Origin: a virus
Lineage: Duplodnaviria; Caudoviricetes
IMG/VR virus record: IMGVR_UViG_3300049063_000008
Location: 1-57,692 of that record
DNA length: 57,692 nucleotides
Strand: one strand, 5' to 3'
The notes under the pieces: model-generated
Databases searched by the model: none
Seen by the model: only the letters and a program-made list of their open reading frames with translations
Told to the model about the DNA's origin: nothing
In this document: positions 1 through 57,692 of the stretch, piece by piece
Layout of the letters: each line of letters opens with the position of its first letter
How positions within the stretch are numbered: position 1 is the stretch's first letter
Translations under genes and position numbers: made by a program

Positions 1-251
1 TCCTTCGACTAATTTCTTTTCAACGGTATTTGACCAGCCAGGAGTTGTAGGCGTAATTGGGAGCAAGGAGGCTATTGAAGAGACTTCCCGTCTAATGGAA
101 AGTAGAGCACATCTACAGGAGTTGCGTGTAGAGCTAGAACGCAGAGAACGACGACTACAGCGGTAGTACCACTACAGGAGAGAACAGGAGAGAGTGTTAT
201 GCCAGTTGGAACCGTAACATCAGAACCACAGCGTTTTGATCTAAAGTCGCT
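1..251. repeat. Terminal direct repeat, copy 1 (circular overlap)
   Basis: Identical to 57442-57692 except G128 vs A57569; cuts through the 57374..57607 gene and the start of the 199 gene. Confidence 0.95.
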
Positions 252-684
252 TCCGGGTAGTGCAGACGAAGAAGGCGGCTATATTCTTGCTCGACCGCTT
301 CCTTACGGTATGGTGCTAGAGCGTAGGGATAAGGGTACAAAGATGAGCATGGAGCAGGAAATTCAGCGTGGCCGCAGTAAGCGATCTAGACATCAGAACG
401 AGCCTGAAACACAGAAGATCGAACTTGAAACTCTTTCTTCGTGGACAGCACAGCACGACTTTGCCTATTGCATCGTAGATCACAACATTACAGATGCAAA
501 GGGTGTCAAGCTGGACTTTACTAATGCAATGGCAATCAAGGCTCTTGATCCAAAGATCGGCGGAGAAATTGAGCGTATCCTCCTAGAGCTTAATGAGCCA
601 GAGGAAGATGAAGAGACGATTGAGGATTTTACACAGTCGCATATCTCGTCTTTGCGAGAAAGTCCAGTACACTCAGCGAGTTAG
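199..684 (+). CDS. Tail assembly chaperone (G)
   Basis: Lies between tail tube and tape measure genes in the circular order; AGGAGAG RBS; slippery GGATTTT near the 3' end. Confidence 0.8.
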   Translation: MPVGTVTSEPQRFDLKSLPGSADEEGGYILARPLPYGMVLERRDKGTKMSMEQEIQRGRSKRSRHQNEPETQKIELETLSSWTAQHDFAYCIVDHNITDAKGVKLDFTNAMAIKALDPKIGGEIERILLELNEPEEDEETIEDFTQSHISSLRESPVHSAS

Positions 685-914
685 ACATTGAAGAATCGTT
701 CATCGTAGATGTTAGGCGATGGATTCGTATTGCATTGCTTTGCGAAGTCACTGGTTCTTTACCAAATCCCGGTGGATTGCTACAACAGAACGCCGGACAC
801 ATTTGGAGACTAGAACAAGTGTTTAGAGCAAGACACCAATACGAAAGCGATCAAATGTCACAGAAGTCCGGTGAACGTAAGAGTGATACCGAGGGACCGA
901 AAGGTAGACACTAG
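199..914 (+). CDS. Tail assembly chaperone G-T fusion via -1 frameshift at 624-630
   Basis: -1 frame is open 630-914 (YTVAYLVF...LPNPGGLLQQ...GRH*) and ends 6 nt before the tape measure ATG. Confidence 0.7.
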
Positions 915-920
915 TAAGTA

Positions 921-3900
921 ATGGCAAGGCATCTTTCAGAAATGATGCTCATTGTCAGAGCGCAGAATCAAGCCTCTGGCGCACTTAGACGCGTAGGCCG
1001 CGATCTTTCTGCTATGGGCAGACATCGCAATCTACAGATCCAACAGCAGAAAGTACTGTTGAATCAGCAGAACCTAATGCGCCAGAGGCAGCGCGCTCTA
1101 CGTGAACTCCAAAGTATCACACAGGGTTCACGCGCTCTAGGTCTACAGAGAGCGTCTGCTCAGATTGAGAAAGCACGTAATACTTTGCAGCAAAGGCGGA
1201 ATCGCCTATTGCTAGATCAGCAGGGTATTGCACAGACTATTGCGAATGCTCAGTCTCGTCTACAGAGAATCAATAACGACCTCTTCCGGAACGAAACTGC
1301 ACGTCTGCGGTTAGCTAACCGCTTACAGCAGGTTCAGGCACAAGAAGCAAACGCGCTTAAGCAGCGTCGCAATCTACAGGCAAGAGTAAGAAGGGGTACT
1401 GCTGATCCTGCCGGAGTAGCACCTATTACACAGGCGATCCAGGCTCTACGTCGTCAGTCTACAATTCTGGATCGTTCTCTACTGTCAAATGCAGATCGTC
1501 AGCGGGAGCTTGAACAAAGCTCCCGTTTGACGTCTAGGGCAATTGGCAACCAAGTTGCACGTTCAGCACTTCTTGGCAGACAGTGGAGAGCGACAGGAAG
1601 AGACGCTGAACTACTAGCGCAGCGTACGCAGCATGTTGCAGCACGACAACGTGAACTCGCATTACGAGCAAACGAAGTCCGAGCGCAACTTTCAGGAATC
1701 GCACAACGATACGCTATCGTCACTGCTCAACAGAATGCACTTAGCAAAGCTATCAGAGTTGAACGTTGGGAAAAGCTTTCTATCGCTGGTCGTACAATGC
1801 AGCATCTTGGCCGTGTTGGTCAGTATGCAACACTTGTGGTCGGTGCAGGATTAGGTCTAGCTGCACGACAAGCGGCAGAATTCAATAAACAGGCAACTCT
1901 CGTTGCTACGCAGGCTGGTACTGTTTCTGGGTCATTTGAAGAAGTTGCTACCAACGCAACTAAGATTGAAGCTGGCCTGCGGGCAATCTTGCCACAAACT
2001 ACGGCAACGCTAGATGAACTCAACAAGTCGGCCTACGAAGTATTTTCGAGCACCAACCTTGGTTCGCAAGGTGCTAAGGGTCTAGCCGCAGGTCTGAAAC
2101 TAGTTGGCCTGTTCTCTAAGGCTTCAATTGCGGGCCAAACTGATCTAACAAAGGTAACAGAAGCAGGCATCACTGTCTTTAACTCGTTCGGCAAAAACAT
2201 CAACAAGATGCCGAAGATTATGAACCGCATGTTCGCTGCGGTTCGTTTCGGTCGTTTCACATTTGAGGAACTATCGGCTTCGATGTCTCAGATTGCTCCT
2301 GCGGCAGTTGCAGCAAATCAGTCTTTCGATACAGTTGCAGGTTCAGCGGCATTCCTCTCTAGGCATATTCCCGCTGTAGGCATGATGAGAGCAGCTTTTG
2401 CTCGTTCTCTAGAAATGCTCAACATGCCCGACTTCGTAGACGGAATGAAGAAAGCCGGAGTTGCAGTGCGTGATGCTAGTGGTAGAATGCGACCACTCAA
2501 TCAGGTTATCGGAGATATCGTTAAGCGATTCCCCGAACTAAAAGCCGGAACAAAGGATGTTCAGTCATTCTACAAGGAAATTACAGCAGAGGGCGGTGGA
2601 GGTAAAGGCCGTGTAGGAACAATTCAGGGTCGTCGCGCACTTACCTTCTATTTCCGCTTCTTCGACCAGTACAAGAAACTCCTTGGTCAGACCATCCAGC
2701 CCCAAAACTCCTTCAACCGCGCACTTGCGGCAATGGAAACCACCACAGGGGTTAGGTGGGAGAAGTTCCTAAATCAGCTTCGCGCATTTGCACTAATGAT
2801 CGGTAGTGCTGTCCTGCCAGAACTTCTCAAACTAGCGCCACACATTACAAAAATCACGGATTATCTAAGAGACATGGATGGTGCGCTACGTGGCGATATT
2901 GTGCGTTGGATTGCATACGGAGTAGCAATTACCGGAGTAGCATCTGCACTAGCTTTCATCCTTGGCCCACTTATCCGACTAGCCGCAATGCTCGGTAAGA
3001 ATCGGCTTCTCTTCCTCGGCATGGGATCTGTAGCAATCGGAGTTGTAGCAGCTATTGCTCTATTGCGCGGCGAGTGGGACGGTCTTAACACTATTGTATC
3101 TGCGTTCTTTAACCTCACAGATCAAGGTGCGTGGGGTTGGGTTGCAATGTTCAGTATTGCCACTGTGGGAGCCTTTAAACTCGTAAAGGCCATTAATGCT
3201 GTAAGAACAGCGTGGATTGCATCTATGGCAGTTACTACTGCTGGAACTGCTGCTAGTAGTCTAGGTGGAATGGCAGCTATGTTCGGTAGAGGTAGAAGAA
3301 TGGCTAGCGATGTCCGTGGTGCTAGCTCTATCGTTAAAGAAACTTCTCGCAATGCCGGTAAACTGCGTGGTCTACTTGCAGGTGCAGGATTAGCAGCAAT
3401 GGCTATCCCTGGGCCACTGTGGATTGCAGCAGGAGCAATCGGAGTAGCAGCCGGTGGAGCCTTCCTTTGGCAGCGTTATCAGAAGTCCATCGCAAAAGAT
3501 GCAGAAAGAGCACAAGCTGCTATCCAGCATACTAGAGCGACGGCGGTTGCACCACAAATTCAAGCAGCCGACTTAGGAAATCTCGGCTCTCGGATTATGG
3601 ATGCTCGGAAGCTAGGAATTGAGTATAAGCGCCAAGAGCTAAATCTCAAAATGCTGCGTACTCAATTCAAAGGTGCCACTGGCGATCAAAAGAAGATGCT
3701 CGGCCTAGACATTCAGGATGCGGCTATTCGTGTAGCTGAATACTATCGCATGTGGCATGTTGCTATTGCTAAGGTAAGACAAACTGCTCCACAGTTGACG
3801 AACGCGATTAGGTCGCAAGCTTTAGTAATCCAGGAAGAAGGAAGAATTAGGTCACAGATCGTAGATGTAGAAAAGCGTCTTGCTGCTGCTCGAAAGATTG

Positions 3901-6512
3901 CGAACGTTCAGAGCAGGGGTAGCAACAGTATTGCTAAATCGAATGTACGAGATATTCAGCGCGAGCTTACTACTCTGCGAACACAGTTACAGCTTACAAA
4001 ATCAAGCGCAGGAGCTACTGCTAATACGATCAGAAGCAGCTTCGGGAAAGTAGTCCGTGATCTACAAGCTGGTGCCTTATTGCCAAGAAAGATCCCAAAG
4101 GGTGCAATTGATGCAATGATTCAAACTGCTCTCGGTCGTGGTAGAATGTTAACCATCCCTGAGATTAGAGCAGTAATCAAAGCATATGTAGACAAGGGAG
4201 CACTAGCAAGAGCTAAGGGAGATATCCAAGCTGCGGTTAAGACTGTGAAGGTAGACCTACGTATCGCAAAACTGCAAACTAGGTCAACAAATCTACAAAA
4301 GCAGCTACGCGCAGCTATTCATGCAGGTGAAACTGGTGAAGCGGCAGAAATTAGAACGAAGCTTTCGGGAGTGAAGGAAGCGATCAAGAACGCTAAGGCT
4401 GCAAGAGCGAACATCGCTGCTACTTTCCGCAAGATTATTACTCAGCGCGTTAACGTTAAAGTCAATCCTGCGAATACACAGCCGCTTGGTCTTGCAATCT
4501 CCAATGGTATCGCTGCTGGTATTAGAGCCGGCTTCCCCAACATTGATGCAGCAATTGGAGAACTACAGGCTAAGACTCTACGAGCAGCACAATTGAAGTT
4601 TGAGGTAGGTTCACCGTCTAGACTGTTTGAGCGCGAAATCGGCGCTCCAATCATTGACGGTATGATTAAGGGTATTCTCAACAAAGAGAAGATCGAACGA
4701 GCAGCGACTCTAACTATGACGCTGTTTGCTGGTGCCTTCATGCAGAAGCGTCAGGAACTAATCGACAACAATGACAAGTTCGATCCCTTAAAGCTAGAGA
4801 AGCTAGAGCAGCAGGCAGAAGATGCCAGAGCGCGATATGGGAAGAAGAAGCGAAATATCGACTTAATCCGCGCTAAGGAGTACGAGCGCAAAGCAGCAGA
4901 AATGCGTAAGCACGCAAAGAAGCTTACAGTTGCGGATCTAATCAAGGATACCCGGCAACAGGCCAAGGAATTCAAGATTTTCAACAACGCCTTGAAGTCA
5001 TTGTCTATCCGAATTCCAGCACAGATGCTAGAGGATCTACGCGGACTAGGAATTGAGGGTTTGCAGTACATCAAGCTACTAGCAAACGCAACCCCACAGC
5101 AGTTGAAGAAGATGGTAAATGCATGGAAGGCTATGCAGGCGCAGATCAAGCGTTCTCAGACAGCTTCTATCGCAGATACCAAGGAATTCAACGCGGCACA
5201 GAAAGAACAGCTAAAGGAACTAACCGATACTGCGGCGCAGACTCTCCTAGATAAGTGGAACGAGCTAAAGCAGCGCAATATCCAGCAATTCGGAGAGTTG
5301 TTCGGTGGGCCTACCAATCTAGGTGATCGTATCGGACAAAGTTTTGATGATGCTATCAAACAGTACGACGATGCTGTTAAGGATTTCAACGATCAGATTG
5401 ATGCCCTACTAGATCAGGTTAACGATCTGCACACACAGGCACTAAAGCAGCGCACAGAGGAACTACAGCAAGCATTCGGCACACTGTTCGGCGGACAGTG
5501 GATGCAGGATGTAATGAGCGTTAATGCAGATTGGGGTATTGCTCCTACATTCAACGACCTGTTCACAGACCTGCAAAGCCAGTTAGAGAGATTCAACACT
5601 TGGCGAGAAACTCTAGCTTCGCTTGCCTCTAAGGTGCCACCAGAGCTAGCAGCACAACTAGAAGCTTTAGGGCCAGAAGCAATCCAGAGCCTACAGGCTC
5701 TCAATGGTGCAACCGCCGAGCAAATCGCACAGTACATTGCGCTATGGCAGCAAGCGCAAGGTCAGATTGGTGCAACAGCAGGAGCTACCTATCAGACCTC
5801 AGAATTTGCTTCACAGCTAGCCGAACTCAATTCACAGATTCTTGCAGTACGTGAGCAAATGGCACTCTTGCAGAAGCCACTTGCAGTTACGGGACAAGAC
5901 GTAATTGCTGATCTGGATGCACAAATCGGCAAGTGGACTGAATATGAAACAATGCTAACTGAGTTGAAGAATAGGGGAGTCCCACTTGCCCTAATTGCAC
6001 AGCTACGCGATATGGGTCCAGAAGCCCTGCCTTATCTACAGGCTCTCAATACTCTGACTAACGAACAGCTCATCAGTGGACCCAATTCGTTCGTAGGCAA
6101 GTGGAAAGAGGCTAATCGCCTAATCAACGAATCCACCAATACTGCTATGAACGAGCAGTTGAAAATGTGGTATAGTCACGGAGCGAATATCGCTTCGGCT
6201 CTCATCGCAGGCGTAGCTTCTGAGCAACAGGCACTACTAGACTTCTTTGGGAAACTATTCCGCAATCTCTTGGAAGGAAAATTCCCCACTATTCCTGGTA
6301 CGGCTACAGGTGGCGGTACTCAGGGCTATATGTATAGTAGCGATCCAGATTCAAGTGCCCGTCGAGCAGCAGACTATACACCCCCGGCTAATAGCACCTA
6401 CAGCACCAATACACAGTCTACCGTGAATCTAACTGTAAATGCCCATCAGGATGAAGAACTGATGAGTACGATGGAACGTGCCCTATTTAGACTTAGGAAC
6501 AGATCAGAATGA
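921..6512 (+). CDS. Tape measure protein
   Basis: 1863 aa, Ala/Leu/Gln-rich helical protein, TP901-like core, central hydrophobic segments, follows the chaperone. Confidence 0.93.
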   Translation: MARHLSEMMLIVRAQNQASGALRRVGRDLSAMGRHRNLQIQQQKVLLNQQNLMRQRQRALRELQSITQGSRALGLQRASAQIEKARNTLQQRRNRLLLDQQGIAQTIANAQSRLQRINNDLFRNETARLRLANRLQQVQAQEANALKQRRNLQARVRRGTADPAGVAPITQAIQALRRQSTILDRSLLSNADRQRELEQSSRLTSRAIGNQVARSALLGRQWRATGRDAELLAQRTQHVAARQRELALRANEVRAQLSGIAQRYAIVTAQQNALSKAIRVERWEKLSIAGRTMQHLGRVGQYATLVVGAGLGLAARQAAEFNKQATLVATQAGTVSGSFEEVATNATKIEAGLRAILPQTTATLDELNKSAYEVFSSTNLGSQGAKGLAAGLKLVGLFSKASIAGQTDLTKVTEAGITVFNSFGKNINKMPKIMNRMFAAVRFGRFTFEELSASMSQIAPAAVAANQSFDTVAGSAAFLSRHIPAVGMMRAAFARSLEMLNMPDFVDGMKKAGVAVRDASGRMRPLNQVIGDIVKRFPELKAGTKDVQSFYKEITAEGGGGKGRVGTIQGRRALTFYFRFFDQYKKLLGQTIQPQNSFNRALAAMETTTGVRWEKFLNQLRAFALMIGSAVLPELLKLAPHITKITDYLRDMDGALRGDIVRWIAYGVAITGVASALAFILGPLIRLAAMLGKNRLLFLGMGSVAIGVVAAIALLRGEWDGLNTIVSAFFNLTDQGAWGWVAMFSIATVGAFKLVKAINAVRTAWIASMAVTTAGTAASSLGGMAAMFGRGRRMASDVRGASSIVKETSRNAGKLRGLLAGAGLAAMAIPGPLWIAAGAIGVAAGGAFLWQRYQKSIAKDAERAQAAIQHTRATAVAPQIQAADLGNLGSRIMDARKLGIEYKRQELNLKMLRTQFKGATGDQKKMLGLDIQDAAIRVAEYYRMWHVAIAKVRQTAPQLTNAIRSQALVIQEEGRIRSQIVDVEKRLAAARKIANVQSRGSNSIAKSNVRDIQRELTTLRTQLQLTKSSAGATANTIRSSFGKVVRDLQAGALLPRKIPKGAIDAMIQTALGRGRMLTIPEIRAVIKAYVDKGALARAKGDIQAAVKTVKVDLRIAKLQTRSTNLQKQLRAAIHAGETGEAAEIRTKLSGVKEAIKNAKAARANIAATFRKIITQRVNVKVNPANTQPLGLAISNGIAAGIRAGFPNIDAAIGELQAKTLRAAQLKFEVGSPSRLFEREIGAPIIDGMIKGILNKEKIERAATLTMTLFAGAFMQKRQELIDNNDKFDPLKLEKLEQQAEDARARYGKKKRNIDLIRAKEYERKAAEMRKHAKKLTVADLIKDTRQQAKEFKIFNNALKSLSIRIPAQMLEDLRGLGIEGLQYIKLLANATPQQLKKMVNAWKAMQAQIKRSQTASIADTKEFNAAQKEQLKELTDTAAQTLLDKWNELKQRNIQQFGELFGGPTNLGDRIGQSFDDAIKQYDDAVKDFNDQIDALLDQVNDLHTQALKQRTEELQQAFGTLFGGQWMQDVMSVNADWGIAPTFNDLFTDLQSQLERFNTWRETLASLASKVPPELAAQLEALGPEAIQSLQALNGATAEQIAQYIALWQQAQGQIGATAGATYQTSEFASQLAELNSQILAVREQMALLQKPLAVTGQDVIADLDAQIGKWTEYETMLTELKNRGVPLALIAQLRDMGPEALPYLQALNTLTNEQLISGPNSFVGKWKEANRLINESTNTAMNEQLKMWYSHGANIASALIAGVASEQQALLDFFGKLFRNLLEGKFPTIPGTATGGGTQGYMYSSDPDSSARRAADYTPPANSTYSTNTQSTVNLTVNAHQDEELMSTMERALFRLRNRSE

Positions 6513-7393
6513 TCGAGTCAGCTAGGTTCACTAACGTCAGTGGTCAGTACGTAGACCTAAATGATGATGACATTCCGTTCAAGCAGTTCACGACAGAAGT
6601 GTCTGTACGTATGACGGAGCGTGAGAAATCGCAACAGCATGGTATCTATCCGTCTAACACTTATCTAGGCAAGCGCCTGTTCCACTGCGAGGGTGATCTA
6701 TTTGCGGATACCAGCGGTAGCTACATCACAAAGAGATTAGCCCTAGTTGGTGCGTTAATGCCAAAACCGCATCACGGCTTTAAGCACGCGGGAGTACTAG
6801 AGATTCTCTTTACTGGTATGGGCGAAACTCTATCAACTGAATGCACAATTGATGGTTGGCCCGAACTGCCGATGGAGGGTGGGCTAGCGGCTCGTTCAAG
6901 CTTCCTCGTTAACTTCAAGAGCTTTGATCCTAGGCTATACGGAGTTGAGCAGGTACAGAACATCAACTTCCTACAGGGCGAGAACTTTGGTGGTCTAGAC
7001 TTCGACTTTACGTTCCCGTTTGATTTTGCCGGTGGTACGGAGAGCATTAACGATGTAGCTATCGTTAACAGCGGCAATATCGAAACATACCCTGTGGTGG
7101 TTTTCCATGGTCAGTGCATCGACCCGCAGTTAATCCTCACTCGCAATGATGGTACGGTTCACTATTTCCGTATGCTAGGTTTGACAATTCCAGCAGGCTA
7201 TACAGCAACAGTAGACTTTCTTCGTAGGACGGCAGTTATGAGTGATGGTACTAATCTCTACAACTATGCTGTAGATTCTGACTGGTGGGCATTAGAGCCT
7301 GCACCATCAACTAACACTGTTCGTTTTGCAGTTGCAAGTGCGATTGCGCCAGCTAAAGCAGTACTCACCTGGCGTAATGCTTACATGATCTAG
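6509..7393 (+). CDS. Distal tail (Dit-like) minor tail protein
   Basis: Directly after TMP; DPRLYG, NSGNIETYPV and C-terminal WRNAY motifs typical of siphovirus Dit. Confidence 0.8.
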   Translation: MIESARFTNVSGQYVDLNDDDIPFKQFTTEVSVRMTEREKSQQHGIYPSNTYLGKRLFHCEGDLFADTSGSYITKRLALVGALMPKPHHGFKHAGVLEILFTGMGETLSTECTIDGWPELPMEGGLAARSSFLVNFKSFDPRLYGVEQVQNINFLQGENFGGLDFDFTFPFDFAGGTESINDVAIVNSGNIETYPVVVFHGQCIDPQLILTRNDGTVHYFRMLGLTIPAGYTATVDFLRRTAVMSDGTNLYNYAVDSDWWALEPAPSTNTVRFAVASAIAPAKAVLTWRNAYMI

Positions 7394-7407
7394 GGGAAGG
7401 AAGAAGT

Positions 7408-8391
7408 ATGGCAGTATATCCGCAATCCGTCTTATCTCCTGATCCTCTTTGGCTACAGTCTAAGAGCTATGATGCTCGTTCTCTCCGTAAGCCGTTTTCG
7501 GATATTCTGTCGCCAGGTGTCGAGGATGCAGCAAGTTTCGCTGTAACCATTAACTCGGGTCTACAGCTAAGTATTGCAGCAGGAACAGCATATGTGCTTG
7601 GTCAGAACGTAACTGACCAGGGACTCTATCGGCAGTATACCACCGCTGCTGTTCTTGTTACGGCTAATGCCCATCATGCAACATTGCCTCGAATCGACCA
7701 GGTAATTCTCCGTATCATGGACAATGCCCACGATGGATCTACATTCAATGAAGCTCGTATTGAGATTGTACCTGGTACTGCAACAGCCGGTGCTACTCTC
7801 GATAACCGTAACGGGGCAGCCAACCTGACAACTCTTGGTGAAGCTTCAAAGAGTGTTCTACTACTGGCAGATGTTCTAGTACCTGCAACCTCGGGTGCTG
7901 TTACTGTGCGTGATAGACGCGCACAGGCTAGACTATTAGTACAGGGTGCTCTTCCAGCGGGTACTAGCATTGAGTATAACGGTGCCGGTACTCCCGCAGG
8001 TGGCTTCTTCCCCGAAGATGGTTCTGCTATTAGTCGATTCACCTACAGCGAGCTATTTGCCGCAATTGGTACATTGTGGGGAGCAGGTGACGGAAGTACT
8101 ACATTTGCCGTACCGGATAAACGCGGTCGTACCTCAGTAGGTAAGGGTACTCACACAGATGTTGATACTGTTGGTAAGACCGACGGCGTTGCAGTTGGTA
8201 CTCGTCGCATGGCTCACGGACATACAAATGACCTTTCCCTTGGAGTTTCAAATACCGTTGGCGGAAATCAGGTATATAACGGTACGACGGGGAATGTTCA
8301 GTATAACGTCAATTTCTCGGGGGGCGTCGGTGTTACTGGAATGGTCAATACTCCTGCCTTTGCTGTATGCGCGAAATGGATTAAATACTAA
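7408..8391 (+). CDS. Tail fibre / minor tail protein with tail collar domain
   Basis: PAGT...DGSAISRFTYSELFAAIGTLWGAGDGSTTFAVPDKRGR is the tail-collar signature. Confidence 0.85.
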   Translation: MAVYPQSVLSPDPLWLQSKSYDARSLRKPFSDILSPGVEDAASFAVTINSGLQLSIAAGTAYVLGQNVTDQGLYRQYTTAAVLVTANAHHATLPRIDQVILRIMDNAHDGSTFNEARIEIVPGTATAGATLDNRNGAANLTTLGEASKSVLLLADVLVPATSGAVTVRDRRAQARLLVQGALPAGTSIEYNGAGTPAGGFFPEDGSAISRFTYSELFAAIGTLWGAGDGSTTFAVPDKRGRTSVGKGTHTDVDTVGKTDGVAVGTRRMAHGHTNDLSLGVSNTVGGNQVYNGTTGNVQYNVNFSGGVGVTGMVNTPAFAVCAKWIKY

Positions 8392-8696
8392 TGACTACAC
8401 TAGATCAGCACATCCTGCACATTATGTCTCAGCAAGTTAAAGGCTACCTCATTAATCCAAATGCCGCAGCGTTTGTTGCTGCTGGTTTAGATGATATTGA
8501 GGCTATTGAGGAATCCTTAAAGAAGATGCTTGATAAAGGCTTAGTTGAGTACATCGTAGAAGAGACTGACTATGAACGTCGGAACTTTACTCCGAGTGAA
8601 GATGATCCAAAACTAGGAACAGTTGAAGTTGAACAGTACAGCGAAGTTACTGACTTCGGATGGGTACTTACTGAGAAAGGCCGTAAGGCGATTTAG
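8391..8696 (+). CDS. Hypothetical protein (tail module)
   Basis: Translationally coupled ORF. Confidence 0.65.
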   Translation: MTTLDQHILHIMSQQVKGYLINPNAAAFVAAGLDDIEAIEESLKKMLDKGLVEYIVEETDYERRNFTPSEDDPKLGTVEVEQYSEVTDFGWVLTEKGRKAI

Positions 8697-9772
8697 TGGC
8701 ACACGATTACCACCCTTGGACGGTAAGGCACTACAACCACGCAGGTATTGCGTTGGGCGAAGCCTTCCCACAGGGGTTGTCGTTTGGTAAGTATCTTGGT
8801 GCTAAGATAGGCTCTATCAGTTACGTACTCGATTTAGACCAAGACCTAGCTGTACGTAGTAAGACGAATCCCTACATTACAGACTTCGCGCTCTTTAGAG
8901 GGCACGAAGGTGATATGACGAAAATTCTTGGGGGAATGCACACATCTATTTCTCTAAGTGAAATTGAGGGTAGAGGACTTAATGTAGCAGGTAAGGATTG
9001 GTGGCATTACTTTGAAAAGGAAGAGTGGCCCTTCGATCCTGCCAATCCACTGCTTTATCGTTATCAGCAAGTTGGTCGGGATATTGCTCTAATTGTTGAT
9101 GATATCCTCGATACTGTACTTGCTCAGCCCAACGCTCTAGCATTCACCTATACCTTAGCAGCAATTGGTCAGACTACCAACTATCGTATCGAACCTGCTG
9201 ATACTGAGAAGATCATCAACAAACTAGACGGGCTTTCAAAGCTTAGTCCAGGCTTTGATCTAGAGATTACTCCTGATAGAGAAATCAAGCTCTATAGCCC
9301 GCAAAAGACTAGAACGCTAACGGGCTTTGCTCTACGACAGGGGCACAATTGTGAAAACTTCTCCTATACAGAGAACGGTCCACAAGCTACGCACTTGCGA
9401 GGCTTTGCCCAAGGTGCAACCCGTCTGGGCTATATTTACAACGATGCAGCGCAAGCTGCCTATCGTAGAATTACCGAGTCGATTGAGTTTGCAGATGTAA
9501 GAGAACAGACACTACTACAAAGCCGAACAACTGCTGAGGGTTTACGACAAGCTGCTCCTGCTATTGAATTCTCGTGCAGTTACATCAATGTTGATGATGA
9601 TACAGATATTTGGACGCAAGTTGAACTAGGCGATAAGATCCACGTTTATGCAGAACTTGAATATGACACGCTTAATACCCACTTCCGACTTGTAGGAATG
9701 GAATGTAGTCCTACAGACGAGGGTGACGAGGAAGTTACCCTAACATTTGATGATGGATCGCTCTCGCTCTAA
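8696..9772 (+). CDS. Minor tail protein (Tal/hub, gp37-like)
   Basis: Position and size; C-terminal ELGDKIHV...RLVGM...EEVTLTF pattern. Confidence 0.75.
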   Translation: MAHDYHPWTVRHYNHAGIALGEAFPQGLSFGKYLGAKIGSISYVLDLDQDLAVRSKTNPYITDFALFRGHEGDMTKILGGMHTSISLSEIEGRGLNVAGKDWWHYFEKEEWPFDPANPLLYRYQQVGRDIALIVDDILDTVLAQPNALAFTYTLAAIGQTTNYRIEPADTEKIINKLDGLSKLSPGFDLEITPDREIKLYSPQKTRTLTGFALRQGHNCENFSYTENGPQATHLRGFAQGATRLGYIYNDAAQAAYRRITESIEFADVREQTLLQSRTTAEGLRQAAPAIEFSCSYINVDDDTDIWTQVELGDKIHVYAELEYDTLNTHFRLVGMECSPTDEGDEEVTLTFDDGSLSL

Positions 9773-10190
9773 ACCCGACATCTTCCGTCATATTACGCGC
9801 GATCTAACAGATGTGCGTAGTGGATTGATTGCGCTTCAAAACCGCGATCAGTCAATCAACTGGATTGCTGCTACATTGCTCAACTCTTGGGTTAACTTCT
9901 CCACAGGGTCAGACGGAAATCACCTTGCAGCCTATAGCCGTGATAGCAATGGTATTGTCAGATTGCGCGGAGTAATCAAAACTGGCGCAATTGGTACAGT
10001 AGCATTAACTCTGCCGCAGGGGTTCCGCCCTGGTACTAGTGCAGTTAATCAGGGTATTATGCGTATTCCTGTGGTGTCTGCTGGCTCATTTGGTTACGTG
10101 ACTATTGAATACGATGGTGATGTAATCATTGCGGCTGGTAGTAATACATGGGTTGATCTAGCAGGCGTACAATTTAGGGCAGAACTATAA
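9753..10190 (+). CDS. Minor tail protein / fibre tip
   Basis: LLNSWVN...GIVRLRGVIK...LPQGFRP...DGDV...WVDL beta domain common in tail proteins; start could be 9747-9753. Confidence 0.7.
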   Translation: MDRSRSKPDIFRHITRDLTDVRSGLIALQNRDQSINWIAATLLNSWVNFSTGSDGNHLAAYSRDSNGIVRLRGVIKTGAIGTVALTLPQGFRPGTSAVNQGIMRIPVVSAGSFGYVTIEYDGDVIIAAGSNTWVDLAGVQFRAEL

Positions 10191-10450
10191 TGCCTGGATT
10201 AACACCACAAGAGCAAGTATTGGTAGAACGAATTGAACTTGCTATTGATAATCCGAATGAACCACCAGGAGAAGGTTTTGCTCCAAGATTAATGGTAGCT
10301 CTGTTCAGGCGAATTGTAAATCTGCGCGACTTTGCCGCCGCACAAGCTGTGCGTAATGCACAGGTGAATGAAGAACTCGTAGAACTGCGGCAGTTAATTG
10401 TTGATCTAACAACCAGGGTCGAAACACTAGAGGGGCCACCACCACCATGA
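10190..10450 (+). CDS. Hypothetical coiled-coil protein
   Basis: Coupled ORF with C-terminal heptads. Confidence 0.6.
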   Translation: MPGLTPQEQVLVERIELAIDNPNEPPGEGFAPRLMVALFRRIVNLRDFAAAQAVRNAQVNEELVELRQLIVDLTTRVETLEGPPPP

Positions 10451-10968
10451 GTATTCCGCAGTTCCTTTGGGTTGCATTAGCAGGCTCGGGGGCATTCGTA
10501 GCCGAAACTCAATTCAGCCCAACAATTACTTTAGGTTCTATTATCGTAGGCGTAGTCGTAATTGTTGTTTCCGGGCTATTTACAATTAGAAGTAACGTTG
10601 CAAAAATTTGGCGTGAAACGGCCGAAGGAGAAAGAGAAAGAGGCGATCAGTTAGAGCAAAAACTCAAGCAGCAGGAAGAGATACATCTTGAAGAAAAGAA
10701 AGCGTTAAACGATCAAATCATTCGTGAGCGTGAAGAACAGCAGACCATTCGCCACGACATGCGAAATGAGTTAGCAACCATAACGCTACAGTTGGATGCA
10801 GAGAAAGCAAAGCCCGATCTTTCTATGATCCTCGCACAGTCTAAGGAGCAATATGCACAGGCGATGATTGAACTTACCAAGCTAATTGCTGGCGTTACTG
10901 AAAACCAACGAGAGATTCTCAAAACATTGGTAATCATTCAGGAGAGGTTAAACGGTGAGAACCCTTGA
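10447..10968 (+). CDS. Membrane-anchored coiled-coil protein (lysis cassette)
   Basis: N-terminal hydrophobic helices then coiled coil; directly upstream of endolysin. Confidence 0.65.
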   Translation: MSIPQFLWVALAGSGAFVAETQFSPTITLGSIIVGVVVIVVSGLFTIRSNVAKIWRETAEGERERGDQLEQKLKQQEEIHLEEKKALNDQIIREREEQQTIRHDMRNELATITLQLDAEKAKPDLSMILAQSKEQYAQAMIELTKLIAGVTENQREILKTLVIIQERLNGENP

Positions 10969-11713
10969 ACTGACAACACCGCTAATGCGCGGTGAAGATG
11001 TTAAATTGATGCAGGGTGCGCTAAAGCGCAAAGGTTACTACAAAGGCGAGACAGACGGAGTATGGGGCATTTTGTCCTCACAGGCCGCACAGAGGGCAAA
11101 GTATTGGCTAGGCTACAGAAAGCCGGATAAGGTAGCAGGCGATCTTCTACTGGCTTATCTACAGGATCGCAAGAACCCAACGAAGGTCATGGCTTTCTAC
11201 CGCGCTCGTAGATTGCGCCTAAAGGCTAAAGTTCCAATGCGCGTGAAGGCGCTGAACGCTGCAATCGCCCGTATCGGAGAAACAGAGAATCCTCCAAACA
11301 GCAATAGAAGTCCGGCAAGTCTTTGGTACGGGCTAATCGGCGCATGGTGCGCCATGAGCGTAACAAGGAGCTATGTAACAGCAGGGAGCAAAGCATGGAT
11401 CAGAGGGAAGTTTTACGCCTATTGCCCATTCATCTATCACGATGCAATGGGAGGCCGAAACAATCTAACCATCACAACGCATCCACAGCCAGGGGACGTT
11501 GTACTCTACGATTGGGGCAATCCAGACAGACTTGCACGACACGTAGGACTTTTCGAGGGTTGGCTACCGGGAAGCCAAGACCGCTTTACCGCTATTGAGG
11601 GTAATACAGGAGTAGGCAACGATAGCAATGGTGGCAAGCAGATGCGGCGTGGCGAGGGTAACGACATTCGCAGCATGAGCATGGTTCTAGCATTCGTCCA
11701 CGTAGGAGGCTAG
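10955..11713 (+). CDS. Endolysin (peptidoglycan-binding domain + CHAP amidase/peptidase)
   Basis: N-terminal GEDVKLMQ..L...DGVWG; catalytic AWCAMSV, PQPGDVVLYDW, HVG, IEGNT. Confidence 0.9.
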   Translation: MRTLELTTPLMRGEDVKLMQGALKRKGYYKGETDGVWGILSSQAAQRAKYWLGYRKPDKVAGDLLLAYLQDRKNPTKVMAFYRARRLRLKAKVPMRVKALNAAIARIGETENPPNSNRSPASLWYGLIGAWCAMSVTRSYVTAGSKAWIRGKFYAYCPFIYHDAMGGRNNLTITTHPQPGDVVLYDWGNPDRLARHVGLFEGWLPGSQDRFTAIEGNTGVGNDSNGGKQMRRGEGNDIRSMSMVLAFVHVGG

Positions 11714-11714
11714 C

Positions 11715-11786
11715 GTGACCAAATCAGAATGGTTCCTTCTAGGCATTCTTATCTGTCAGATCATTCTACTGATTAGGAGTCTATAA
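11715..11786 (+). CDS. Small transmembrane peptide (23 aa)
   Basis: AGGAGG RBS; MTKSEWFLLGILICQIILLIRSL. Confidence 0.5.
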   Translation: MTKSEWFLLGILICQIILLIRSL

Positions 11787-11950
11787 TGAGTCGTCCCGCA
11801 GAATCAGCAGGAATTGCAACCGCTCTAGCTTTTCTGGCTGCTCGCGCTCTAGGAGTAGATAACGACGATACGATCACAGGACTTGCAATCGTGATTGGTT
11901 TCGTGCCAGCCGCTATTACTTGGCTAGTGGTCTTACTTCGTAAGAAGTGA
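11786..11950 (+). CDS. Putative holin (54 aa, 2 TM helices)
   Basis: AGGAG RBS; MSRPAESAGIATALAFLAARALG...LAIVIGFVPAAITWLVVLLRKK. Confidence 0.65.
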   Translation: MSRPAESAGIATALAFLAARALGVDNDDTITGLAIVIGFVPAAITWLVVLLRKK

Positions 11951-12039
11951 GCAGGTGGGAAGCCATTGGCTTAGTAGTTTGGGTTGTCGTATTCATCGGT
12001 TGTTTCATCTATCTGCTGTATACGGCCGGTACAAAGTAA
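11947..12039 (+). CDS. Small transmembrane peptide (30 aa)
   Basis: GTGA overlap; MSRWEAIGLVVWVVVFIGCFIYLLYTAGTK. Confidence 0.5.
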   Translation: MSRWEAIGLVVWVVVFIGCFIYLLYTAGTK

Positions 12040-12071
12040 TCTAAAGGTTCGCTGCGCCACGCGGCGGAACG

Positions 12072-12109
12072 GAAGCCCCTTGGTTCTCTCCTGCCAGGGG
12101 GCTTCTTTT
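12072..12109 (+). terminator. Intrinsic terminator ending the late operon
   Basis: GAAGCCCCTTGG...CCAGGGGGCTTC then TTTT, at the convergence of + and - gene blocks. Confidence 0.8.
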
Positions 12110-12467
12110 ATGGGAGAGTATAAACACCAAGGCTCTTTCGGACTAACTTCTTTTCGTCAACCATTTTTTGCATAGTATTTCTAACGGACTGGTAGTTACC
12201 GCGACTAATCATGCGAGCAACTTCTGCGGGGCGAAGATCGCCATGTAGCCTAATAAGCGCGGTTATTGCATCTTGCAGCGGAGTACCTCTTTTGCCCGCA
12301 CCACCATTGTAAGGCGATTTTCCTGATACAACACGCTTTCTAGCATACTCAGGCACAGGACAGATATCCCGATTAAAGTCGTCGGCCTCTTTAACTAACA
12401 AAGCGACCCTCTTTACGAAATCGGGATAGAATTTCTCCATGTACTCTCTACTGATTATTTCTTCCAC
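12108..12467 (-). CDS. Hypothetical protein with C-terminal winged-HTH
   Basis: LRPAEVARMI...VRNTMQKMV...GVYTL. Confidence 0.6.
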   Translation of the reverse strand: MEEIISREYMEKFYPDFVKRVALLVKEADDFNRDICPVPEYARKRVVSGKSPYNGGAGKRGTPLQDAITALIRLHGDLRPAEVARMISRGNYQSVRNTMQKMVDEKKLVRKSLGVYTLP

Positions 12468-12637
12468 TCATTCTGGAAAGCTTCAATAGCTGCATCGGCG
12501 CAGCGACCTATTCTCTCGTTATCCCAAACAGAGATGTTCATTGGGTAACGTTCTAGCTCTATTTCCATAGTAACCATGGCTTTATCGCTTTGAACTTCCG
12601 CTTTTTTCACCACACTGAATTCTGTCTGCAACCTCAT
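12455..12637 (-). CDS. Hypothetical protein
   Basis: ATGA overlap with the resolvase stop; starts MRLQTEF. Confidence 0.55.
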   Translation of the reverse strand: MRLQTEFSVVKKAEVQSDKAMVTMEIELERYPMNISVWDNERIGRCADAAIEAFQNEWKK

Positions 12638-13086
12638 TGTACCAACCTCACCTGTGGGGACTTGTTGAACTTGTAACCCGGCCCGAAATAAAACCATTGC
12701 ATGAAGTGACGCATTGCATCCATAGCATGTTCATAATCCACACCGCCGACATAAACACCCGCTTTCTTCATGTTGTTGATCTTGCTGTAGAAGCCAGCTT
12801 TTGCGTAAGCTGCATTTTGCATTCTAAGCTCGATATCGTGCTGCTCGCAGTAAAGCATGACGACGCCGATTAGATGCGCTGACGTGAGAACCAATCCTTG
12901 CGGGCTATTGGGCCTGAACTCGAAATCCTCGCAGATCACCAAGTTTGGTTTCTGTGCTTTTAGGTGAGTAAATAGCTGTCCTGGTGTTAGCTTCCTTTGC
13001 CAAGGTCGCACAACTAACGTGCTATCTGTGATAGTTGCATTTACCAGGCCAGTTGTTCCTCCTGGGTCAATTGCCGTTATGTCCAC
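12634..13086 (-). CDS. RuvC-like Holliday junction resolvase
   Basis: ITAIDPGGTTG, VICEDF and HAMDAMRH RNase H-fold acidic motifs. Confidence 0.8.
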   Translation of the reverse strand: MDITAIDPGGTTGLVNATITDSTLVVRPWQRKLTPGQLFTHLKAQKPNLVICEDFEFRPNSPQGLVLTSAHLIGVVMLYCEQHDIELRMQNAAYAKAGFYSKINNMKKAGVYVGGVDYEHAMDAMRHFMQWFYFGPGYKFNKSPQVRLVQ

Positions 13087-13337
13087 GGAAAGTCCAGCGG
13101 TCGAAATAGTAGACGAGTAAAGTCACGTTCAGCTTCAACTGTAGTTACGCCCCGTTCAATCAGTACACCCTGAATATATCCAAGCCAGCGATTCAACTTA
13201 TTAACAGGATTCTCACGAATCAGGGCTTTAAACTCCGTAATGAAGTCTAGAATGTCTCCATGCTCGATTCCGATCATCTGCTCATAACGTTCTAGACAGA
13301 TTTTTAGGGCTACCCTGTATTCTTGATCTACGTCCAC
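13077..13337 (-). CDS. Hypothetical protein
   Basis: AAGGAG RBS; KLNRWLGYIQGVL...ERDFTR. Confidence 0.7.
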   Translation of the reverse strand: MDVDQEYRVALKICLERYEQMIGIEHGDILDFITEFKALIRENPVNKLNRWLGYIQGVLIERGVTTVEAERDFTRLLFRPLDFPWT

Positions 13338-13510
13338 AATGCTCCTTACTTGAAAAGCCTTGGCTGGTCGATAGTCCAGGGGGCGAGTCAGGGGCAGCCA
13401 CGACCCCCCGATGCGCGTTAGGACTCAATTCCAGCAATCCCTGGGGCAGATCGGCCCCTCGGCCCAGACCGCCACCGCAGGCCGAACCTTGGCTAGTTTG
13501 CGTATTGCCA

Positions 13511-13594
13511 TTAACTGCAAGCTGCTACAAAGAAGATGATCGTAATGGTTAGTGCGGAACACCATACGATCATTGTTAGGAAGCTGTTATACAT
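13511..13594 (-). CDS. Small transmembrane peptide (27 aa)
   Basis: Starts right after the polymerase stop; MYNSFLTMIVWCSALTITIIFFVAACS. Confidence 0.45.
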   Translation of the reverse strand: MYNSFLTMIVWCSALTITIIFFVAACS

Positions 13595-16129
13595 TTACTT
13601 CGCCGTTGCCCATGTTTTACCAACTCCGATATCCGCTTTGAATGGAATAGTCCAGCCGAGGATGTCTTTCGGCTGTGCAATCATAATCTCACGACACACA
13701 GCGGAGTAATCCTCAACGTACCCTTCCTCGACCTGCGCCAGAATACTATCGTGAACCGTAAGACACAACTTTGCCTTCTTAGGGTCAATCTCTCTGTGTA
13801 GCTTAATGCAAGCGTGGAGCGTGAGGTTAGCCGCAATGTTTTGTGGAAGGAAATTGATTGCTTCTCTATAGACGGCGTTCTTGTTTTCCTTCGTAATGAG
13901 ATAGAATCGGCGACGATGCCCAAACGGAGATTCCACAAAGGTATAGTCTCTGTGTTTGTTCTTATGAACCAATTGCTCAATCGATTTCTCCCACTCTCCT
14001 ACTGTAGTGAAAGTTTCCCAGACCCATGAGATATACTTCTGTGCTTCTTCAACAGGGATTTCATGCTTCTCTAGGAATGTTTCCGCTGACTGTCGATAGA
14101 ACACACCGAAGTTCATGTTCTTTGAATTCGATCTTTGTTCTGGCGTGAAGTTCTCGCCATAGAATCTAGCAGCGGTTAGATTATGAAGGTCTTGATCCTT
14201 CTCGTATACCCCGGTTAAGAGTCTATCGCCAGAAAGTGCAGCAATTGTTCGTAGTTCAGCCTGTGAATAGTCCGCCTGGACCAGTAGTGTACCATCAAGA
14301 GCAAAGAACAGTCCTCTAATGTCAGGCAACCCTTCCTTAGTCCTAGTGACGTTTTGCAGATTTGGTCCACGACTTGCCAATCTGCCGGTACTCGTCGCGT
14401 GACGCGGGAGCGACGTGTAGATCCGGAAGTCTGGGTCAACTTCTGCCTCCCTAATCAAGCCGGTTAGATATGTACCGGCCTGTTTTTGTAGCTTCATGTA
14501 TCTGTCATGCTCTTTTGCAATCTGTGAGATAAGAGCGCGTTTGGCTTCTGCATCTTCGGCTGGCTTCTTTACCATCTTACCGTCTTGCATGATAGCCGTG
14601 TGTTCACCGTCAAATGTGAATCTACCGTCTACCATTTCCTTACGTGCAGAAGCATCGACTGAACGCTTCATATCTGGCCGTGATTGCATTTCATGATGTA
14701 CGCCGAATTCATCGTAATACACCACAGCCATTTGCTGATTGCTACCAGGGTTCAACAGTGGTTTCTTAATCAAGATTTGCAACGTCTTGACGATCTGATC
14801 TAGTTCCGGCTGAACCTCCGTCTCCAACATTTCTGCCGCACGATCCACGTCGTATGGCATACCCGTAACTTCCATACTGTGAAGAACATTCTCAGACGCA
14901 AGGAGCGTTTCTTTGTAAGGCTTCTCAAAAACTGAGTCACCCGTAGCTCGCTCTCGTAATAGCTCAAAGAGTTGGAACGTACCGGCGGCATCATAACCGG
15001 CATATTTGTAGAGCGCAAGGTAGTTGATGTTCTCGATCTTTTTGTATTCTTCGGACTCTTCATAATCATCACCGTATTTCTTCTTTAGGTCTTTACACGT
15101 CTTTTCACTTACCAACCGTCCAGTCTTTTTGAACGAGATTACGCTTGAGGGTGTATAGTAGGGCCAACCGAACTCTTCCATCAAGAGATATTCTAGTTCA
15201 TGTACTCCACCGCGCTCATCACATGCCCAACTTAGGAGCATGGTATCTTCATCTACTCTGGCAGAAATCCCATAACTGTGTCGAAGGATCTTTGTGTCGA
15301 ATATACCGTTGTGCCAACAGAAAGATTTATCTCTGGATGCGAAGAAGGGCTGCAAACAATTTTCAATGAAATCGGTATCTTCCCAAAGCCCTTGCCGCTC
15401 TCCGAGGACATAGCTAGATGCTCCATCAACTGCAAATTGAAGGCTAACGAGGGATGCTTTGTGTGATAATCCGCCGCGAGATTCAATATCACAGGCAATA
15501 GTTCCGGTTTTGGTACTAAGATGTTCGATGAGTTTTCTTGCATCGTCTCCGCTTTCGATTAGTGTGACCCGAGGCATTGTAGGCTCAGGTAGTGGATTGA
15601 ATGCCCTACGAAAGTCTTTTACCAGGTTAGGGAATGTGGAATCATCACGCAGTACGAGTGCGGGATTGTTAGTTGCGACAACTGTGCAGCCACTTCTTTC
15701 AAGTCTGTAACCTCGGAAGCTGTCAATTGTACCCTTCCCGATAATACTAGTAACGGCTTCGGCTCCTGCGGCCAAGATGAGATTGACTTCAACTCTATCG
15801 AGTTCCGCTTTAAGACGTGGATTGCACGCTTCAATTGCCTCTTGCGGTACTTTGCCCGACTCTGGCGCACAAAGAACAACATTGCTTACGTACAACTCCT
15901 CTCTCTTTATCCCATTTTGCTTTAGCAGGTAATCTAGAACCTGACCGGATGGACCTGCAAATGGTCGCTTCGCCATAACGTCATGGAAGCCTGGTGATCT
16001 AGAAACAACTGCACCCTTACACTTCCCTGTGGGGAATTGCGAAGGCGCAAAGTCCCGTTTAGCTAGTGGACAGATTTCACACTGAGCTAGAGGATGTTTT
16101 CTAGTAATAGTAGGTTCAGTCGTGGTCAT
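13595..16129 (-). CDS. polA: Family A DNA polymerase with N-terminal family-4 uracil-DNA glycosylase-like domain and 3'-5' exonuclease
   Basis: CxxCPL/RPFAGPSG/NVVLC UDG motifs; DIES, HNGIFD, YAGYD exonuclease motifs; TGRLAS, DYSQAELR, KNMNFG, VHDS polymerase motifs. Confidence 0.95.
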   Translation of the reverse strand: MTTTEPTITRKHPLAQCEICPLAKRDFAPSQFPTGKCKGAVVSRSPGFHDVMAKRPFAGPSGQVLDYLLKQNGIKREELYVSNVVLCAPESGKVPQEAIEACNPRLKAELDRVEVNLILAAGAEAVTSIIGKGTIDSFRGYRLERSGCTVVATNNPALVLRDDSTFPNLVKDFRRAFNPLPEPTMPRVTLIESGDDARKLIEHLSTKTGTIACDIESRGGLSHKASLVSLQFAVDGASSYVLGERQGLWEDTDFIENCLQPFFASRDKSFCWHNGIFDTKILRHSYGISARVDEDTMLLSWACDERGGVHELEYLLMEEFGWPYYTPSSVISFKKTGRLVSEKTCKDLKKKYGDDYEESEEYKKIENINYLALYKYAGYDAAGTFQLFELLRERATGDSVFEKPYKETLLASENVLHSMEVTGMPYDVDRAAEMLETEVQPELDQIVKTLQILIKKPLLNPGSNQQMAVVYYDEFGVHHEMQSRPDMKRSVDASARKEMVDGRFTFDGEHTAIMQDGKMVKKPAEDAEAKRALISQIAKEHDRYMKLQKQAGTYLTGLIREAEVDPDFRIYTSLPRHATSTGRLASRGPNLQNVTRTKEGLPDIRGLFFALDGTLLVQADYSQAELRTIAALSGDRLLTGVYEKDQDLHNLTAARFYGENFTPEQRSNSKNMNFGVFYRQSAETFLEKHEIPVEEAQKYISWVWETFTTVGEWEKSIEQLVHKNKHRDYTFVESPFGHRRRFYLITKENKNAVYREAINFLPQNIAANLTLHACIKLHREIDPKKAKLCLTVHDSILAQVEEGYVEDYSAVCREIMIAQPKDILGWTIPFKADIGVGKTWATAK

Positions 16130-16374
16130 CTGCCTTCAATCCATACTTGTGGCATACTCGCAAGCTGCCATTCACCTTTGTAATCAAGCCACAAATCAAC
16201 CTCGTAGTTATCGACCTTTAAGTATAGTTTGATCTCCAATAGTTCATCTGCTTCAATCGTTAGTACGTAGGGCCGATCACCCGGTAATTCCTGCATTCTT
16301 TCTGCAAGCACCTGACCCAAAGCGATTATCCCGGCCGGAAGCTTATTCTTAAGTTCGATTTCGATTTCGCTCAT
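16126..16374 (-). CDS. Hypothetical protein
   Basis: Coupled ORF. Confidence 0.6.
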   Translation of the reverse strand: MSEIEIELKNKLPAGIIALGQVLAERMQELPGDRPYVLTIEADELLEIKLYLKVDNYEVDLWLDYKGEWQLASMPQVWIEGR

Positions 16375-16492
16375 CTTCTATCTCTTCACAGTTCTGGTGT
16401 ACCCAACCACCATCTTCATCTGGTTCAATCTCATCACCCTCTTCTATCCATTCGCCACAGTCTGTACATTTTGTGCGATAAAGGGCTTTCAT
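16349..16492 (-). CDS. Small Zn-ribbon protein
   Basis: MKALYRTKCTDCGEWIEEGD...WVHQNC. Confidence 0.55.
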   Translation of the reverse strand: MKALYRTKCTDCGEWIEEGDEIEPDEDGGWVHQNCEEIEDERNRNRT

Positions 16493-16631
16493 GGCCGTCT
16501 GTGCATTAGATCGTACAAACCAATTGCCAAAAATGCACATCCTGTAAGAAATACCACAATACCAGAGAATGCATCAATCGGCATAACAAGCGCCGCAAAG
16601 ATCATACAACCCATAAAGCCAACTAGACCAA

Positions 16632-16907
16632 TCATTGTTTTACCCTCAATTCAATTTCTTCGGGAGCAGGATAACGCCATAGGATGGGCTTAGGATCACC
16701 TACTAGATCGAAGTCCCCATTACCTGCAAAACAGTCCCAACCAAAATCTTGTGCTGATTCCCTAACGTGACAACTATTAGTTGTGCAGCTGAGATAATCT
16801 CCACCAGGGCATTTGATTACCATTTCTGCGGTACAACGACGATCGCTATATTTAGCTGTTACTGTATGACCATCATCTATCCACTTAATGGCGTCCATAA
16901 ATAACAC
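16632..16907 (-). CDS. Hypothetical protein
   Basis: ORF in the operon strand. Confidence 0.55.
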   Translation of the reverse strand: MLFMDAIKWIDDGHTVTAKYSDRRCTAEMVIKCPGGDYLSCTTNSCHVRESAQDFGWDCFAGNGDFDLVGDPKPILWRYPAPEEIELRVKQ

Positions 16908-17295
16908 GCTCCAAGTTCGGTTTGAAGAAATTTGGTCCTTTTAGGATTTTACCATCTTCTCTAACGATGGGCTTTCCATCTTCACCTAGCTTACTCATAT
17001 TAGAAGCCTGAACCTCTTGGAAGCAACGATCAAAAGGAATACCAAAACTAACTGCCGTACCCACAACAACATAGACTAGATCGCAAATGGCATCGGCTAG
17101 ATCAATTAGGTTTCCACGGTCCATCGCATCGATCAATTCACTAAATTCTTCTCGATGAAGAGAATCACGTAGCTCCCAAATTTCTGATGTTTCTTGCGTA
17201 CATGATCCAGGGTCAATATCTACTGGCTTATCACTAACTGACAGACCATATGTCGTATGGAATTCTCTTAGAGCTTCTTCAACTGTTTGTGTCAC
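16885..17295 (-). CDS. MazG-like nucleotide pyrophosphohydrolase
   Basis: EEFSEL, DAICDLVYV, EVQASNMSK, REDGKILKGP motifs. Confidence 0.85.
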   Translation of the reverse strand: MTQTVEEALREFHTTYGLSVSDKPVDIDPGSCTQETSEIWELRDSLHREEFSELIDAMDRGNLIDLADAICDLVYVVVGTAVSFGIPFDRCFQEVQASNMSKLGEDGKPIVREDGKILKGPNFFKPNLERVIYGRH

Positions 17296-17506
17296 GAATG
17301 TCCTCCAATCTAGCGATATAGCGATCTAGATACCATCTGGCTTTCTTTAGATCCTCTAGCCTATTGGCTTTACGCTTCTTACCTGCTCGACAGATATACT
17401 TGACGCAATTACCTAGATGGAATCCAAGCTCCCAAGCCTCAATTACTTTGATTGCTTCGTAGACGGTATCGCCACCGTAATGCGACGGGTGATTAATAGT
17501 TTCCAA
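17279..17506 (-). CDS. DUF3310-like phage protein
   Basis: NHPSHY...LGNCVKYICRAGKK...EDLKKARWYL. Confidence 0.85.
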   Translation of the reverse strand: METINHPSHYGGDTVYEAIKVIEAWELGFHLGNCVKYICRAGKKRKANRLEDLKKARWYLDRYIARLEDIRDTNS

Positions 17507-17843
17507 ATGCCCTCAATTGATCGAGATTTTCGCCACTAGGCACTCCCGGTTCGGGTAGTTCACCATACACCTCTACTGTAGTTGCTAGCATACCGATTGC
17601 AGTTGCTACATACTTCATTAGTGCCTGCCTACCACCGGGTGTATCTAGTCCGAGAGTCCATGCCCGATATAGATACATTCCTAGCTGGTTCTCCCAATAG
17701 GAATTAGCAAACGGAACCTGCCTACCGCCAAATTCTCTAACCCTTTCTGCATCTTTCGTTAGATCAAATTTCTTGTAGACATACTGCGTTAGCTCATCAT
17801 CTAGGACTCCCTCGACGTAATCAAGAAATTCTGGCAATTCCAT
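17493..17843 (-). CDS. Hypothetical protein
   Basis: AGGTGA RBS before MELPEF; G.LPEPGVPSG C-terminus. Confidence 0.6.
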   Translation of the reverse strand: MELPEFLDYVEGVLDDELTQYVYKKFDLTKDAERVREFGGRQVPFANSYWENQLGMYLYRAWTLGLDTPGGRQALMKYVATAIGMLATTVEVYGELPEPGVPSGENLDQLRAFGNY

Positions 17844-17922
17844 TACGTCACCTGCAACACAACGAAGATAACGACGCCTACGATGATTGCAACGAGTAGA
17901 TCCCTTTGCCAATAATTGCCCA

Positions 17923-18225
17923 TTAGTGCATCCTTCTCAGGTTGCCGTTCTTGATTGCCTCTAGCCTTGCTGCCGCAATCTGCGGTTCTAGTTCTTTACG
18001 GATTGATTGCATAACTTGAAGTTGATGTTTAGCTAGAGCAAGATCGGCTTCCTCTTGGTCGATAATTTCTTTCTCCAATAGGAGGTTCGTAAGTACATCC
18101 AACTTCATTGCAATGTCGAGCATTCCGCCTACAGGTGTCCAACCACTAGGATCGAGATTGAGTACTCTCCACTTCTCTTCTTCCTTCTCAACATCTGCTC
18201 TTGCTTTTTCTAGCTCACTCGGCAT
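17923..18225 (-). CDS. Hypothetical protein
   Basis: Helical ORF in the operon. Confidence 0.6.
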   Translation of the reverse strand: MPSELEKARADVEKEEEKWRVLNLDPSGWTPVGGMLDIAMKLDVLTNLLLEKEIIDQEEADLALAKHQLQVMQSIRKELEPQIAAARLEAIKNGNLRRMH

Positions 18226-18335
18226 CTGCTAACAACTCCTCATCTGTACGATATTCTGTTTTACCACAGAACTGGCAAACCTTGAATCTTTTGTCATCCT
18301 CATCTTTTACGAACAGGTGCAAGCACGTAGGATTC

Positions 18336-20516
18336 TTAGGTGGGGTGGACTGTTGCACCATTACTAACTTTCTGGACCCTAATCTGTCCTCTGTCCAATA
18401 GGGTTTCAAGCACGACATCTAGTTCTTTACGGCTAAGATGGTAATAGCGCGATAGCTCTGAACGTGTGCAACCTGGCCGGCGTCTAACATGTGCATAGAT
18501 CCTTGATACTAGTCTCTGGTTAGCAGTACGACCAACGTTCTGGATTAGATCAACCGTATGGTGTCCCCACTTCTGTACGTACCATGCTGCTGCTTTTAGA
18601 TCATCTGCGTCTGTGGTGATCTTTCCGTTCTTAGGCTCTTGTCGCGCTGCTGAGAGAAGCATACCCATTTTGAGGCTTGACCAGGCAAGCCGACCAAAGG
18701 TAGGTTGGGCGACCATACTTGCGGCACTTTCGGCTGCTTCCTTAGTGAGCCGCATTTCGGTTTTCTGGAAATATTCCCATGCTTCATCAGTGAGGATAAC
18801 CTCCGTTTGTGTTGGAACCTTGAAAGATGTACCAGCATCGGGAATCTCAATTAATGTCTCTTGGTTGTACGTTGTGTGTAGATCGCTAAATCGAGTTTGC
18901 AGCTTTTTTCGTTTAGCATCTAGATTCGCCGTAAGTGGTCCTGTTGGGCGAATCGTTGCTAAGTTTGCATCACCACCTACGATGAGGAAACGCGGCAGGA
19001 ATCCACTAAGAATGTACTCGTCGTTGAGCAATCCGTACATCTTATCTCTAATTCCTCCACCAAAGAAGATAAAGACAGGATCAGTGATAGTGATGGTTTC
19101 TTTGCGGAGACGTCTAGTAAGGAACGGTGGCACGTCATACAATTGAGTGAGAGTCTCAGGCATTCCGGCGAGATAATCTTTCCGATTGATCGAGTCAATA
19201 AATCCACTTACCTCATCCTTAAAGAATACGGATACTTGACCTGGACGTGCTGCTAGTGCAGTTAGGATTCCTTCGACCGAACCATCCGTAGCAATTACGA
19301 TTTCCCTGTCAATATCTGCTACGAACTCCATTGCCATTTTCATGGCAGTAGTCTTGCGTGTTAGAGTTGAGTCGCCAAGAATCAATCCCCACAGGTTAGG
19401 AATGATCTTTCCGAAGTTGGTATTAAGATACAGTCCTGACGAGAGGATGGAAGAGAGCAACATCGTACAAGCTAGTTCGTGATACTCTACTACTGCGTCT
19501 GTTGCTTCTGCTGCCCAATCCTTATACTGGTCAATGACTGACGGCGGTGGATCACCCTTAACGAGAGTCGGCATCCTGAGCGGCTTAACGTCATCAAGCA
19601 GCAATATCAGATTCTTCTGCTTGATATCCGCTTTGGTGATTTCTCGCCACAGGTAACTAATCGGTCGCTTGTCCCGATCGTACTTGTTGCACTTGGCTTG
19701 TAGAGCAACCGCGAAAGTCTGCTCTTTGTTCATACCGCTTTCTAGGCACACGTTAATCAGATGCCACATAGCAGCAGACCAATCGCTAGCAGGCTCACTA
19801 CCGAACAGATCAGAGAACGCTGTTTTACGTAGCTCCGGTAGATGTGCCTGGATAGTTGTCGGCACATCTGGAAGATCCATTATGTTCGGGAGTGGATCAC
19901 CTTCTACTACTTGTTCTTCCGGTGTCGGCGGCGTGAATTGCTCAAAAACCGCCACAGGGAGTAACTGCTCGAACGACGAGAGAAGCTGTACCTCCGGTAC
20001 TTGTGTAGCTCCATCGTCGTACTTGTAGTTGTAGGTGTATGGGACACGAAGTAGCTGCTCAATGTCCCATCCGGTCTTATCTGCTCCCTTGTCAGCATAC
20101 GCATATGCAATGCGCTTACTGTAGGACTGTGCTAGCTCTGGATCAATTAACTGATCTAGCCTCCAAATGCCCTGAAAGTTCTTGAACGATGTCTTAAGCC
20201 TACACTGTGGGGGTGGTGTAACATCGCCAGGATCACACGTATCTAGGTCAGCCCATACCAACCTAGTCGGTAGTGCAAAGTCACGCTTCCGCTTAGGCTG
20301 TCTGAATAGATTGATCCCGAACCATACATTGTTGCCCTTTACCATCTTGTCCAGATACGGGCCAAGACCCTCTCTTTGCTCAGGCCAAACGAAGAACTTT
20401 TCCTGAAACTTATTCTTGTTCCCCGATGGGGCATGTGCAACGCACAAGTACCCCTCTCTTTCTTCAAAAAGATAGTCGAAGAATTGAAGTCTTAGCTCAG
20501 TTGCCGTTAGCGACAT
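18336..20516 (-). CDS. DNA primase-helicase (RepB-like primase + DUF3987-like ATPase + winged helix)
   Basis: VWADLD, LLRVPYTYNYKY primase motifs; GDSTLTRKTT P-loop variant, FKDE Walker B, SGFLPRF. Confidence 0.8.
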   Translation of the reverse strand: MSLTATELRLQFFDYLFEEREGYLCVAHAPSGNKNKFQEKFFVWPEQREGLGPYLDKMVKGNNVWFGINLFRQPKRKRDFALPTRLVWADLDTCDPGDVTPPPQCRLKTSFKNFQGIWRLDQLIDPELAQSYSKRIAYAYADKGADKTGWDIEQLLRVPYTYNYKYDDGATQVPEVQLLSSFEQLLPVAVFEQFTPPTPEEQVVEGDPLPNIMDLPDVPTTIQAHLPELRKTAFSDLFGSEPASDWSAAMWHLINVCLESGMNKEQTFAVALQAKCNKYDRDKRPISYLWREITKADIKQKNLILLLDDVKPLRMPTLVKGDPPPSVIDQYKDWAAEATDAVVEYHELACTMLLSSILSSGLYLNTNFGKIIPNLWGLILGDSTLTRKTTAMKMAMEFVADIDREIVIATDGSVEGILTALAARPGQVSVFFKDEVSGFIDSINRKDYLAGMPETLTQLYDVPPFLTRRLRKETITITDPVFIFFGGGIRDKMYGLLNDEYILSGFLPRFLIVGGDANLATIRPTGPLTANLDAKRKKLQTRFSDLHTTYNQETLIEIPDAGTSFKVPTQTEVILTDEAWEYFQKTEMRLTKEAAESAASMVAQPTFGRLAWSSLKMGMLLSAARQEPKNGKITTDADDLKAAAWYVQKWGHHTVDLIQNVGRTANQRLVSRIYAHVRRRPGCTRSELSRYYHLSRKELDVVLETLLDRGQIRVQKVSNGATVHPT

Positions 20517-20907
20517 ATACTTTCAGATCATCGAAAGTTGCGGGATCGTTAAGATTTAGCCAATTGCCGTCGCCATTCGGTAGAGTAAACCACACTACTG
20601 TAACTCCTGCGGATTGGAGAGCAATTGCACAATCAAGACAAGGTTTGGCGTTAACGATATTTCCGCTCTTACCGGAAATCGTAGCGACATATGCTGTCGC
20701 CCCAAACAGATTAATGTAACGCGCTCTTGCTAGTGCGTGAATTTCAGCATGAAGTGATCGCTTACTCCGTAATCTGTAGTGTGGAGTATGTGACCAGCCA
20801 TTACTAAGAATTTGAGAAAGGCTACGATCAACAATAATGCAGCCAGTTTTGTGTGTACGAATAGTGCTTCTAGATGCTACTTTGATAGCTTCGGTAATAT
20901 GATTCAA
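20497..20907 (-). CDS. Zn-dependent dCMP/cytidine deaminase-like protein
   Basis: HAE...PCLDC. Confidence 0.85.
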   Translation of the reverse strand: MNHITEAIKVASRSTIRTHKTGCIIVDRSLSQILSNGWSHTPHYRLRSKRSLHAEIHALARARYINLFGATAYVATISGKSGNIVNAKPCLDCAIALQSAGVTVVWFTLPNGDGNWLNLNDPATFDDLKVYVANGN

Positions 20908-20926
20908 GTTGCCCCTTTAGGTGCCA

Positions 20927-20956
20927 AAGGGAAGGGCACCGCAGTACCCTTCCCTT
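20927..20956 (-). terminator. Hairpin after the SSB gene
   Basis: AAGGGAAGGGTAC-TGCG-GTGCCCTTCCCTT; weak U tract. Confidence 0.5.
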
Positions 20957-20978
20957 CAAGCACAGTTGCTCTCTTTAC

Positions 20979-21506
20979 TTAGAGCAGGCCACCAGCAGGC
21001 TGTGCAGCTTCGGAAATGGACTTGTAGCCCTTAACGACGTTCTCCATTTCCTTATCCTCTGGCTTCGTGTTGTACTTCGGCTTCTGACCAACCGTAACAC
21101 GAACAGGCTCACCAACAAGGTTCTCTAGAGCCTCACCAAGATTGAACTTCTTGGTCTTGACTTCCGACTCTTCCAGACCCATTGCGACTAGCCAACGAAC
21201 TAGTGCGCCTGTCATCTTTGCTGCCTTCTCCTTATCGTAATCCGCAGGCGGAATTACGAACTGATCGAAGAAGCGACGATTCTCGAATTCCGGCTCAATT
21301 ACCTTAAACTGCAAGGCGAGCATCGGAGTACCTTCGGGCATCTTCTTAGGCGTACCATCGTCGTTAGTACCGCCCTTGGTTGCGCGCCACTCATAGCTGA
21401 ATAGCTCACAGTCGTACGTACCAGACTCTAGCGGAGTAAAGCCACTAGTGTCTGCACCACTAAGATCCAGTGCGCCACCGAAACCTTCAAGATTTACGTC
21501 GGACAA
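20979..21506 (-). CDS. Single-stranded DNA-binding protein (DUF669-like)
   Basis: FTPLESGTY, ENRRFFD, LVGEPVRVTV...NVVKGY; follows the AAA ATPase. Confidence 0.7.
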   Translation of the reverse strand: MSDVNLEGFGGALDLSGADTSGFTPLESGTYDCELFSYEWRATKGGTNDDGTPKKMPEGTPMLALQFKVIEPEFENRRFFDQFVIPPADYDKEKAAKMTGALVRWLVAMGLEESEVKTKKFNLGEALENLVGEPVRVTVGQKPKYNTKPEDKEMENVVKGYKSISEAAQPAGGLL

Positions 21507-21517
21507 CTCTGCTCTCC

Positions 21518-22249
21518 TTATTTAGCGGAGTGGATGATATCCCACAACATAGGTAGTGTGGGATTGTCTACTAGACCGCCTAGTGAATCTGTACGGTCTT
21601 TCGCGCTCACGCGCTTGGTCTTTACTGTCTGTATCTGATTGACAAACTCTCCTTTGTCGGTGTCAGCCGTCATATAGCCAACAATGTCGATAAAGCCCGC
21701 AATCTCGTGACGTAGCTTACCTGTGAATTGTGGGAAGAAGATCATAGCGTTAGAGTTATCTCGCGCATCCCCGCTGTGGCAACAGAACACTACATTGCAG
21801 GGAAGGTCACGATATGCTCTAACGATCTCTCTTACTCGCTCTCCGTTGATAAGATACTCACGCTGAGAAGGTACGTACTCATTCTGATTCGGGTTTCGTG
21901 CGTTAGCCTCTTTTGCAATCTCCCGCATATCTAGCTTGGCTAGCTCCGAGAGCGTGTCAATCACTACAGTTTTGAAAGGTAGTGCTGGTTCTTTTGATTC
22001 CCAATCTACCGCCTTATACAAGGTGTTGTAAATCTCTCGCGCTTCGCCCATCGACCTAACCTGACGCACATCTAGGTCTTTGTTCTTGCGTAGTGTAACG
22101 ATGCCGCCGTCTACGTCAAGATAGAGTACAGGCTTTAGAGCCTCATGCTCCAACGCTGTACCTGCAAAGCGTGTTTTACCAACACCCGGTTCTCCGTAGA
22201 CTAGCAAGTTGATCCACCTGATTGATTTCTCCGGTGGTTCTACGTTCAA
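21518..22249 (-). CDS. AAA ATPase (Sak4-like recombinase)
   Basis: LVYGEPGVGKT, TVVIDTLSEL, CCH, AKDR; true start may be ATC at 22285. Confidence 0.85.
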   Translation of the reverse strand: MNVEPPEKSIRWINLLVYGEPGVGKTRFAGTALEHEALKPVLYLDVDGGIVTLRKNKDLDVRQVRSMGEAREIYNTLYKAVDWESKEPALPFKTVVIDTLSELAKLDMREIAKEANARNPNQNEYVPSQREYLINGERVREIVRAYRDLPCNVVFCCHSGDARDNSNAMIFFPQFTGKLRHEIAGFIDIVGYMTADTDKGEFVNQIQTVKTKRVSAKDRTDSLGGLVDNPTLPMLWDIIHSAK

Positions 22250-22266
22250 CGTCCTACGGAGTTCTT

Positions 22267-22473
22267 CTACTGTGACTGTTGGGATTCGTCCTCACCCCCT
22301 TCTGTATCGAGTTGTGTATTACGAAGTACGGCAAGAAAAAGTCCCATAATAACTAGAACTGCATCAAGACGAGTACCACCTGCTTCTCTAGCTCCGAGAT
22401 AAACTCGGTAGTACAGCGTACCGATGTCGATTTGATCTTGCTTCTCTTCGATATTACTAAGCGGGTCTACCAT
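22267..22473 (-). CDS. Hypothetical protein
   Basis: AAGGA RBS before MVDPLS. Confidence 0.5.
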   Translation of the reverse strand: MVDPLSNIEEKQDQIDIGTLYYRVYLGAREAGGTRLDAVLVIMGLFLAVLRNTQLDTEGGEDESQQSQ

Positions 22474-22660
22474 GTTTCCTTCTTTTATGTAGAGAACGCT
22501 TCTTGAATGCTCGTTCACTATCCGTACGCTGTCTCTCTGCTTCAATCTCGACAGGTCTGAACTGAAAGGGCCAACTAGAAGGTTCAGCAGTACTAGTCAG
22601 TTGCCTGCGTTTGTCCAAATCTTGTGGATCGTAGCCTTCACGCGCTCCGTGATATTTCAT
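22457..22660 (-). CDS. Hypothetical protein
   Basis: Starts MKYHGAREG; basic C-terminus. Confidence 0.45.
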   Translation of the reverse strand: MKYHGAREGYDPQDLDKRRQLTSTAEPSSWPFQFRPVEIEAERQRTDSERAFKKRSLHKRRKHGRPA

Positions 22661-22846
22661 AGCCACTTCCATGCTGCAACGAGAATTACTAGCCCGAAAA
22701 TGATTTGCCACCACATATTCTCAAACTCTTTAGCTGTTAGTGCAACAATCATTTCATCAACCTCAGAAAACGCCATAGCTTCCAAATCTTAGGCTCAGGC
22801 ATTGGAATAGCCTCTGACCAACTTCCATCTGGGTTCTGCTGTTCAT

Positions 22847-23089
22847 TCATCGTTCTACTCCTAGGTTCAAAAGCAGTTCATTCATCTTCTTCAAGCAGTG
22901 CATGAAACAGTACGGTACTCCTGACAGTTTGCAGTAAGTCGGACTACTGCACCCTCTAGACGCACAGCGGAATACTTTGTCATACCACCGCAAAGGACCG
23001 AATTGCTCAGGTGCAGGTAGCCAGTTGGGACCGTCTGCAATGATTGTGCCAAGTTGTTCCTCATCTACTACTCTGAATAGTTCACTCAT
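22847..23089 (-). CDS. Small Cys/His-rich protein
   Basis: CASRGC...YCFMHC. Confidence 0.6.
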   Translation of the reverse strand: MSELFRVVDEEQLGTIIADGPNWLPAPEQFGPLRWYDKVFRCASRGCSSPTYCKLSGVPYCFMHCLKKMNELLLNLGVER

Positions 23090-23264
23090 CAGGGCTTCCC
23101 TCAGCCCATTCTCTAAGATCGTCCATTCTCTTATCGGTGTTCATGCGCTCTGCTTCAACAAGGTAAGATGGAGTATCTGCGCGCATTTCCTCAACAATGG
23201 CCTCTAGTGCCTTGTGCTGTAACCGAAAGCCCTCTTGGATGATTTCAAAAACCTCGGTATTCAT
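23082..23264 (-). CDS. Hypothetical protein
   Basis: Coupled ORF. Confidence 0.55.
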   Translation of the reverse strand: MNTEVFEIIQEGFRLQHKALEAIVEEMRADTPSYLVEAERMNTDKRMDDLREWAEGSPDE

Positions 23265-23479
23265 GCGATTCTCAGCAAGCGCAATGGATCTTGCTTTACT
23301 AGCACTACGTTCAGACCTTCATCATTCATTCCTTCGCAACATACTCTGGCGTGAATGTCATTGCTAAAATCTGCTGTCCAAATTCCGTTCCTGCCCCGCG
23401 TAATTTGTACCTGAATATTCTCTTCCTCGGCATATCTGATTACATGGTGCATCTGTTCAGTTGTCATTGACGTAGACAC
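23261..23479 (-). CDS. Hypothetical protein
   Basis: Coupled ORF. Confidence 0.5.
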   Translation of the reverse strand: MSTSMTTEQMHHVIRYAEEENIQVQITRGRNGIWTADFSNDIHARVCCEGMNDEGLNVVLVKQDPLRLLRIA

Positions 23480-23687
23480 CAGTTACGAGCAACTGTACCA
23501 GTAGTTCGACAACTTTCTCTACGGGAGAACCTTTCTCATACTGTCGAATGGCAAGTAGAGAACCCTCCTTATTACAAAGATCAATCTCGCCACCCTTACC
23601 GTTGCTGTACCGATTAATCTCAAGAATACGCATAACATCAACTTCGACAGTCTTGTTCCGCAATTCTTGTTCTGTTGTATCTGCCAT
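23457..23687 (-). CDS. Hypothetical protein
   Basis: GGGAG RBS; directly after the exonuclease. Confidence 0.6.
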   Translation of the reverse strand: MADTTEQELRNKTVEVDVMRILEINRYSNGKGGEIDLCNKEGSLLAIRQYEKGSPVEKVVELLVQLLVTGVYVNDN

Positions 23688-23689
23688 GC

Positions 23690-24940
23690 TTATCTCCCTC
23701 TGTTCGTTTCGTAGCCGTCGGCCAACATGTAGACGAAGTCTGAACCATCATCGGCTGCTAGACAAGGCGCTCTAAACTGACAACGTGTACAAGTGTAGTT
23801 ACCTGACGGTGTTGGATAAATCTTCAAGTTGGGATCAAGCATTTCCTGAGCAACCATCGTGTAGTGCATTCGACTAGCTGCTACCTGTGCCTGATTGTAA
23901 GTAACTGACTTGCGCTGGATGAAGTTGTTGTCACCCATTTGCACCAGCCAGTTGTAGTAGCTCTGCATCTTTGCATTACTGTCGAAAATCTCACGGATGC
24001 CCGCCTCGTCAATATAGGCAGCAAACATTTCCGCTGTGGTGCTTTCCTCCTGTCTATTCAACGATGGCATTAGACCATCCTTCAAGACTGTGGGGGGTTT
24101 GGGATAAACCTTCCGCAGTACGTTGTAGATCACACGATCAATCCTAGTGTAAGGAAGATCGTATACCTCAGCTTCGTACTGCGATGCCCAGAAGTACGTT
24201 AGCACCTGTTCATCCATTTCCAGCTTAGTGAAGTAATCGTCACCAATGACAGAGGCGGTCTTGTGATCCATAAGACCGAATCGTTCCGTATCTGGATTGT
24301 AGAGGATAGCGTCTCTAGTACCTCTAGCATGGACTTCTAGCTTCTTGCCATAGTTTGGACTATCTGTCCTATGGTCAATAGCCTCAAAGCCTAGCGGAAC
24401 ACTGAACTTAGATTCAGCAGCTACAACTACGAAATGATCGTTGCGTTCTGCGTAGTCCTTATAGAAGGTCATCATCCCGATGCCAAGGTCTAGATGCTGC
24501 TCAAATTCCTCATGTACGGGATCAGGATGAATGTCTCTTAAACCGCGAACACGCCACGTATTGCCATACACACCATCTGGGTACGGCTTACCATTTTCGT
24601 CTACAGGGATAGGATCGTTGTCGTAACTGCGCTCTAGCCATTCTTCTGTAACGATGCCACCGTTCCACTGATACTCATACCATGTGCGAAAAGCCTCCAC
24701 AGGGTCAAGTGGAAGAATTGGGTGGTAGTAGCTCTCCAATGCGTAATGAATACCTGTACCGAACCATAGCGGCATACTGACACCATTGATGTCTACGCGC
24801 CGACGAAGGTTAGTTCGTGCAGGACTTGACCAATCCCAATATCTACGACACCGCTTGAAACTGGCGACGTCGGATGCGTGGATTGGGATAACATCCCATT
24901 TGGTCGGGATATCGGCTTTGGGCAGGGTTGGGGTACTCAT
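23690..24940 (-). CDS. Cas4/RecB-like PD-(D/E)XK exonuclease with Fe-S cysteines
   Basis: FKRCRR, FGTGIH, GTRD...MDHKT, CTRCQFRAPC. Confidence 0.85.
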   Translation of the reverse strand: MSTPTLPKADIPTKWDVIPIHASDVASFKRCRRYWDWSSPARTNLRRRVDINGVSMPLWFGTGIHYALESYYHPILPLDPVEAFRTWYEYQWNGGIVTEEWLERSYDNDPIPVDENGKPYPDGVYGNTWRVRGLRDIHPDPVHEEFEQHLDLGIGMMTFYKDYAERNDHFVVVAAESKFSVPLGFEAIDHRTDSPNYGKKLEVHARGTRDAILYNPDTERFGLMDHKTASVIGDDYFTKLEMDEQVLTYFWASQYEAEVYDLPYTRIDRVIYNVLRKVYPKPPTVLKDGLMPSLNRQEESTTAEMFAAYIDEAGIREIFDSNAKMQSYYNWLVQMGDNNFIQRKSVTYNQAQVAASRMHYTMVAQEMLDPNLKIYPTPSGNYTCTRCQFRAPCLAADDGSDFVYMLADGYETNRGR

Positions 24941-25035
24941 GGCTACCCTGCCCTACGTGCGTTGTGCGTCAATTTGTGCCTCCTGCCCATAGTGTCGCTT
25001 TGGACTTTATGGGGAGTACGAGAGGGTGAACGGGC

Positions 25036-25064
25036 AGCCTAGCAGGTTTTCTACCTGCTGTCAA
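25036..25064 (-). promoter_or_regulatory. Housekeeping-sigma promoter for the replication operon
   Basis: TTGACA-N17-TAGGCT, extended TG; palindromic spacer GCAGGT-AGAAA-ACCTGC. Confidence 0.8.
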
Positions 25065-25073
25065 GCCCCTATG

Positions 25074-25550
25074 CTATTCTTCTGCATAGTGCTGGAATGG
25101 TGGCTCTGGGATTTTCCGGCCTTCCCTCGTATTTGGAAAAACGTCCAGGTCGGAAATTAGGTACGTGAGATTCATAGCCTGTAGAAGTCTGTCTGCTGTT
25201 TGCAGTGTCACAAACCTCTTTTCCTGTGTTCCACCATAACTGCTATACGGATTTAAGATTGCGCGAATCAGCCTACTCGATACCTTAGCTTTTTCGGCCA
25301 ACATGGATTGACCACCTATGCCATGTTGCCTATCGTACAACTCACACCAATTCTTGACGTGCTTCCTAAGATCGCTGGTGAGTACAATTAAACTATCGCC
25401 GCTACGTACTTCTCCTGTGCGACCGTCGTAAAGTTCTTTCTGTTTCTTATTACGCCGATCACGAAGATTCTTTAGATGCTGAACGACAGTTTCAATCTCG
25501 CTATTTAACTCAGCAATCTCGCGCTCTAGATTACTACGCCAAGAGTCCAC
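25074..25550 (-). CDS. Coiled-coil + HTH DNA-binding protein
   Basis: QSMLAEKAKVSSRLIRAIL...TADRLL. Confidence 0.6.
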   Translation of the reverse strand: MDSWRSNLEREIAELNSEIETVVQHLKNLRDRRNKKQKELYDGRTGEVRSGDSLIVLTSDLRKHVKNWCELYDRQHGIGGQSMLAEKAKVSSRLIRAILNPYSSYGGTQEKRFVTLQTADRLLQAMNLTYLISDLDVFPNTREGRKIPEPPFQHYAEE

Positions 25551-25663
25551 GGCGTCTCTTACAACCTGTGGTGTCTTTGCAGATCAAGCCAAGCGGAGTT
25601 TCGTAGAAGTTCTTTTGCACACCGACGAATACAAGATTACACAATGCACATTTTCCAACATCG

Positions 25664-26095
25664 TTAGGCTTCGTAGTGGGTTCCATCTGGCCTCACAATC
25701 ACGATACGGGAACGATCATACTTGGATTTTGCATAACGTACTGTTGCCCATGTACCTGAGCGTTGAATCTCACTGTTCTGGGCAGGTGTAGCAATAAGGA
25801 TAGTACAGGCATCTACGATGTCTTTGTTGCGAGCAAGATAAGGCCGCGTTGGATAAAGAATATCTTGGCTTGTTAGCTCAATCTTCATCCGAAAATCGTG
25901 CTTTGTCGGAGGATGAAGATGTCTTACGATTGTAGTCCAGCGTTCAACTAGATCGTGGAATTCTTCATCAGCACCAATACAACAGCCATGATGCACATTT
26001 ATCGGCTCAAACTCTTTAAGCAACCACATAACAGTTTTTTGCTGCTCTTTTGTCATGCCTGCTTTTGTACCTGTGAATCCTAGATGCTCAGTCAT
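25664..26095 (-). CDS. SLOG/DprA-like nucleotide-binding protein
   Basis: GFTGT, HHGCCIGAD, RNKDIV, SGTWATVRYA. Confidence 0.75.
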   Translation of the reverse strand: MTEHLGFTGTKAGMTKEQQKTVMWLLKEFEPINVHHGCCIGADEEFHDLVERWTTIVRHLHPPTKHDFRMKIELTSQDILYPTRPYLARNKDIVDACTILIATPAQNSEIQRSGTWATVRYAKSKYDRSRIVIVRPDGTHYEA

Positions 26096-26309
26096 TCCCT
26101 AACCTCATCGGTGTCAAAATACCATGATGGTACGCAATAGCTACAGCATGTGCCTTGTTCTTAGCTTCCAGCTTCTGTTTAACATGTGTCACATGGGTCT
26201 TGATTGTATTGACAGCTAGAAAGCACTCAGTTGCCATTTCATCATTGCTGTACCCATCTGCTACCATCATCAGAACTTGTAACTCGCGCTCAGTTAGCGG
26301 ATCAATCAT
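26088..26309 (-). CDS. LuxR-type HTH regulator
   Basis: LTERELQVL...GYSNDEMA...TIKTHV...KL. Confidence 0.9.
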   Translation of the reverse strand: MIDPLTERELQVLMMVADGYSNDEMATECFLAVNTIKTHVTHVKQKLEAKNKAHAVAIAYHHGILTPMRLGND

Positions 26310-26521
26310 ACTCTACTCTCTCTAAAGCAATTTAGGCATGGTGTTGCGAATTTTTCCGCATGACGCCTGGGAAGTTCTATACAATCAAATTCACACAAGT
26401 GTCGAGGATCGCATTTCATTAATATACCGCGCATTTGATTGAAACCTACGCCTTGGTGAAAAGTAGGGTGATGGGTTTTTAGAGACGATTCAGAAACATA
26501 TACGTTTTCGCCCCTACTCAT
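26306..26521 (-). CDS. Small Cys-rich protein
   Basis: TFH...C...PCLNC. Confidence 0.55.
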   Translation of the reverse strand: MSRGENVYVSESSLKTHHPTFHQGVGFNQMRGILMKCDPRHLCEFDCIELPRRHAEKFATPCLNCFRESRV

Positions 26522-26778
26522 CCGAATACGTGTCCTACGAAATTGCCTTCAAGCAACATGAACGTGCCTACGTACTTAGTGCCATAGGGTGCCTGGATTG
26601 GATGTCCTGTACCGCTAATGAAAATCTGCCTATCTGTTAGCGGTAGGTCAAGATTCACAAGTGTCCACAGGCATACCTTACCATGCTGTACTGCAACGTG
26701 CAATAGTTGTGCCTTAGAGTGCATCCTGACTCTCTGCTCATCTTTAACTTCTAGCTGATACTTGTAGATAGCTCTCAT
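26518..26778 (-). CDS. Conserved-looking hypothetical phage protein
   Basis: IYKYQL...LW...GTGH...YVGT...VGHVF; GGAGG RBS. Confidence 0.7.
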   Translation of the reverse strand: MRAIYKYQLEVKDEQRVRMHSKAQLLHVAVQHGKVCLWTLVNLDLPLTDRQIFISGTGHPIQAPYGTKYVGTFMLLEGNFVGHVFG

Positions 26779-26782
26779 TCTT

Positions 26783-28294
26783 CTAATCCTCCGGCTCATC
26801 GCCAAAGATTTCTTTGAACCATCCGGTCTTGCGCTCGTTAGTTGCAATCATGCGCTGATCTGTCGTTCGTCTTGCATTGATGTAGATTAGCTCTGCGGCC
26901 TCACTCTGCCCAGGACGATACACTCTGCCGATAGCCTGGTTATTCGCTCTAGGACTCCAACTACGATCGAGGAATACGCAGTACTGTCCAGGCGTCAAGT
27001 TGATAGACTCGCCACCAAGATCGAGAGTTGACATAAAGACCTGATGGTTAGGCTTAGGCCATTCATCATGCCACAGCTTGTATCTCTGCTCATCATTGTG
27101 CTTCGCTAGCATGTGAATGTACGGGACGTTCTTAGCAGCTAGTCTTGCCTCCAACAATTCCAGCGGATCTTTGAACTGACTAAAGACAACTACCTTGTGC
27201 TTCTTTTCATTATCCCATCGCAATTCGTTCAACAGATCCATGAACTCGTCCAACTTGCTTGACGGTTCGATCAGGCGGATAACCTGTACTCTACGATCCT
27301 TTAGGGCATCGTAGTAATCATCTACCTTGTCAGGCGTTGCCACACAAATCTGGCGTAGCCGATTAAGCAGACTGAGAACGTTAGGACTAGAGATTGGCTC
27401 ACCCTTCTGATCTAGGGTGTATAGCTCCAATCGAATCTGATCGTACATTGCTCGCTGAATTGGGTTAAGATCAACCTCTCTTGCAGATACGATTGGTTCT
27501 TGAATGTCCTTGTGAACCTCTCGCATTTCTCTACGTGGGCCAAGACTACGAACTAGTGCTCGAAACTCATCACGATGTTCTCTATCGACACCGATGATTT
27601 CCTTGTAGTCTCCCATATCTACCTCATCGCAGAAGTAGCGACGGAAGCCACCATAAGTTGACCAACGTTGTGGATCAAGGAAATTCAGCAGTGACCAGAT
27701 TTCATCTGGACTGTTGACAAAGCCCGTACCCGTCATAACATGCCTACCAGCAACAGCAGACAACTTCTTCATATGACGAGTCCACTGCCCATCCTTGTTC
27801 TTGATCTTGTGAGCCTCATCTACGATGATGTACGAATAGGTGAGACGATGTAGCCACTGCCGCACAGGACTCTTATTTGTGAAGCAATGATAGTGTGCAA
27901 GGATTACACACTTCTCTTCGATCTTCTGAACGAAGTCTACAAACTCGGAGATTTCCCACTTGTTGATAACAATGTCACCAACGCGCTCAGTTACTCCACC
28001 TACGTTAACGTCAAAGAATCGCCAACCCTTAAGCTCTAGGGTCTTTGGAATGGCATCGTAGTATGTACCCTTACCATTCCTTGACGTGATAATGAGAAGT
28101 CGGGGAGTAAATGAAGTCTTACCGAAAGCTTCAATTCTGCGCTCGGCTAGCCAGATGCCAGAAGTGGTCTTGTAGCATCCCATTTCTGACCAGTCTGCAC
28201 TGTAGTCCACATCACTGGCAAGATGGTTTTCTAGATCCTCTTCCTGCCATTCTGTTGACTCGTAGCCTTCTGCAACTACTGGCCTGAACATCAT
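26783..28294 (-). CDS. SNF2-family helicase
   Basis: EMGCYKT, IVDEAH, MTGT, LRQIC, VVFSQF, QAIGRVYRPGQ. Confidence 0.9.
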   Translation of the reverse strand: MMFRPVVAEGYESTEWQEEDLENHLASDVDYSADWSEMGCYKTTSGIWLAERRIEAFGKTSFTPRLLIITSRNGKGTYYDAIPKTLELKGWRFFDVNVGGVTERVGDIVINKWEISEFVDFVQKIEEKCVILAHYHCFTNKSPVRQWLHRLTYSYIIVDEAHKIKNKDGQWTRHMKKLSAVAGRHVMTGTGFVNSPDEIWSLLNFLDPQRWSTYGGFRRYFCDEVDMGDYKEIIGVDREHRDEFRALVRSLGPRREMREVHKDIQEPIVSAREVDLNPIQRAMYDQIRLELYTLDQKGEPISSPNVLSLLNRLRQICVATPDKVDDYYDALKDRRVQVIRLIEPSSKLDEFMDLLNELRWDNEKKHKVVVFSQFKDPLELLEARLAAKNVPYIHMLAKHNDEQRYKLWHDEWPKPNHQVFMSTLDLGGESINLTPGQYCVFLDRSWSPRANNQAIGRVYRPGQSEAAELIYINARRTTDQRMIATNERKTGWFKEIFGDEPED

Positions 28295-28415
28295 TACAGT
28301 ACACCTACAAATACCATAATTGCCAGAAGAACAAGAATGCTTGCGACACCCGAGATATAGCCTTGAATGAAGGCTACTCCAATATCGTCCATAACTTGCC
28401 TTTCAGTTGTATGTG

Positions 28416-28871
28416 CTAACAGAGTACGGCGGCTTTGCCTAGAGCAATGTCTAGAGCCACGTCGGGAGTTAGCCCCGTTGCCTTAAGTGCCGAATAGGAA
28501 TTTGATGCTTTAATGCACTCAGGCTTTTTGTTACAGAATAGTACGTCTCGCCCGCCACCTTTGATTGGTTCTTCGCAACTGTGGCAGATTGGTCTAATGT
28601 CGTCAGCTACCTTCTTCTTTGCGCTTTCCAAAGAAAAGCCGGCCAACAGATATTCTTCAACTTCATCAGCGTGTTTCTCTAACCATTCCTCCTTTCTACA
28701 CGGCCAACACTTGTCTGCCTGGGCGTTCCTTTTGAAAAAGGCACCACAGGTGCAAAGTTTAAGGTCGGGGTAGTGATGAACGGTACATTGCGGGCACCAG
28801 CCAGTCTCTTCTACAAGATTAGCGTGGTGCCCACAATTAGGACAGAAATCTAAATCAGACTCTTGATCCAT
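28416..28871 (-). CDS. Multi-Zn-finger protein
   Basis: Multiple CxxC pairs. Confidence 0.65.
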   Translation of the reverse strand: MDQESDLDFCPNCGHHANLVEETGWCPQCTVHHYPDLKLCTCGAFFKRNAQADKCWPCRKEEWLEKHADEVEEYLLAGFSLESAKKKVADDIRPICHSCEEPIKGGGRDVLFCNKKPECIKASNSYSALKATGLTPDVALDIALGKAAVLC

Positions 28872-29079
28872 TAGTTGCCGCTAGAACCCGATTACGTACA
28901 GCTTGTGTACTTTGTGTAACGTAACCTTCGATCCACCTATCCTGATCCTTCTCAAATGATTCATCTAGTTCTTTTGTGCGAGTTGGATTGTGAACTGTGC
29001 AATTTCTATGGATACCTGCATCTGAACTGCACAACCACTCACAATCAAACTTTTCGTCCGGGCCTATAGATAAGGTCAT
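28855..29079 (-). CDS. Hypothetical protein
   Basis: Coupled ORF. Confidence 0.5.
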   Translation of the reverse strand: MTLSIGPDEKFDCEWLCSSDAGIHRNCTVHNPTRTKELDESFEKDQDRWIEGYVTQSTQAVRNRVLAATNGSRV

Positions 29080-29619
29080 CTAGTACCAACCATTCGCATT
29101 GTGGAATGCTAGAGCGGCGCATGATCCACCGTAACGAGTATTCACGTAGTAGATCATCCACTTTAGCTGAGTCCACGGATTAGTCATGTAGTCTTTACCC
29201 CATGGCCTCATCTTAGAAGCCGGAAGTGCCTGACCAATACCGTATGCTCCGCTACCTTGATAGTTCCAAATTGTGGGACTATACGTTCCTACTGTTTCTC
29301 TGCGGCTAATTTCTCTGAGGCAAGGATCTGGAAACGCATGTGCTCCCCACGTCGGACGTGGTGGATACAAGAGTCGTAGAGTTTCTTTACGTTCTCTTGC
29401 GAGCCACAAACGTGCGTGACAATGCCATGTTCTAGTACTGCCCTTCCCGTTGTTGCAGACGTACTTAACATGTTTGAGATTTTCTGTCTGACTTGCTAGC
29501 TGTGCCTTTAAGCTGTCGTTTTTCGGCTTAGTGACTAAATGGGCCTGTGCTGTCGGAACCCAAAATGCCACGAAACTGATGATGACAATTGTTAGCGCAT
29601 ATCTAGCTCGTTTTGACAA
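29080..29619 (-). CDS. Secreted lytic transglycosylase (lysozyme-like)
   Basis: Signal peptide ending AQA; RRET, SGAYGIGQALPASKM, TNPWTQLKW...YV..RYG...A...H...GWY. Confidence 0.85.
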   Translation of the reverse strand: MSKRARYALTIVIISFVAFWVPTAQAHLVTKPKNDSLKAQLASQTENLKHVKYVCNNGKGSTRTWHCHARLWLARERKETLRLLYPPRPTWGAHAFPDPCLREISRRETVGTYSPTIWNYQGSGAYGIGQALPASKMRPWGKDYMTNPWTQLKWMIYYVNTRYGGSCAALAFHNANGWY

Positions 29620-29646
29620 AATGCTCCTAACCTAGCTGACAGAAAG

Positions 29647-29714
29647 TTAGGAGGCAAATGACACCTAACGGGCGGTGGACGTCATTTTGTTGTTAGTTGC
29701 CACTTGCCTCCTAA
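29647..29714 (-). ncRNA. Structured RNA module (17-bp closing stem)
   Basis: TTAGGAGGCAAGTGGCA/TGTCATTTGCCTCCTAA; two G-U pairs only on the - strand. Confidence 0.6.
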
Positions 29715-29716
29715 TA

Positions 29717-29774
29717 ACCAAAGGGCGGTATTTACTGAGAGCCGTACTAACTCCCTTCAATACCGCCCTTTGGT
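29717..29774 (-). ncRNA. Structured RNA module (16-bp perfect stem)
   Basis: ACCAAAGGGCGGTATT/AATACCGCCCTTTGGT. Confidence 0.6.
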
Positions 29775-29805
29775 GAGCGCGATGAGACTTAGCCCATCGG
29801 TTAGC

Positions 29806-29834
29806 ACCCTAGCAGATGCGCTCCTTGTTGTCAA
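29806..29834 (-). promoter_or_regulatory. Promoter inside the RNA array
   Basis: TTGACA-N17-TAGGGT with extended TG. Confidence 0.7.
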
Positions 29835-29841
29835 CCCTAAT

Positions 29842-29942
29842 TGTGGCCTAGTGTGGAAATAGCCTTAACAGCCATTTCTACCCCACCCGTTCGTTCTGTC
29901 CATGAACTCGGCTGTGGGGCACTGTGGCTACACTAGGCCACA
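29842..29942 (-). ncRNA. Structured RNA module, three-way junction
   Basis: TGTGGCCTAGTGT/ACACTAGGCCACA closing stem; inner TGCCCCAC/GTGGGGTA and GAAATGGC/GCTATTTC. Confidence 0.65.
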
Positions 29943-29947
29943 TTGTA

Positions 29948-30016
29948 GAGCTACGTTAGGCAGGGAGTGTACCCCTACACTGTCTAGACACTGTATCAGC
30001 ACTTCTAACGTAGCTC
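29948..30016 (-). ncRNA. GAGCUACG-stem RNA module A
   Basis: GAGCTACGTTAG/CTAACGTAGCTC 12-bp stem. Confidence 0.65.
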
Positions 30017-30146
30017 ACGGCAGGGAGGTAAATCAAAGCCGAAGGGCATAACGGATACGTTAAGAATCTCCCTACGGACCCGGTTCATCGTGCGTATCCA
30101 ACACTTCACCGATGGTTCTTCTTTGATTTACCTGATTCCCTGCCGT
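30017..30146 (-). ncRNA. Long rod-like RNA module
   Basis: ACGGCAGGG..AGGTAAATCAAAG/CTTTGATTTACCTCCCTGCCGT plus inner GGATACG/CGTATCC. Confidence 0.65.
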
Positions 30147-30161
30147 CAACTACGTATTAGA

Positions 30162-30255
30162 ATGATAGCCTGCGAGTTGCCGAATCTCGCTACTCCATCT
30201 TAGGGGATGGTGTTATATTACCGTATTTTGCGAACTGCTTAACTAAGGCTACCAT
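30162..30255 (-). ncRNA. Multi-arm (cloverleaf-like) RNA module
   Basis: ATGGTAGCCT/AGGCTATCAT closing stem; CCATC/GATGG and GCGAG/CTCGC arms. Confidence 0.55.
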
Positions 30256-30279
30256 CTTCCGATGCGGCCACCGGATTAT

Positions 30280-30361
30280 TGAGCTACGCAACCGTCGTAC
30301 TCGGTATCCCGAATGACATACGTATATTACCTACCACAGAGATAGCGTATTGCGTAACTCA
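30280..30361 (-). ncRNA. GAG(U/C)UACG-stem RNA module B
   Basis: TGAGTTACGCAA/TTGCGTAGCTCA (U-G pair on the - strand); two inner hairpins. Confidence 0.65.
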
Positions 30362-30694
30362 TGGACGTGGCGGGAATCGAACCCGCGTCCGAACTAGCGG
30401 TATACACATTTCTTCTAGCAGCTTATCTTACGGGGGCAACTAGGTTAGCTTACCCTCCACCACTCAGTCTTTCCTGAGAGTCAACACCAATGACTGTTAG
30501 ATGGTCATTGTTTACTACGATCTGCCTAATTATGTTCCGTGGTTAGACAGCAACCAGGACTTCATCCATAACCCAATCAGGGATGAAGTCGGGGCACTTG
30601 TTATCTGCGCCGTTTGTGTGGTTTGCTAATTTAGGTGTTAGCAACCGCTGCGAACTGTGTATCCTTACTAACCCGTCGAAACCAGTACACGCCC
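30362..30694 (-). ncRNA. ssrA: tmRNA
   Basis: 5' GGGCGTG...TTCGAC; 3' GACGCGGGTTCGATTCCCGCCACGTCCA; acceptor stem with G3-U; helix 2 pairing; PK1; tag ORF 30611-30543; CCA not encoded. Confidence 0.93.
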
Positions 30695-30703
30695 TTGTAT
30701 TAC

Positions 30704-30803
30704 TGAGCTACGTCACTTGTATCTAGTTTGTGGCGATACCATTCGGCTCGGATTAGGCCACCTTTTAAGGGAAAGGCGTCTAGACCTTGAATGACGTAGC
30801 TCA
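30704..30803 (-). ncRNA. GAGCUACG-stem RNA module C
   Basis: TGAGCTACGTCA/TGACGTAGCTCA plus TCTAG/CTAGA and GTGGC/GCCAC helices. Confidence 0.65.
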
Positions 30804-30804
30804 A

Positions 30805-30913
30805 TAGCTTAGGAGAGAATCGAACTCTCAGGGGACAGATATTAGATAGTACGTTACCATGACCCACCCCTCTATCCGTACTTCACCACGTAACCAATTC
30901 GTGGGACTAAGCT
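30805..30913 (-). ncRNA. tRNA-like RNA lacking a canonical anticodon arm
   Basis: Acceptor AGCTTAG/CTAAGCT+A; D-arm CCACG-AATTGGTTA-CGTGG; T-arm GAGAG-TTCGATT-CTCTC; ~55-nt insert in place of the anticodon arm. Confidence 0.75.
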
Positions 30914-30917
30914 ACCT

Positions 30918-31034
30918 TAGAGTAGGCTACCCTTACTTTAGGACGGCGAGCCGACTAACTAAAGGTTTGGTACTTACGAGCGTCACGGTATTGAGCATTG
31001 TGTACTCACCGCTTCTTTGTTCCTACCTACTCTA
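30918..31034 (-). ncRNA. Structured RNA module
   Basis: TAGAGTAGG/CCTACTCTA closing stem; CTTTAG/CTAAAG and TGAGTA/TGCTCA arms. Confidence 0.55.
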
Positions 31035-31043
31035 GTTGTCAAG

Positions 31044-31109
31044 AGAGTGGTCATGTTTGTTGGTATGGGATTCATTTGCAGTGATAACCCACACCATCCG
31101 GCCCACTCT
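31044..31109 (-). ncRNA. Structured RNA module
   Basis: AGAGTGG/CCACTCT with inner TGGT/TGGG helices. Confidence 0.4.
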
Positions 31110-31133
31110 TTAAAACGCGGGTGGCTTTTTGCT

Positions 31134-31189
31134 GCAACTAACGAGAGAGCCACCACAACTCTCTACTGACTGAACAGTTCGTTAGTTGC
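31134..31189 (-). ncRNA. Three-way junction RNA module
   Basis: GCAACTAACGA/TCGTTAGTTGC; ACTG/CAGT; AGAGAGT/GCTCTCT. Confidence 0.55.
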
Positions 31190-31234
31190 TCTATGTGTAA
31201 CGTTTCCCCGATGCCTCGGTTACGTATAGTTCCG

Positions 31235-31423
31235 CTACACTAGACTTGTTGGTCTACGTCTGGAAGCCCATCTTTGTGGTTGCCGTCTTACTGGCCTTGT
31301 CCGCGCAGGGTTTGCCTGCTGCTCATCTAGTTGTACGTATTCGCAATCAAGGCAGTAGTGAGCCTTTGCACTATTGTCGTAGTGCAGTTCACTGTCGATG
31401 CAATATGGACAATACCTCTTCAT
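31235..31423 (-). CDS. Small Zn-ribbon protein with Arg-rich tail
   Basis: AGGAGGT RBS; CPYC...CLDC; RTRPVRRQPQRWASRRR. Confidence 0.65.
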   Translation of the reverse strand: MKRYCPYCIDSELHYDNSAKAHYCLDCEYVQLDEQQANPARTRPVRRQPQRWASRRRPTSLV

Positions 31424-31499
31424 TGCTACCTCCTGCCTTGTGTTTCTAAAGGCCACTTTGAGATTGAACTCCACAGCTTAACTGAGTGGCCTATCTTAC

Positions 31500-31802
31500 T
31501 TACGCAGACTTTCCGATAGCCTGGTTAACGAGGTAAATCTTGTCATCCTTCTTGACAACCTTAACCTCGGCAGCACCCTCCGGCGGCTCCTTACCCGACT
31601 TGGCGTTTTCGAAACCAGTCTTAACCGTCTGAGGCTTCTTCTCTGCGAAAGCACCCTCAGTCAGTGGAACCTCAACAAGCCGATAACCCGACTTAATGAA
31701 AGCATCGAGAACGAGCTTGTAATCGCCACGACCACGCGCTCCTGCAAGAATATCTGCAAGTGTAGCGTCGTCCTCAATCGGGGTGAACATGGTGCTAGAC
31801 AT
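31500..31802 (-). CDS. Hypothetical protein, paralog 1 (ncRNA-associated family)
   Basis: AAGGAGAG RBS; aligns by eye with 39547..39837. Confidence 0.75.
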   Translation of the reverse strand: MSSTMFTPIEDDATLADILAGARGRGDYKLVLDAFIKSGYRLVEVPLTEGAFAEKKPQTVKTGFENAKSGKEPPEGAAEVKVVKKDDKIYLVNQAIGKSA

Positions 31803-31865
31803 TCCGTTCTCTCCTTGTGTTGTATTGCTTGTTTGATTACTTCTATTACGGGCCAATGCGCTCTC

Positions 31866-32282
31866 CTAACTTTTACCTTCTAGCTTACGCAGCCTTGCTT
31901 CTGTTGCTGCTATGTATTTCTTTAAGTCGATTCCTTCTAGCCTCCCCTCCATGACGTTTACTCTCTGGGAGAGCCTATCAAAAGGCGTCGGCATTGTCAA
32001 GCCCTGACCTAGACCAAGTGGACGATCCATGTCCTCCAACTCCGGTCTACGGTGGAGCACAATCTGAGTACGGATTCCCCTAGAGCCACGCCGCACTTGT
32101 TCCATACAACCTAGCTCATAAAGCGTATTACACACCCTTCCGTAATTAGCATTAGAAATACCAAGTGCGGAGAATAGCTCAACTAGCTTCCCTTCCCACA
32201 CACCATCCTCTGAGGTTAGCAAAAGACCGTCATAGAGAGTTTGGCAATGACGGAGCAATGTCTCCTTAGTCAAAGCAGGCAT
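31866..32282 (-). CDS. Putative winged-helix protein
   Basis: LVELFSALGISNANYGRVCNTLYELGCMEQVRRG. Confidence 0.6.
   Translation of the reverse strand: MPALTKETLLRHCQTLYDGLLLTSEDGVWEGKLVELFSALGISNANYGRVCNTLYELGCMEQVRRGSRGIRTQIVLHRRPELEDMDRPLGLGQGLTMPTPFDRLSQRVNVMEGRLEGIDLKKYIAATEARLRKLEGKS
31972..32000 (-). promoter_or_regulatory. Intragenic promoter upstream of paralog 1 and the RNA array
   Basis: GGGC-TTGACA-N17-TAGGCT with extended TG. Confidence 0.75.
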
Positions 32283-32285
32283 AGA

Positions 32286-32618
32286 CTATGCAGCCTCTTC
32301 CAGTGGTTTCAGATTTTGTTCTCTCGACATAAGATCAAGAGATCCCATGAAGCACCATCGACACACATGGTATTCCTCAATCTCTACTGTGATCCTACTT
32401 CGCTTAGTGTCATACGGATTTCCGCTTTTATCTGTCTCGGGAATGTTCTCACCATGCAATGGAACCGTACAACTGTGAGATAGATTCTGCGGAAGTGTAA
32501 ACCAGTGTGTATTCGTACGGATTGTGTAATCCGGGCCTCCCTTCTTACGTTTTGAGCTAGCTGCCAGAATAGCAGCTTCTTGGTCGGCGTCAATTTCCTT
32601 GAACACTAACACCCCCAA
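32286..32618 (-). CDS. Hypothetical Cys/His protein
   Basis: CTVPLH...CRWC. Confidence 0.55.
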   Translation of the reverse strand: MGVLVFKEIDADQEAAILAASSKRKKGGPDYTIRTNTHWFTLPQNLSHSCTVPLHGENIPETDKSGNPYDTKRSRITVEIEEYHVCRWCFMGSLDLMSREQNLKPLEEAA

Positions 32619-32910
32619 TTCCGTAGAGGTTTTTGACGAATTCGCGCGTAGTCTCTACAGTGATTCTACGTGCATCTTTGCTCTTACCCTTCGCAATTGC
32701 ATTGATGATCCTGATTTGCAGACTTGCGAAAGCGCGCTCGTACTGAAATTCTGCTTCAACTCTGTTAATTCCCTCGGCGTAGTAAACATTCACCGATGGG
32801 TGAAGCTGGAACATCTGGCAATTGTTCTTACGACAGTAATACCGGAACATTGCTCTAAGCCACATTGCTCCCGCACGATTGGCTTCAATGAGAATCAAGA
32901 CTGTTTTCAT
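32590..32910 (-). CDS. Hypothetical protein
   Basis: ORF in the operon. Confidence 0.55.
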   Translation of the reverse strand: MKTVLILIEANRAGAMWLRAMFRYYCRKNNCQMFQLHPSVNVYYAEGINRVEAEFQYERAFASLQIRIINAIAKGKSKDARRITVETTREFVKNLYGIGGVSVQGN

Positions 32911-33430
32911 CCTGTGGGGGTTTTATGGACAACCACAATTCTAGACCAGTTCTGCTCAATGATACGTAATCCTGGCTAATTGACAGAATTAGATCACGCG
33001 GCACACCCTTCTCTACTAGACCATTGATAAGTCTTTCGCGCTGTACCTGATCCTGGCGCTCTTTTGCCTCTCTTGCTTCTCTTGCGACACGCTCTCTTTC
33101 TTCGCGCTCTAGTCTCTGCTGCTCATACTTCGCAAGTTTGGCGGCCTGTTCTGCTTCGCGCTCTTTTAGAATTCCATTGCGCTCGTTCTCGTAGTCTGTC
33201 CAGAAGTCAATGACGTCTCTAGCCTTGATTTCTACAAGGCGTAGAACATCGCCAGTTTCCTTATCGAGTTCCTCTAGCTGAACATAGGCGGTCTTGTTCT
33301 CCTTGAACATTTCCTTCTGTTTCCAAACCCTAATAACTCTGCCCTTTCGGGCATTCATTACGAAAGAGCCACGCGGCTTTGCATTTACGAATGCGTACTC
33401 TTCTCCTGCCCATAGGCTTTGTGCGTTCAA
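32885..33430 (-). CDS. Hypothetical protein with charged coiled coil
   Basis: GGAGG RBS; E/R-rich helix. Confidence 0.7.
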   Translation of the reverse strand: MNAQSLWAGEEYAFVNAKPRGSFVMNARKGRVIRVWKQKEMFKENKTAYVQLEELDKETGDVLRLVEIKARDVIDFWTDYENERNGILKEREAEQAAKLAKYEQQRLEREERERVAREAREAKERQDQVQRERLINGLVEKGVPRDLILSISQDYVSLSRTGLELWLSIKPPQDENSLDSH

Positions 33431-33699
33431 GTTAGCGGAACCTCCTCTCTTGTACCTAGTGCGTATCCTGTAATAACACTAGACATTATTGCAACCTGTA
33501 GAGCTTCTTGCGCCGTCCAACCAAACCTGAAAGCGTTTGCACTAATTTTGAGCATACGCCAATGTGCAAAATCTGCTAGATCAGCCGGTTCAAGACCCAT
33601 GCGAACTTGCCAGTACTCTAGTGTATCGACATTCTCACGCTCTAGTTGTTCGTCTTGATTCACAACTTCTGTTAGAACCTCGAATAGTTTATTGTCCAT
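33427..33699 (-). CDS. Hypothetical protein
   Basis: Coupled ORF. Confidence 0.6.
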   Translation of the reverse strand: MDNKLFEVLTEVVNQDEQLERENVDTLEYWQVRMGLEPADLADFAHWRMLKISANAFRFGWTAQEALQVAIMSSVITGYALGTREEVPLT

Positions 33700-33871
33700 T
33701 ACTGTTCGATCTTTGCCTTGTAGCCGTTGGGCAACTGATCGTTGATAACATCTTCAATATGCGACCAATTAATTTCCGTGGCAAGTTCTGAAAACCGCTC
33801 AGGAGGTACAGCATCGTCAGAACGAACTACGATATGCCGAATTGAAAAAGCTTTGGTTACGATAGATGGCA

Positions 33872-34189
33872 CTACTTATTCAACCTCCTTGCAAGATCCT
33901 TACGGTTGAAAGTTCCACAAGGCAAGCCGGGGCCGTTATCTGCCACGATATAAACATGGTCAGAGCGGTAGTCAATATACATTAGCCACTTGTCCATGAC
34001 AACTGTGGGCTTTTCCTGCTTAACTGCCTTTGCTAGTTCATCTCTAGCTTCGTCGGTGAATACACCCTTAGCTGCTGTACTACGTGCCTGATAGTTCTCA
34101 ATTGCACTATTGGGTGCAAGTGGCTTAAACAGATCGCGGGGTTCAATTGCTGGCATGGTAGTTCCGATTTCTGCGAAGTGCTCTGGCAA
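33872..34189 (-). CDS. Hypothetical protein
   Basis: ORF in the operon. Confidence 0.55.
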   Translation of the reverse strand: MPEHFAEIGTTMPAIEPRDLFKPLAPNSAIENYQARSTAAKGVFTDEARDELAKAVKQEKPTVVMDKWLMYIDYRSDHVYIVADNGPGLPCGTFNRKDLARRLNK

Positions 34190-34266
34190 TTGACTTAATC
34201 GGACGAGAATCGCCGCTTGACTTAATAGCTAGAGCCTCTTTACGGTTCTTACGGTTTCTAATTCCC

Positions 34267-34485
34267 TTACCCAAGTAGAGCCGCCTTTCTTTTCTCTCGC
34301 TTTGTCTTTCTGCGCTCTTTGCTATTTGGGCCGACAGGTACCATAACGGTACGCGGCCTACGTTCAACTACTAGATCAGTTGGAATAGGCTCATCGTCAA
34401 TGTAGAAAGCTTCTGCCATTAGATCAACCTCTGTACCTGCGCTCCATGGTCCATAAGATTTGCGTAGCACATGTTTAGTTAGCAT
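34267..34485 (-). CDS. Hypothetical protein
   Basis: ORF with basic C-terminus. Confidence 0.5.
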   Translation of the reverse strand: MLTKHVLRKSYGPWSAGTEVDLMAEAFYIDDEPIPTDLVVERRPRTVMVPVGPNSKERRKTKREKRKAALLG

Positions 34486-34574
34486 CGTATTTGTCTACAA
34501 TCTCCTGTATGATATCGTAATCCTCTTTGAGTTTCTTGCGCTCAAAACTGAATGGAGGTAGTCTATTGATATCG

Positions 34575-34838
34575 CTAGTCAGAGCCTCCAACGCCGTTCT
34601 CAGATGTAGCAGCGTCAAGTTGCTCATCAAGATCAATTGGACCCCCAACTGTAGGCTTACGTACAATACTCTGCTGTTTTCGCACAAACTTGATACCATG
34701 TTCCTTAAACGTCGTTTCTACGAAAGCAGCCAGCTTATTGAGCATTTCTTGGGCATCTTCCATAGTGCCCGTAACTTGAATACCGCCACCAAATAGGGCA
34801 GCACAGTACCAAGTGTCAGTTACCGGGCTATCTTCCAA
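34575..34838 (-). CDS. Hypothetical protein
   Basis: GGGAG RBS. Confidence 0.5.
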   Translation of the reverse strand: MEDSPVTDTWYCAALFGGGIQVTGTMEDAQEMLNKLAAFVETTFKEHGIKFVRKQQSIVRKPTVGGPIDLDEQLDAATSENGVGGSD

Positions 34839-34879
34839 ATCGCGCTCCCTTCGATTGTCCCCTAAATCTTACCATAGAC

Positions 34880-35062
34880 CTAGCTGGAAGTCAAGTGCAA
34901 CTCTGCGTTATCGTCCATATGCCTCACTGCTAGTCCTAGTTCCCCTAATGTGGGTTGTCCACATTCTGGGCAGTAGCTTGGCTTTCGTGGATTAATCCAA
35001 CAGAGTAGGAATCCGCAGCATGGCATCTGGAATAGCCGGAACGGGACTCTTTCAACTGTCAT
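34880..35062 (-). CDS. Small Zn-ribbon protein
   Basis: PCCG...CPECG. Confidence 0.6.
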   Translation of the reverse strand: MTVERVPFRLFQMPCCGFLLCWINPRKPSYCPECGQPTLGELGLAVRHMDDNAELHLTSS

Positions 35063-35149
35063 TGTGCTACCATAATTCCTAGCGCAAATCCACTAAGCCA
35101 CACTATTGCGATATTAAACCAGAAGTGCCAGTAAAGGGGATTTCTGAAC

Positions 35150-35368
35150 TTACTCTCCATATGCTGTCTCGTCTCCAAAATCGCGGTTCCTGTGAAAGTA
35201 AGGCACCACAGGGTCAGGATTACACTCTAGACACTCGATTCCTCTGTAACTTCCGTGGATGCAATAAAGCTCGGGGAACTCTTCCCATGCCATTGCTACT
35301 TCGTCAACTGCAATCCTACCTTCGTACTCAGGAGTTACGTTATCGTCTTTGTCTGAGTAAAGCATCAA
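35150..35368 (-). CDS. Small Zn-finger protein
   Basis: CIHG...CLEC. Confidence 0.55.
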   Translation of the reverse strand: MMLYSDKDDNVTPEYEGRIAVDEVAMAWEEFPELYCIHGSYRGIECLECNPDPVVPYFHRNRDFGDETAYGE

Positions 35369-35568
35369 AGATCCTCAATTCTTTTCATCAAGTCTGTCAT
35401 CGCTTTGAGCACACCGCGATAATCTTCTAATGTCATCTCTCGGTGCCGTTCAAAGTATGTGAGCAAGACTCTTACATCGCCATAGCGAAAGCGTCTATCC
35501 GAGTACGTAGCAATAAAGCTAAAATGGTCACATACATAATCTTCCTGAATTACCATTAAAGCCTCCAA
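35365..35568 (-). CDS. Hypothetical protein
   Basis: Coupled ORF. Confidence 0.5.
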   Translation of the reverse strand: MEALMVIQEDYVCDHFSFIATYSDRRFRYGDVRVLLTYFERHREMTLEDYRGVLKAMTDLMKRIEDL

Positions 35569-35849
35569 GGTCCGAAAACATTCTTGGGGTCGATTTGAGT
35601 GTAACGCTCCAAAGCGACGTACATTTGGTACATCTGGTTTCCTAGCTTTGCTTCGTTATTTGAGCGATAGTGGTCAATGCCTCCAAAATGGATTTCAACA
35701 CTGAGCATCCTACCCCACATATTCTGCCACCAACCTTCATCAAGCGTAAGACCGAGGTTGGTTGCGTGACGCGCACAGCCCTCGCAATCATCAAAGAGGA
35801 TCGTTTCCGTATCCTCCATTGTTCTCGGATGATATCTGTGACTAGCCAT
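35556..35849 (-). CDS. Hypothetical protein
   Basis: H..H...DDCEGC. Confidence 0.6.
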   Translation of the reverse strand: MASHRYHPRTMEDTETILFDDCEGCARHATNLGLTLDEGWWQNMWGRMLSVEIHFGGIDHYRSNNEAKLGNQMYQMYVALERYTQIDPKNVFGPWRL

Positions 35850-36023
35850 TAGTCGGCCAAAGTTTCAACATTGAGACTAAGCGGGCCAAGCGTGTTCATT
35901 GCCTGAACCACCTTATCGCGCTGACTATCACTAGAACAGTAGCGGCGGAGAGTAACGACCTTTGCATCCTCATCGAGAATGGTCGGCCCTTCACGAAAAG
36001 TTGCGGTAACGTTGTAGTGCATG

Positions 36024-36266
36024 TTAAACCTCCACTCTTGTGTAATTGTACTCTAGACAAGCAATCATGCCATCGAGGTACTGGTACATTTCTCTTGCCT
36101 CTAGCAGCAAGCCGTTCAATGGTGTCTCGCTGCTGTCCGTATTTATCTCCCACAATCTATAGCCAGTACCCCTACCCATGCCTTGGCCCTGAACGTAAAA
36201 ATTGCGGCCGGAGATACGATTGAGGTAACTAACCTTGCGCTGTAGCACCCCCGTCGTTACTCTCAT
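36024..36266 (-). CDS. Hypothetical protein
   Basis: GGAGG RBS. Confidence 0.6.
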   Translation of the reverse strand: MRVTTGVLQRKVSYLNRISGRNFYVQGQGMGRGTGYRLWEINTDSSETPLNGLLLEAREMYQYLDGMIACLEYNYTRVEV

Positions 36267-36467
36267 CTAAGCCTCCTTGGTTAGAAGTTCAAGGTTGTTC
36301 TCTGTAACGTAGTCGTATGAGTACAGTCCATGCTTAATTGGAACACGTACCCTACTAGGGTCACGCTTCCAAGTGTGGACCTGCCCGCTAACCTTCCAGC
36401 GTTTGTTATCGCTGGTTAGAAGAATATCACCGGGCTTTAGATTCTTGGCCTCTTCAAGCGTCAACAT
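36267..36467 (-). CDS. Hypothetical SH3-like protein
   Basis: LKPGD...RWKVSG...TWKRDP.R.RVPIKHGLY. Confidence 0.65.
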   Translation of the reverse strand: MLTLEEAKNLKPGDILLTSDNKRWKVSGQVHTWKRDPSRVRVPIKHGLYSYDYVTENNLELLTKEA

Positions 36468-36846
36468 TCATTGCTCGCTTTCTTTGCTCGATTTTGAGAA
36501 TCTCTCTTAGCTGCGCTCTTGAAAAACTGTCGCCTCGGGTACGCCAAAGTGCGCGGATCTGATTCTTGCGCCACTCCGGTAAGGTAGATTCCTTAATTTC
36601 CCTAAACATGATCTACAAAGATGTGCGTCCAGTACGCTCCTACGGTAATCATGGTGATACCCCGAAACGAGAACATTTGTCTAAAAAACATCTTCATACT
36701 CTAGCTCCGTATTAGGGATCAAAGGTGAATTCCAAATCAAGGTCAGTGTACCTTTGTAGTCTTGAATGGTATAAAGCTCGTTCTCTTGACCATCAATGTC
36801 TAGTTCACGATCAATGATCTTGTCTAGTTGTAGTCTAGCTTCTGCT

Positions 36847-37200
36847 CTAGTCACGCTTCACCAACTCCATTAGCTTGTCGGTAGCGAAGTATTCTGCATC
36901 TTCTGGGCCGATTGGCCTTGTCTCGATCAACTCCCATTCATGGAGCCATTCTACAACTTCTTTACGAGTCGTCAATAGATGCCAGTTCTCACTGTTGTAA
37001 CTATGTGATGAACGCTCACCAAACCAGTACCAATCGAAACTTGAGATATACTCCGATTCGCGCTCGATGTGGAGAATTGCCCATCCCGTTCCCTTAGAAG
37101 TAACCGCCATAGGATCAACGGGAACATCAATTCTTACGATGATGTCGCCCCGCTGTACTTTCGGCTCCATATTGTCTGCGTAGATGTCTGGCCTAGTCAT
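36847..37200 (-). CDS. Hypothetical protein
   Basis: Coupled ORF. Confidence 0.55.
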   Translation of the reverse strand: MTRPDIYADNMEPKVQRGDIIVRIDVPVDPMAVTSKGTGWAILHIERESEYISSFDWYWFGERSSHSYNSENWHLLTTRKEVVEWLHEWELIETRPIGPEDAEYFATDKLMELVKRD

Positions 37201-37420
37201 TAGGAAGGATTCCTCTTTCCTTTAGCATGGCGATGTACTGATCGTATACTTTCTGCCTACTTCCCTTAAATCCAAACTCACGCTTGACGTGGGCAAATGT
37301 GCTACCGCCCTTAAATCTTAGTCCCATTAGCTCTAGCTTCAATCTTCCCTTGATTGAGAGGAGGCGAACAGCTTCAATACCTTCTGGTGTGTCAATCATA
37401 ATGCCCATTAGTCCTCCCAC
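37193..37420 (-). CDS. Hypothetical protein
   Basis: LKLELMGL...KREFGFKGSRQKV. Confidence 0.6.
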   Translation of the reverse strand: MGGLMGIMIDTPEGIEAVRLLSIKGRLKLELMGLRFKGGSTFAHVKREFGFKGSRQKVYDQYIAMLKERGILPND

Positions 37421-37695
37421 AATTCGCTGATGGGGTAAATGTCGGGATCAGGTGAACACGCATCTAGAAACTTTAGTGGATCAAACTTCGGATTATCTTC
37501 CTTGAATCTTTTAGCGAAGCTAAGTGCAAGATTGACTAGTGCTGCAACAGCATAGTATCTTGCTTTCCGCTCTTTCCGCATAGACTCAAATTCTGGCGTA
37601 TAGAAATCCATCTCGATTTTGAGAGGCTCTCTGATTTCTTTAGCAATAGCGTTGTAGTGCGCTCTATGGAACAGTGGTTCTTTGCGTTTAGCCAT
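37408..37695 (-). CDS. Hypothetical protein
   Basis: HYNAIA...DNPKFD..KFLDAC. Confidence 0.65.
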   Translation of the reverse strand: MAKRKEPLFHRAHYNAIAKEIREPLKIEMDFYTPEFESMRKERKARYYAVAALVNLALSFAKRFKEDNPKFDPLKFLDACSPDPDIYPISELWED

Positions 37696-37988
37696 TACTT
37701 CACCTTCCTTACTGGATGGTGCCCGCGCTTCAAGACTGAGCGTTCCATATCCCGCAAGCACTCATCGGTTGCGTGAACTCCGTACTCTGAGGGATACGTC
37801 TCTTTTCTGTCTGCTCTAACAGCTTCGATGAAAGCAATGACAGGATTGGTATATGCCATTTCTGCCCTATCTAGCGTCTTTGGAATCTCATCCTCTGAAC
37901 TAGCATAGTAGTGGAAAACCCCCCACACATCTTCACCGTCGTTTTTCTCGTTGATACGGCTAACGACGTAACCGTTGTCTGCGCTCAT
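37695..37988 (-). CDS. Hypothetical protein
   Basis: MSADNG...EYGV. Confidence 0.6.
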   Translation of the reverse strand: MSADNGYVVSRINEKNDGEDVWGVFHYYASSEDEIPKTLDRAEMAYTNPVIAFIEAVRADRKETYPSEYGVHATDECLRDMERSVLKRGHHPVRKVK

Positions 37989-38500
37989 CTTTCAAAGCTC
38001 CCTTCTTCGACTACTACCGTTGTTTTGCAATCCGGGCATCTGCCCCTAGCTGTTCTTTCGCGCAGCCTATGACGTAGCCAAAAGCGACCACAGGTGGGGC
38101 AGCTTAGTTTCCATTGGTAGGGCTTACTCATTACTATTCCTGGATCGTCGTCGCTCCAACATCTTTCGGGATCAGCGCCAATTCTACGGCAGACGTGCTT
38201 CCAGTAGAAGCCGTGGCCTTTGCCCGCACTGCCATACTCTTTATATGCTAGAGCATGTGCGATTTCGTGCAGAATGGTGTCTCGGATCTTCTCCATGTCG
38301 GAGAGTACAAAGTGCTCCGAGATTTCGATTAGCTGCTTAATGTACCAACAGTATCCGAAAGCGTTTAGTGTTTTGGAGAGCTGGAAGGTCCAATCATGCA
38401 GACCGTGTTCGTCCATGAGTTGTCTCGCCAGTTTGCTAACTTCTGCGGCACGTTCAAGCTCCGCAAGAATTGGACTACTATCGCTGACTACTTTGAACAT
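37985..38500 (-). CDS. SprT-like zinc metalloprotease
   Basis: TILHEIAH...GHG..WK...IG plus C-terminal CxxC...CxxC. Confidence 0.85.
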   Translation of the reverse strand: MFKVVSDSSPILAELERAAEVSKLARQLMDEHGLHDWTFQLSKTLNAFGYCWYIKQLIEISEHFVLSDMEKIRDTILHEIAHALAYKEYGSAGKGHGFYWKHVCRRIGADPERCWSDDDPGIVMSKPYQWKLSCPTCGRFWLRHRLRERTARGRCPDCKTTVVVEEGSFER

Positions 38501-38673
38501 CTGATGATTACGCTCATATCCGGTTCAATGTGAAAGACGACACCCTCAATGTTGATACGAAGTGCCCATTTATTCGTACCATCGTTGAGAAACTTTCGTA
38601 CAGCTTCGCGGATATCAGTTTCTCGGACACTATCCTTGGTTGGATGGATTGTATGTACCTCGTAAAGTTCCAT
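38488..38673 (-). CDS. Hypothetical protein
   Basis: Coupled ORF. Confidence 0.5.
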   Translation of the reverse strand: MELYEVHTIHPTKDSVRETDIREAVRKFLNDGTNKWALRINIEGVVFHIEPDMSVIIRCSK

Positions 38674-38988
38674 TTAGTCAACCTTTGCCATGTTCCCGAC
38701 GTTTACAAGCACTGAGGAGATTGTGTACTCTCCGTACTTCTCTCTGAATGCGGCATCGCCCATGTAGTGATCTTCTCCCTGTTTGTAGGGAATGTTCACT
38801 ACTGCGCTGATGTTGCCGTATGGGTGGATGTAAAAGCCCTCGATTGTTCCGATGAGGCTATTCTCGCGCTCTGCGAAAACCTTTACCTTATCTCCAACTT
38901 TGAATCCAACATGTGAGATTGACTCCATTATGAGTACTCCAACTTCTTCATTAGCTCCTCGACTTGATGCTTTTCGCCGATGGTGCAA
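38674..38988 (-). CDS. Hypothetical KOW/SH3-like protein
   Basis: FKVGDKVKV...GTIEG; start probably near 38931. Confidence 0.5.
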   Translation of the reverse strand: MHHRRKASSRGANEEVGVLIMESISHVGFKVGDKVKVFAERENSLIGTIEGFYIHPYGNISAVVNIPYKQGEDHYMGDAAFREKYGEYTISSVLVNVGNMAKVD

Positions 38989-39097
38989 GTGTTGTAAAGC
39001 TTCTCGTAAAGCTCTACGTTCAATGGATTGGAAACTCTACCAACTGCGGCAGTGATATAAACCAAATCGCCTAGTTCCTCTGAAAGCTCAATCTGCA

Positions 39098-39304
39098 TTA
39101 CTGCAACCTCAATTCACTATTGCGACATGTAAACCTAACTGGACGAGCCTGACTAGGATCACTACTATCCAAAAGAATGATGTTGATTCCATTCTCGTTT
39201 ACTCCGATGGACAGTACGGCGGGCTTTGTTCCATCTTGCTCTACGATCCTGATTCTGGCTCTGTTCTCAGAATCTTTTGCTGCATAGTCAATGATTGTTG
39301 CCAT
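39098..39304 (-). CDS. Hypothetical protein
   Basis: AAAGGA RBS. Confidence 0.55.
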   Translation of the reverse strand: MATIIDYAAKDSENRARIRIVEQDGTKPAVLSIGVNENGINIILLDSSDPSQARPVRFTCRNSELRLQ

Positions 39305-39318
39305 TGCTTTCCTTTCTC

Positions 39319-39446
39319 AGTAGGGTTAGTGAAGGGTATTGAGAACGTCCGTTTCGGATCATTGGCACGAGATACTAGGAATCGAACCTAGAGGACCTCC
39401 GCTTTTATCCCGCCCTACCCGCTCAATACCCTTCACCAACCCTACT
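39319..39446 (-). ncRNA. Long-stem RNA enclosing a tRNA minihelix
   Basis: 25-bp stem with one G-U on the - strand; inside GCGGGATA/TATCTCGT + CTAGG-TTCGATT-CCTAG + GCCA. Confidence 0.7.
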
Positions 39447-39468
39447 TTGATTCAGGGTTGGGTTTTGT

Positions 39469-39537
39469 AGGGAGAGCCTTTGCCCTGTTATTGTACGCTC
39501 TCCCTTATCTATGCCGCCATAATGCCGGGGGCGACAT
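39469..39537 (-). ncRNA. Two tandem hairpins
   Basis: ATGTCGCC/GGCGGCAT and AGGGAGAGC/GCTCTCCCT. Confidence 0.45.
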
Positions 39538-39546
39538 TTCTGTGCT

Positions 39547-39837
39547 TTACAGATGGACGATGTAGAGGTTGTCGTCCTTGCGAATCAGACGCCAAACCTG
39601 CTTCAACTCCAACTTATTGATTCGACTGCCGATTGAGGTATAGAGGCTATCCGTCTTTTTACCCTCGAACGGGGAACCATCGACGCCGTTGAGCTGGATG
39701 AGGAAAGTTCCCTCGTTATCCTTGCTCCACGTATCGTAAAACTCGCCGAGGTTCTTGAGGAAAGCGTCAACTGCACCACGAACTCGGGCAGATGCCTCAA
39801 TTTCCTTTGCGGTAGTCTCATCGACTACTGTGAACAT
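39547..39837 (-). CDS. Hypothetical protein, paralog 2 (ncRNA-associated family)
   Basis: AAAGGAG RBS before MFTVVD; aligns by eye with 31500..31802. Confidence 0.75.
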   Translation of the reverse strand: MFTVVDETTAKEIEASARVRGAVDAFLKNLGEFYDTWSKDNEGTFLIQLNGVDGSPFEGKKTDSLYTSIGSRINKLELKQVWRLIRKDDNLYIVHL

Positions 39838-39947
39838 CTTGCGCTCCTTTAGTTGATTGCACCATCTTACTTCTTCTAGCAATTGTGGACTTTCTGCGAA
39901 TGAACTTCTTAGGGCTGTACGCGCTCTGTATTCGGCTAGTGTCTCAA

Positions 39948-40178
39948 TTACTCGACCACCACCTTTCCGTTGCGCTTTACGATCTTACCGTAGAACTTGC
40001 GATTGGTGAAGGGACATGGGCCAACGAAAGTGTAGCATCCATCTGGCGCAGTGTCAAGTGGCCCATCGTACTCGTTATCCAACATTGATGTTGCTTCTAG
40101 AATGATGTTGGGTACGTGTTCCTTTACTTCTTTCTTAGAGCGTGGTCTGATATGGTTCTCTAGAAATAGACCCTGCAA
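39948..40178 (-). CDS. Hypothetical protein
   Basis: RPRSKKEVK...EATSM...EYDG...VGP.P...RKFY. Confidence 0.65.
   Translation of the reverse strand: MQGLFLENHIRPRSKKEVKEHVPNIILEATSMLDNEYDGPLDTAPDGCYTFVGPCPFTNRKFYGKIVKRNGKVVVE
40029..40057 (-). promoter_or_regulatory. Intragenic promoter upstream of paralog 2
   Basis: TTGACA-N17-TACACT with extended TG. Confidence 0.7.
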
Positions 40179-40420
40179 TTGTTTACCCCCGTCTAAGAAT
40201 TTCGATGAACTCTAGATAGAGCTTGATTTCACGGAACAAGAGTCCGATGCCGTTCATGATTTATTCCTCTTGTTCCATTACTTCCACGTCAACTACCATG
40301 CAGTTTTCTGAATCGGCAATACTATGCGCCCATTCATCAGCATCTTTTCGTGCTGATTCCAAATCAGGATACGGTAATCCTGTATCCATTAGACGAATAG
40401 TAAAGTTGTAGAGCTTCATT

Positions 40421-40618
40421 TTACCACATCGCCTCCACGTACTCTAGAAAGTAAGGCACTAGAGCGTCATCGTAAAAGGGGTCTAATGTCTTTGGCATGT
40501 TGTTAGCGATTGTCGGGCGGTGAGCGTGAAGCACGTTGAAATATGTCTGACCCATTCGCCAATCGGTATGGGCTACTTTTTGTTTCGTGACTTCTCTTAG
40601 ATAGTCGGCAAATGTCAT
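40421..40618 (-). CDS. Hypothetical protein
   Basis: WRMGQTYFNVL...P...LDPFY. Confidence 0.65.
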   Translation of the reverse strand: MTFADYLREVTKQKVAHTDWRMGQTYFNVLHAHRPTIANNMPKTLDPFYDDALVPYFLEYVEAMW

Positions 40619-40854
40619 CTACAATTACCACACCCTTTCCAGGTAAGAGGCATTTTCGTGGGATCAAAAGTGTCCAACCCATATTTCTTGAGCCTACAGA
40701 AACATTCATAGGGATCAGTAATTGCGCCCAGCAACTCTAGGTGCGTTCGCATTCCTGATCCCGAATGCTCTCTCTGGAACATTGCAACCAGTTCTTCTAT
40801 CGGATTTAGCTCTGTACGTTCCTCCATGTGTTGTAGATATCTCTGCAAATCCAT
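40615..40854 (-). CDS. Hypothetical protein
   Basis: GGAGGGAG RBS. Confidence 0.55.
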   Translation of the reverse strand: MDLQRYLQHMEERTELNPIEELVAMFQREHSGSGMRTHLELLGAITDPYECFCRLKKYGLDTFDPTKMPLTWKGCGNCR

Positions 40855-40916
40855 CTATTCGCGCTCCCTCCGGTAAAACAAACTTTGGCAAACGGCAAAC
40901 TAGCGGTTTTACCAAC

Positions 40917-41056
40917 TATCCTAGTAATACTCAATGCTACACACTTGGATCACTTTGCTACACCATATATCGCACTATGTATTACTAGGATATAGTCCAA
41001 ATACCGGGGATTTGCAGGGATTTCACCCAAAATGTCCCCTAGTAATACATAGTGCG
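40917..41056. repeat. Three alternating-orientation copies of CCTAGTAATAC forming two inverted repeats
   Basis: 40917-40930/40979-40992 (14 bp) and 40971-40989/41038-41056 (19 bp). Confidence 0.8.
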
Positions 41057-41104
41057 GTATAGAGAGCGTGTGGTAGAAAACCTGTGTTCGCTTTTTGAAC
41101 TTTA

Positions 41105-41317
41105 TTAGGGGACAATCGGCCCGCAGCGATGATTGCCCATTGTTACACAGTTCCACAGTGGGCTATCCTCTTCGATCCTCCACTTTGCTGCGCTTTGCTC
41201 TCTTTTGGCCTGTTGCCTTTCCTGCTCTAGCTCTCCCTGCCGCTCGATTGCTCCAACTGTGCCCATTGCGAGCACAAAAGAAAGAGCAACTGCGCCGGTA
41301 GCTACGCGCTGTTTCAC
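41105..41317 (-). CDS. Small exported/membrane protein
   Basis: AGGAGG RBS; N-terminal hydrophobic helix; EEDSP.WNC.TMGN..CG. Confidence 0.7.
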   Translation of the reverse strand: MKQRVATGAVALSFVLAMGTVGAIERQGELEQERQQAKREQSAAKWRIEEDSPLWNCVTMGNHRCGPIVP

Positions 41318-41337
41318 TTGATCCTCCTGTGGTGGTG

Positions 41338-41440
41338 TACCCTCAAATAACCCCTAATCCAAGTAAGCCTATGGTCTAGTCTCGCTGCGCTCTATGTGTG
41401 CAGTATGCCACAGTTAGCGACTAGGGGTTAGTTGAGGGTA
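41338..41440 (-). ncRNA. Intergenic long-stem structured RNA
   Basis: TACCCTCAA-C-TAACCCCTAGTC/GATTAGGGGTTA-T-TTGAGGGTA. Confidence 0.5.
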
Positions 41441-41441
41441 G

Positions 41442-41534
41442 TTACCCCTTCCTGACAACTACTAGGAAGGGGATACCCTTGCGAGTGTAGTGGATGGTCT
41501 TACTGAGAATGACGGGGAAACCGTAGTTATGCAT
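41442..41534 (-). CDS. Small protein (30 aa)
   Basis: AGGAGGG RBS; MHNYGFPVILSKTIHYTRKGIPFLVVVRKG; first ORF after the promoter. Confidence 0.5.
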   Translation of the reverse strand: MHNYGFPVILSKTIHYTRKGIPFLVVVRKG

Positions 41535-41582
41535 TCCCTTCCCTCCTATGTGGCGTATAGCCTGTACTGTGCTGCTAGGTAC

Positions 41583-41621
41583 AGTGTAGGGCTTGACCGT
41601 GTTGTTGTCAAGCCCTACCCT
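41583..41621. promoter_or_regulatory. Overlapping divergent promoters in an inverted repeat
   Basis: - strand TTGACA-N17-TACACT (41611-41583); + strand TTGACC-N17-TACCCT (41593-41621); inverted repeat TAGGGCTTGAC/GTCAAGCCCTA. Confidence 0.7.
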
Positions 41622-41629
41622 CTACCTAT

Positions 41630-41947
41630 CTACTGCGTGTTGCCGTGGATGCTGCCCATCTGTGCCATTAGTGCTCTATCGTCGCGCTTGGCCGCAACGT
41701 ACACCATTGCGCGCTTGCGCTCTAGTCCAACTCTGCGCGTATGCTGTCTGTGCTGCTTAGACGGCTTCCAGCGTGGTGACACTCTAACCTCAGTGCCATC
41801 TACGATGCCCTTCCATCGCAACCCTGCGGGCGGGGCAATGATCGGCTTAGGCGAGAGAGCCTGTACTGTCTGCATCCTAGCGCGTTCGATGCGCTCCTTG
41901 CGCTGCGTGCGCGTCTCTGCGTTGCGCTCGTAAAGCTTGTGCTCCAT
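41630..41947 (-). CDS. Basic Arg-rich early protein
   Basis: AAGGAG RBS; first gene of the - strand block. Confidence 0.6.
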   Translation of the reverse strand: MEHKLYERNAETRTQRKERIERARMQTVQALSPKPIIAPPAGLRWKGIVDGTEVRVSPRWKPSKQHRQHTRRVGLERKRAMVYVAAKRDDRALMAQMGSIHGNTQ

Positions 41948-42085
41948 GGTGTACGCTCCTTGTCTGAGCTATGTGGCGCTGAGGCCCTTTCAACTTCCTT
42001 GCACTAGGTACTTTACTCTGTCTAGCTTGATTTTGTGGTGACAGTCACCCAGTACCTCCAATTTGTTAATTGGTGTTGTCAGGTC

Positions 42086-42114
42086 TGGCAACGCGCCATA
42101 CGTGCCTGTACCCT
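42086..42114 (+). promoter_or_regulatory. Putative promoter giving a leaderless late mRNA
   Basis: TGGCAA-N17-TACCCT, 7 nt before ATG 42122; no SD. Confidence 0.5.
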
Positions 42115-42121
42115 CTCTCGC

Positions 42122-42535
42122 ATGGATGAAACTAACAAAGACCCACTAGACAATAACGACAAGCTATCCGAGGCATTCTCGTATTCTCCTGTTCCGGACT
42201 CTCCTGACAAAGAAGCTGTAGAGGCGAGACTACGTGAGGAGTATGCGAAGTATCAGCAGGCTCTAGAACAGGAATGGGAAACTGGCGTAGCTTACGAAAA
42301 GGGTGAACTTACGCCAACGCAGATTAGAGACAAGACGCGGGAACTCTTAACTCAGGGTGTTCCTAAAGCAGTAGCTAGTATGCTACATCTTGCCCAACAC
42401 GCTCGTTCTGAACAGGTGCAAATGGGCGCTGCTAAGTTCATCATTGAACGCGCAATCGGCAAAGAGGGTACAGGACTCGTTGGCGATCCTCTAGAAACTC
42501 TACTCGCTAAGATGCATAGCGACAACAGTGAGTGA
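42122..42535 (+). CDS. Putative small terminase subunit
   Basis: First + strand gene; helical PKAVASMLHLA...SEQVQMGAAKFIIER..GK pattern. Confidence 0.55.
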   Translation: MDETNKDPLDNNDKLSEAFSYSPVPDSPDKEAVEARLREEYAKYQQALEQEWETGVAYEKGELTPTQIRDKTRELLTQGVPKAVASMLHLAQHARSEQVQMGAAKFIIERAIGKEGTGLVGDPLETLLAKMHSDNSE

Positions 42536-42947
42536 TTTAGTTCTCACAGGTGCCGCAGTTGGCTTACAGTCCCTAGAGGGTCTACTATTCGATTCCAACA
42601 AGCCATTTACATACTGCGGCATCTGTGGTGCAGTTTTTCAACATGAAGCCGACCGCTCTCCCATCAAAGTCTACCAGCAGCAACCAGCAGACTTTTCACA
42701 CAGACTAGAGAACGTTGCCTTGTTTGCATTAGGCGAACGTAAAAGATGGTCGCAAAAACACGCTAAGTTACACTCTAGCACTGAACATCGCCTTTTAGCT
42801 CTTAGTGGTAGGCACTTAACGCCTGAGGCTCAACACAAACTAGCGGCATTTGGAGTAATCGACGTAAAGGGGCTAGTACTGGACGATGAGATTGAACACG
42901 CCCTAAATAGCAGTTCAGCAGTGCCACAAAACGACGCGGAGGGTTAA
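42528..42947 (+). CDS. Hypothetical Zn-binding protein
   Basis: CGICG...HAKLH. Confidence 0.6.
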   Translation: MSDLVLTGAAVGLQSLEGLLFDSNKPFTYCGICGAVFQHEADRSPIKVYQQQPADFSHRLENVALFALGERKRWSQKHAKLHSSTEHRLLALSGRHLTPEAQHKLAAFGVIDVKGLVLDDEIEHALNSSSAVPQNDAEG

Positions 42948-43355
42948 ATGCCAACGTACGAAATCATCTGGGAAACAGGTGAGCACAGTTTAGCGAACTA
43001 CGATAGTGACGAAGAAATGCTGCTAGCAGTAAGTGGACAGCACGAACGAGCAAAGAACGGTCAGCCCGGTGGCCCTGCTGGTCAGCCAGCACTTCGAGCA
43101 GTTAAGGTGCTAAAGTACGATAAGGACCCTGGGGACATGCCTGAGACGCTATCTACAGAAGTTGCAAAGGAAGAACTTTCAGCACTGTTGGACGAATTCG
43201 CAGAAGATGGTGTTGTAGCACTTGACCGTTTCCCTGAGATTGCCGCTCGCGCACGTAGTAGTATGGTGCCAAGAACTAGCGCCCACGATTCAAATTACAA
43301 GATGAAGGAAGTCAAGGAATTCTCGCTAGACGATATTGAGAAGGCGGCGGCGTAA
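42948..43355 (+). CDS. Hypothetical protein
   Basis: GGAGG RBS. Confidence 0.65.
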   Translation: MPTYEIIWETGEHSLANYDSDEEMLLAVSGQHERAKNGQPGGPAGQPALRAVKVLKYDKDPGDMPETLSTEVAKEELSALLDEFAEDGVVALDRFPEIAARARSSMVPRTSAHDSNYKMKEVKEFSLDDIEKAAA

Positions 43356-43859
43356 ATGGCTGTTATTGCTTTCCAGCGACTTTCACAGCTAGTCACAGAC
43401 TACGTAATGGGGGCTTCTGGCTCTATTGTGCCTCCAACAGATTGGCGTTTGGCACTAGCAGCCAATAACGTAGGTTCAGGCGGCGGTACAGACTATGCTA
43501 GAAACTCGGTGTTCAGTGCATCAGTCTCGGGTACGAACATCAACGAGATTGGTGCAACAACCGCTGCTGGTTACGCTCGACAAACAATTGCGAAGTCGAT
43601 CAACCAGGCAGGCATTGACTGGGGCACCAGTACGTTTGACTCTACTTTCGCAACTGGCGGTCAGAGCACAACTGCCGACCAAGTTACGTTCGGAGCATTC
43701 TCCGGTGCGCCTTCTCCTAACGGTGCAGATTCGTGGGTACTTGCAGACGGTTCTACACTTAACGCAGGAAACCCATACATGGCAGGAGACACTGCTGCTA
43801 CTAGAACCTTTGCACTTAACGACACGGAGAAAGTTACTGTAACTCTAAAAGCGGGTTAA
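43356..43859 (+). CDS. Putative virion fibre/decoration protein
   Basis: LAL...NE...GYARQ.I...VTF pattern, Gly/Thr/Ala-rich. Confidence 0.6.
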   Translation: MAVIAFQRLSQLVTDYVMGASGSIVPPTDWRLALAANNVGSGGGTDYARNSVFSASVSGTNINEIGATTAAGYARQTIAKSINQAGIDWGTSTFDSTFATGGQSTTADQVTFGAFSGAPSPNGADSWVLADGSTLNAGNPYMAGDTAATRTFALNDTEKVTVTLKAG

Positions 43860-43876
43860 CGATCTTACCCACAAAT

Positions 43877-43923
43877 GCCCCGTCCCGAAGTTGACTTAAT
43901 GCCGGCTAAGGGACGGGGCTTTT
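43877..43923 (+). terminator. Intrinsic terminator
   Basis: GCCCCGTCCC...GGGACGGGGC then TTTT. Confidence 0.7.
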
Positions 43924-43936
43924 CATTGGAGCAACA

Positions 43937-44269
43937 ATGGCCTTGTACGATCGTCTAGTAGGTTATGCAGACGATGGAACTCTCGCAGAATTTAGAATTC
44001 CCATTCATGCATTCTCTAGTCTACTAGCTGAGTTTGCGCGTGGTAGTTTAACTGGCGCAGAAGCACAAGCCGGAATTACATTGGTGTCAGGTGCGCCTTT
44101 AGATGCCGGTGAAATTGCTGAGGTTAATGCGCTCCTAGCAACAGTTGCGGGATCAGTTACAGCTAAGATTGCTCGCGCCAATTTAATTAATGACGTACTG
44201 ATGTTGTCAGAATTTCGTATTGTTCAATACAATACTCCGACTAAAGTAAAAGCTAAACTTGGCGTTTAA
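43937..44269 (+). CDS. Hypothetical protein
   Basis: GGAG RBS. Confidence 0.65.
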   Translation: MALYDRLVGYADDGTLAEFRIPIHAFSSLLAEFARGSLTGAEAQAGITLVSGAPLDAGEIAEVNALLATVAGSVTAKIARANLINDVLMLSEFRIVQYNTPTKVKAKLGV

Positions 44270-47200
44270 CTCTCGGGTCGAAGTTCTTACTCAGCCGGGT
44301 GCTACTGGCAACCAAACTATTAGCCTGCCCGCAGACTTTGATCCAAAAGCAGTTATCGCGTGGGTTGCACCACTAACTGCCGACGGTAGCATTGCGCACA
44401 TGAACTACGGTATGGGATTCGCTACTTACCGTGGTGGCGCTGTTCAACAAAGACATGCATACGTACATGGGGTAGATGCTGCTACTTCGGCTGCAAACTC
44501 TAGAGGCGGAGGAGCAGATGCACTCCTAAAGCTGCCCATTCCGACTACGGACAACGCAACAATTGATCTTGAGATTGATCTTGTTTCAATGCAAACAGGA
44601 GCAACCTCTCAGGTTGTTATCAATTGGGCAAACCTGCACACCACCGCGTCCATTCGCGTGTTCTTGTTAATTCTCGGTGGCGATGACATTACTGATGCCA
44701 ACGTAGATCAGTTAACAATTACCACCGCAGGAAGTACTCAGGACGAAACAGTTGCTGCTGGATTTGGGCAGCCTGATCTTATTTTCTTCTTAGGTCATGG
44801 TAATACTGATGGATCTGCACTAGGCAATGCTATGATATCGTTTGGTTGGGGCAAGAAGGGGCTAGACGGTAGAAGTATTGCATTTTCACAAACAGACGGC
44901 AATACAGCTTCTATTGTTGCAGCAGGACAGAGAGCTGATAGATGCTTCCAGATGATCGCTGTAGGTGGTGCATCATATGAAGCAATTTGTAAACTGTCTG
45001 CACCAGCTTCTTGGCCTACTGACGGCTTCCAGCTAACTTACGATGCTACTCCAGCTTTTCCTGATATTATGGGCTATCTTGCCCTAAAGGGCAATTTTCA
45101 AGTAGCCGAAGGTGCAAACGTTGCTCCTATTACCGGCGGTCTACCTGTTGTTCAAGACAACAACGTAGGTTTTGCACCAAAGGGTGCTATGCTCTTTGGC
45201 TGGAACCTTGTAGCCCAAACTACCATTAGAACAACTGACGCCGATCTTGTAAGTATTGGCGTTGGTGCCTACGATGGTACACAAGAAGCTTGGGCTGGAT
45301 TCACAGAAGATGATGCCCTAGGTACGATGGATTCCAATAGCCAGCAGACAACGGCTAAGGTAAATCGTAACTACGGCCCTAGTGCTGCTCTACAATCCGA
45401 AGCTGACGGTGTATTTACAGGCAATAACTTCCGTTTGTCTTGGAACGACATTGATACTGTTGCAAGAGAGTACCATTATCTTGTTCTCGGCAACGCTTCG
45501 GGCACTATCTATACTGATAGTAATACTGTCAGGCTTGCATTAACTCCGAGCAGTACTGAACAAGCCGATCTTGTAGACTCTTCTACGGTAACACTCACTC
45601 TAACGCCTAGCGGTACTGATACACAGAGCGGGCCTACTCAAGATGCTGGAACTGTAGCACTTAAACTGACTCCGAGCAGTACAGAGGTCTTTGAGCCAAT
45701 TGACAGTGGAACGGTCTATCTCAAACTAACGCCCGTTACAGAAGTTGAGGGCATCTACATCTTCATTGACGACTTTTCGTCAAACGATTGGAGTTTGTGG
45801 ACAACCAGCACTAGAGGCACAGGGCCAAACGGCCTATCAGTAGTCAACGGACGAGGCAAACTGTCAATTGCGGCAGGTTTTCCGAATGAAGCTGGTGGTA
45901 TTGCAGCGGCCTCTACGCATACCGATGCTGATATCGTATTTTCCTATCAGTGGGAAAATATCGTCACTAGTGGTACTGGTAGCTCATTCGGAGCAGAACT
46001 ACAAGTTTGGGGTAGAGCATCAGGTGATTGGGCAGCAGGTGGTGGAGCAGATGAACGTTGGGCCGATGACGGTTACACACATTACGTCTCTAACTTCTCG
46101 GATTCACCCGGTAGCGGTAAAAACCAGGTAGTCGTTAACCTACTGAACGGCGCAGTTACTCTAGTAGGCTTCGTAGACACTAACCCGCCCGTAGATACCA
46201 ATAAGCGGTGGGTTCGCTTTAGATTCCAAGGTAGTGCAATCAAGGTTAGAAGATGGGACGATGGTAGTGCAGAGCCTTCTACGTGGGATGCAGAATTTAC
46301 AGATACACTGGTAGGTGGCCCAGGCGTTTTACAGATCAACCTAGTTTCAGAAGCCACCAATCCAGACCCCGCAGTAGTCTATGTCGATAAGATTTGGGTC
46401 GAGAAGATTGCTACCTCTGTTGACTATGTTGACAGTAATACAGTAATCCTCAAGCTAACGCCTTTCTCAACAGATGTTTCTGATAAGGTTGATCTTGCAA
46501 CTGTACCCCTTACTCTTACGCCTTCGGGAACAGAACAAAGAGAGATCACTGATAGCAATACTGTTACGCTGGCACTTACGCCGAATGCTACTGAAACAAC
46601 TCAAAAACAATATACCGATGCCGCCACCGTAGTTCTTGCATTAACACCATCTGCCGCAGAACTAAGGGAAATCACAGATAGTGGTACAGTTCCCCTAAAG
46701 CTAACACCTTCGGCAACTGAACAACGAGAAATCACCGATTCTAATACAGTTCTCCTAAAACTGACACCATCGGGTGTCGATACTGCACAGTTTGTCGATG
46801 CTGCTACAGTTCGACTAACGCTAACTCCTTCGGGAGTTGACGAATACTTCGGTACGCAATCAGATACAGGAACGGTAAGACTTTCGCTAGCTCCATCCCC
46901 TGTGGAGGTTTTTGAAGCTCAGGACGCGGTTTCGGTCAAACTCAACCTAACACCGAGTACTAGTGAAAGCGCGGTATTTGTTGATAGTTCGACAGTACCG
47001 CTACGCTTTACGCCGTCCGGGTCTGATAGCTTTACTCCACTTGATATTGGAACCGTCTACGTTACTTTAACACCCTCGGGCCAATTCTCAAACACAGATG
47101 CAGAAACAGTATATCTCAAACTTACGCCACTCACCACCCTTGAACGGCTTGTTTTCTTTGATTCACTGCTTACGGCTACTGTCTCACGTAGATGGGGTGG

Positions 47201-47348
47201 CGCACTACAGGTTAGACGATGGAGCGGAGGTGCTACGAATAGATGGTTTGCCATGCTGGTGGTTAGAAGATGGGATGCTACCCTTGGAACAAGGCTTTGG
47301 TCGGGATCAGCTATTCGTAGATGGGCCGGAACACTAGGAAGGAAGTAA
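44259..47348 (+). CDS. Large repeat-containing virion fibre-like protein
   Basis: 16 DxxTVxLxLTP repeats, central lectin-like beta domain, C-terminal RRW repeats; TTG start. Confidence 0.7.
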   Translation: MAFNSRVEVLTQPGATGNQTISLPADFDPKAVIAWVAPLTADGSIAHMNYGMGFATYRGGAVQQRHAYVHGVDAATSAANSRGGGADALLKLPIPTTDNATIDLEIDLVSMQTGATSQVVINWANLHTTASIRVFLLILGGDDITDANVDQLTITTAGSTQDETVAAGFGQPDLIFFLGHGNTDGSALGNAMISFGWGKKGLDGRSIAFSQTDGNTASIVAAGQRADRCFQMIAVGGASYEAICKLSAPASWPTDGFQLTYDATPAFPDIMGYLALKGNFQVAEGANVAPITGGLPVVQDNNVGFAPKGAMLFGWNLVAQTTIRTTDADLVSIGVGAYDGTQEAWAGFTEDDALGTMDSNSQQTTAKVNRNYGPSAALQSEADGVFTGNNFRLSWNDIDTVAREYHYLVLGNASGTIYTDSNTVRLALTPSSTEQADLVDSSTVTLTLTPSGTDTQSGPTQDAGTVALKLTPSSTEVFEPIDSGTVYLKLTPVTEVEGIYIFIDDFSSNDWSLWTTSTRGTGPNGLSVVNGRGKLSIAAGFPNEAGGIAAASTHTDADIVFSYQWENIVTSGTGSSFGAELQVWGRASGDWAAGGGADERWADDGYTHYVSNFSDSPGSGKNQVVVNLLNGAVTLVGFVDTNPPVDTNKRWVRFRFQGSAIKVRRWDDGSAEPSTWDAEFTDTLVGGPGVLQINLVSEATNPDPAVVYVDKIWVEKIATSVDYVDSNTVILKLTPFSTDVSDKVDLATVPLTLTPSGTEQREITDSNTVTLALTPNATETTQKQYTDAATVVLALTPSAAELREITDSGTVPLKLTPSATEQREITDSNTVLLKLTPSGVDTAQFVDAATVRLTLTPSGVDEYFGTQSDTGTVRLSLAPSPVEVFEAQDAVSVKLNLTPSTSESAVFVDSSTVPLRFTPSGSDSFTPLDIGTVYVTLTPSGQFSNTDAETVYLKLTPLTTLERLVFFDSLLTATVSRRWGGALQVRRWSGGATNRWFAMLVVRRWDATLGTRLWSGSAIRRWAGTLGRK

Positions 47349-47352
47349 GATC

Positions 47353-47658
47353 ATGGCTATTGTACTCCCACAAGGAACGAAAGAATACATCGTAGTTGAT
47401 GTAGATGATGAGCTAGACGCAGTTAACAACCTTGCGCCAACTACCCCACAATTCAAGGTGCTGAACCCTGATCCTGATGATGGAGATAAGTTGGCCTGGG
47501 CAGCAGTTACCAATATCGACCTAATGAAGCTCTATTGCCTAGTAGATACCTCGGTAGGGCCATGGGCAGCAGGTACATACAGGCTCTTCGTTAGATTTAC
47601 ATCTGCACCCGAGCTTCCAGTTCTCGGTCCATTTGAATTTGAGGTAGAAGCACCATAG
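47353..47658 (+). CDS. Hypothetical beta-sandwich protein
   Basis: GTKEY...GTYRLFVRF...PE.PV. Confidence 0.65.
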   Translation: MAIVLPQGTKEYIVVDVDDELDAVNNLAPTTPQFKVLNPDPDDGDKLAWAAVTNIDLMKLYCLVDTSVGPWAAGTYRLFVRFTSAPELPVLGPFEFEVEAP

Positions 47659-47735
47659 AAGCTACAAGGCTTCCTGATGGTACTCGCCCCAGAAAACCGG
47701 GTGAGTACGCCTATATTCCCTATAAGGATAAATCA

Positions 47736-47945
47736 ATGTGGCCGGACAACTTCACAGGTGAAGGAGAATGGCACATTATTGATCCCACAGGTGGAATTGG
47801 CGCATTGGGCCGTACTACAACAGAGAAGCCTGCTGCTCATACCATAGAGATTCACGAAGATGGTAGCATTACCTGTTCTCCATCACTAGTTATGCCTAGT
47901 GGTTGGCATGGCTGGCTAATAAAGGGTGTACTCAGTGGAGCCTGA
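47736..47945 (+). CDS. Hypothetical protein
   Basis: HEDGSITCSPSL...WHGWL..G. Confidence 0.6.
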   Translation: MWPDNFTGEGEWHIIDPTGGIGALGRTTTEKPAAHTIEIHEDGSITCSPSLVMPSGWHGWLIKGVLSGA

Positions 47946-49326
47946 ACGCAAATTACGACTGTTCTCGGAAATGGGCTATACTCCTCATAGCCCAGAACAG
48001 TTAGCATGTCATCTTTCCCCAGCTAGATTCAAGATCCCCTGTTGCGGACGCCGTTGGGGTAAAACCACCTTCGGCGGCAATGAACTAACTACAGCAATGC
48101 TTGATATTGAGTTGCCAGATTCAATCTACTGGATCGTCGGCCCTAACTACAGTCTTGGCGAAAAGGAGTTCCGCATCCTTTATCGCAACTTGGTGCAGAA
48201 GCTAGGTCTAGGAAACAAGATCAAAAAGACCTATAACGTCAAGCAGGGCGATATGCGTATTGAAATGCCCTGGGGCACAATTTGCGAAGTCAAGTCTGCT
48301 GATCGCAAAGACGGTCTAATCGGTGAAGGTCTAGACGGTGTAGTAATGGCTGAGGCTGCTTCACACGATGTAGATACGTGGCAGATGTACGTAGAGCCTG
48401 CTCTAACAGATAAACTAGGTTGGGCAATCTTTCCTAGTACCCCGCGTGGCTATAACTGGTATCAGGGTCTATGGATGATGGGACAACTTCCAGACTTTCC
48501 CGAATATGAGAGTTGGCGTCTACCAACATGGTCTAACGCAGCAATGTATCCAGGTGGTCTAGAGAATCCTGAGATTGTTAGATTGAAGAGAACAACGCCT
48601 GAGATTACTTGGCTACAGGAGTATGCTGCTGAGTTTACAGCCTACGAGGGTAAAATCTACACTGAGTTCAATCCGAAGGTTCATGTTGAAGAGTTTGAGT
48701 ACAACCCTGCATACCGTAACTATCTAGCATTCGACTACGGCTTTGCAGATCCTTTCGTCTGCCTTGATATTATGGTCGATGCTATGGATAACGTCTACGT
48801 TTGGCGAGAGTACCAAGTAACGTCAATGAGTACCTGGGAACACGGTCGTGTTATCCGTAACCGAACGAATCCCGAAGGTTATCACATTGACGGGATGTTT
48901 GGTGATCCTCGCGGGCCGGACGAAGCTGCGACTCTTGCAATGGTCCTCGGCCCTGTGGTTAGTGAGCCTGTTGGGTGGAAGTTGGGAATTGAGGCTGTTA
49001 AGTCGAAGATGATGATTCAGCCCGATGGTTCTACTAAGTTCAAAGTGCATCCTAGGTGTAAAGACCTGATTAGACAGTTGGAACGCTTGCACTTTAGGGA
49101 GAGTAAGAATGATAAGAACAATCAGACAGCGAGGGGACTAGAACAACAGCACGACTTTGACGATCATGGTCCAGATGCATTAAGGTACTTCTTTAATCAT
49201 ATGTTCGTTCTTGGTACAGGGCCACGCCTTAGCGACATCTATAGTGCCGCTGATCGCAGGAGTGAGGCATACGATTTCTTTACCCAAAATGAGCCAATTA
49301 CGAGGGATGTAGCAAATTGGGGCTAA
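47926..49326 (+). CDS. terL: Terminase large subunit
   Basis: CGRRWGKT Walker A, STPRGYNW, QEYAAEF, FDYGFADP, DDHGPDALRY; start may be GTG 47935. Confidence 0.93.
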   Translation: MYSVEPERKLRLFSEMGYTPHSPEQLACHLSPARFKIPCCGRRWGKTTFGGNELTTAMLDIELPDSIYWIVGPNYSLGEKEFRILYRNLVQKLGLGNKIKKTYNVKQGDMRIEMPWGTICEVKSADRKDGLIGEGLDGVVMAEAASHDVDTWQMYVEPALTDKLGWAIFPSTPRGYNWYQGLWMMGQLPDFPEYESWRLPTWSNAAMYPGGLENPEIVRLKRTTPEITWLQEYAAEFTAYEGKIYTEFNPKVHVEEFEYNPAYRNYLAFDYGFADPFVCLDIMVDAMDNVYVWREYQVTSMSTWEHGRVIRNRTNPEGYHIDGMFGDPRGPDEAATLAMVLGPVVSEPVGWKLGIEAVKSKMMIQPDGSTKFKVHPRCKDLIRQLERLHFRESKNDKNNQTARGLEQQHDFDDHGPDALRYFFNHMFVLGTGPRLSDIYSAADRRSEAYDFFTQNEPITRDVANWG

Positions 49327-50822
49327 GAGAAACATTCGGGCTTAGTCAAGGAAGAGTCCCTTTTGCGGACTATGAGACTATTCGGGCACTTGCCGATGAT
49401 CTTGGCATTGCTATGGCAGACCCCGATCCTCGTAGACGAGAAACAGGCACCAGTTATAGCACTAAGGACAAAGGTGCTATTCCTGTAGACCAGGGCGCTT
49501 TGATCGAGCAAGGCTCTGGTCGTACTCCTGCTCTAAGAGACGTAGTTCCGGCTCTTGCAAACAGGACGCAGGCTCTCAAGACTTATGATCTAATGGCAAG
49601 TAATGATGCTGCGTGTGATGTTTCACTTCGCGCAGGTAAAATGCCAATCGTAGGTGCCGACTTCTTTGTAGAACCCTGGGACAGTAAGCCTGAAAACAGG
49701 GTTATTCAAGAGTTCGTAGACTTCAATATTCTCTGTTCTCAGACTTCTCCCTTCCTCAACGTACTAAATGACCTACTCCGCATGATGGAGCATGGTTTTG
49801 AGGTAGGAGAGAAAGTCTTTGAAGAACGAGAATGGGCAAGTAGTGGTGGGGCTAACCGCAGAGTATACACCATGTTAAGGAAGATCGCTCCGCGTCTAGC
49901 CACTACGATCAAAGACTTTGAATACGACGACAATGGTGGCCCTGTGGGGGTTATCCATAACGCAATCCGCGCCGATGGTAAGCCAGAAGAAGTGAAGATC
50001 CCTGTTAGCAAGCTTATCATCGGTACGCACAATAAGCGTGGTGGCAACCTAGAGGGTAAGTCCCTCTTCCGCACAGCTTATAAGCATTGGTACTTCAAGG
50101 ATCAGCTTTACAAGATTGACGGTATTCAGAAGGAACGTCATGGTATGGGCTATCCGATCGTAGAACTACCGCCCACAGCCAATACTGCTGATATCCAGTC
50201 GGCCCTCACTCTTGTTAATAACATCAGAACGAATGAAAAAGCAGGTGCAGTACTTCCTGCTGGTTGGGTACTGCGATTTGCAGATATGCCTGGTCAGCCA
50301 GTAGACGTCATGCGTTCCATTGAACACCACAATGGAATGATTATGATGAACGTTATGGTTCAGTTCCTTCTTATGGGAATTTCAGAAGGTGGAGGTAGAG
50401 CAACAGCAGGATCACATCAGGACATGTTCACAAAGAGCTTGCGCTACATGGCAAACCTCATCTGTGATATGTTCAACCTGTTTGTGATTCCTCAGCTTGT
50501 AGCCTACAACTTCGCAACAGACCAATTCCCGCAACTGAAAGTAAGGAACATTGGAGAAACGAAGGATCTTCAACAGTGGGCCTCAGCACTCGCTAACCTT
50601 GCCGCACAGAATCTTATCACACTTGACATCGAAACAGAAAATTGGGTTCGCTCAAAGATTGACTCTCCGCTCAAGTTGGGTACGAGACAAACACCTGAGA
50701 ATAACGCAAGCGCCACAGGTAAGGGACAAGCCGAAGGTAGTAGTGAGAAGAAGGGCGATGTAGAAGCTGGTAAAGGTGATGCTGGTAACACAGGAGCGCC
50801 TACAGATGATAGTGATACATAA
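49317..50822 (+). CDS. Portal protein (DUF935/Mu gp29-like)
   Basis: Follows TerL; GFEVGEKV, GKSLFRTAYKHWYFK, ERHGMG.P, IPQLVAYNF. Confidence 0.88.
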   Translation: MGLRETFGLSQGRVPFADYETIRALADDLGIAMADPDPRRRETGTSYSTKDKGAIPVDQGALIEQGSGRTPALRDVVPALANRTQALKTYDLMASNDAACDVSLRAGKMPIVGADFFVEPWDSKPENRVIQEFVDFNILCSQTSPFLNVLNDLLRMMEHGFEVGEKVFEEREWASSGGANRRVYTMLRKIAPRLATTIKDFEYDDNGGPVGVIHNAIRADGKPEEVKIPVSKLIIGTHNKRGGNLEGKSLFRTAYKHWYFKDQLYKIDGIQKERHGMGYPIVELPPTANTADIQSALTLVNNIRTNEKAGAVLPAGWVLRFADMPGQPVDVMRSIEHHNGMIMMNVMVQFLLMGISEGGGRATAGSHQDMFTKSLRYMANLICDMFNLFVIPQLVAYNFATDQFPQLKVRNIGETKDLQQWASALANLAAQNLITLDIETENWVRSKIDSPLKLGTRQTPENNASATGKGQAEGSSEKKGDVEAGKGDAGNTGAPTDDSDT

Positions 50823-51026
50823 ATGCTAATTACATTCAACAACGAGAAGTTCTATAGCGAAGATACAGTACGCGCTATGTTAAGGGCCGCAGATCCCTTT
50901 AGCGATGTAGAACTCATCATTGCGGAGCATACACCCAAATTGAATCTAAGTGGCCTTCGCCCCGAACAGGAAAAAGTTGCTCAGGGTATGGTTCTGGCTA
51001 ATTCTCAATTTACGGTTAGCGCATGA
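50823..51026 (+). CDS. Hypothetical protein
   Basis: Coupled ORF. Confidence 0.5.
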   Translation: MLITFNNEKFYSEDTVRAMLRAADPFSDVELIIAEHTPKLNLSGLRPEQEKVAQGMVLANSQFTVSA

Positions 51027-52693
51027 AAGACTACGGACAGATCGTAAGTAAGCTTCAAGATACGCCTTGGCTCATTACAGAAGGTGGCCTGCGAACGATC
51101 CTACAAATCGTAGAGAGTCATCTAAGTGGCAGCCTTTCAATTGAAGAGATTAGGGCCAAGACCGCCAATGGCGAACGCAATAGAGGTAGTATTCCTTCAC
51201 AGCAAGGTAGTGTTGGAGTTCTTCCTTTACATGGCCCTATTTTCCCTCGCGCCAACCTAATGACAGAACTATCAGGTGCGACGTCTATGGAGCAGTGGTC
51301 GCAGGACTTCCGCGCATTGCTCAATAATGACCGCGTTGATAGCATCTTGCTAGATGTCGATAGTCCTGGTGGTTCAGCTTCAATGATCGAAGAAATGGCT
51401 AACGAGATTTTTGCGGCAAGAGACGTTAAGCCAGTCTATTCGGTTGCTAACGGTATGGCTGCAAGTGCGGCGTACTATCTAGCAAGTCAGGCTTCGGAAA
51501 TGTACGTTACAGATAGCGGCATCGTAGGCTCAATTGGTACGTACATGGTGCATACTGATATGAGCGAACTAAAGGAGAAGGCAGGAGTTACTGAAACGGT
51601 CATTAAGGAAGGTCGTTTCAAGGCTGCTCTAATTGAGCCACTTACTGCTGAAAGCCATGCCCATCTACAGGGGATGGTTACACAGTTTAACGACATGTTC
51701 CTGCAAGCTGTTGCAAGAGGCAGAGGAACTACCGTAGAAGATGTTGTTGCAAATTACGGAGAAGGAGGCGTAGTTAGCGCGAAACAGGCTCTTGAATCAA
51801 ACATGGTTGACGGCATTCGCACTTACGATGAAATTCTAAGTGCAATGTTAGATGGTGGTGGCACAGTTACAGAAACTAAGTCAAACGGAGGTTCAGGATT
51901 TAGCCTTCGCGCTAGTCTCGATAAAGAGAAAGAGCACTCGGAGCCAGGTACAGGTGTAGGTGGCGAACCTGTATACACTCCACAGCCTGATGAACAAGAA
52001 GATAAATTCAAGAAAGGCGAGCGATTACAAAGACCACCGAATATTCCGGAGTTGGAGGATAAGGCAATGGATCGTAATTTCCTAGAAGCACAGGCTACGA
52101 AGCTAGGGATTGATTTCAAGGATCTTAGCGACACTGATCTTGCCACCAAGATCAATGAGACTCTTGACGCCAAGCTAGAGCTAGTTTCAGAACTTGAAGT
52201 AGCAACAAAGGAAGCACAGAAGAAGGTAGCTTTCGCAGAAGCATATCCAGAAGAGGCAGCTAGACTTGCAAAGCTAGAGGCAGGAGAGCATCTACATGAA
52301 GCTACATCTTTTGCCAACCGTCTTGCAGACTTTAAGGTTACCGAAGGAGAAGGTGAAGATGCAAGAGAGACAAGCTTCCGTCTCTCTTCACTTGCCCAGG
52401 AGGAAGTCAAGCAGGCGCACGTAAAGCTGTCTCAAGGTAATCTAGTACATGCTGATCTAGAGACACTAATCAAGACAGTTGCAACTGGTGGTGTTGAACA
52501 GGGTGAGCGTGGTTCTTCGCGCGAGAACGAAGATAACGACATCGTAATTCCTGCGAAGCGCAAGGACATTCGGCAGAAGTACGCAGATACGGTGGCACAG
52601 CTAATGACCGAAGATAAGCTAGATCGTAAAACTGCTATTCAGGAAGTTGCCAAGCGGCATCCTGAACTAGCCGAAGCGTACGTAACGTCATAA
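51023..52693 (+). CDS. S49 prohead protease fused to scaffold
   Basis: LDVDSPGG, MAASAAYYLAS, GSIG, GRFK; acidic coiled-coil C-terminal half. Confidence 0.9.
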   Translation: MKDYGQIVSKLQDTPWLITEGGLRTILQIVESHLSGSLSIEEIRAKTANGERNRGSIPSQQGSVGVLPLHGPIFPRANLMTELSGATSMEQWSQDFRALLNNDRVDSILLDVDSPGGSASMIEEMANEIFAARDVKPVYSVANGMAASAAYYLASQASEMYVTDSGIVGSIGTYMVHTDMSELKEKAGVTETVIKEGRFKAALIEPLTAESHAHLQGMVTQFNDMFLQAVARGRGTTVEDVVANYGEGGVVSAKQALESNMVDGIRTYDEILSAMLDGGGTVTETKSNGGSGFSLRASLDKEKEHSEPGTGVGGEPVYTPQPDEQEDKFKKGERLQRPPNIPELEDKAMDRNFLEAQATKLGIDFKDLSDTDLATKINETLDAKLELVSELEVATKEAQKKVAFAEAYPEEAARLAKLEAGEHLHEATSFANRLADFKVTEGEGEDARETSFRLSSLAQEEVKQAHVKLSQGNLVHADLETLIKTVATGGVEQGERGSSRENEDNDIVIPAKRKDIRQKYADTVAQLMTEDKLDRKTAIQEVAKRHPELAEAYVTS

Positions 52694-52710
52694 GGGGGTG
52701 ACAGCTAAAC

Positions 52711-53094
52711 ATGGCAACTGGTAACTTTATTCAGGACAAGGGGTACGACGCTGCGGTTGCAATTACGAAGTTCCGCGCAGTTAAGTTCTCCGCAGAAGAA
52801 GTTGTTACTCCCGTAACAGCCGCAACAGATGTTGCATGTGGTGTAGCACAGGTTGGAGTAACTGCTGCTGAAATTCTAAAGGGTAAGGGTGTTCTAGTAC
52901 GACGCATGGGTGCAACAGAAATGGAATGTTCGGCTGCAATTGCAGTAGGGCAGCTTGTTTCAATGGCTGCTGACGGACGTTGTAAGCCTGCTGTTGCAAC
53001 AGAACGTGTAATTGGCGTGTGTGATGAAGCTACTGCTGCTGCTGGTGAGCGAGCAAGAGTCACACTTAACCTACCTGGCAACATTCTAGCATAA
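52711..53094 (+). CDS. Capsid cement/decoration protein
   Basis: Small Ala/Gly/Val-rich protein between protease and capsid. Confidence 0.75.
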   Translation: MATGNFIQDKGYDAAVAITKFRAVKFSAEEVVTPVTAATDVACGVAQVGVTAAEILKGKGVLVRRMGATEMECSAAIAVGQLVSMAADGRCKPAVATERVIGVCDEATAAAGERARVTLNLPGNILA

Positions 53095-53114
53095 GAGGGG
53101 GTGAATGACTAACA

Positions 53115-54113
53115 ATGTATGATCCCGGTACACTATACAGTGACCCGCTACTAACCAGTTTCTCCATTGGTTATCGACCACAGAATCTTCATGGTCAGCG
53201 GCTCATGCCGTTTGTCGAAGTAACTTCACCCTCTGGACGTTATCGTGTATTCGATCGTTCACACTGGTTGATGCATCCTGATCTTCGTGTTCCTGGCGCA
53301 GTTGCCAACGAAATCAGTGGCCGTAAGTGGAGCGAAGATACATACAAGACCAAGGAGCATTCGCTACAGGCTCCTGTCTACGATGAAGAGGATCAGTTCC
53401 TTAATTCGCAGGGTGGTCTTGCAAACGATGCATTCGGCGGGCCAATTCAGATTGACCCGATGGAAGATGCAACAGAAGCAGTTACTACTTCTATTCTGCT
53501 TCGGCATGAGAAGCTAGTAGCTGACACTGTACGCAACACTGCACTTTATCCTGTGGGCAACACCATTACTCTAGGTGCTGCCGATCAGTGGGATAACTAC
53601 GCAGGTGCAACTTCCAATCCGATTGACGTTCTTCGTGCAGCAGTAGCAAAGATCACTGGTCTAATTGGTGTTCCGCCTAACCGCATGGCACTTCCGCGCA
53701 TGGCTGCACCTTGGCTAGAAAACCATCCCGACATCGTAGCTCGTTTCATTAACTTCTCTCTACTCGATGCAGAAGCATGGCGCAAACTAATCGGGTTTGA
53801 GGGTGAAATCGTACTAGTCGATTCAAAGTACAACGCTGCTGACAACATCGACGCTGCCGAGGTAATTACCGATCTATGGGGTAAGGACGTTTGGCTCGGC
53901 TATGTCGAAGATGAACCTAACCTAGAAACGCTAACCTTCGGTAAGACGTTTGCAGTACGTTATCCCGATGGTACTATCGGCCCTGTCGATAGGTGGCGTG
54001 AAGAAGGCCGCAAGTCAGACCTAGTACGCAAGTCAATGAGATACGATGCTAAGGTAACATCGGGCATCGCTGGTTACATCATCAAGACGGCGTTTAGCGC
54101 CACGGCCTGGTAG
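53115..54113 (+). CDS. Major capsid protein
   Basis: DPLLT..SIGY start, 332 aa, position, GGGGTGA RBS. Confidence 0.88.
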   Translation: MYDPGTLYSDPLLTSFSIGYRPQNLHGQRLMPFVEVTSPSGRYRVFDRSHWLMHPDLRVPGAVANEISGRKWSEDTYKTKEHSLQAPVYDEEDQFLNSQGGLANDAFGGPIQIDPMEDATEAVTTSILLRHEKLVADTVRNTALYPVGNTITLGAADQWDNYAGATSNPIDVLRAAVAKITGLIGVPPNRMALPRMAAPWLENHPDIVARFINFSLLDAEAWRKLIGFEGEIVLVDSKYNAADNIDAAEVITDLWGKDVWLGYVEDEPNLETLTFGKTFAVRYPDGTIGPVDRWREEGRKSDLVRKSMRYDAKVTSGIAGYIIKTAFSATAW

Positions 54114-54130
54114 AAAGGAGGATAAAGATA

Positions 54131-54523
54131 ATGGCTGAAACAAAGAGTTGGTGGCTTTGGTCGAATTATCAAAACAGCGGCGAAACCGACACAGTACGTA
54201 CGCCGAACGGTGGTGAGCGTAATGTCGTCCTAAGTCGCAATGTCCTCCCGGCCGGGACGAAGGTAACAAAGTCACAGCTAGAAGTAGATGATGCTGGTTG
54301 GGATGCACTTGTTGAAGGGGGCGTTGTTCGCAACTATCCATTCCCCGACGATATTCCTGCCGGTTCTACTGATAGCCCGGTTGTTCATCTACAGAAGAAG
54401 CTAGCAGCAGCAGCACAGTCAGAGGAAGAGAGACTCGTTGCAGAAGTACAGGGTGTTGTAACGAGTGAGGAAGGTCTAACTGAGGCTGTAGCTGAGGTAG
54501 ATGGAGAAGAGAAGAAGAAGTAG
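54131..54523 (+). CDS. Hypothetical head-associated protein
   Basis: AAGGAG RBS. Confidence 0.65.
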   Translation: MAETKSWWLWSNYQNSGETDTVRTPNGGERNVVLSRNVLPAGTKVTKSQLEVDDAGWDALVEGGVVRNYPFPDDIPAGSTDSPVVHLQKKLAAAAQSEEERLVAEVQGVVTSEEGLTEAVAEVDGEEKKK

Positions 54524-54966
54524 TGGCTAACTCACTCGTACACGATAGCGACATTCAGGTACATCTACCAATCGACAAGTTCGATCTGGCAGATTTGCCC
54601 GATGATCTAGCAAAGGTCAAACTTGATATTGAACGAGTTATCAAGGGTCGCCTATCGGGTACGTTTGCGCCACTAACACTTGCTGGCTGGACGTCTCCCA
54701 ATAGCACACCTGAGTACATTCGTGCTATTGGGGGTCGTCTAGCAGCAGCACTGCTTTACAGGCTTCGTCTTGCACAAGATGATCCGGACGATATTGACTA
54801 CGCACGACGTAAGTATCGTGAAGCAATGGACATGCTGGAAATGGTAGCAACGGGTGCAGTTACGCTTGTAGAAGTAGCAGAGGTTGTAGATACAGGTAGA
54901 CATCTAAGCGACGGTCATTTCAATACGCTGCCCGAACCAGTATTCACGATGGACTCACAGTTTTGA
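54523..54966 (+). CDS. Head-tail adaptor (Mu gp36-like)
   Basis: PL...TPE.I...LAA..LY...Y..AM..LE.V..G.V.L. Confidence 0.7.
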   Translation: MANSLVHDSDIQVHLPIDKFDLADLPDDLAKVKLDIERVIKGRLSGTFAPLTLAGWTSPNSTPEYIRAIGGRLAAALLYRLRLAQDDPDDIDYARRKYREAMDMLEMVATGAVTLVEVAEVVDTGRHLSDGHFNTLPEPVFTMDSQF

Positions 54967-55553
54967 GTACAACCTATGTCACATACGAATGGGCAGAGCC
55001 AGATCCAGATATCATTGCTCAACAGCTAATTGTAGTTGCTAACGAGCTAGATGATCTAGCAGAACCTATGGCTTTAGCTGGTGAAATTACAAGACTAGAT
55101 ATTCAGGAGAATTTCAATACGCAATCTGACCCATCTGGCGCTCCATGGCAGCCTTGGGCAGATAGCTACGAACCTTGGGCATTAGCACACGGTGCTGGAA
55201 GGATTCTACATCTTGAAGGTGCTCTACAAGGATCAATCAATTCACCATCAGCTTTCGTTCCTACACACGAAGGTCTATTTCTAGATACTTCGGGATTGCC
55301 TGAGTATTGGGCTTGGCACAACTTTGGTGCATACGAGAGGACGACAAAGAGCAGAGGCGAAGATGTATTTGGAACTATCGGCGGTAGTGAAAATCCACTG
55401 CCCGAACGTCCATTCGTAGGAACAAGTCCGGAAGCAAGAGCTAAGATGGACGCAGTATTCGCTCTATGGTTTGAAGGTACTATTTCAATCGTAATGGGCG
55501 GAAGAGGATCAAAGTTGCGCGGCCCTGGTGGTAGATTCATGAAAATGCCTTAA
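54963..55553 (+). CDS. Virion morphogenesis/neck protein (Mu gpG-like)
   Basis: F..QSDPSG.PW, L..SI, Y..WHNFG, LPERPFVG. Confidence 0.8.
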   Translation: MSTTYVTYEWAEPDPDIIAQQLIVVANELDDLAEPMALAGEITRLDIQENFNTQSDPSGAPWQPWADSYEPWALAHGAGRILHLEGALQGSINSPSAFVPTHEGLFLDTSGLPEYWAWHNFGAYERTTKSRGEDVFGTIGGSENPLPERPFVGTSPEARAKMDAVFALWFEGTISIVMGGRGSKLRGPGGRFMKMP

Positions 55554-55990
55554 TGCCATACTTCACAGAACCTGAACAGCTTTTAGACTTTGTGTACGCA
55601 CTATTCAATGACGATAAGGCGGCACTTGGCATTCAGTACGTTGGTTACTCTGATGAGAACATTCTGCCAAAGTACCCGGCTGTGGTGGTTTCAATCGGAG
55701 TACCCGTTCAACGAGAGCTATATGCCACTCGTACGTTCAGCCTAGAATTTCAGTTACAGGTAATTATTTACCACGCAAGAGTTACAGCTAGTCACAAGAC
55801 ACGGACAAAGGAGGATATGCAGATTGCCGCTAGAGTCAGGAACAAGCTGCATACAGACTACACGCTAGGCGGCGGTGTTATCTTTGGATTTGTCCGTTCT
55901 GAACGTCCGGGGGTTGTCGCCAATGCAAAAGGACAAGCCACGGTTTCGACAGTTATTACATGGTCTGGAAGTAGTAGAGCACCACTTTAA
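55553..55990 (+). CDS. Tail terminator-like protein
   Basis: KYPAVVV, D.TLGG.V; position before the tail tube. Confidence 0.65.
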   Translation: MPYFTEPEQLLDFVYALFNDDKAALGIQYVGYSDENILPKYPAVVVSIGVPVQRELYATRTFSLEFQLQVIIYHARVTASHKTRTKEDMQIAARVRNKLHTDYTLGGGVIFGFVRSERPGVVANAKGQATVSTVITWSGSSRAPL

Positions 55991-56001
55991 CGGGAGGGGC
56001 A

Positions 56002-56304
56002 ATGATCGAAGTAAAGATTGACCATCCAGAATTTCCAAAGGACATGGAATTTGATTTGGGTGGAATTCTTGCACTAAACGGCAAGGCAGTGAAGTTAGAT
56101 GAGGATGCAGAGCTAGCTTTCGTTGCTAGGCATCGACAGTCCGTTAAGGACAAGTTGGCAAACAACGAGTACATCACAGTTTCAGGTACAGCTAAGTACG
56201 GGCCGTCAGAAGTAGAAAAGATGTTCCCTGAGCCTGACACTGAACAACCGGAACTAGACGACGTTGTAGCACCTGAGCCAATTTCAGTAGGGGGTGAAAG
56301 CTAA
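56002..56304 (+). CDS. Hypothetical protein
   Basis: GGGAGG RBS. Confidence 0.6.
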   Translation: MIEVKIDHPEFPKDMEFDLGGILALNGKAVKLDEDAELAFVARHRQSVKDKLANNEYITVSGTAKYGPSEVEKMFPEPDTEQPELDDVVAPEPISVGGES

Positions 56305-56306
56305 AT

Positions 56307-57311
56307 ATGGCAACAACGCCAGGACTAGGCGGTGGAGGCTCAGTCGGCCTTGCATTTGAAACTACGATGGGTACGTATATTGCTCCGACTATCTTCGTTC
56401 CGATCATCAGCGAGAGTCTAGAGTATACGGAAGATAAGTACCTATCTGAGCAGATTAGGCAGCAGAGCATCCACAGTGAAGCAAAGCCCTCCTACTACCA
56501 TGTAGAGGGTGACATCGAAATGGAAGCTGATCCTAACTTCCTACCGTATTTCCTCTACGCAGGTAGACACATCATTACCAAAACCGCTGGCCCTCCGGCT
56601 GTTTACAAGTTCGTGCCGAGTAGTGCAGGTACAGCTAGTACAGCAGCAGGAGCAACAACTCCTAAGACCCTATCCATCACCGTAGTACGTAACGGTGAGG
56701 TATTCGGTTACGTCGGTTGTACGCTAGCAGGTTTTGAGTTTAGTGTCGATACTGATACAGGCGTACTGATGTGTACTGCCAACATCTTCGGGCTTGGTGA
56801 GGCTGTTCAGGCTGATCCAGCAGAAGCTTGGGTTGCACCACTACTCTTTGGTGCCGATGCACATAGGATCGTTCTCGATACCGCTGGTGCTGCTCCGACA
56901 TTTGCCGGTGCAGTAGACGTTAACCACAATGGCCTTACTTTCGGGGTTAACTTCAATGCTGAGGCACAGAACAGAGTACGTGCTGATCGGTCAGCAAGCT
57001 ACATCAGCTTCGGTATTACCGAAGGTACTGTATCTGCCGAGATTGACTTCCTAACTCGCGCAGACTACGATAACTTCAAGTCTACAAACAAGCGAGCCAT
57101 TCGTATGGAATCGCTAATCGGTGGTGCGACGCTAGCACTTGCAACACATGGCGTCCGTCTACAGGCAAATAACTACTTCTTCGATTCCTATAGCATTCCG
57201 CTAGAAGGGATGGGTGATCTAATCACAGCAGATACAGAAGGTAGAATGCTTGGTATCGCCGGTGGCGATGCTTACGAGGTTCACGTTAAGTCAGCGGCAG
57301 CAATCACATAG
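56307..57311 (+). CDS. Major tail tube protein
   Basis: GLAFETTMGT..APT.F.PI.SESL; 334 aa; precedes the chaperone and TMP. Confidence 0.85.
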   Translation: MATTPGLGGGGSVGLAFETTMGTYIAPTIFVPIISESLEYTEDKYLSEQIRQQSIHSEAKPSYYHVEGDIEMEADPNFLPYFLYAGRHIITKTAGPPAVYKFVPSSAGTASTAAGATTPKTLSITVVRNGEVFGYVGCTLAGFEFSVDTDTGVLMCTANIFGLGEAVQADPAEAWVAPLLFGADAHRIVLDTAGAAPTFAGAVDVNHNGLTFGVNFNAEAQNRVRADRSASYISFGITEGTVSAEIDFLTRADYDNFKSTNKRAIRMESLIGGATLALATHGVRLQANNYFFDSYSIPLEGMGDLITADTEGRMLGIAGGDAYEVHVKSAAAIT

Positions 57312-57320
57312 GACTAAAAA

Positions 57321-57356
57321 TGTGCTCCCTGTCTTGGCCGTAGGACAGGGAGCACA
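57321..57356 (+). terminator. Strong hairpin after the tail tube gene
   Basis: TGTGCTCCCTGTCT/GGACAGGGAGCACA; no U tract on +, U tract on -. Confidence 0.5.
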
Positions 57357-57373
57357 AACTACAGGAGGTAACA

Positions 57374-57607
57374 ATGGCAGCTATTGCAATTAACACAGGT
57401 GAGATTCTTCATCGGGAGGAACTTTTCTATCCCGATTACAATCCTTCGACTAATTTCTTTTCAACGGTATTTGACCAGCCAGGAGTTGTAGGCGTAATTG
57501 GGAGCAAGGAGGCTATTGAAGAGACTTCCCGTCTAATGGAAAGTAGAGCACATCTACAGGAGTTGCGTATAGAGCTAGAACGCAGAGAACGACGACTACA
57601 GCGGTAG
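57374..57607 (+). CDS. Hypothetical protein
   Basis: AGGAGGT RBS. Confidence 0.6.
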   Translation: MAAIAINTGEILHREELFYPDYNPSTNFFSTVFDQPGVVGVIGSKEAIEETSRLMESRAHLQELRIELERRERRLQR

Positions 57608-57692
57608 TACCACTACAGGAGAGAACAGGAGAGAGTGTTATGCCAGTTGGAACCGTAACATCAGAACCACAGCGTTTTGATCTAAAGTCGCT
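57442..57692. repeat. Terminal direct repeat, copy 2
   Basis: Matches 1-251 with one mismatch. Confidence 0.95.

Follow-up and report, generated by a model that had tools for sequence, protein, structure and literature searches.

Hairpin modules with a fixed foot and exchangeable cargo in the tmRNA region of a soil phage: candidate punctuation helices of a polycistronic RNA

Phage polycistronic RNAs are classically processed at RNase III hairpins, as in the T7 early region, and the T4 tRNA cluster encodes two stable RNAs, C and D (species 1 and 2), which are small and structured, are not tRNAs and have no known function. RNase P measures its cut like a ruler along the acceptor/T-arm helix, and its non-tRNA substrates include tmRNA, 4.5S RNA and MALAT1 (PMC4919913, partial text). 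The M. smegmatis YrlA RNA is cut by RNase P and receives CCA, and the bacterial Ro60-binding helix motif GNCGAAN0-1G lies near the 5' end (PMC4201824, partial text). In T4-like phages, composite PeSL motifs, each an early promoter plus a terminator flanking ORFs, are points of genetic exchange (PMC4122927, partial text).

The window analyzed here is a 57,692-nucleotide stretch from an uncultivated phage, and its minus strand carries three predicted Y-shaped hairpin modules, A, B and C (Table 1). Like the Y RNAs and YrlA that bind Ro60 or Rsr, they join a conserved closing helix to upper parts that are variable or modular (PMC4201824, partial text), but they contain neither a GNCGAA-type Ro motif nor a tRNA-like domain. 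As in tRNA-like punctuation, of which mascRNA at the MALAT1 3' end, tight tRNA arrays and the action of RNase P on tmRNA, 4.5S RNA and YrlA are examples (PMC4919913 and PMC4201824, partial texts), a helix stands right after the 3' end of an RNA. Other features would suit substrates of RNase P and RNase Z: U stands at −1, G at +1, the stem measures ~12 bp and usually has an A after it, the RNAs upstream are CCA-less and RNA-library contigs bridge the junctions. Unlike such substrates, the modules have no T loop, elbow or Rfam tRNA match, their helix can be extended by AUU/AAU pairing and the sequence of their stem is fixed. Like T4 RNAs C and D, they are small, structured, non-tRNA RNAs of a phage RNA operon that alternate with tRNA-type genes; here, however, one fixed foot closes many unrelated interiors, the foot is part of a three-word composite, and that composite also occurs before protein genes. 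No sequence relation to RNAs C and D was found, and the window array gave no match to them in Rfam at E values up to 10. An integron-type attC site was not found either, as no PF00589 match occurred in the phage and the words misfit the core-site consensus RYYYAAC/GTTRRRY. PeSLs resemble the words described here in being short conserved motifs that bound variable segments at exchange points, whereas our words lack both promoter and terminator, flank folded RNA cargo and themselves form a stem (PMC4122927, partial text).

Table 1. Positions of the RNA features of the array within the window
Feature	Position	Strand	Length	Characteristics
tRNA-like RNA	30805..30913	-		acceptor 7 bp AGCUUAG/CUAAGCU; T arm GAGAG-UUCGAUU-CUCUC; discriminator A; no CCA; without a normal anticodon arm
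Module A, type II hairpin (Y:Z)	30802-30705	-	98 nt	GAGCUACG-UCA...UGA-CGUAGCUC; inner pairs UCAUU/AGUGA; cargo 76 nt
tmRNA, CCA not encoded	30362..30694	-		ARAGORN; Rfam RF00023, 85.3 bits; exact RNA-library contigs
Module B, type II hairpin	30360-30281	-	80 nt	GAGUUACG-CAA...UUG-CGUAGCUC; one U.G pair in handle
Structured spacer, module B to X word (first half of the 'rod' of the initial annotation)	30156..30280	-		from sequence only
Type I hairpin (X:Y)	30008..30155	-		X word ACGUAGUUGA at 30155-30146; 3' arm 30026-30008 holds the Y word of module C
Module C, type II hairpin	30016-29948	-	69 nt	GAGCUACG-UUAG...CUAA-CGUAGCUC; Y:Z half of a complete X-Y-Z

The initial annotation had described three RNAs with the same ends, and this was borne out: each module begins with GAG(C/U)UACG and closes with CGUAGCUC, the next three or four pairs vary, and the coordinates needed correction by no more than 1 nt. 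Exact copies of the handle 8-mer occur nine times on the two strands of the window, five of them inside the 855-nt stretch of the modules, which also holds a sixth copy with one mismatch. The full hairpin pattern was found genome-wide at exactly three places, which are the three modules, and nowhere in the reversed control. In the predicted folds, a closing stem of 12–14 bp is followed by two or three inner hairpins in each module, with folding z-scores against shuffles of −4.9 (A), −3.9 (B) and −3.0 (C). The cargo inside the extended stems is 58 nt in module B and 45 nt in module C, and the three cargos have no repeat in common save GUCUAGAC, an 8-nt palindrome of A and C. Direct repeats of a single unit, of the kind seen in CRISPR or type III toxin-antitoxin loci, were not found; the words are inverted around each cargo, and the sole direct-repeat family across the three modules is the handle plus its 3' flank. 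By the same test, reuse of one such closing 8-mer in at least two hairpins was seen in this window alone among 57 related loci. A scan of the window against Rfam 15 at the gathering threshold passed only the tmRNA, and the modules matched nothing.

Comparison of 14 modules from the window and its relatives indicated where the constraint lies. Pairs 1–8 differ by G.U transitions only, although this invariance is partly circular because an exact pattern found 12 of the 14, while each of pairs 9–12 occurs as four to six pair types. Module A and its homologue in a related phage (locus L076, 8352-8437) differ by two compensatory pairs immediately past the handle. The sense strand folded better in 19 of 20 hairpins (totals of −729 versus −624 kcal/mol) and the hairpin set contains 64 G.U pairs in the sense and 31 in the antisense direction. 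Relaxed matches with at most one handle mismatch were likewise asymmetric (13 sense, 2 antisense). The strand asymmetry, the G.U-only variants and the compensatory changes just inside the handle point to RNA structure, and G.U handle variants on the sense strand together with better sense folding argue for selection on the RNA. The proposed constant, sequence-constrained stem with interchangeable cargo is real, with a fixed foot and co-varying pairs just inside it. The alternative that the words form a DNA operator does not fit, as the two handle half-sites lie 45–76 nt apart, the variants are G.U on the transcribed strand and the sense strand folds better.

The handle proved to be half of a larger element with the order X (ACGUAGUUGA), cargo 1, Y (UGAGCUACGU), cargo 2 and Z (ACGUAGCUCA). 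Its 8-bp foot, GAGCUACG/CGUAGCUC, is often lengthened outward to AUUGAGCUACG/CGUAGCUCAAU. The Y word can pair with X (type I hairpin) or with Z (type II hairpin) at nearly equal predicted energy: the minimum-energy fold is Y:Z in seven of eight elements, and forced X:Y and forced Y:Z structures differ by −6.7 to +2.4 kcal/mol. The X word is a weaker version of Z, and its U.G pair and GxG mismatch are kept in the window, L076, L097, L125 and L127. Type I hairpins have 22–35 predicted pairs with a conserved internal GxG mismatch, whereas type II closing stems consist of 8–14 uninterrupted pairs (median 12–13). The type I hairpin of the window has 19-nt arms that are 89% complementary, a predicted energy of −67.8 kcal/mol and a z-score of −7.0, and it carries both the U.G pair and the mismatch. 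Modules A and B have no X partner and precede RNAs rather than genes.

Transcription signals were not apparent at the conserved words, where a consensus scan found neither a sigma-70-like site nor a stem followed by a T run. The sequences AGUAAU, AAUAAU and UACAAU after the 3' arms might be read as −10 boxes; they are instead the outward palindromic extension, in which AAU pairs with AUU. A promoter at these arms was also rejected, as they have no −35 partner and the consensus scan gave no promoter there. The Z word with its flank resembles tRNA positions 6–16, with a likeness to an elongator tRNA-Met, and was considered as a relic of a tRNA 5' end. This idea was discarded when the junction word was found in no tRNA of four candidate genomes; seven near-matches were obtained, six loci were scanned and the one tRNA seen, a tRNA-Pro, lay ~80 nt from its match.

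The modules stand next to other structured RNAs. The initial annotation had placed each of them 0–1 nt past the 3' end of a preceding RNA, which is close for two of the three. Module A starts 2 nt (UU) past the discriminator A (30805) of the tRNA-like RNA, for which ARAGORN calls no tRNA, and module B starts 1 nt (U) past the tmRNA end (30362); module C does not follow the 'rod', as its 5' arm doubles as the 3' arm of the 148-nt hairpin at 30155-30008. The tmRNA is flanked by the Z word of module A 10 nt upstream and by the Y word of module B 1 nt downstream. The arrangement of tRNA-like RNA and module is found in L115 as well. Exact RNA-library contigs were present at the tRNA-like RNA (30809-30995 and 30852-31013), and others bridged the tRNA-like RNA and module A (30709-30859) and module A and the tmRNA (30385-30759). 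These data are assembled contigs that are blind to RNA ends and strand and may include DNA; module A is covered by low-depth bridging contigs only, and the contigs are uninformative on 29572-30241 and, beyond shared 31-mers, on 30242-30361, i.e. on module B, the rod and module C. The same array contains a Y-RNA-like hairpin at 31044-31110 that scored 33.2 bits (E 1.7e-4) against the nematode Y-RNA-homologue family, under the cut-off of 38. Directly upstream, positions 31235-31474 encode a small zinc-ribbon protein with an arginine-rich tail.

Distribution was examined with pattern scans and with a search that did not depend on the motif. A strict scan of 2.9 million viral contigs returned 16 loci. 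Twelve are distant uncultivated relatives of the window phage in which the hairpin occupies the syntenic place or the X-Y-Z order is present (L044, L057, L076, L115, L125–L129 and L131–L133); the other four (L082, L124, L130 and L134) were not tied to the phage family, and the L130 match overlaps a tRNA-His on the opposite strand. In a wide scan, 62 of the 118 matches listed belong to one unrelated 85-nt family, probably coding, and most others are chance matches. A relaxed scan gave mostly noise at two to three mismatches, with a possible drifted copy at L149, 4359-4428. As these are regular-expression and pattern scans, they may have overlooked copies in which the handle carries several compensatory changes. 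In the motif-independent set, anchored on the helicase gene, 37 loci had 2.5 kb or more upstream, and 11 of these carried paired words on the sense strand (13 were first counted and two discounted). The stem is thus kept in homologous arrays, on which the initial annotation had made its reading depend, and the 26 helicase-anchored relatives without the words indicate that the element is dispensable. No other repeated closing stem was found beyond chance in relatives lacking the words.

The carriers form a family of uncultivated soil phages, which probably infect Actinomycetota. These are siphophages of about 57 kb. The element locus is hyper-variable, with a conserved 118-aa gene on one side and the helicase module on the other. 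In relatives the X-Y-Z element also precedes protein genes: it lies 16–19 nt ahead of a ribosome-binding site twice in L076 and once in L057, and 17 nt before the gene start in L115, and the downstream ribosome-binding sites belong to neither the X:Y nor the Y:Z helix. G001, the closest complete relative, whose helicase is 75% identical, lacks both a tmRNA and a Y...Z hairpin; all it retains is a minimal X:Y hairpin spanning a stop codon, with a collagen-like gene at the locus. Among isolated phages, a DNA search matched the tmRNA alone (33 nt, Xanthomonas phage XacN1), and a protein search gave only helicases, 25–28% identical, of Gordonia and Arthrobacter phages. In an Rfam scan of eight related loci at E values up to 0.05, the tmRNA of L076 alone exceeded its cut-off. 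A host-element origin was considered and rejected: the strict hairpin occurred in 7 of 401 Actinomycetota genomes compared to 4 of 401 in the reversed control, with one flanking word shared by five of the seven, and in none of the four genomes sharing the tmRNA end.

Cargos are unrelated between copies, and close relatives have exchanged them exactly between the conserved words. The flanks of L126 and L128 are 95% identical, but between UGAAUG and CAUUGAG their type I hairpins have entirely different interiors; a clean swap of this kind was seen in this one pair only. Module A has also changed place, being upstream of the tmRNA in the window and downstream of it in L076.

Two suggestions about function found no support. 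The cargos had been proposed as guides; their complementarity to the phage's own genome was no better than that of shuffles, the longest match to either window strand being equalled by 16, 89, 99, 80, 29 and 79 of 100 shuffles. Kinship with Y RNAs also failed. The GNCGAAN0-1G Ro60 motif is absent from modules A, B and C, and Rfam at E values up to 10 gave the modules no Y_RNA or YrlA match, the lone YrlA row (E 0.65) resting on the tmRNA T arm. No TROVE gene (PF05731) was detected in the phage or in the four candidate host-like genomes, which share the tmRNA 3' end and are all incomplete MAGs.

Our preferred reading, held tentatively at a probability of roughly 0.4, is that the foot, a helix under sequence constraint, punctuates a polycistronic RNA and caps RNA ends, may be cut in the manner of a tRNA acceptor stem, and is also a boundary for cassette exchange. 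As a punctuation mark in the transcript it would offer a candidate cut geometry at the base of the helix (U at −1, G at +1, a stem of 12–14 bp and usually an A after the stem), and the cutters might be RNase P (5' foot) and RNase Z (3' foot) or a different endonuclease of the host. Cutting would free the CCA-less tRNA-like RNA and the tmRNA just upstream; in relatives, it would give the downstream mRNA a base-paired 5' end and the upstream RNA a 3' hairpin. Since X is a weakened copy of Z, Y may pair first with X during transcription and later be taken over by Z, and this takeover may time or gate the cut. The conserved words could double as short homology for swapping RNA cassettes between phages.

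The context favors punctuation, as the element follows the tRNA-like RNA by UU in the window and in L115, and follows the tmRNA by U; the bridging contigs would fit co-transcription of these RNAs. G(+1) and U(−1) are present in 14 of 14 correctly registered modules (a fifteenth row, L144, was misregistered by 1 nt), and A follows the stem in 11 of 15. From these sequence features, with the 1–2 U spacer, it is plausible that 3' processing of the upstream tRNA-like RNA is the source of the module 5' end. In 11 of 15 modules, however, a pair between U(−1) and this A is possible and would lengthen the helix past the proposed cut, which is unfavorable for canonical RNase P. There is no T loop or elbow at ~12 bp, the closing stems end in multiloops and neither ARAGORN nor Rfam found a tRNA-clan match, so recognition by RNase P or RNase Z is a geometric argument only. 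Moreover, neither enzyme needs a fixed stem sequence, so they leave the strict sequence conservation unexplained, and the tRNA-like RNA without CCA could be matured by RNase Z without help from the module.

Fixed sequence is what a handle for a protein would have. A host or phage RNA-binding protein might read the 8–11-bp foot while the cargo sets the partner or target, as for Ro60 with Y RNAs, and strict conservation of the foot beside co-varying pairs would be expected under selection by a protein that reads sequence. The cargo of module A is kept between two phages with helicases only 46% identical, which suggests that this cargo is more than filler, and the sub-threshold Y-RNA-like hairpin and the zinc-ribbon gene nearby would also suit such a system. 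We nevertheless consider it unlikely. Of the 29 Pfam families matched by 97 ORFs, the 25 listed include none known for RNA binding or RNase activity, the TROVE, Y_RNA, YrlA and cargo-complementarity searches described above were all negative, and in relatives the element is often in a 5' untranslated region close to the ribosome-binding site, where a cis-acting role fits better. One such role is an RNA switch in which X and Z compete for Y and thereby control read-through, translation or stability downstream, like a put-type antiterminator or attenuator. The three-word design, with its weakened X and two states of near-equal energy, and the positions shortly before ribosome-binding sites or gene starts in L076, L057 and L115 agree with it. 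Absence of a U tract after Z means that this is not a classical intrinsic terminator, though, modules A and B have no X partner and stand ahead of RNAs, the ribosome-binding sites are outside both helices, and the variable cargo suggests no ligand or factor. A switch seems improbable.

The exchange of cargo allows a reading at the DNA level, with the words as cassette boundaries for short-homology or site-specific recombination and RNA folding as a by-product. The clean replacement in two 95%-identical relatives, the different order of module A and tmRNA in L076, the divergent content of the locus in relatives such as G001 and the precedent of PeSLs as exchange points in T4-like phages (PMC4122927, partial text) are consistent with it. 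Short words held in common would favor exchange irrespective of what they mainly serve, so a swap does not prove that exchange is their purpose. The phage has no tyrosine integrase, the words lack the promoter-like and terminator-like sites of PeSLs, and the sense-strand G.U variants and folding indicate RNA selection; we judge a primary role at the DNA level to be improbable too. Processing at T7-type RNase III sites appears very unlikely. Host RNase III might cut the long X:Y hairpin, and perhaps a Y:Z stem extended by AUU/AAU, with the conserved mismatch setting the pattern, and the pair number and GxG mismatch of type I hairpins would suit this. Type II stems are short compared to about two turns (at least 20 bp), and RNase III has little sequence specificity, which leaves the fixed words unexplained. 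A more elaborate version of the cassette idea, which we regard as a long shot, is that the bistable, portable X-Y-Z junction is a cassette system, integron-like for non-coding RNA, in which one dedicated factor reads a fixed three-strand foot that is also the recombination boundary. Phages of this family could in that case insert, exchange and express small folded RNAs of any kind beside their tmRNA and tRNA-like RNAs, with cargos such as decoys or effectors against host defences and the X-to-Z hand-over timing each release.

A literature search, with supplementary files outside its scope, returned no description of the element, its motif words giving only siRNAs, tRNAs and similar RNAs, and nothing relevant was found on hairpins of phage tRNA arrays. 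Annotation of phage tRNA and tmRNA islands usually proceeds by gene and passes over the intergenic sequence. In this array the 'spacers' amount to an RNA element that is conserved, is constrained in sequence and has exchangeable interiors; uncultivated soil phages of one family share it, and replication genes have it in their leaders too. Should the foot be a protein handle, its many cargos would be a library of unknown effectors. If it is a processing signal, as punctuation would have it, it would provide a simple rule to predict the ends of phage small RNAs and a compact natural part to insulate or release RNAs from polycistronic transcripts.

The RNA array lies on the − strand of a complete 57,692-bp siphovirus genome that encodes a family A DNA polymerase, a primase and an SNF2-type helicase, and whose genes at 12–42 kb are also on the − strand. 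Gene annotation gave no RNA polymerase or RNA ligase among the matches listed. The array occupies about 1.6 kb without credible ORFs, between an ORF ending at 31235 and an ORF starting at 29619. It includes modules A, B and C, three hairpins with a common 8-bp foot (the handle) and unrelated interiors (the cargo).

Features of the RNA array in order of transcription
Feature	Coordinates	Strand	Remarks
tRNA-like RNA	30913-30805	−	7-bp acceptor, canonical T arm, discriminator A, no CCA; no ARAGORN call
UU spacer		−	between tRNA-like RNA and module A
Module A	30802-30705	−	
10-nt spacer		−	between module A and tmRNA
tmRNA	30694-30362	−	CCA not encoded
Single-U spacer		−	between tmRNA and module B
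Module B	30360-30281	−	
Structured stretch, 125 nt		−	after module B, before 148-nt hairpin
Hairpin, 148 nt	30155-30008	−	
Module C	30016-29948	−	overlaps end of 148-nt hairpin

All three modules start with GAG(C/U)UACG and end with CGUAGCUC, and the pairs just inside the handle differ between them (UCA/UGA, CAA/UUG and UUAG/CUAA), as the initial annotation had reported with coordinates that were correct to within 1 nt. Its statement that module C starts after a "rod" was corrected, as the 5′ arm of C doubles as the 3′ arm of the hairpin before it. The exact handle 8-mer occurs nine times in the window (both strands), five times within the 855-nt stretch holding the modules, which contains one further copy with 1 mismatch. 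The full hairpin pattern matched the genome only at modules A, B and C, and the reversed control gave no match. Folding predicted a closing stem of 12–14 bp bearing two or three small hairpins in each module, with z-scores of −4.9, −3.9 and −3.0 for A, B and C, respectively. No Rfam family was found over the modules, either in the window or in eight related loci. The cargo of both A and C contains the 8-nt palindrome GUCUAGAC (window 29982-29996 and 30778-30792), and GUCUAG is retained in the module A homologue of L076, a related phage.

Several other elements were observed in and around the array. The tRNA-like RNA (~109 nt) has an acceptor stem, a D-like arm, a perfect T arm and no normal anticodon arm. 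A distant relative, L115, contains a distinct tRNA-like RNA that shares this build and position (about 3775-3862), followed by UU and a hairpin of the same type as the modules. The tag of the phage tmRNA, GADNKCPDFIPDWVMDEVLVAV, is atypical; the homologous tmRNA of L076 (7825-8118), which matches it at 90% identity in the final 72 nt, has a different tag. Immediately upstream of the array, the product of ORF 31235-31474 (−) is a zinc-ribbon protein (CxxC...CxxC) ending in an arginine-rich tail, and it had no Pfam or PHROG match among the matches listed and no homologue by tblastn in 78 related loci. Downstream of module C, a promoter-like TTGACA-17-TAGGGT precedes a perfect 16-bp hairpin (29717-29774 and 29806-29834, − strand); this hairpin is kept, with its stem letters changed, in the leader of a transglycosylase-like gene in the closest relative (L004, about 1985-2040). 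A hairpin at 31041-31110 (−), ~130 nt upstream of the tRNA-like RNA, resembles the nematode stem-bulge RNA family RF01656 (Y-RNA homologues). This alignment, at 33.2 bits (E 1.7e-4) and below the cut-off of 38, spans the Ro-binding-type lower stem and a GGGUUAUC box, and the match to Y_RNA was weak (E 8). Domain searches of the window revealed neither a Ro60/TROVE protein nor an integrase, and no TROVE gene was found in the phage or in four candidate host-like genomes, which are incomplete MAGs.

Four observations point to structure in the RNA of the transcribed strand, in line with the original proposal that the modules act as RNA rather than as a DNA operator. The half-sites are 45–107 nt apart, which argues against an operator. 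The handle varies in three copies (module B, the A homologue in L076 and another contig, L144), each time by a transition to G·U on the sense strand. The sense strand folds better than the antisense strand in 19 of 20 hairpins, with 64 versus 31 G·U pairs, to which base composition may contribute. Module A and its L076 homologue retain the handle, and their sequences diverge by two compensatory pairs directly inside it plus a further two within the cargo. Across 14 modules, pairs 1–8 are fixed except for G·U and each of pairs 9–12 occurs as four to six different types; because 12 of the 14 were retrieved by exact pattern, this contrast is partly built in, and its unbiased part consists of the three window copies and two found by adjacency.

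Pattern scans of 2.9 million viral contigs, followed by inspection of the hits, revealed a recurring composite order of three conserved words: X, cargo 1, Y, cargo 2, Z. X is ACGUAGUUGA, often followed by AUGAGA; Y is UGAGCUACGU, often with UCUCAU before it; and Z is ACGUAGCUCA, often followed by AU. X:Y pairing closes a long type I hairpin with a U·G pair and a G×G mismatch always at the same positions. Y:Z pairing is perfect and closes a type II hairpin, the module of the initial annotation. Complete X-Y-Z elements are present in the window (30155-29947), in L076, L133/L128, L126, L057, L097, L125 and L127, and twice in L044. A strict 18-base pattern identified 16 loci, 12 of them relatives of the phage; in 11 of the 12 the helicase or neighbouring genes are shared with the phage and the element occupies the same position, and L044 was counted among the 12 on architecture alone. 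Among 37 relatives collected by helicase only, with at least 2.5 kb upstream, 13 carry paired words on the coding strand, of which two resemble chance matches when inspected; the remaining 11 of 37 fall into about five lineages.

On one side of the locus is a conserved 118-aa gene, with homologues in 26 loci, and on the other are a zinc-ribbon gene and the helicase; the content of the locus is highly variable among relatives. In the complete relative that is closest (helicase identity 75%), a collagen-like gene occupies it alongside a minimal X:Y hairpin, and both the tmRNA and a type II hairpin are absent. Between L126 and L128, whose flanks are 95% identical and which have the type II module in common, the type I hairpin interior is wholly replaced between the conserved words. 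Module A is upstream of the tmRNA in the window and downstream in L076. A syntenic hairpin with a 14-bp stem in another relative (L149, 4359-4428) has the foot GAGCGACG/CGUUGCUU, which may be a drifted handle with pairing kept by changes on both sides. A well-conserved 85-nt segment between the two 8-mers of the module handle made up 62 of 118 among the matches listed in the first pattern scan (L011, L013-L016 and about 55 more loci); it has no relation to this phage family and probably belongs to a conserved gene.

Exact contigs of the phage were present in four rhizosphere RNA libraries. Depth in these assembled contigs was 19–44 over the tmRNA body and 3–5 over flanking coding DNA. The deepest (49–61) were contigs 30809-30995 and 30852-31013, which span the tRNA-like RNA with ~100 nt of upstream sequence; as they extend that far beyond its 5′ end, the stable species may exceed the tRNA-like part, although contig ends are unreliable. 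Bridging contigs run from the tRNA-like RNA into module A (30709-30859, depth 3.9) and from module A into the tmRNA (30385-30759). They show that joined forms exist in the RNA libraries, as assembled contigs of unreadable strand and ends that could derive from DNA. As for the host, the terminal 23 nt at the tmRNA 3′ end matched exactly in five contigs of a species-representative genome set, four of them Actinomycetota MAGs; one Actinomycetota MAG has 33 nt in common with the phage tmRNA end, likewise without encoded CCA. The nearest cultured phages by helicase, at only 25–28% identity, have Gordonia, Arthrobacter and Mycobacterium hosts. The hairpin pattern was not enriched in 401 Actinomycetota genomes (7 versus 4 for the control).

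The best-supported reading, with a probability of about 0.4, is that the modules are cis-acting, sequence-constrained punctuation helices in a polycistronic RNA. In geometry they are like the foot of a tRNA acceptor stem: they have U at −1, G at +1, 12–14 bp and usually an A after the stem, and modules A and B lie 1–2 U past a CCA-less tRNA-like RNA or tmRNA. RNase P acts as a ruler on such helices and also cuts non-tRNA substrates (PMC4919913), and PMC4201824 describes an actinobacterial YrlA as cleaved by RNase P and then receiving CCA. Against the punctuation reading, the modules have no T loop, AUU/AAU could lengthen the helix across the proposed cut, and such enzymes would not impose a fixed stem sequence. 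The specific version with cutting by RNase P/Z appears unlikely. As RNase P/Z impose no such sequence, the fixed foot suggests either an additional sequence-reading factor or upkeep by recombination in a PeSL-like manner (PMC4122927).

Because Y is common to both hairpins, X:Y and Y:Z are mutually exclusive over 9–12 nt, and X is in effect a weakened Z copy. The minimum-energy fold is Y:Z in seven of eight elements, and forcing X:Y or Y:Z gave energy differences of only −6.7 to +2.4 kcal/mol. In this folding model X:Y would pair first as transcription proceeds, and Z could then displace X. Such competition suggests a switch, and the long helices of the type I hairpins are possible RNase III sites.

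Literature searches (supplementary files excluded) found no published description of the element. Z lies 16–19 nt ahead of the ribosome-binding site of a protein gene in L076 (twice) and L057, and 17 nt ahead of a gene start in L115; thus, the element is not confined to RNA genes. Its particular features are the short fixed foot, the three-word junction, predicted to be bistable, and its presence in the leaders of protein genes.

Follow-up and report, generated by a model that had tools for sequence, protein, structure and literature searches.

The complete tailed-phage record IMGVR_UViG_3300049063_000008, from an uncultivated soil phage, encodes two small paralogous proteins, A and B, whose arrangement is a real, conserved expression cassette. 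The window refers here to the whole stretch of DNA analysed, which is this 57.7-kb record. Both paralogs, a promoter before A and downstream hairpins specific to each paralog recur in phages whose A is only about 35-40% identical, and on sequence comparison the cassette architecture holds up as older and wider than one genome could reveal. The reading of A and B as a protein-RNA partnership is hinted at, short of proof. The original prediction described a repeated unit of promoter, small protein and structured RNAs, and proposed that the protein binds, matures or regulates those RNAs; its observation was partly confirmed and its interpretation partly supported. The explanation preferred here, tentatively and at somewhat less than an even chance, is that of two conserved promoter-driven cassettes of the early/replication arm, in which hairpins may act as processing or stability elements framing cargo RNAs. 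The features of the two cassettes are as follows.

40029..40057, minus strand: promoter P_B, TTGACA-17-TACACT with TG, inside the upstream 76-aa gene
39547..39837, minus strand: ORF of protein B, 96 aa from an ATG with a ribosome-binding site
39305..39546, minus strand: structured RNA region after B, 242 nt, two hairpins and then the B-type hairpin
39319..39446, minus strand: B-type hairpin, inverted repeat with a 25-bp stem and base UAGUGAAG / CUUCACUA (model R1, 110 bits)
31972..32000, minus strand: promoter P_A, TTGACA, 17-nt spacer ending TG-A, TAGGCT, within the 3' portion of the 138-aa gene upstream
31500..31856, minus strand: ORF of protein A, 118 aa from a TTG start, basic N-terminal tail and alpha/beta core
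31424..31499, minus strand: A-to-Zn intergenic region with a candidate hairpin (31450-31492), assessed by fold z
31235..31423, minus strand: Zn-ribbon ORF with an Arg-rich tail, 62 aa from an ATG
30805..30913, minus strand: tRNA mimic with a 7-bp acceptor stem, D-arm and T-arm, as read from the sequence
30700..30806, minus strand: A-type hairpin 1, inverted repeat with base UGAGCUACG / CGUAGCUCA (model R2, 63.4 bits)
30359..30694, minus strand: tmRNA gene (Rfam RF00023, 85.3 bits, E 1e-31, full length; ARAGORN)
30276..30364, minus strand: A-type hairpin 2, directly 3' of the tmRNA (R2, 52.9 bits; alignment)
29943..30020, minus strand: A-type hairpin 3 (R2, 48.7 bits; inverted repeat I9)
29806..29834, minus strand: promoter TTGACA-17-TAGGGT, found by pattern, closing the A unit and standing at the head of the transglycosylase leader

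The A/B Protein Family

Protein A had been placed at 31500-31802. This core is right, and the true start is the TTG at 31856 (MARNR...), as in homologs; a MARxR start was found in 35 of them (53-93% identity). The frame of B is open upstream as far as 39948. The proposed paralogy was borne out by BLASTP of 31500-31802(-) against 39547-39837(-) (E 3e-6, 28/103 identical) and by hhalign of a profile of A-family proteins only against B (probability 81.7%, E 1.1e-5). The A-only profile also gave a second weak match upstream of A in two distant relatives (E 5e-5 and 1e-4), and these matches are clear B-type ORFs. B-type orthologs are carried by L004, L005, L020, L023, G001, L039, L040, L043, L045 and L046, with a weaker one in L037. 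A and B are true paralogs, an ancient pair of which both lineages have been kept across a broad clade. An exhaustive HMM search found 156 clusters in the family, for which Pfam, PHROG, NCBIfam and PDB sequences gave no match.

Among relatives, A is conserved above its neighbours (58-85% versus 42-55% identity). Conservation within the proteins peaks at the third helix. When 17 A and 12 B proteins were aligned, all the A sequences showed T[VLI]K[TQ]GFE[NG]A there. The lysine position of this motif is occupied in B by Y (10/12), F (L043) or R (L037), a systematic difference between A (K) and B (mostly Y). An R-x-[RK]-G loop and a GKK loop are both conserved in the family.

The AlphaFold2 model of A (pLDDT 82.9) has the secondary-structure order H-E-(h)-H-E-E (helix-strand-helix-helix-strand-strand) and weakly suggests a winged-helix-like fold. 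The best fold match was the C-terminal winged helix of Stn1 (VIA-align Z 7.2, rmsd 2.3 over 68 residues), below VIA-align's own caution line of Z 8. Many winged-helix proteins, including SelB, match the model at Z about 4-4.5, and a Foldseek search with it gave no match at E <= 0.001. Winged helices serve both DNA and RNA binding, so this weak assignment does not mark A as a DNA-only binder and leaves the proposed RNA binding unrefuted.

An alternative casts A and B as early-arm proteins, either ordinary DNA-binding regulators of the winged-helix type or replication/organiser proteins, each expressed from its own promoter, with the RNAs and hairpins as unrelated neighbours. The helix-strand order of the model is consistent with this, as are matches to the winged-helix DNA binders NiaR, PurR, CtsR, RepE and SSV1 F-112 (Z 4.0-4.5) and the short downstream gaps of some family members. 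So is the position of A, which closes a conserved three-gene block (a Cys-rich 110-aa protein, the 138-aa protein and A) just upstream of the SNF2 helicase, primase-like and polymerase genes. However, A and B have no sequence match to any DNA-binding family, and the tie of two compensatory-changing hairpin types to two paralogs (see below) is left unexplained. This alternative is considered unlikely.

Promoters Within the Upstream Genes

The predicted near-consensus promoters in the coding sequences upstream of both paralogs were upheld. The site before B (40057..40029) was listed by the promoter scan with its upstream TG. P_A (TTGACA-17-TAGGCT) fails the -10 rule of the scan, and 32000..31972 is invariant in 6/6 aligned relatives, synonymous sites included. 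There, CTTGACA and TGATAnGCT do not change; variation is confined to the second position of the codon beneath the -10 (AGG/ATG/ACG/AAG), altering the amino acid and keeping the promoter bases. The pattern TTGACA-N17-TAnnnT occurs 5 times in the window against 0.71 expected, a number reached by 0/100 shuffles, and all 5 sites are on the minus strand, on the coding strand of the early arm.

Across the loci compared, 18/19 have a promoter of this type in the 260 nt before the A start, against a background of 0.083 per 260 nt (98 sites in 307,780 nt). Among these 18, exact TTGACA with a 17-nt spacer was found in 17 and the upstream TG in 14. A P_B-type promoter stands within 260 nt upstream of B in 6/12 loci, in L023 at the same position as in the window. 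Strong promoters and long hairpins are not confined to the two cassettes. Other strong promoters lie at 41611, 29834 and 25064, and other long inverted repeats at 40917-41061, 41338-41440 and 41576-41628. The transglycosylase leader behind the promoter at 29806..29834 is kept in G001 (83% over 42 nt). On the minus strand between 31500 and 29834, neither a terminator-like site nor a strong promoter-like site was found. In L039, a further promoter (TTGACA-17-TACGCT) lies between A and the tmRNA, and co-transcription of the tmRNA with A is therefore no conserved rule.

Two Hairpin Classes

The hairpins predicted after B were confirmed: 39305-39546(-) folds at an MFE of -98.8 kcal/mol (z -6.18), and 0/200 shuffles fold as well. 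The stem of the B-type hairpin is the longest inverted repeat of the window (25 nt, 96% complementary). It encloses what reads as a tRNA-like minihelix at about 39363-39413, ending GCCA, and its 3' arm adjoins the ribosome-binding site of the next gene in the window, L023 and G001. The hairpins after A share the GAGCUACG base, and the first of them is directly 3' of the tRNA mimic. The hairpin proposed at 31450-31492 is unremarkable in the window (z -0.37, 67/200 shuffles as good), whereas this intergenic spot in relatives gave z -4.7 to -7.2 (5/5). A second hairpin in this gap covers the ribosome-binding site of the Zn ORF in L022, L023 and L030.

Covariance models of the B-type (R1) and A-type (R2) hairpins were searched over 387 kb. 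All 11 R2 matches (E <= 2e-6, 6 phages) fell 0.24-2.0 kb 3' of A, and all 9 R1 matches (E <= 2e-6, 7 phages) fell between B and A; of these, one R2 and two R1 matches had not been in the training sets. Placement is thus paralog-specific, with 11/11 A-type hairpins after A and 9/9 B-type hairpins after B. Compensatory changes were found at 11/22 R1 pairs. Stem bases of 8-10 nt are conserved in otherwise diverged DNA and invariant over phages with proteins 20-40% identical. Two distinct conserved stem bases are needless for host RNase III, and their conservation therefore points to a sequence-specific reader, which counts against the processing-element reading of the hairpins.

In a ribonucleoprotein model, A and B would be such sequence-specific RNA-hairpin binders. 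The stem base read by A would be GAGCUACG/CGUAGCUC and that read by B UAGUGAAG/CUUCACUA; once bound, the proteins would protect, mature or deliver the framed RNAs (tmRNA, tRNA mimics, minihelix) or feed back on the expression of their own cassette. The strict positional pairing of two paralog lineages with two hairpin types argues for this, as do stem bases that stay invariant while the proteins diverge, the A/B difference in the third helix and the two conserved loops. Second-tier fold matches include five R3H or R3H-containing RNA-binding entries (Z 4.4-5.7), and T-arm motifs number 17 sense versus 1 antisense. The pairing could, however, be plain inherited synteny. A-type hairpins were found in only 6/19 A-bearing phages and B-type in 7/12 B-bearing phages, and the A-type hairpin does not follow the sequence of A, being present in L004 and absent from L005 with near-identical A. 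Moreover, the proteins, as read from their sequences, are not markedly basic save for the tail of A, and the top fold matches are winged helices that bind protein or DNA. We regard this model as improbable too.

Cargo RNAs and Their Relatives

A large array of structured RNAs had been proposed after A. These RNAs are real, but they include a known family, and the gene at 30359..30694(-) is a bona fide tmRNA. The tRNA mimic is without a normal anticodon arm and was called by neither ARAGORN nor Rfam. As predicted, T-arms occur in both clusters: GTTCGATTC was found 3 times, always on the minus strand (30382, 30825 and 39387), against 0.41 expected. The predicted Zn-ribbon/Arg-rich ORF is present and conserved in 5 relatives, with tblastn matches directly 3' of A in L019, L020, L022, L023 and G001; its zinc-ribbon matches in Pfam are all sub-threshold.

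Contigs of 4 metatranscriptome runs match the window at 95-100%, with DNA carry-over in RNA libraries possible. They cover the tmRNA (3 runs), the tRNA mimic and its upstream RNA, A, Zn, the transglycosylase gene and the gene before B; as contigs, they cannot show RNA ends or levels. The tRNA mimic is matched at 100% identity by contigs 30809-30995 and 30852-31013. A short way past P_A, at 31942 and 31948, lie the ends of contigs from two runs, which is a weak hint only.

The paralogs are followed by tRNA-like RNAs or a tmRNA in at least three independent phages, which favours the ribonucleoprotein model. In the window, L039 and L046, tRNA-like elements lie no more than 400 nt past B; in the window and, as a homolog, in L039, a tmRNA lies about 1 kb past A. 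The same order, with a T-arm element behind B and a tmRNA behind A, recurs in a distant phage. Against the model, close relatives keep A (65-85% identity) and have no tmRNA or tRNA. Homologs of the paralogs had been expected to be followed by structured non-coding gaps, and this linkage was seen in some and absent in others. Gaps of 125 nt or less follow many family members, the gap after A is small or low-ranked in 8/16 loci, and the gap after B is among the top 3 in only 3/11. No covariation of the proteins with hairpins or RNA cargo was seen, and several relatives are without hairpins or cargo. The proposal that the protein binds, matures or regulates the RNAs therefore has counter-indications, namely protein-coding or missing cargo, short gaps, a hairpin that does not track A and, in L039, the separate promoter ahead of the tmRNA.

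The contents of the slot after A vary: where the window has the tmRNA, L022 and G001 have collagen-repeat ORFs (338 and 368 aa), L023 has a 125-aa ORF and L020 has only about 470 nt. Such exchange between conserved hairpins would also be expected of DNA-level recombination or boundary sites for cargo modules, with A and B merely flanking hot spots, and the short stem bases kept in diverged DNA would fit. No recombinase candidate was seen among the proteins scanned, however, the compensatory changes found in the inner part of the stem speak for selection to keep it paired, and that the region is read as RNA is shown by the T-arm motifs together with the RNA contigs. This explanation is very unlikely.

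Comparison With Known Systems

Phage RNA gene islands include the tRNA cluster of T4, with its extra stable RNAs, and the tmRNAs of mycobacteriophages. The window is similar in that its tmRNA and tRNA-like RNAs occupy a stretch free of ORFs and are probably transcribed together with early neighbours. One report describes a CDS-less tmRNA in phage DS6A and tRNA-like decoys that interfere with host trans-translation (PMC11915505). Unlike such islands, the RNAs of the window are framed by two conserved hairpin types and follow the genes of two small paralogs, which have retained promoters of their own clade-wide; most relatives keep the proteins, and some the hairpins, without the tmRNA.

Phage T7 has RNase III processing hairpins between its early genes. 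Strong host-type promoters, short early cistrons and long inter-cistron hairpins without a U-tract are common to both, and the 20-25-bp stems here would suit a double-strand-specific nuclease, with cleavage here putative. Unlike in T7, the stem bases are sequence-conserved in two distinct classes, and the loops hold 23-141 nt of variable cargo, including the tRNA minihelix.

Winged-helix domains of SelB bind an RNA hairpin. The A model shares its secondary-structure order with SelB, the Stn1 C-terminal domain and bacterial winged-helix repressors, but A and B have no sequence relationship to known winged-helix domains, Z stays under the caution line, an additional helix is present at the N-terminus, and A has a basic disordered tail as well. 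Bacterial Y RNA/Rsr (Ro60) particles carry tRNA-like modules. Likewise, at 39319-39446, the 5' and 3' ends pair into a long stem around a tRNA-like T-arm module. No Ro60/TROVE family member was found among the proteins scanned against Pfam (a subset of ORFs), and Rfam gave, besides the tmRNA, only two chance-level matches at E <= 1 on 29000-41500.

A Model for the Two Cassettes

In the preferred reading of promoter-driven cassettes, host RNA polymerase would start at a near-consensus sigma-70-type promoter within the preceding gene (P_A or P_B). The small protein would be transcribed first, followed by read-through, without a recognisable intrinsic terminator, into the long hairpins. By analogy with RNase III sites, these hairpins may be RNA processing or stability elements that separate the protein mRNA from what follows and frame the cargo RNAs. 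A and B are most likely nucleic-acid-binding factors, whose target may be DNA or these hairpins. The cargo in some phages would be a tRNA mimic and tmRNA after A and a tRNA or tRNA-like minihelix after B, and in other phages it would be different or absent. Since the hairpins frame cargo that differs or is absent among phages, the cassettes may be strongly transcribed, processing-competent slots that are used by stable RNAs.

Two paralogs in a conserved cassette

A conserved cassette design, consisting of a promoter, a small paralogous protein, hairpins specific to each paralog and an optional tRNA-like cargo, has been solidly established in this uncultivated tailed phage and its relatives (loci with L or G numbers). 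Its elements in the window are:

31500..31856, minus strand: A, a 118-aa protein
39547..39837, minus strand: B, its paralog
31972..32000, minus strand: P_A, predicted promoter inside the gene upstream of A
40029..40057, minus strand: P_B, predicted promoter inside the gene upstream of B
31235..31423, minus strand: Zn-ribbon/Arg-rich ORF (Zn ORF)
30805..30913, minus strand: tRNA mimic
30359..30694, minus strand: tmRNA

The paralogy of the two small proteins, proposed from the sequence, was borne out by BLASTP of the proposed cores (E 3e-6, 28/103 residues identical). A profile built from A alone aligned with B at a probability of 81.7%. In two distant phages, the same profile also weakly matched a second ORF, 6.5-7.5 kb upstream of A, and these ORFs are unmistakable B orthologs. 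The A family comprises 35 relatives among 41 candidates (53-93% identity), mostly on contigs of 55-58 kb. Since A relatives start with MARxR, A begins at the TTG codon at 31856, giving 118 aa. For B, a word-based search returned only two near-identical proteins among three candidates. By tblastn and HMM, 11 of the 12 phages whose sequence extends at least 8 kb upstream of A were found to have a B-type gene there, on the same strand (the window, G001, L020, L023, L004, L005, L039, L040, L043, L045 and L046; negative in L036), L025 being a second copy of the L005 sequence. In L037, a weaker B copy lies 1.4 kb upstream of A.

When 17 A proteins were aligned with 12 B proteins, the motif of the third helix was T[VLI]K[TQ]GFE[NG]A in all A, and the position of its lysine is occupied in B by Y (10/12), F (L043) or R (L037). 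A is 58-85% identical between phages and so better conserved than its neighbours, the three upstream genes having 42-55%. A and B are an old duplication of which both copies have been retained. An exhaustive HMM search with a joint A and B profile detected 156 cluster representatives at E <= 1e-3, 34 of them at E <= 1e-10, nearly all 85-160 aa long; with clusters defined at 50% identity, the family holds at least 156. The B frame is also open upstream (39838-39948, minus strand) to an ATT codon overlapping the stop of the preceding gene, and the translated extension resembles that of L023, which has an ATG in this position. The extension may mean that B starts at a non-AUG codon or has lost its start, or it may be a 5' leader that is conserved.

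A family without a name and its predicted fold

Neither A nor B matched Pfam, PHROGs or NCBIfam. The A4 alignment has 100 rows, namely the window's A and 99 of 150 listed HMM matches; seven proteins above 1000 aa, whose matches were partial and repeat-like, and a few that were short or partial were left out. Against Pfam it gave stray matches only (WWE_2 in three rows, LPD5 and Rotamase_2 in one each), and 0/100 rows matched PHROG. The best E in a PDB profile search was 0.09, and tblastn of A against 50,697 GenBank phage records gave no match. Scanning reference-genome contigs with the A1 alignment yielded eight pattern stretches and no relatives. The ESM Atlas held no usable match for A and, for P0058, only unnamed viral clusters under 0.9. 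As judged by these searches, the protein family of A and B is new.

AlphaFold2 with the 100-row alignment reached a pLDDT of 82.9 and a winged-helix order, but Foldseek of both models against the PDB returned nothing at E <= 0.001. In the A model, a disordered basic tail and one helix precede a series of helix-strand-(short helix)-helix-hairpin, the order H1-S1-H2-H3-S2-S3 of winged helices (helices 45-56 and 75-87, short helix 68-70, strands 60-63, 98-103 and 106-111). VIA-align placed Stn1 winged helices first (Z 7.2, rmsd 2.3 over 68 residues, and Z 6.8), followed by R3H domains (Z 5.0-5.7) and many winged-helix DNA binders (Z about 4; other matches 4-5), all at Z < 8, where a match possibly reflects a common arrangement only. 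An R3H domain, marked by Arg-x3-His in a beta-alpha-beta-beta-alpha fold, was set aside, as no His occurs in an invariant or near-invariant column of the A family or joint alignment. Because the best Z is below 8, Foldseek found nothing significant and the R3H signature is absent, the modelled fold is called no more than winged-helix-like, which is compatible with binding of DNA or of RNA. That A and B are plain winged-helix DNA regulators would agree with the DNA binders among these matches; this explanation is judged unlikely. A predicted A and B complex scored 0.12 (mark 0.32), which counts neither for nor against binding between the two.

The idea that A or B may be an SmpB was also set aside. 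No Pfam or NCBIfam family matched A or B at E <= 0.1, the PDB profile search yielded no SmpB chain at E <= 1, and A is present in relatives that have no tmRNA. In BFVD, a phage protein of 92 aa ranked first (E 5e-3, TM 0.47); its name carries SmpB/ribosome as a label only. This protein, A0A8S5N5G6, and the fifth-best row, A0A8S5N586, are different proteins of about 92 aa, and both come from one uncultured podophage (E 5e-3 and 0.1; probabilities 1.00 and 0.99). This podophage may likewise carry a pair with the A/B fold.

Predicted promoters inside the upstream genes

The intragenic promoter predicted before each paralog was confirmed as a conserved sequence feature, very strongly for A. Within 260 nt upstream of the start, a P_A-like promoter was found at 18 of 19 A loci, 56-217 nt from the start, and such a promoter at 6 of 12 B loci; the background is 0.083 per 260 nt. 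In the window, TTGACA-N17-TAnnnT occurs at five sites against 0.71 expected, all on the minus strand (41611, 40057, 32000, 29834 and 25064). A simple promoter scan of 28.5-42.5 kb gave 18 sites against 17.5 expected and lists the site before B, not that before A. P_A is located within the 138-aa gene, and six aligned relatives carry it unchanged. The codon under its -10 element varies (AGG, ATG, ACG, AAG) while the promoter bases do not, which shows constraint on the DNA rather than on the protein. P_A and P_B have the conserved sequence features of sigma-70-type sites and are regarded as predicted promoters. RNA contigs from two runs end at 31942 and 31948, just downstream of P_A, a weak hint of an RNA start there.

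TTGACA promoters are not private to the A and B cassettes, since they also head other units. One such unit is a leader at 29647-29834 (minus strand), in which a TTGACA-17-TAGGGT promoter is followed by two strong hairpins directly before a transglycosylase-like gene (29080-29619). In G001, L023 and L020, the transglycosylase gene is preceded by comparable leaders whose loop sequence is conserved; a cis-regulatory RNA is a possible role of the leader. Further long inverted repeats, with arms of 21-24 nt, lie between the first early promoter and B (40917-41061, 41338-41440 and 41576-41628); one of them overlaps the promoter at 41611.

Structured RNAs after A and after B

Downstream of A come a 76-nt spacer, the Zn ORF and then 1.6 kb without ORFs. 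This stretch holds a tmRNA that matches RF00023 full-length (85.3 bits, gathering score 47; E 1e-31; model positions 1-374), with a tag of 22 codons by ARAGORN. The part upstream of the tmRNA folds with a z of -4.38. The tRNA mimic has an acceptor stem, a D-arm and a T-arm, and no anticodon arm. In a reading of the sequence, both the mimic and the minihelix at 39363-39413 after B keep the acceptor stem and the T-arm. Neither 30805-30913 nor 39363-39413 was called as a canonical tRNA (ARAGORN reported the tmRNA only, and Rfam gave no other tRNA-clan match at E <= 1). The ORF-free stretch also contains three hairpins with the stem bases UGAGCUACG / CGUAGCUCA.

The structured RNA proposed after B was upheld: 242 nt fold with a z of -6.18. 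At its end is a 25-bp stem, the window's longest inverted repeat, which encloses a 7-bp acceptor-like stem, a T-arm and GCCA. The hairpin proposed directly after A (31450-31492) fared less well in the window, where it is not significant (z -0.37), but the same spot is strongly folded in 5/5 relatives. A type III toxin-antitoxin was rejected, as Tandem Repeats Finder found no array in 29600-31300 or 39300-39550.

In distant relatives, further tRNA mimics with an acceptor stem, a T-arm and an aberrant anticodon region occur at L004:12220-12373, L006:3150-3330 and L005:12040-12253, immediately preceding a Cys-rich ORF of 147 aa, some 1.8-2.0 kb downstream of A; the L004 mimic has an A-type hairpin directly 3'. 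An exact pattern of the tmRNA 3' end is present in three MAG contigs (an Actinomycetes, a Lysinibacter and a Balneola bin), all of which lack the A family. No host was assigned from it, the matches being mostly the 30-nt T-arm/acceptor end. On a 9.6-kb MAG contig (L048:6760-7160), a tmRNA shares its acceptor end and an identical internal stretch of 23 nt with that of the window; its tag frame looks long, with an end like the window's, and no A-family gene is present. Megablast of 29000-41000 against GenBank phages gave a sole match, a 33-nt tmRNA T-arm of Xanthomonas phage XacN1.

Linkage in relatives

In nearer relatives, the order of 181-aa, 110-aa and 138-aa genes, A, Zn ORF, gap and transglycosylase is kept. 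What the gap contains is not, and none of these relatives has a tmRNA or tRNA. The slot holds a 125-aa ORF in L023 and is only about 470 nt long in L020. ORFs with collagen triple-helix repeats stand in the tmRNA-island slot at L022:4113-5129 (338 aa) and L029 (G001):383-1489 (368 aa), flanked by the same hairpin types.

Twelve further, more distant loci were added; the comparison covers 19 phages of a family with 156 clusters, and the loci are phylogenetically related, and counts of loci are therefore not independent events. In L039, whose A is about 40% identical to the query set, B is followed at 377 nt by a T-arm element and A at 718 nt by a tmRNA (79 bits) that is homologous to that of the window with 78% column identity. 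L046 carries a tRNA (40.7 bits) 24 nt after B. Over all loci, the T-arm pattern occurs 17 times sense vs once antisense. The region after B is ORF-free (114-461 nt when ORFs of at least 70 aa are counted, 166-461 nt for the stretches that were folded) and strongly folded in 7/7 loci, with z of -3.1 to -10.6 that is not relative to other gaps. The expectation that homologs are consistently followed by ORF-free gaps held partly. By a crude rule of ORFs of at least 70 aa, ranking within each locus and taking the window's gap after A and the Zn ORF, the gap after A is among the top three in 8/16 loci and that after B in 3/11, ranking fourth in another three; the remaining gaps are small. A Cys-rich ORF stands between A and the tmRNA or helicase region at L039:10667-11077 and L046:10768-11169. 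In L039, this ORF matches a TraR/DksA-type zinc finger below threshold (E 0.009) and has its own promoter at its start.

Two hairpin classes

Covariance models were built from hairpin instances and searched against 387 kb. Each class was confined to its own paralog, with none elsewhere in the 387 kb, the rest of the window included.

Places matched by the two hairpin models
A-type (R2): 11 places at E <= 2e-6 in 6 phages, all 0.24-2.0 kb downstream of A; window (three), L023 (two), L039 (two), L004, L022, L032
B-type (R1): 9 places in 7 phages, all between B and A; window, L023 (two), G001, L039, L040 (two), L045, L046

Of the 22 consensus pairs in the B-type stem, 8 at the base are invariant and 11 show compensatory changes. 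The base of the A-type stem is invariant, with covariation limited to the two innermost pairs. The loops are 23-141 nt long and unrelated between phages. That the hairpins are recombination boundary sites, integron attC-like or other, is considered highly improbable. The B-type stem (25 bp in the window, 15-23 bp in relatives) has a length that would fit a predicted RNase III site, about two turns of dsRNA. RNase III sites lie between the early genes of phage T7, and these would be the nearest functional analogy to the window's hairpins. The paired paralogs with their deeply conserved promoter are new, and so, probably, are the two hairpin classes tied to them.

Expression and genome setting

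Six rhizosphere metatranscriptome runs contain 10-18% of the sampled words of 29000-32400. Contigs were compared from four of the six.

RNA contigs matching the window at 95-100% (presence only, not levels or ends; DNA carry-over possible)
tmRNA: 30385-30759, 30399-30685, 30474-30685
tRNA mimic and upstream RNA: 30809-30995, 30852-31013
A: 31451-31611, 31772-31942, 31784-31948
Further contigs: Zn ORF, transglycosylase gene, gene before B, 39046-39239

In the four runs, 32100-38900 and 40200-42000 are mostly without a contig, which is not evidence of silence.

The record is rated 100% complete (57,692 bases). It encodes a tape-measure-like protein of 1863 aa, a Mu-type portal, an S49 protease and a UDG-PolA fusion, together with a DUF3987 primase/helicase-like protein, a PD-(D/E)XK nuclease and an SNF2 helicase. 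No large RNA polymerase family was matched among ten large window proteins scanned. Genes lie on the minus strand from about 42 kb down to 12 kb, and both cassettes are within the early/replication arm. A 20-nt tandem repeat at 174-193 recurs at 57615-57634 (offset 57,441 nt) in this record, classed as linear. Because the same repeat stands near both ends, an overlap of about 250 nt is suggested, from a terminal repeat or a circular assembly.

What the cassettes may do

Phage tmRNAs, tRNA islands and tRNA-like decoys are already known (PMC11915505), and a catalogue exists of candidate structured and tRNA-like RNAs of IMG/VR phages (PMC10690425). For the cassettes, the most likely mechanism is an organisational one, although it is held tentatively, at somewhat less than an even chance. 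Strong host-type promoters would drive short units, long hairpins would process and stabilise the RNAs, and stable RNAs would settle in these promoter-driven, hairpin-framed slots. Such a mechanism would account for a constant frame with variable cargo.

The main fact that the organisational mechanism leaves unexplained is that the stem bases are conserved and specific to each class, and it is this fact that speaks for a ribonucleoprotein in which A and B partner the RNAs. A strict code between protein and hairpin is countered by the finding of hairpins in no more than roughly one third to one half of the phages, and by L004 and L005, whose A proteins are near-identical while the hairpin occurs in L004 only. 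No co-variation of A residues with hairpin presence was seen, and a ribonucleoprotein is judged unlikely. An improbable extension is that A and B are the founding members of a new family of small, hairpin-reading phage proteins, each paralog recognising its own conserved stem base, A for GAGCUACG-type and B for UAGUGAAG-type handles, forming a decoy-RNA system. The A handles would frame the tmRNA and tRNA mimics and the B handles would cage the tRNA minihelix, and the system would mature, protect or deploy decoy RNAs against host translation and ribosome rescue.

If the conservative, organisational mechanism is true, a widespread soil-phage protein family without a Pfam, PHROG or NCBIfam name has gone unannotated, an intragenic promoter is among the most deeply conserved markers of a transcription unit, and two new conserved RNA hairpin motifs organise phage stable-RNA islands. 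These features would be of use in annotating phage early regions and in finding phage tmRNAs and tRNA mimics missed by standard tools. If the bolder hairpin-reading proposal is true, A and B would represent a new class of proteins that bind RNA hairpins in a sequence-specific manner, with naturally occurring cognate and non-cognate pairs, and phage tmRNAs, here without smpB, would be linked to a dedicated phage protein partner.
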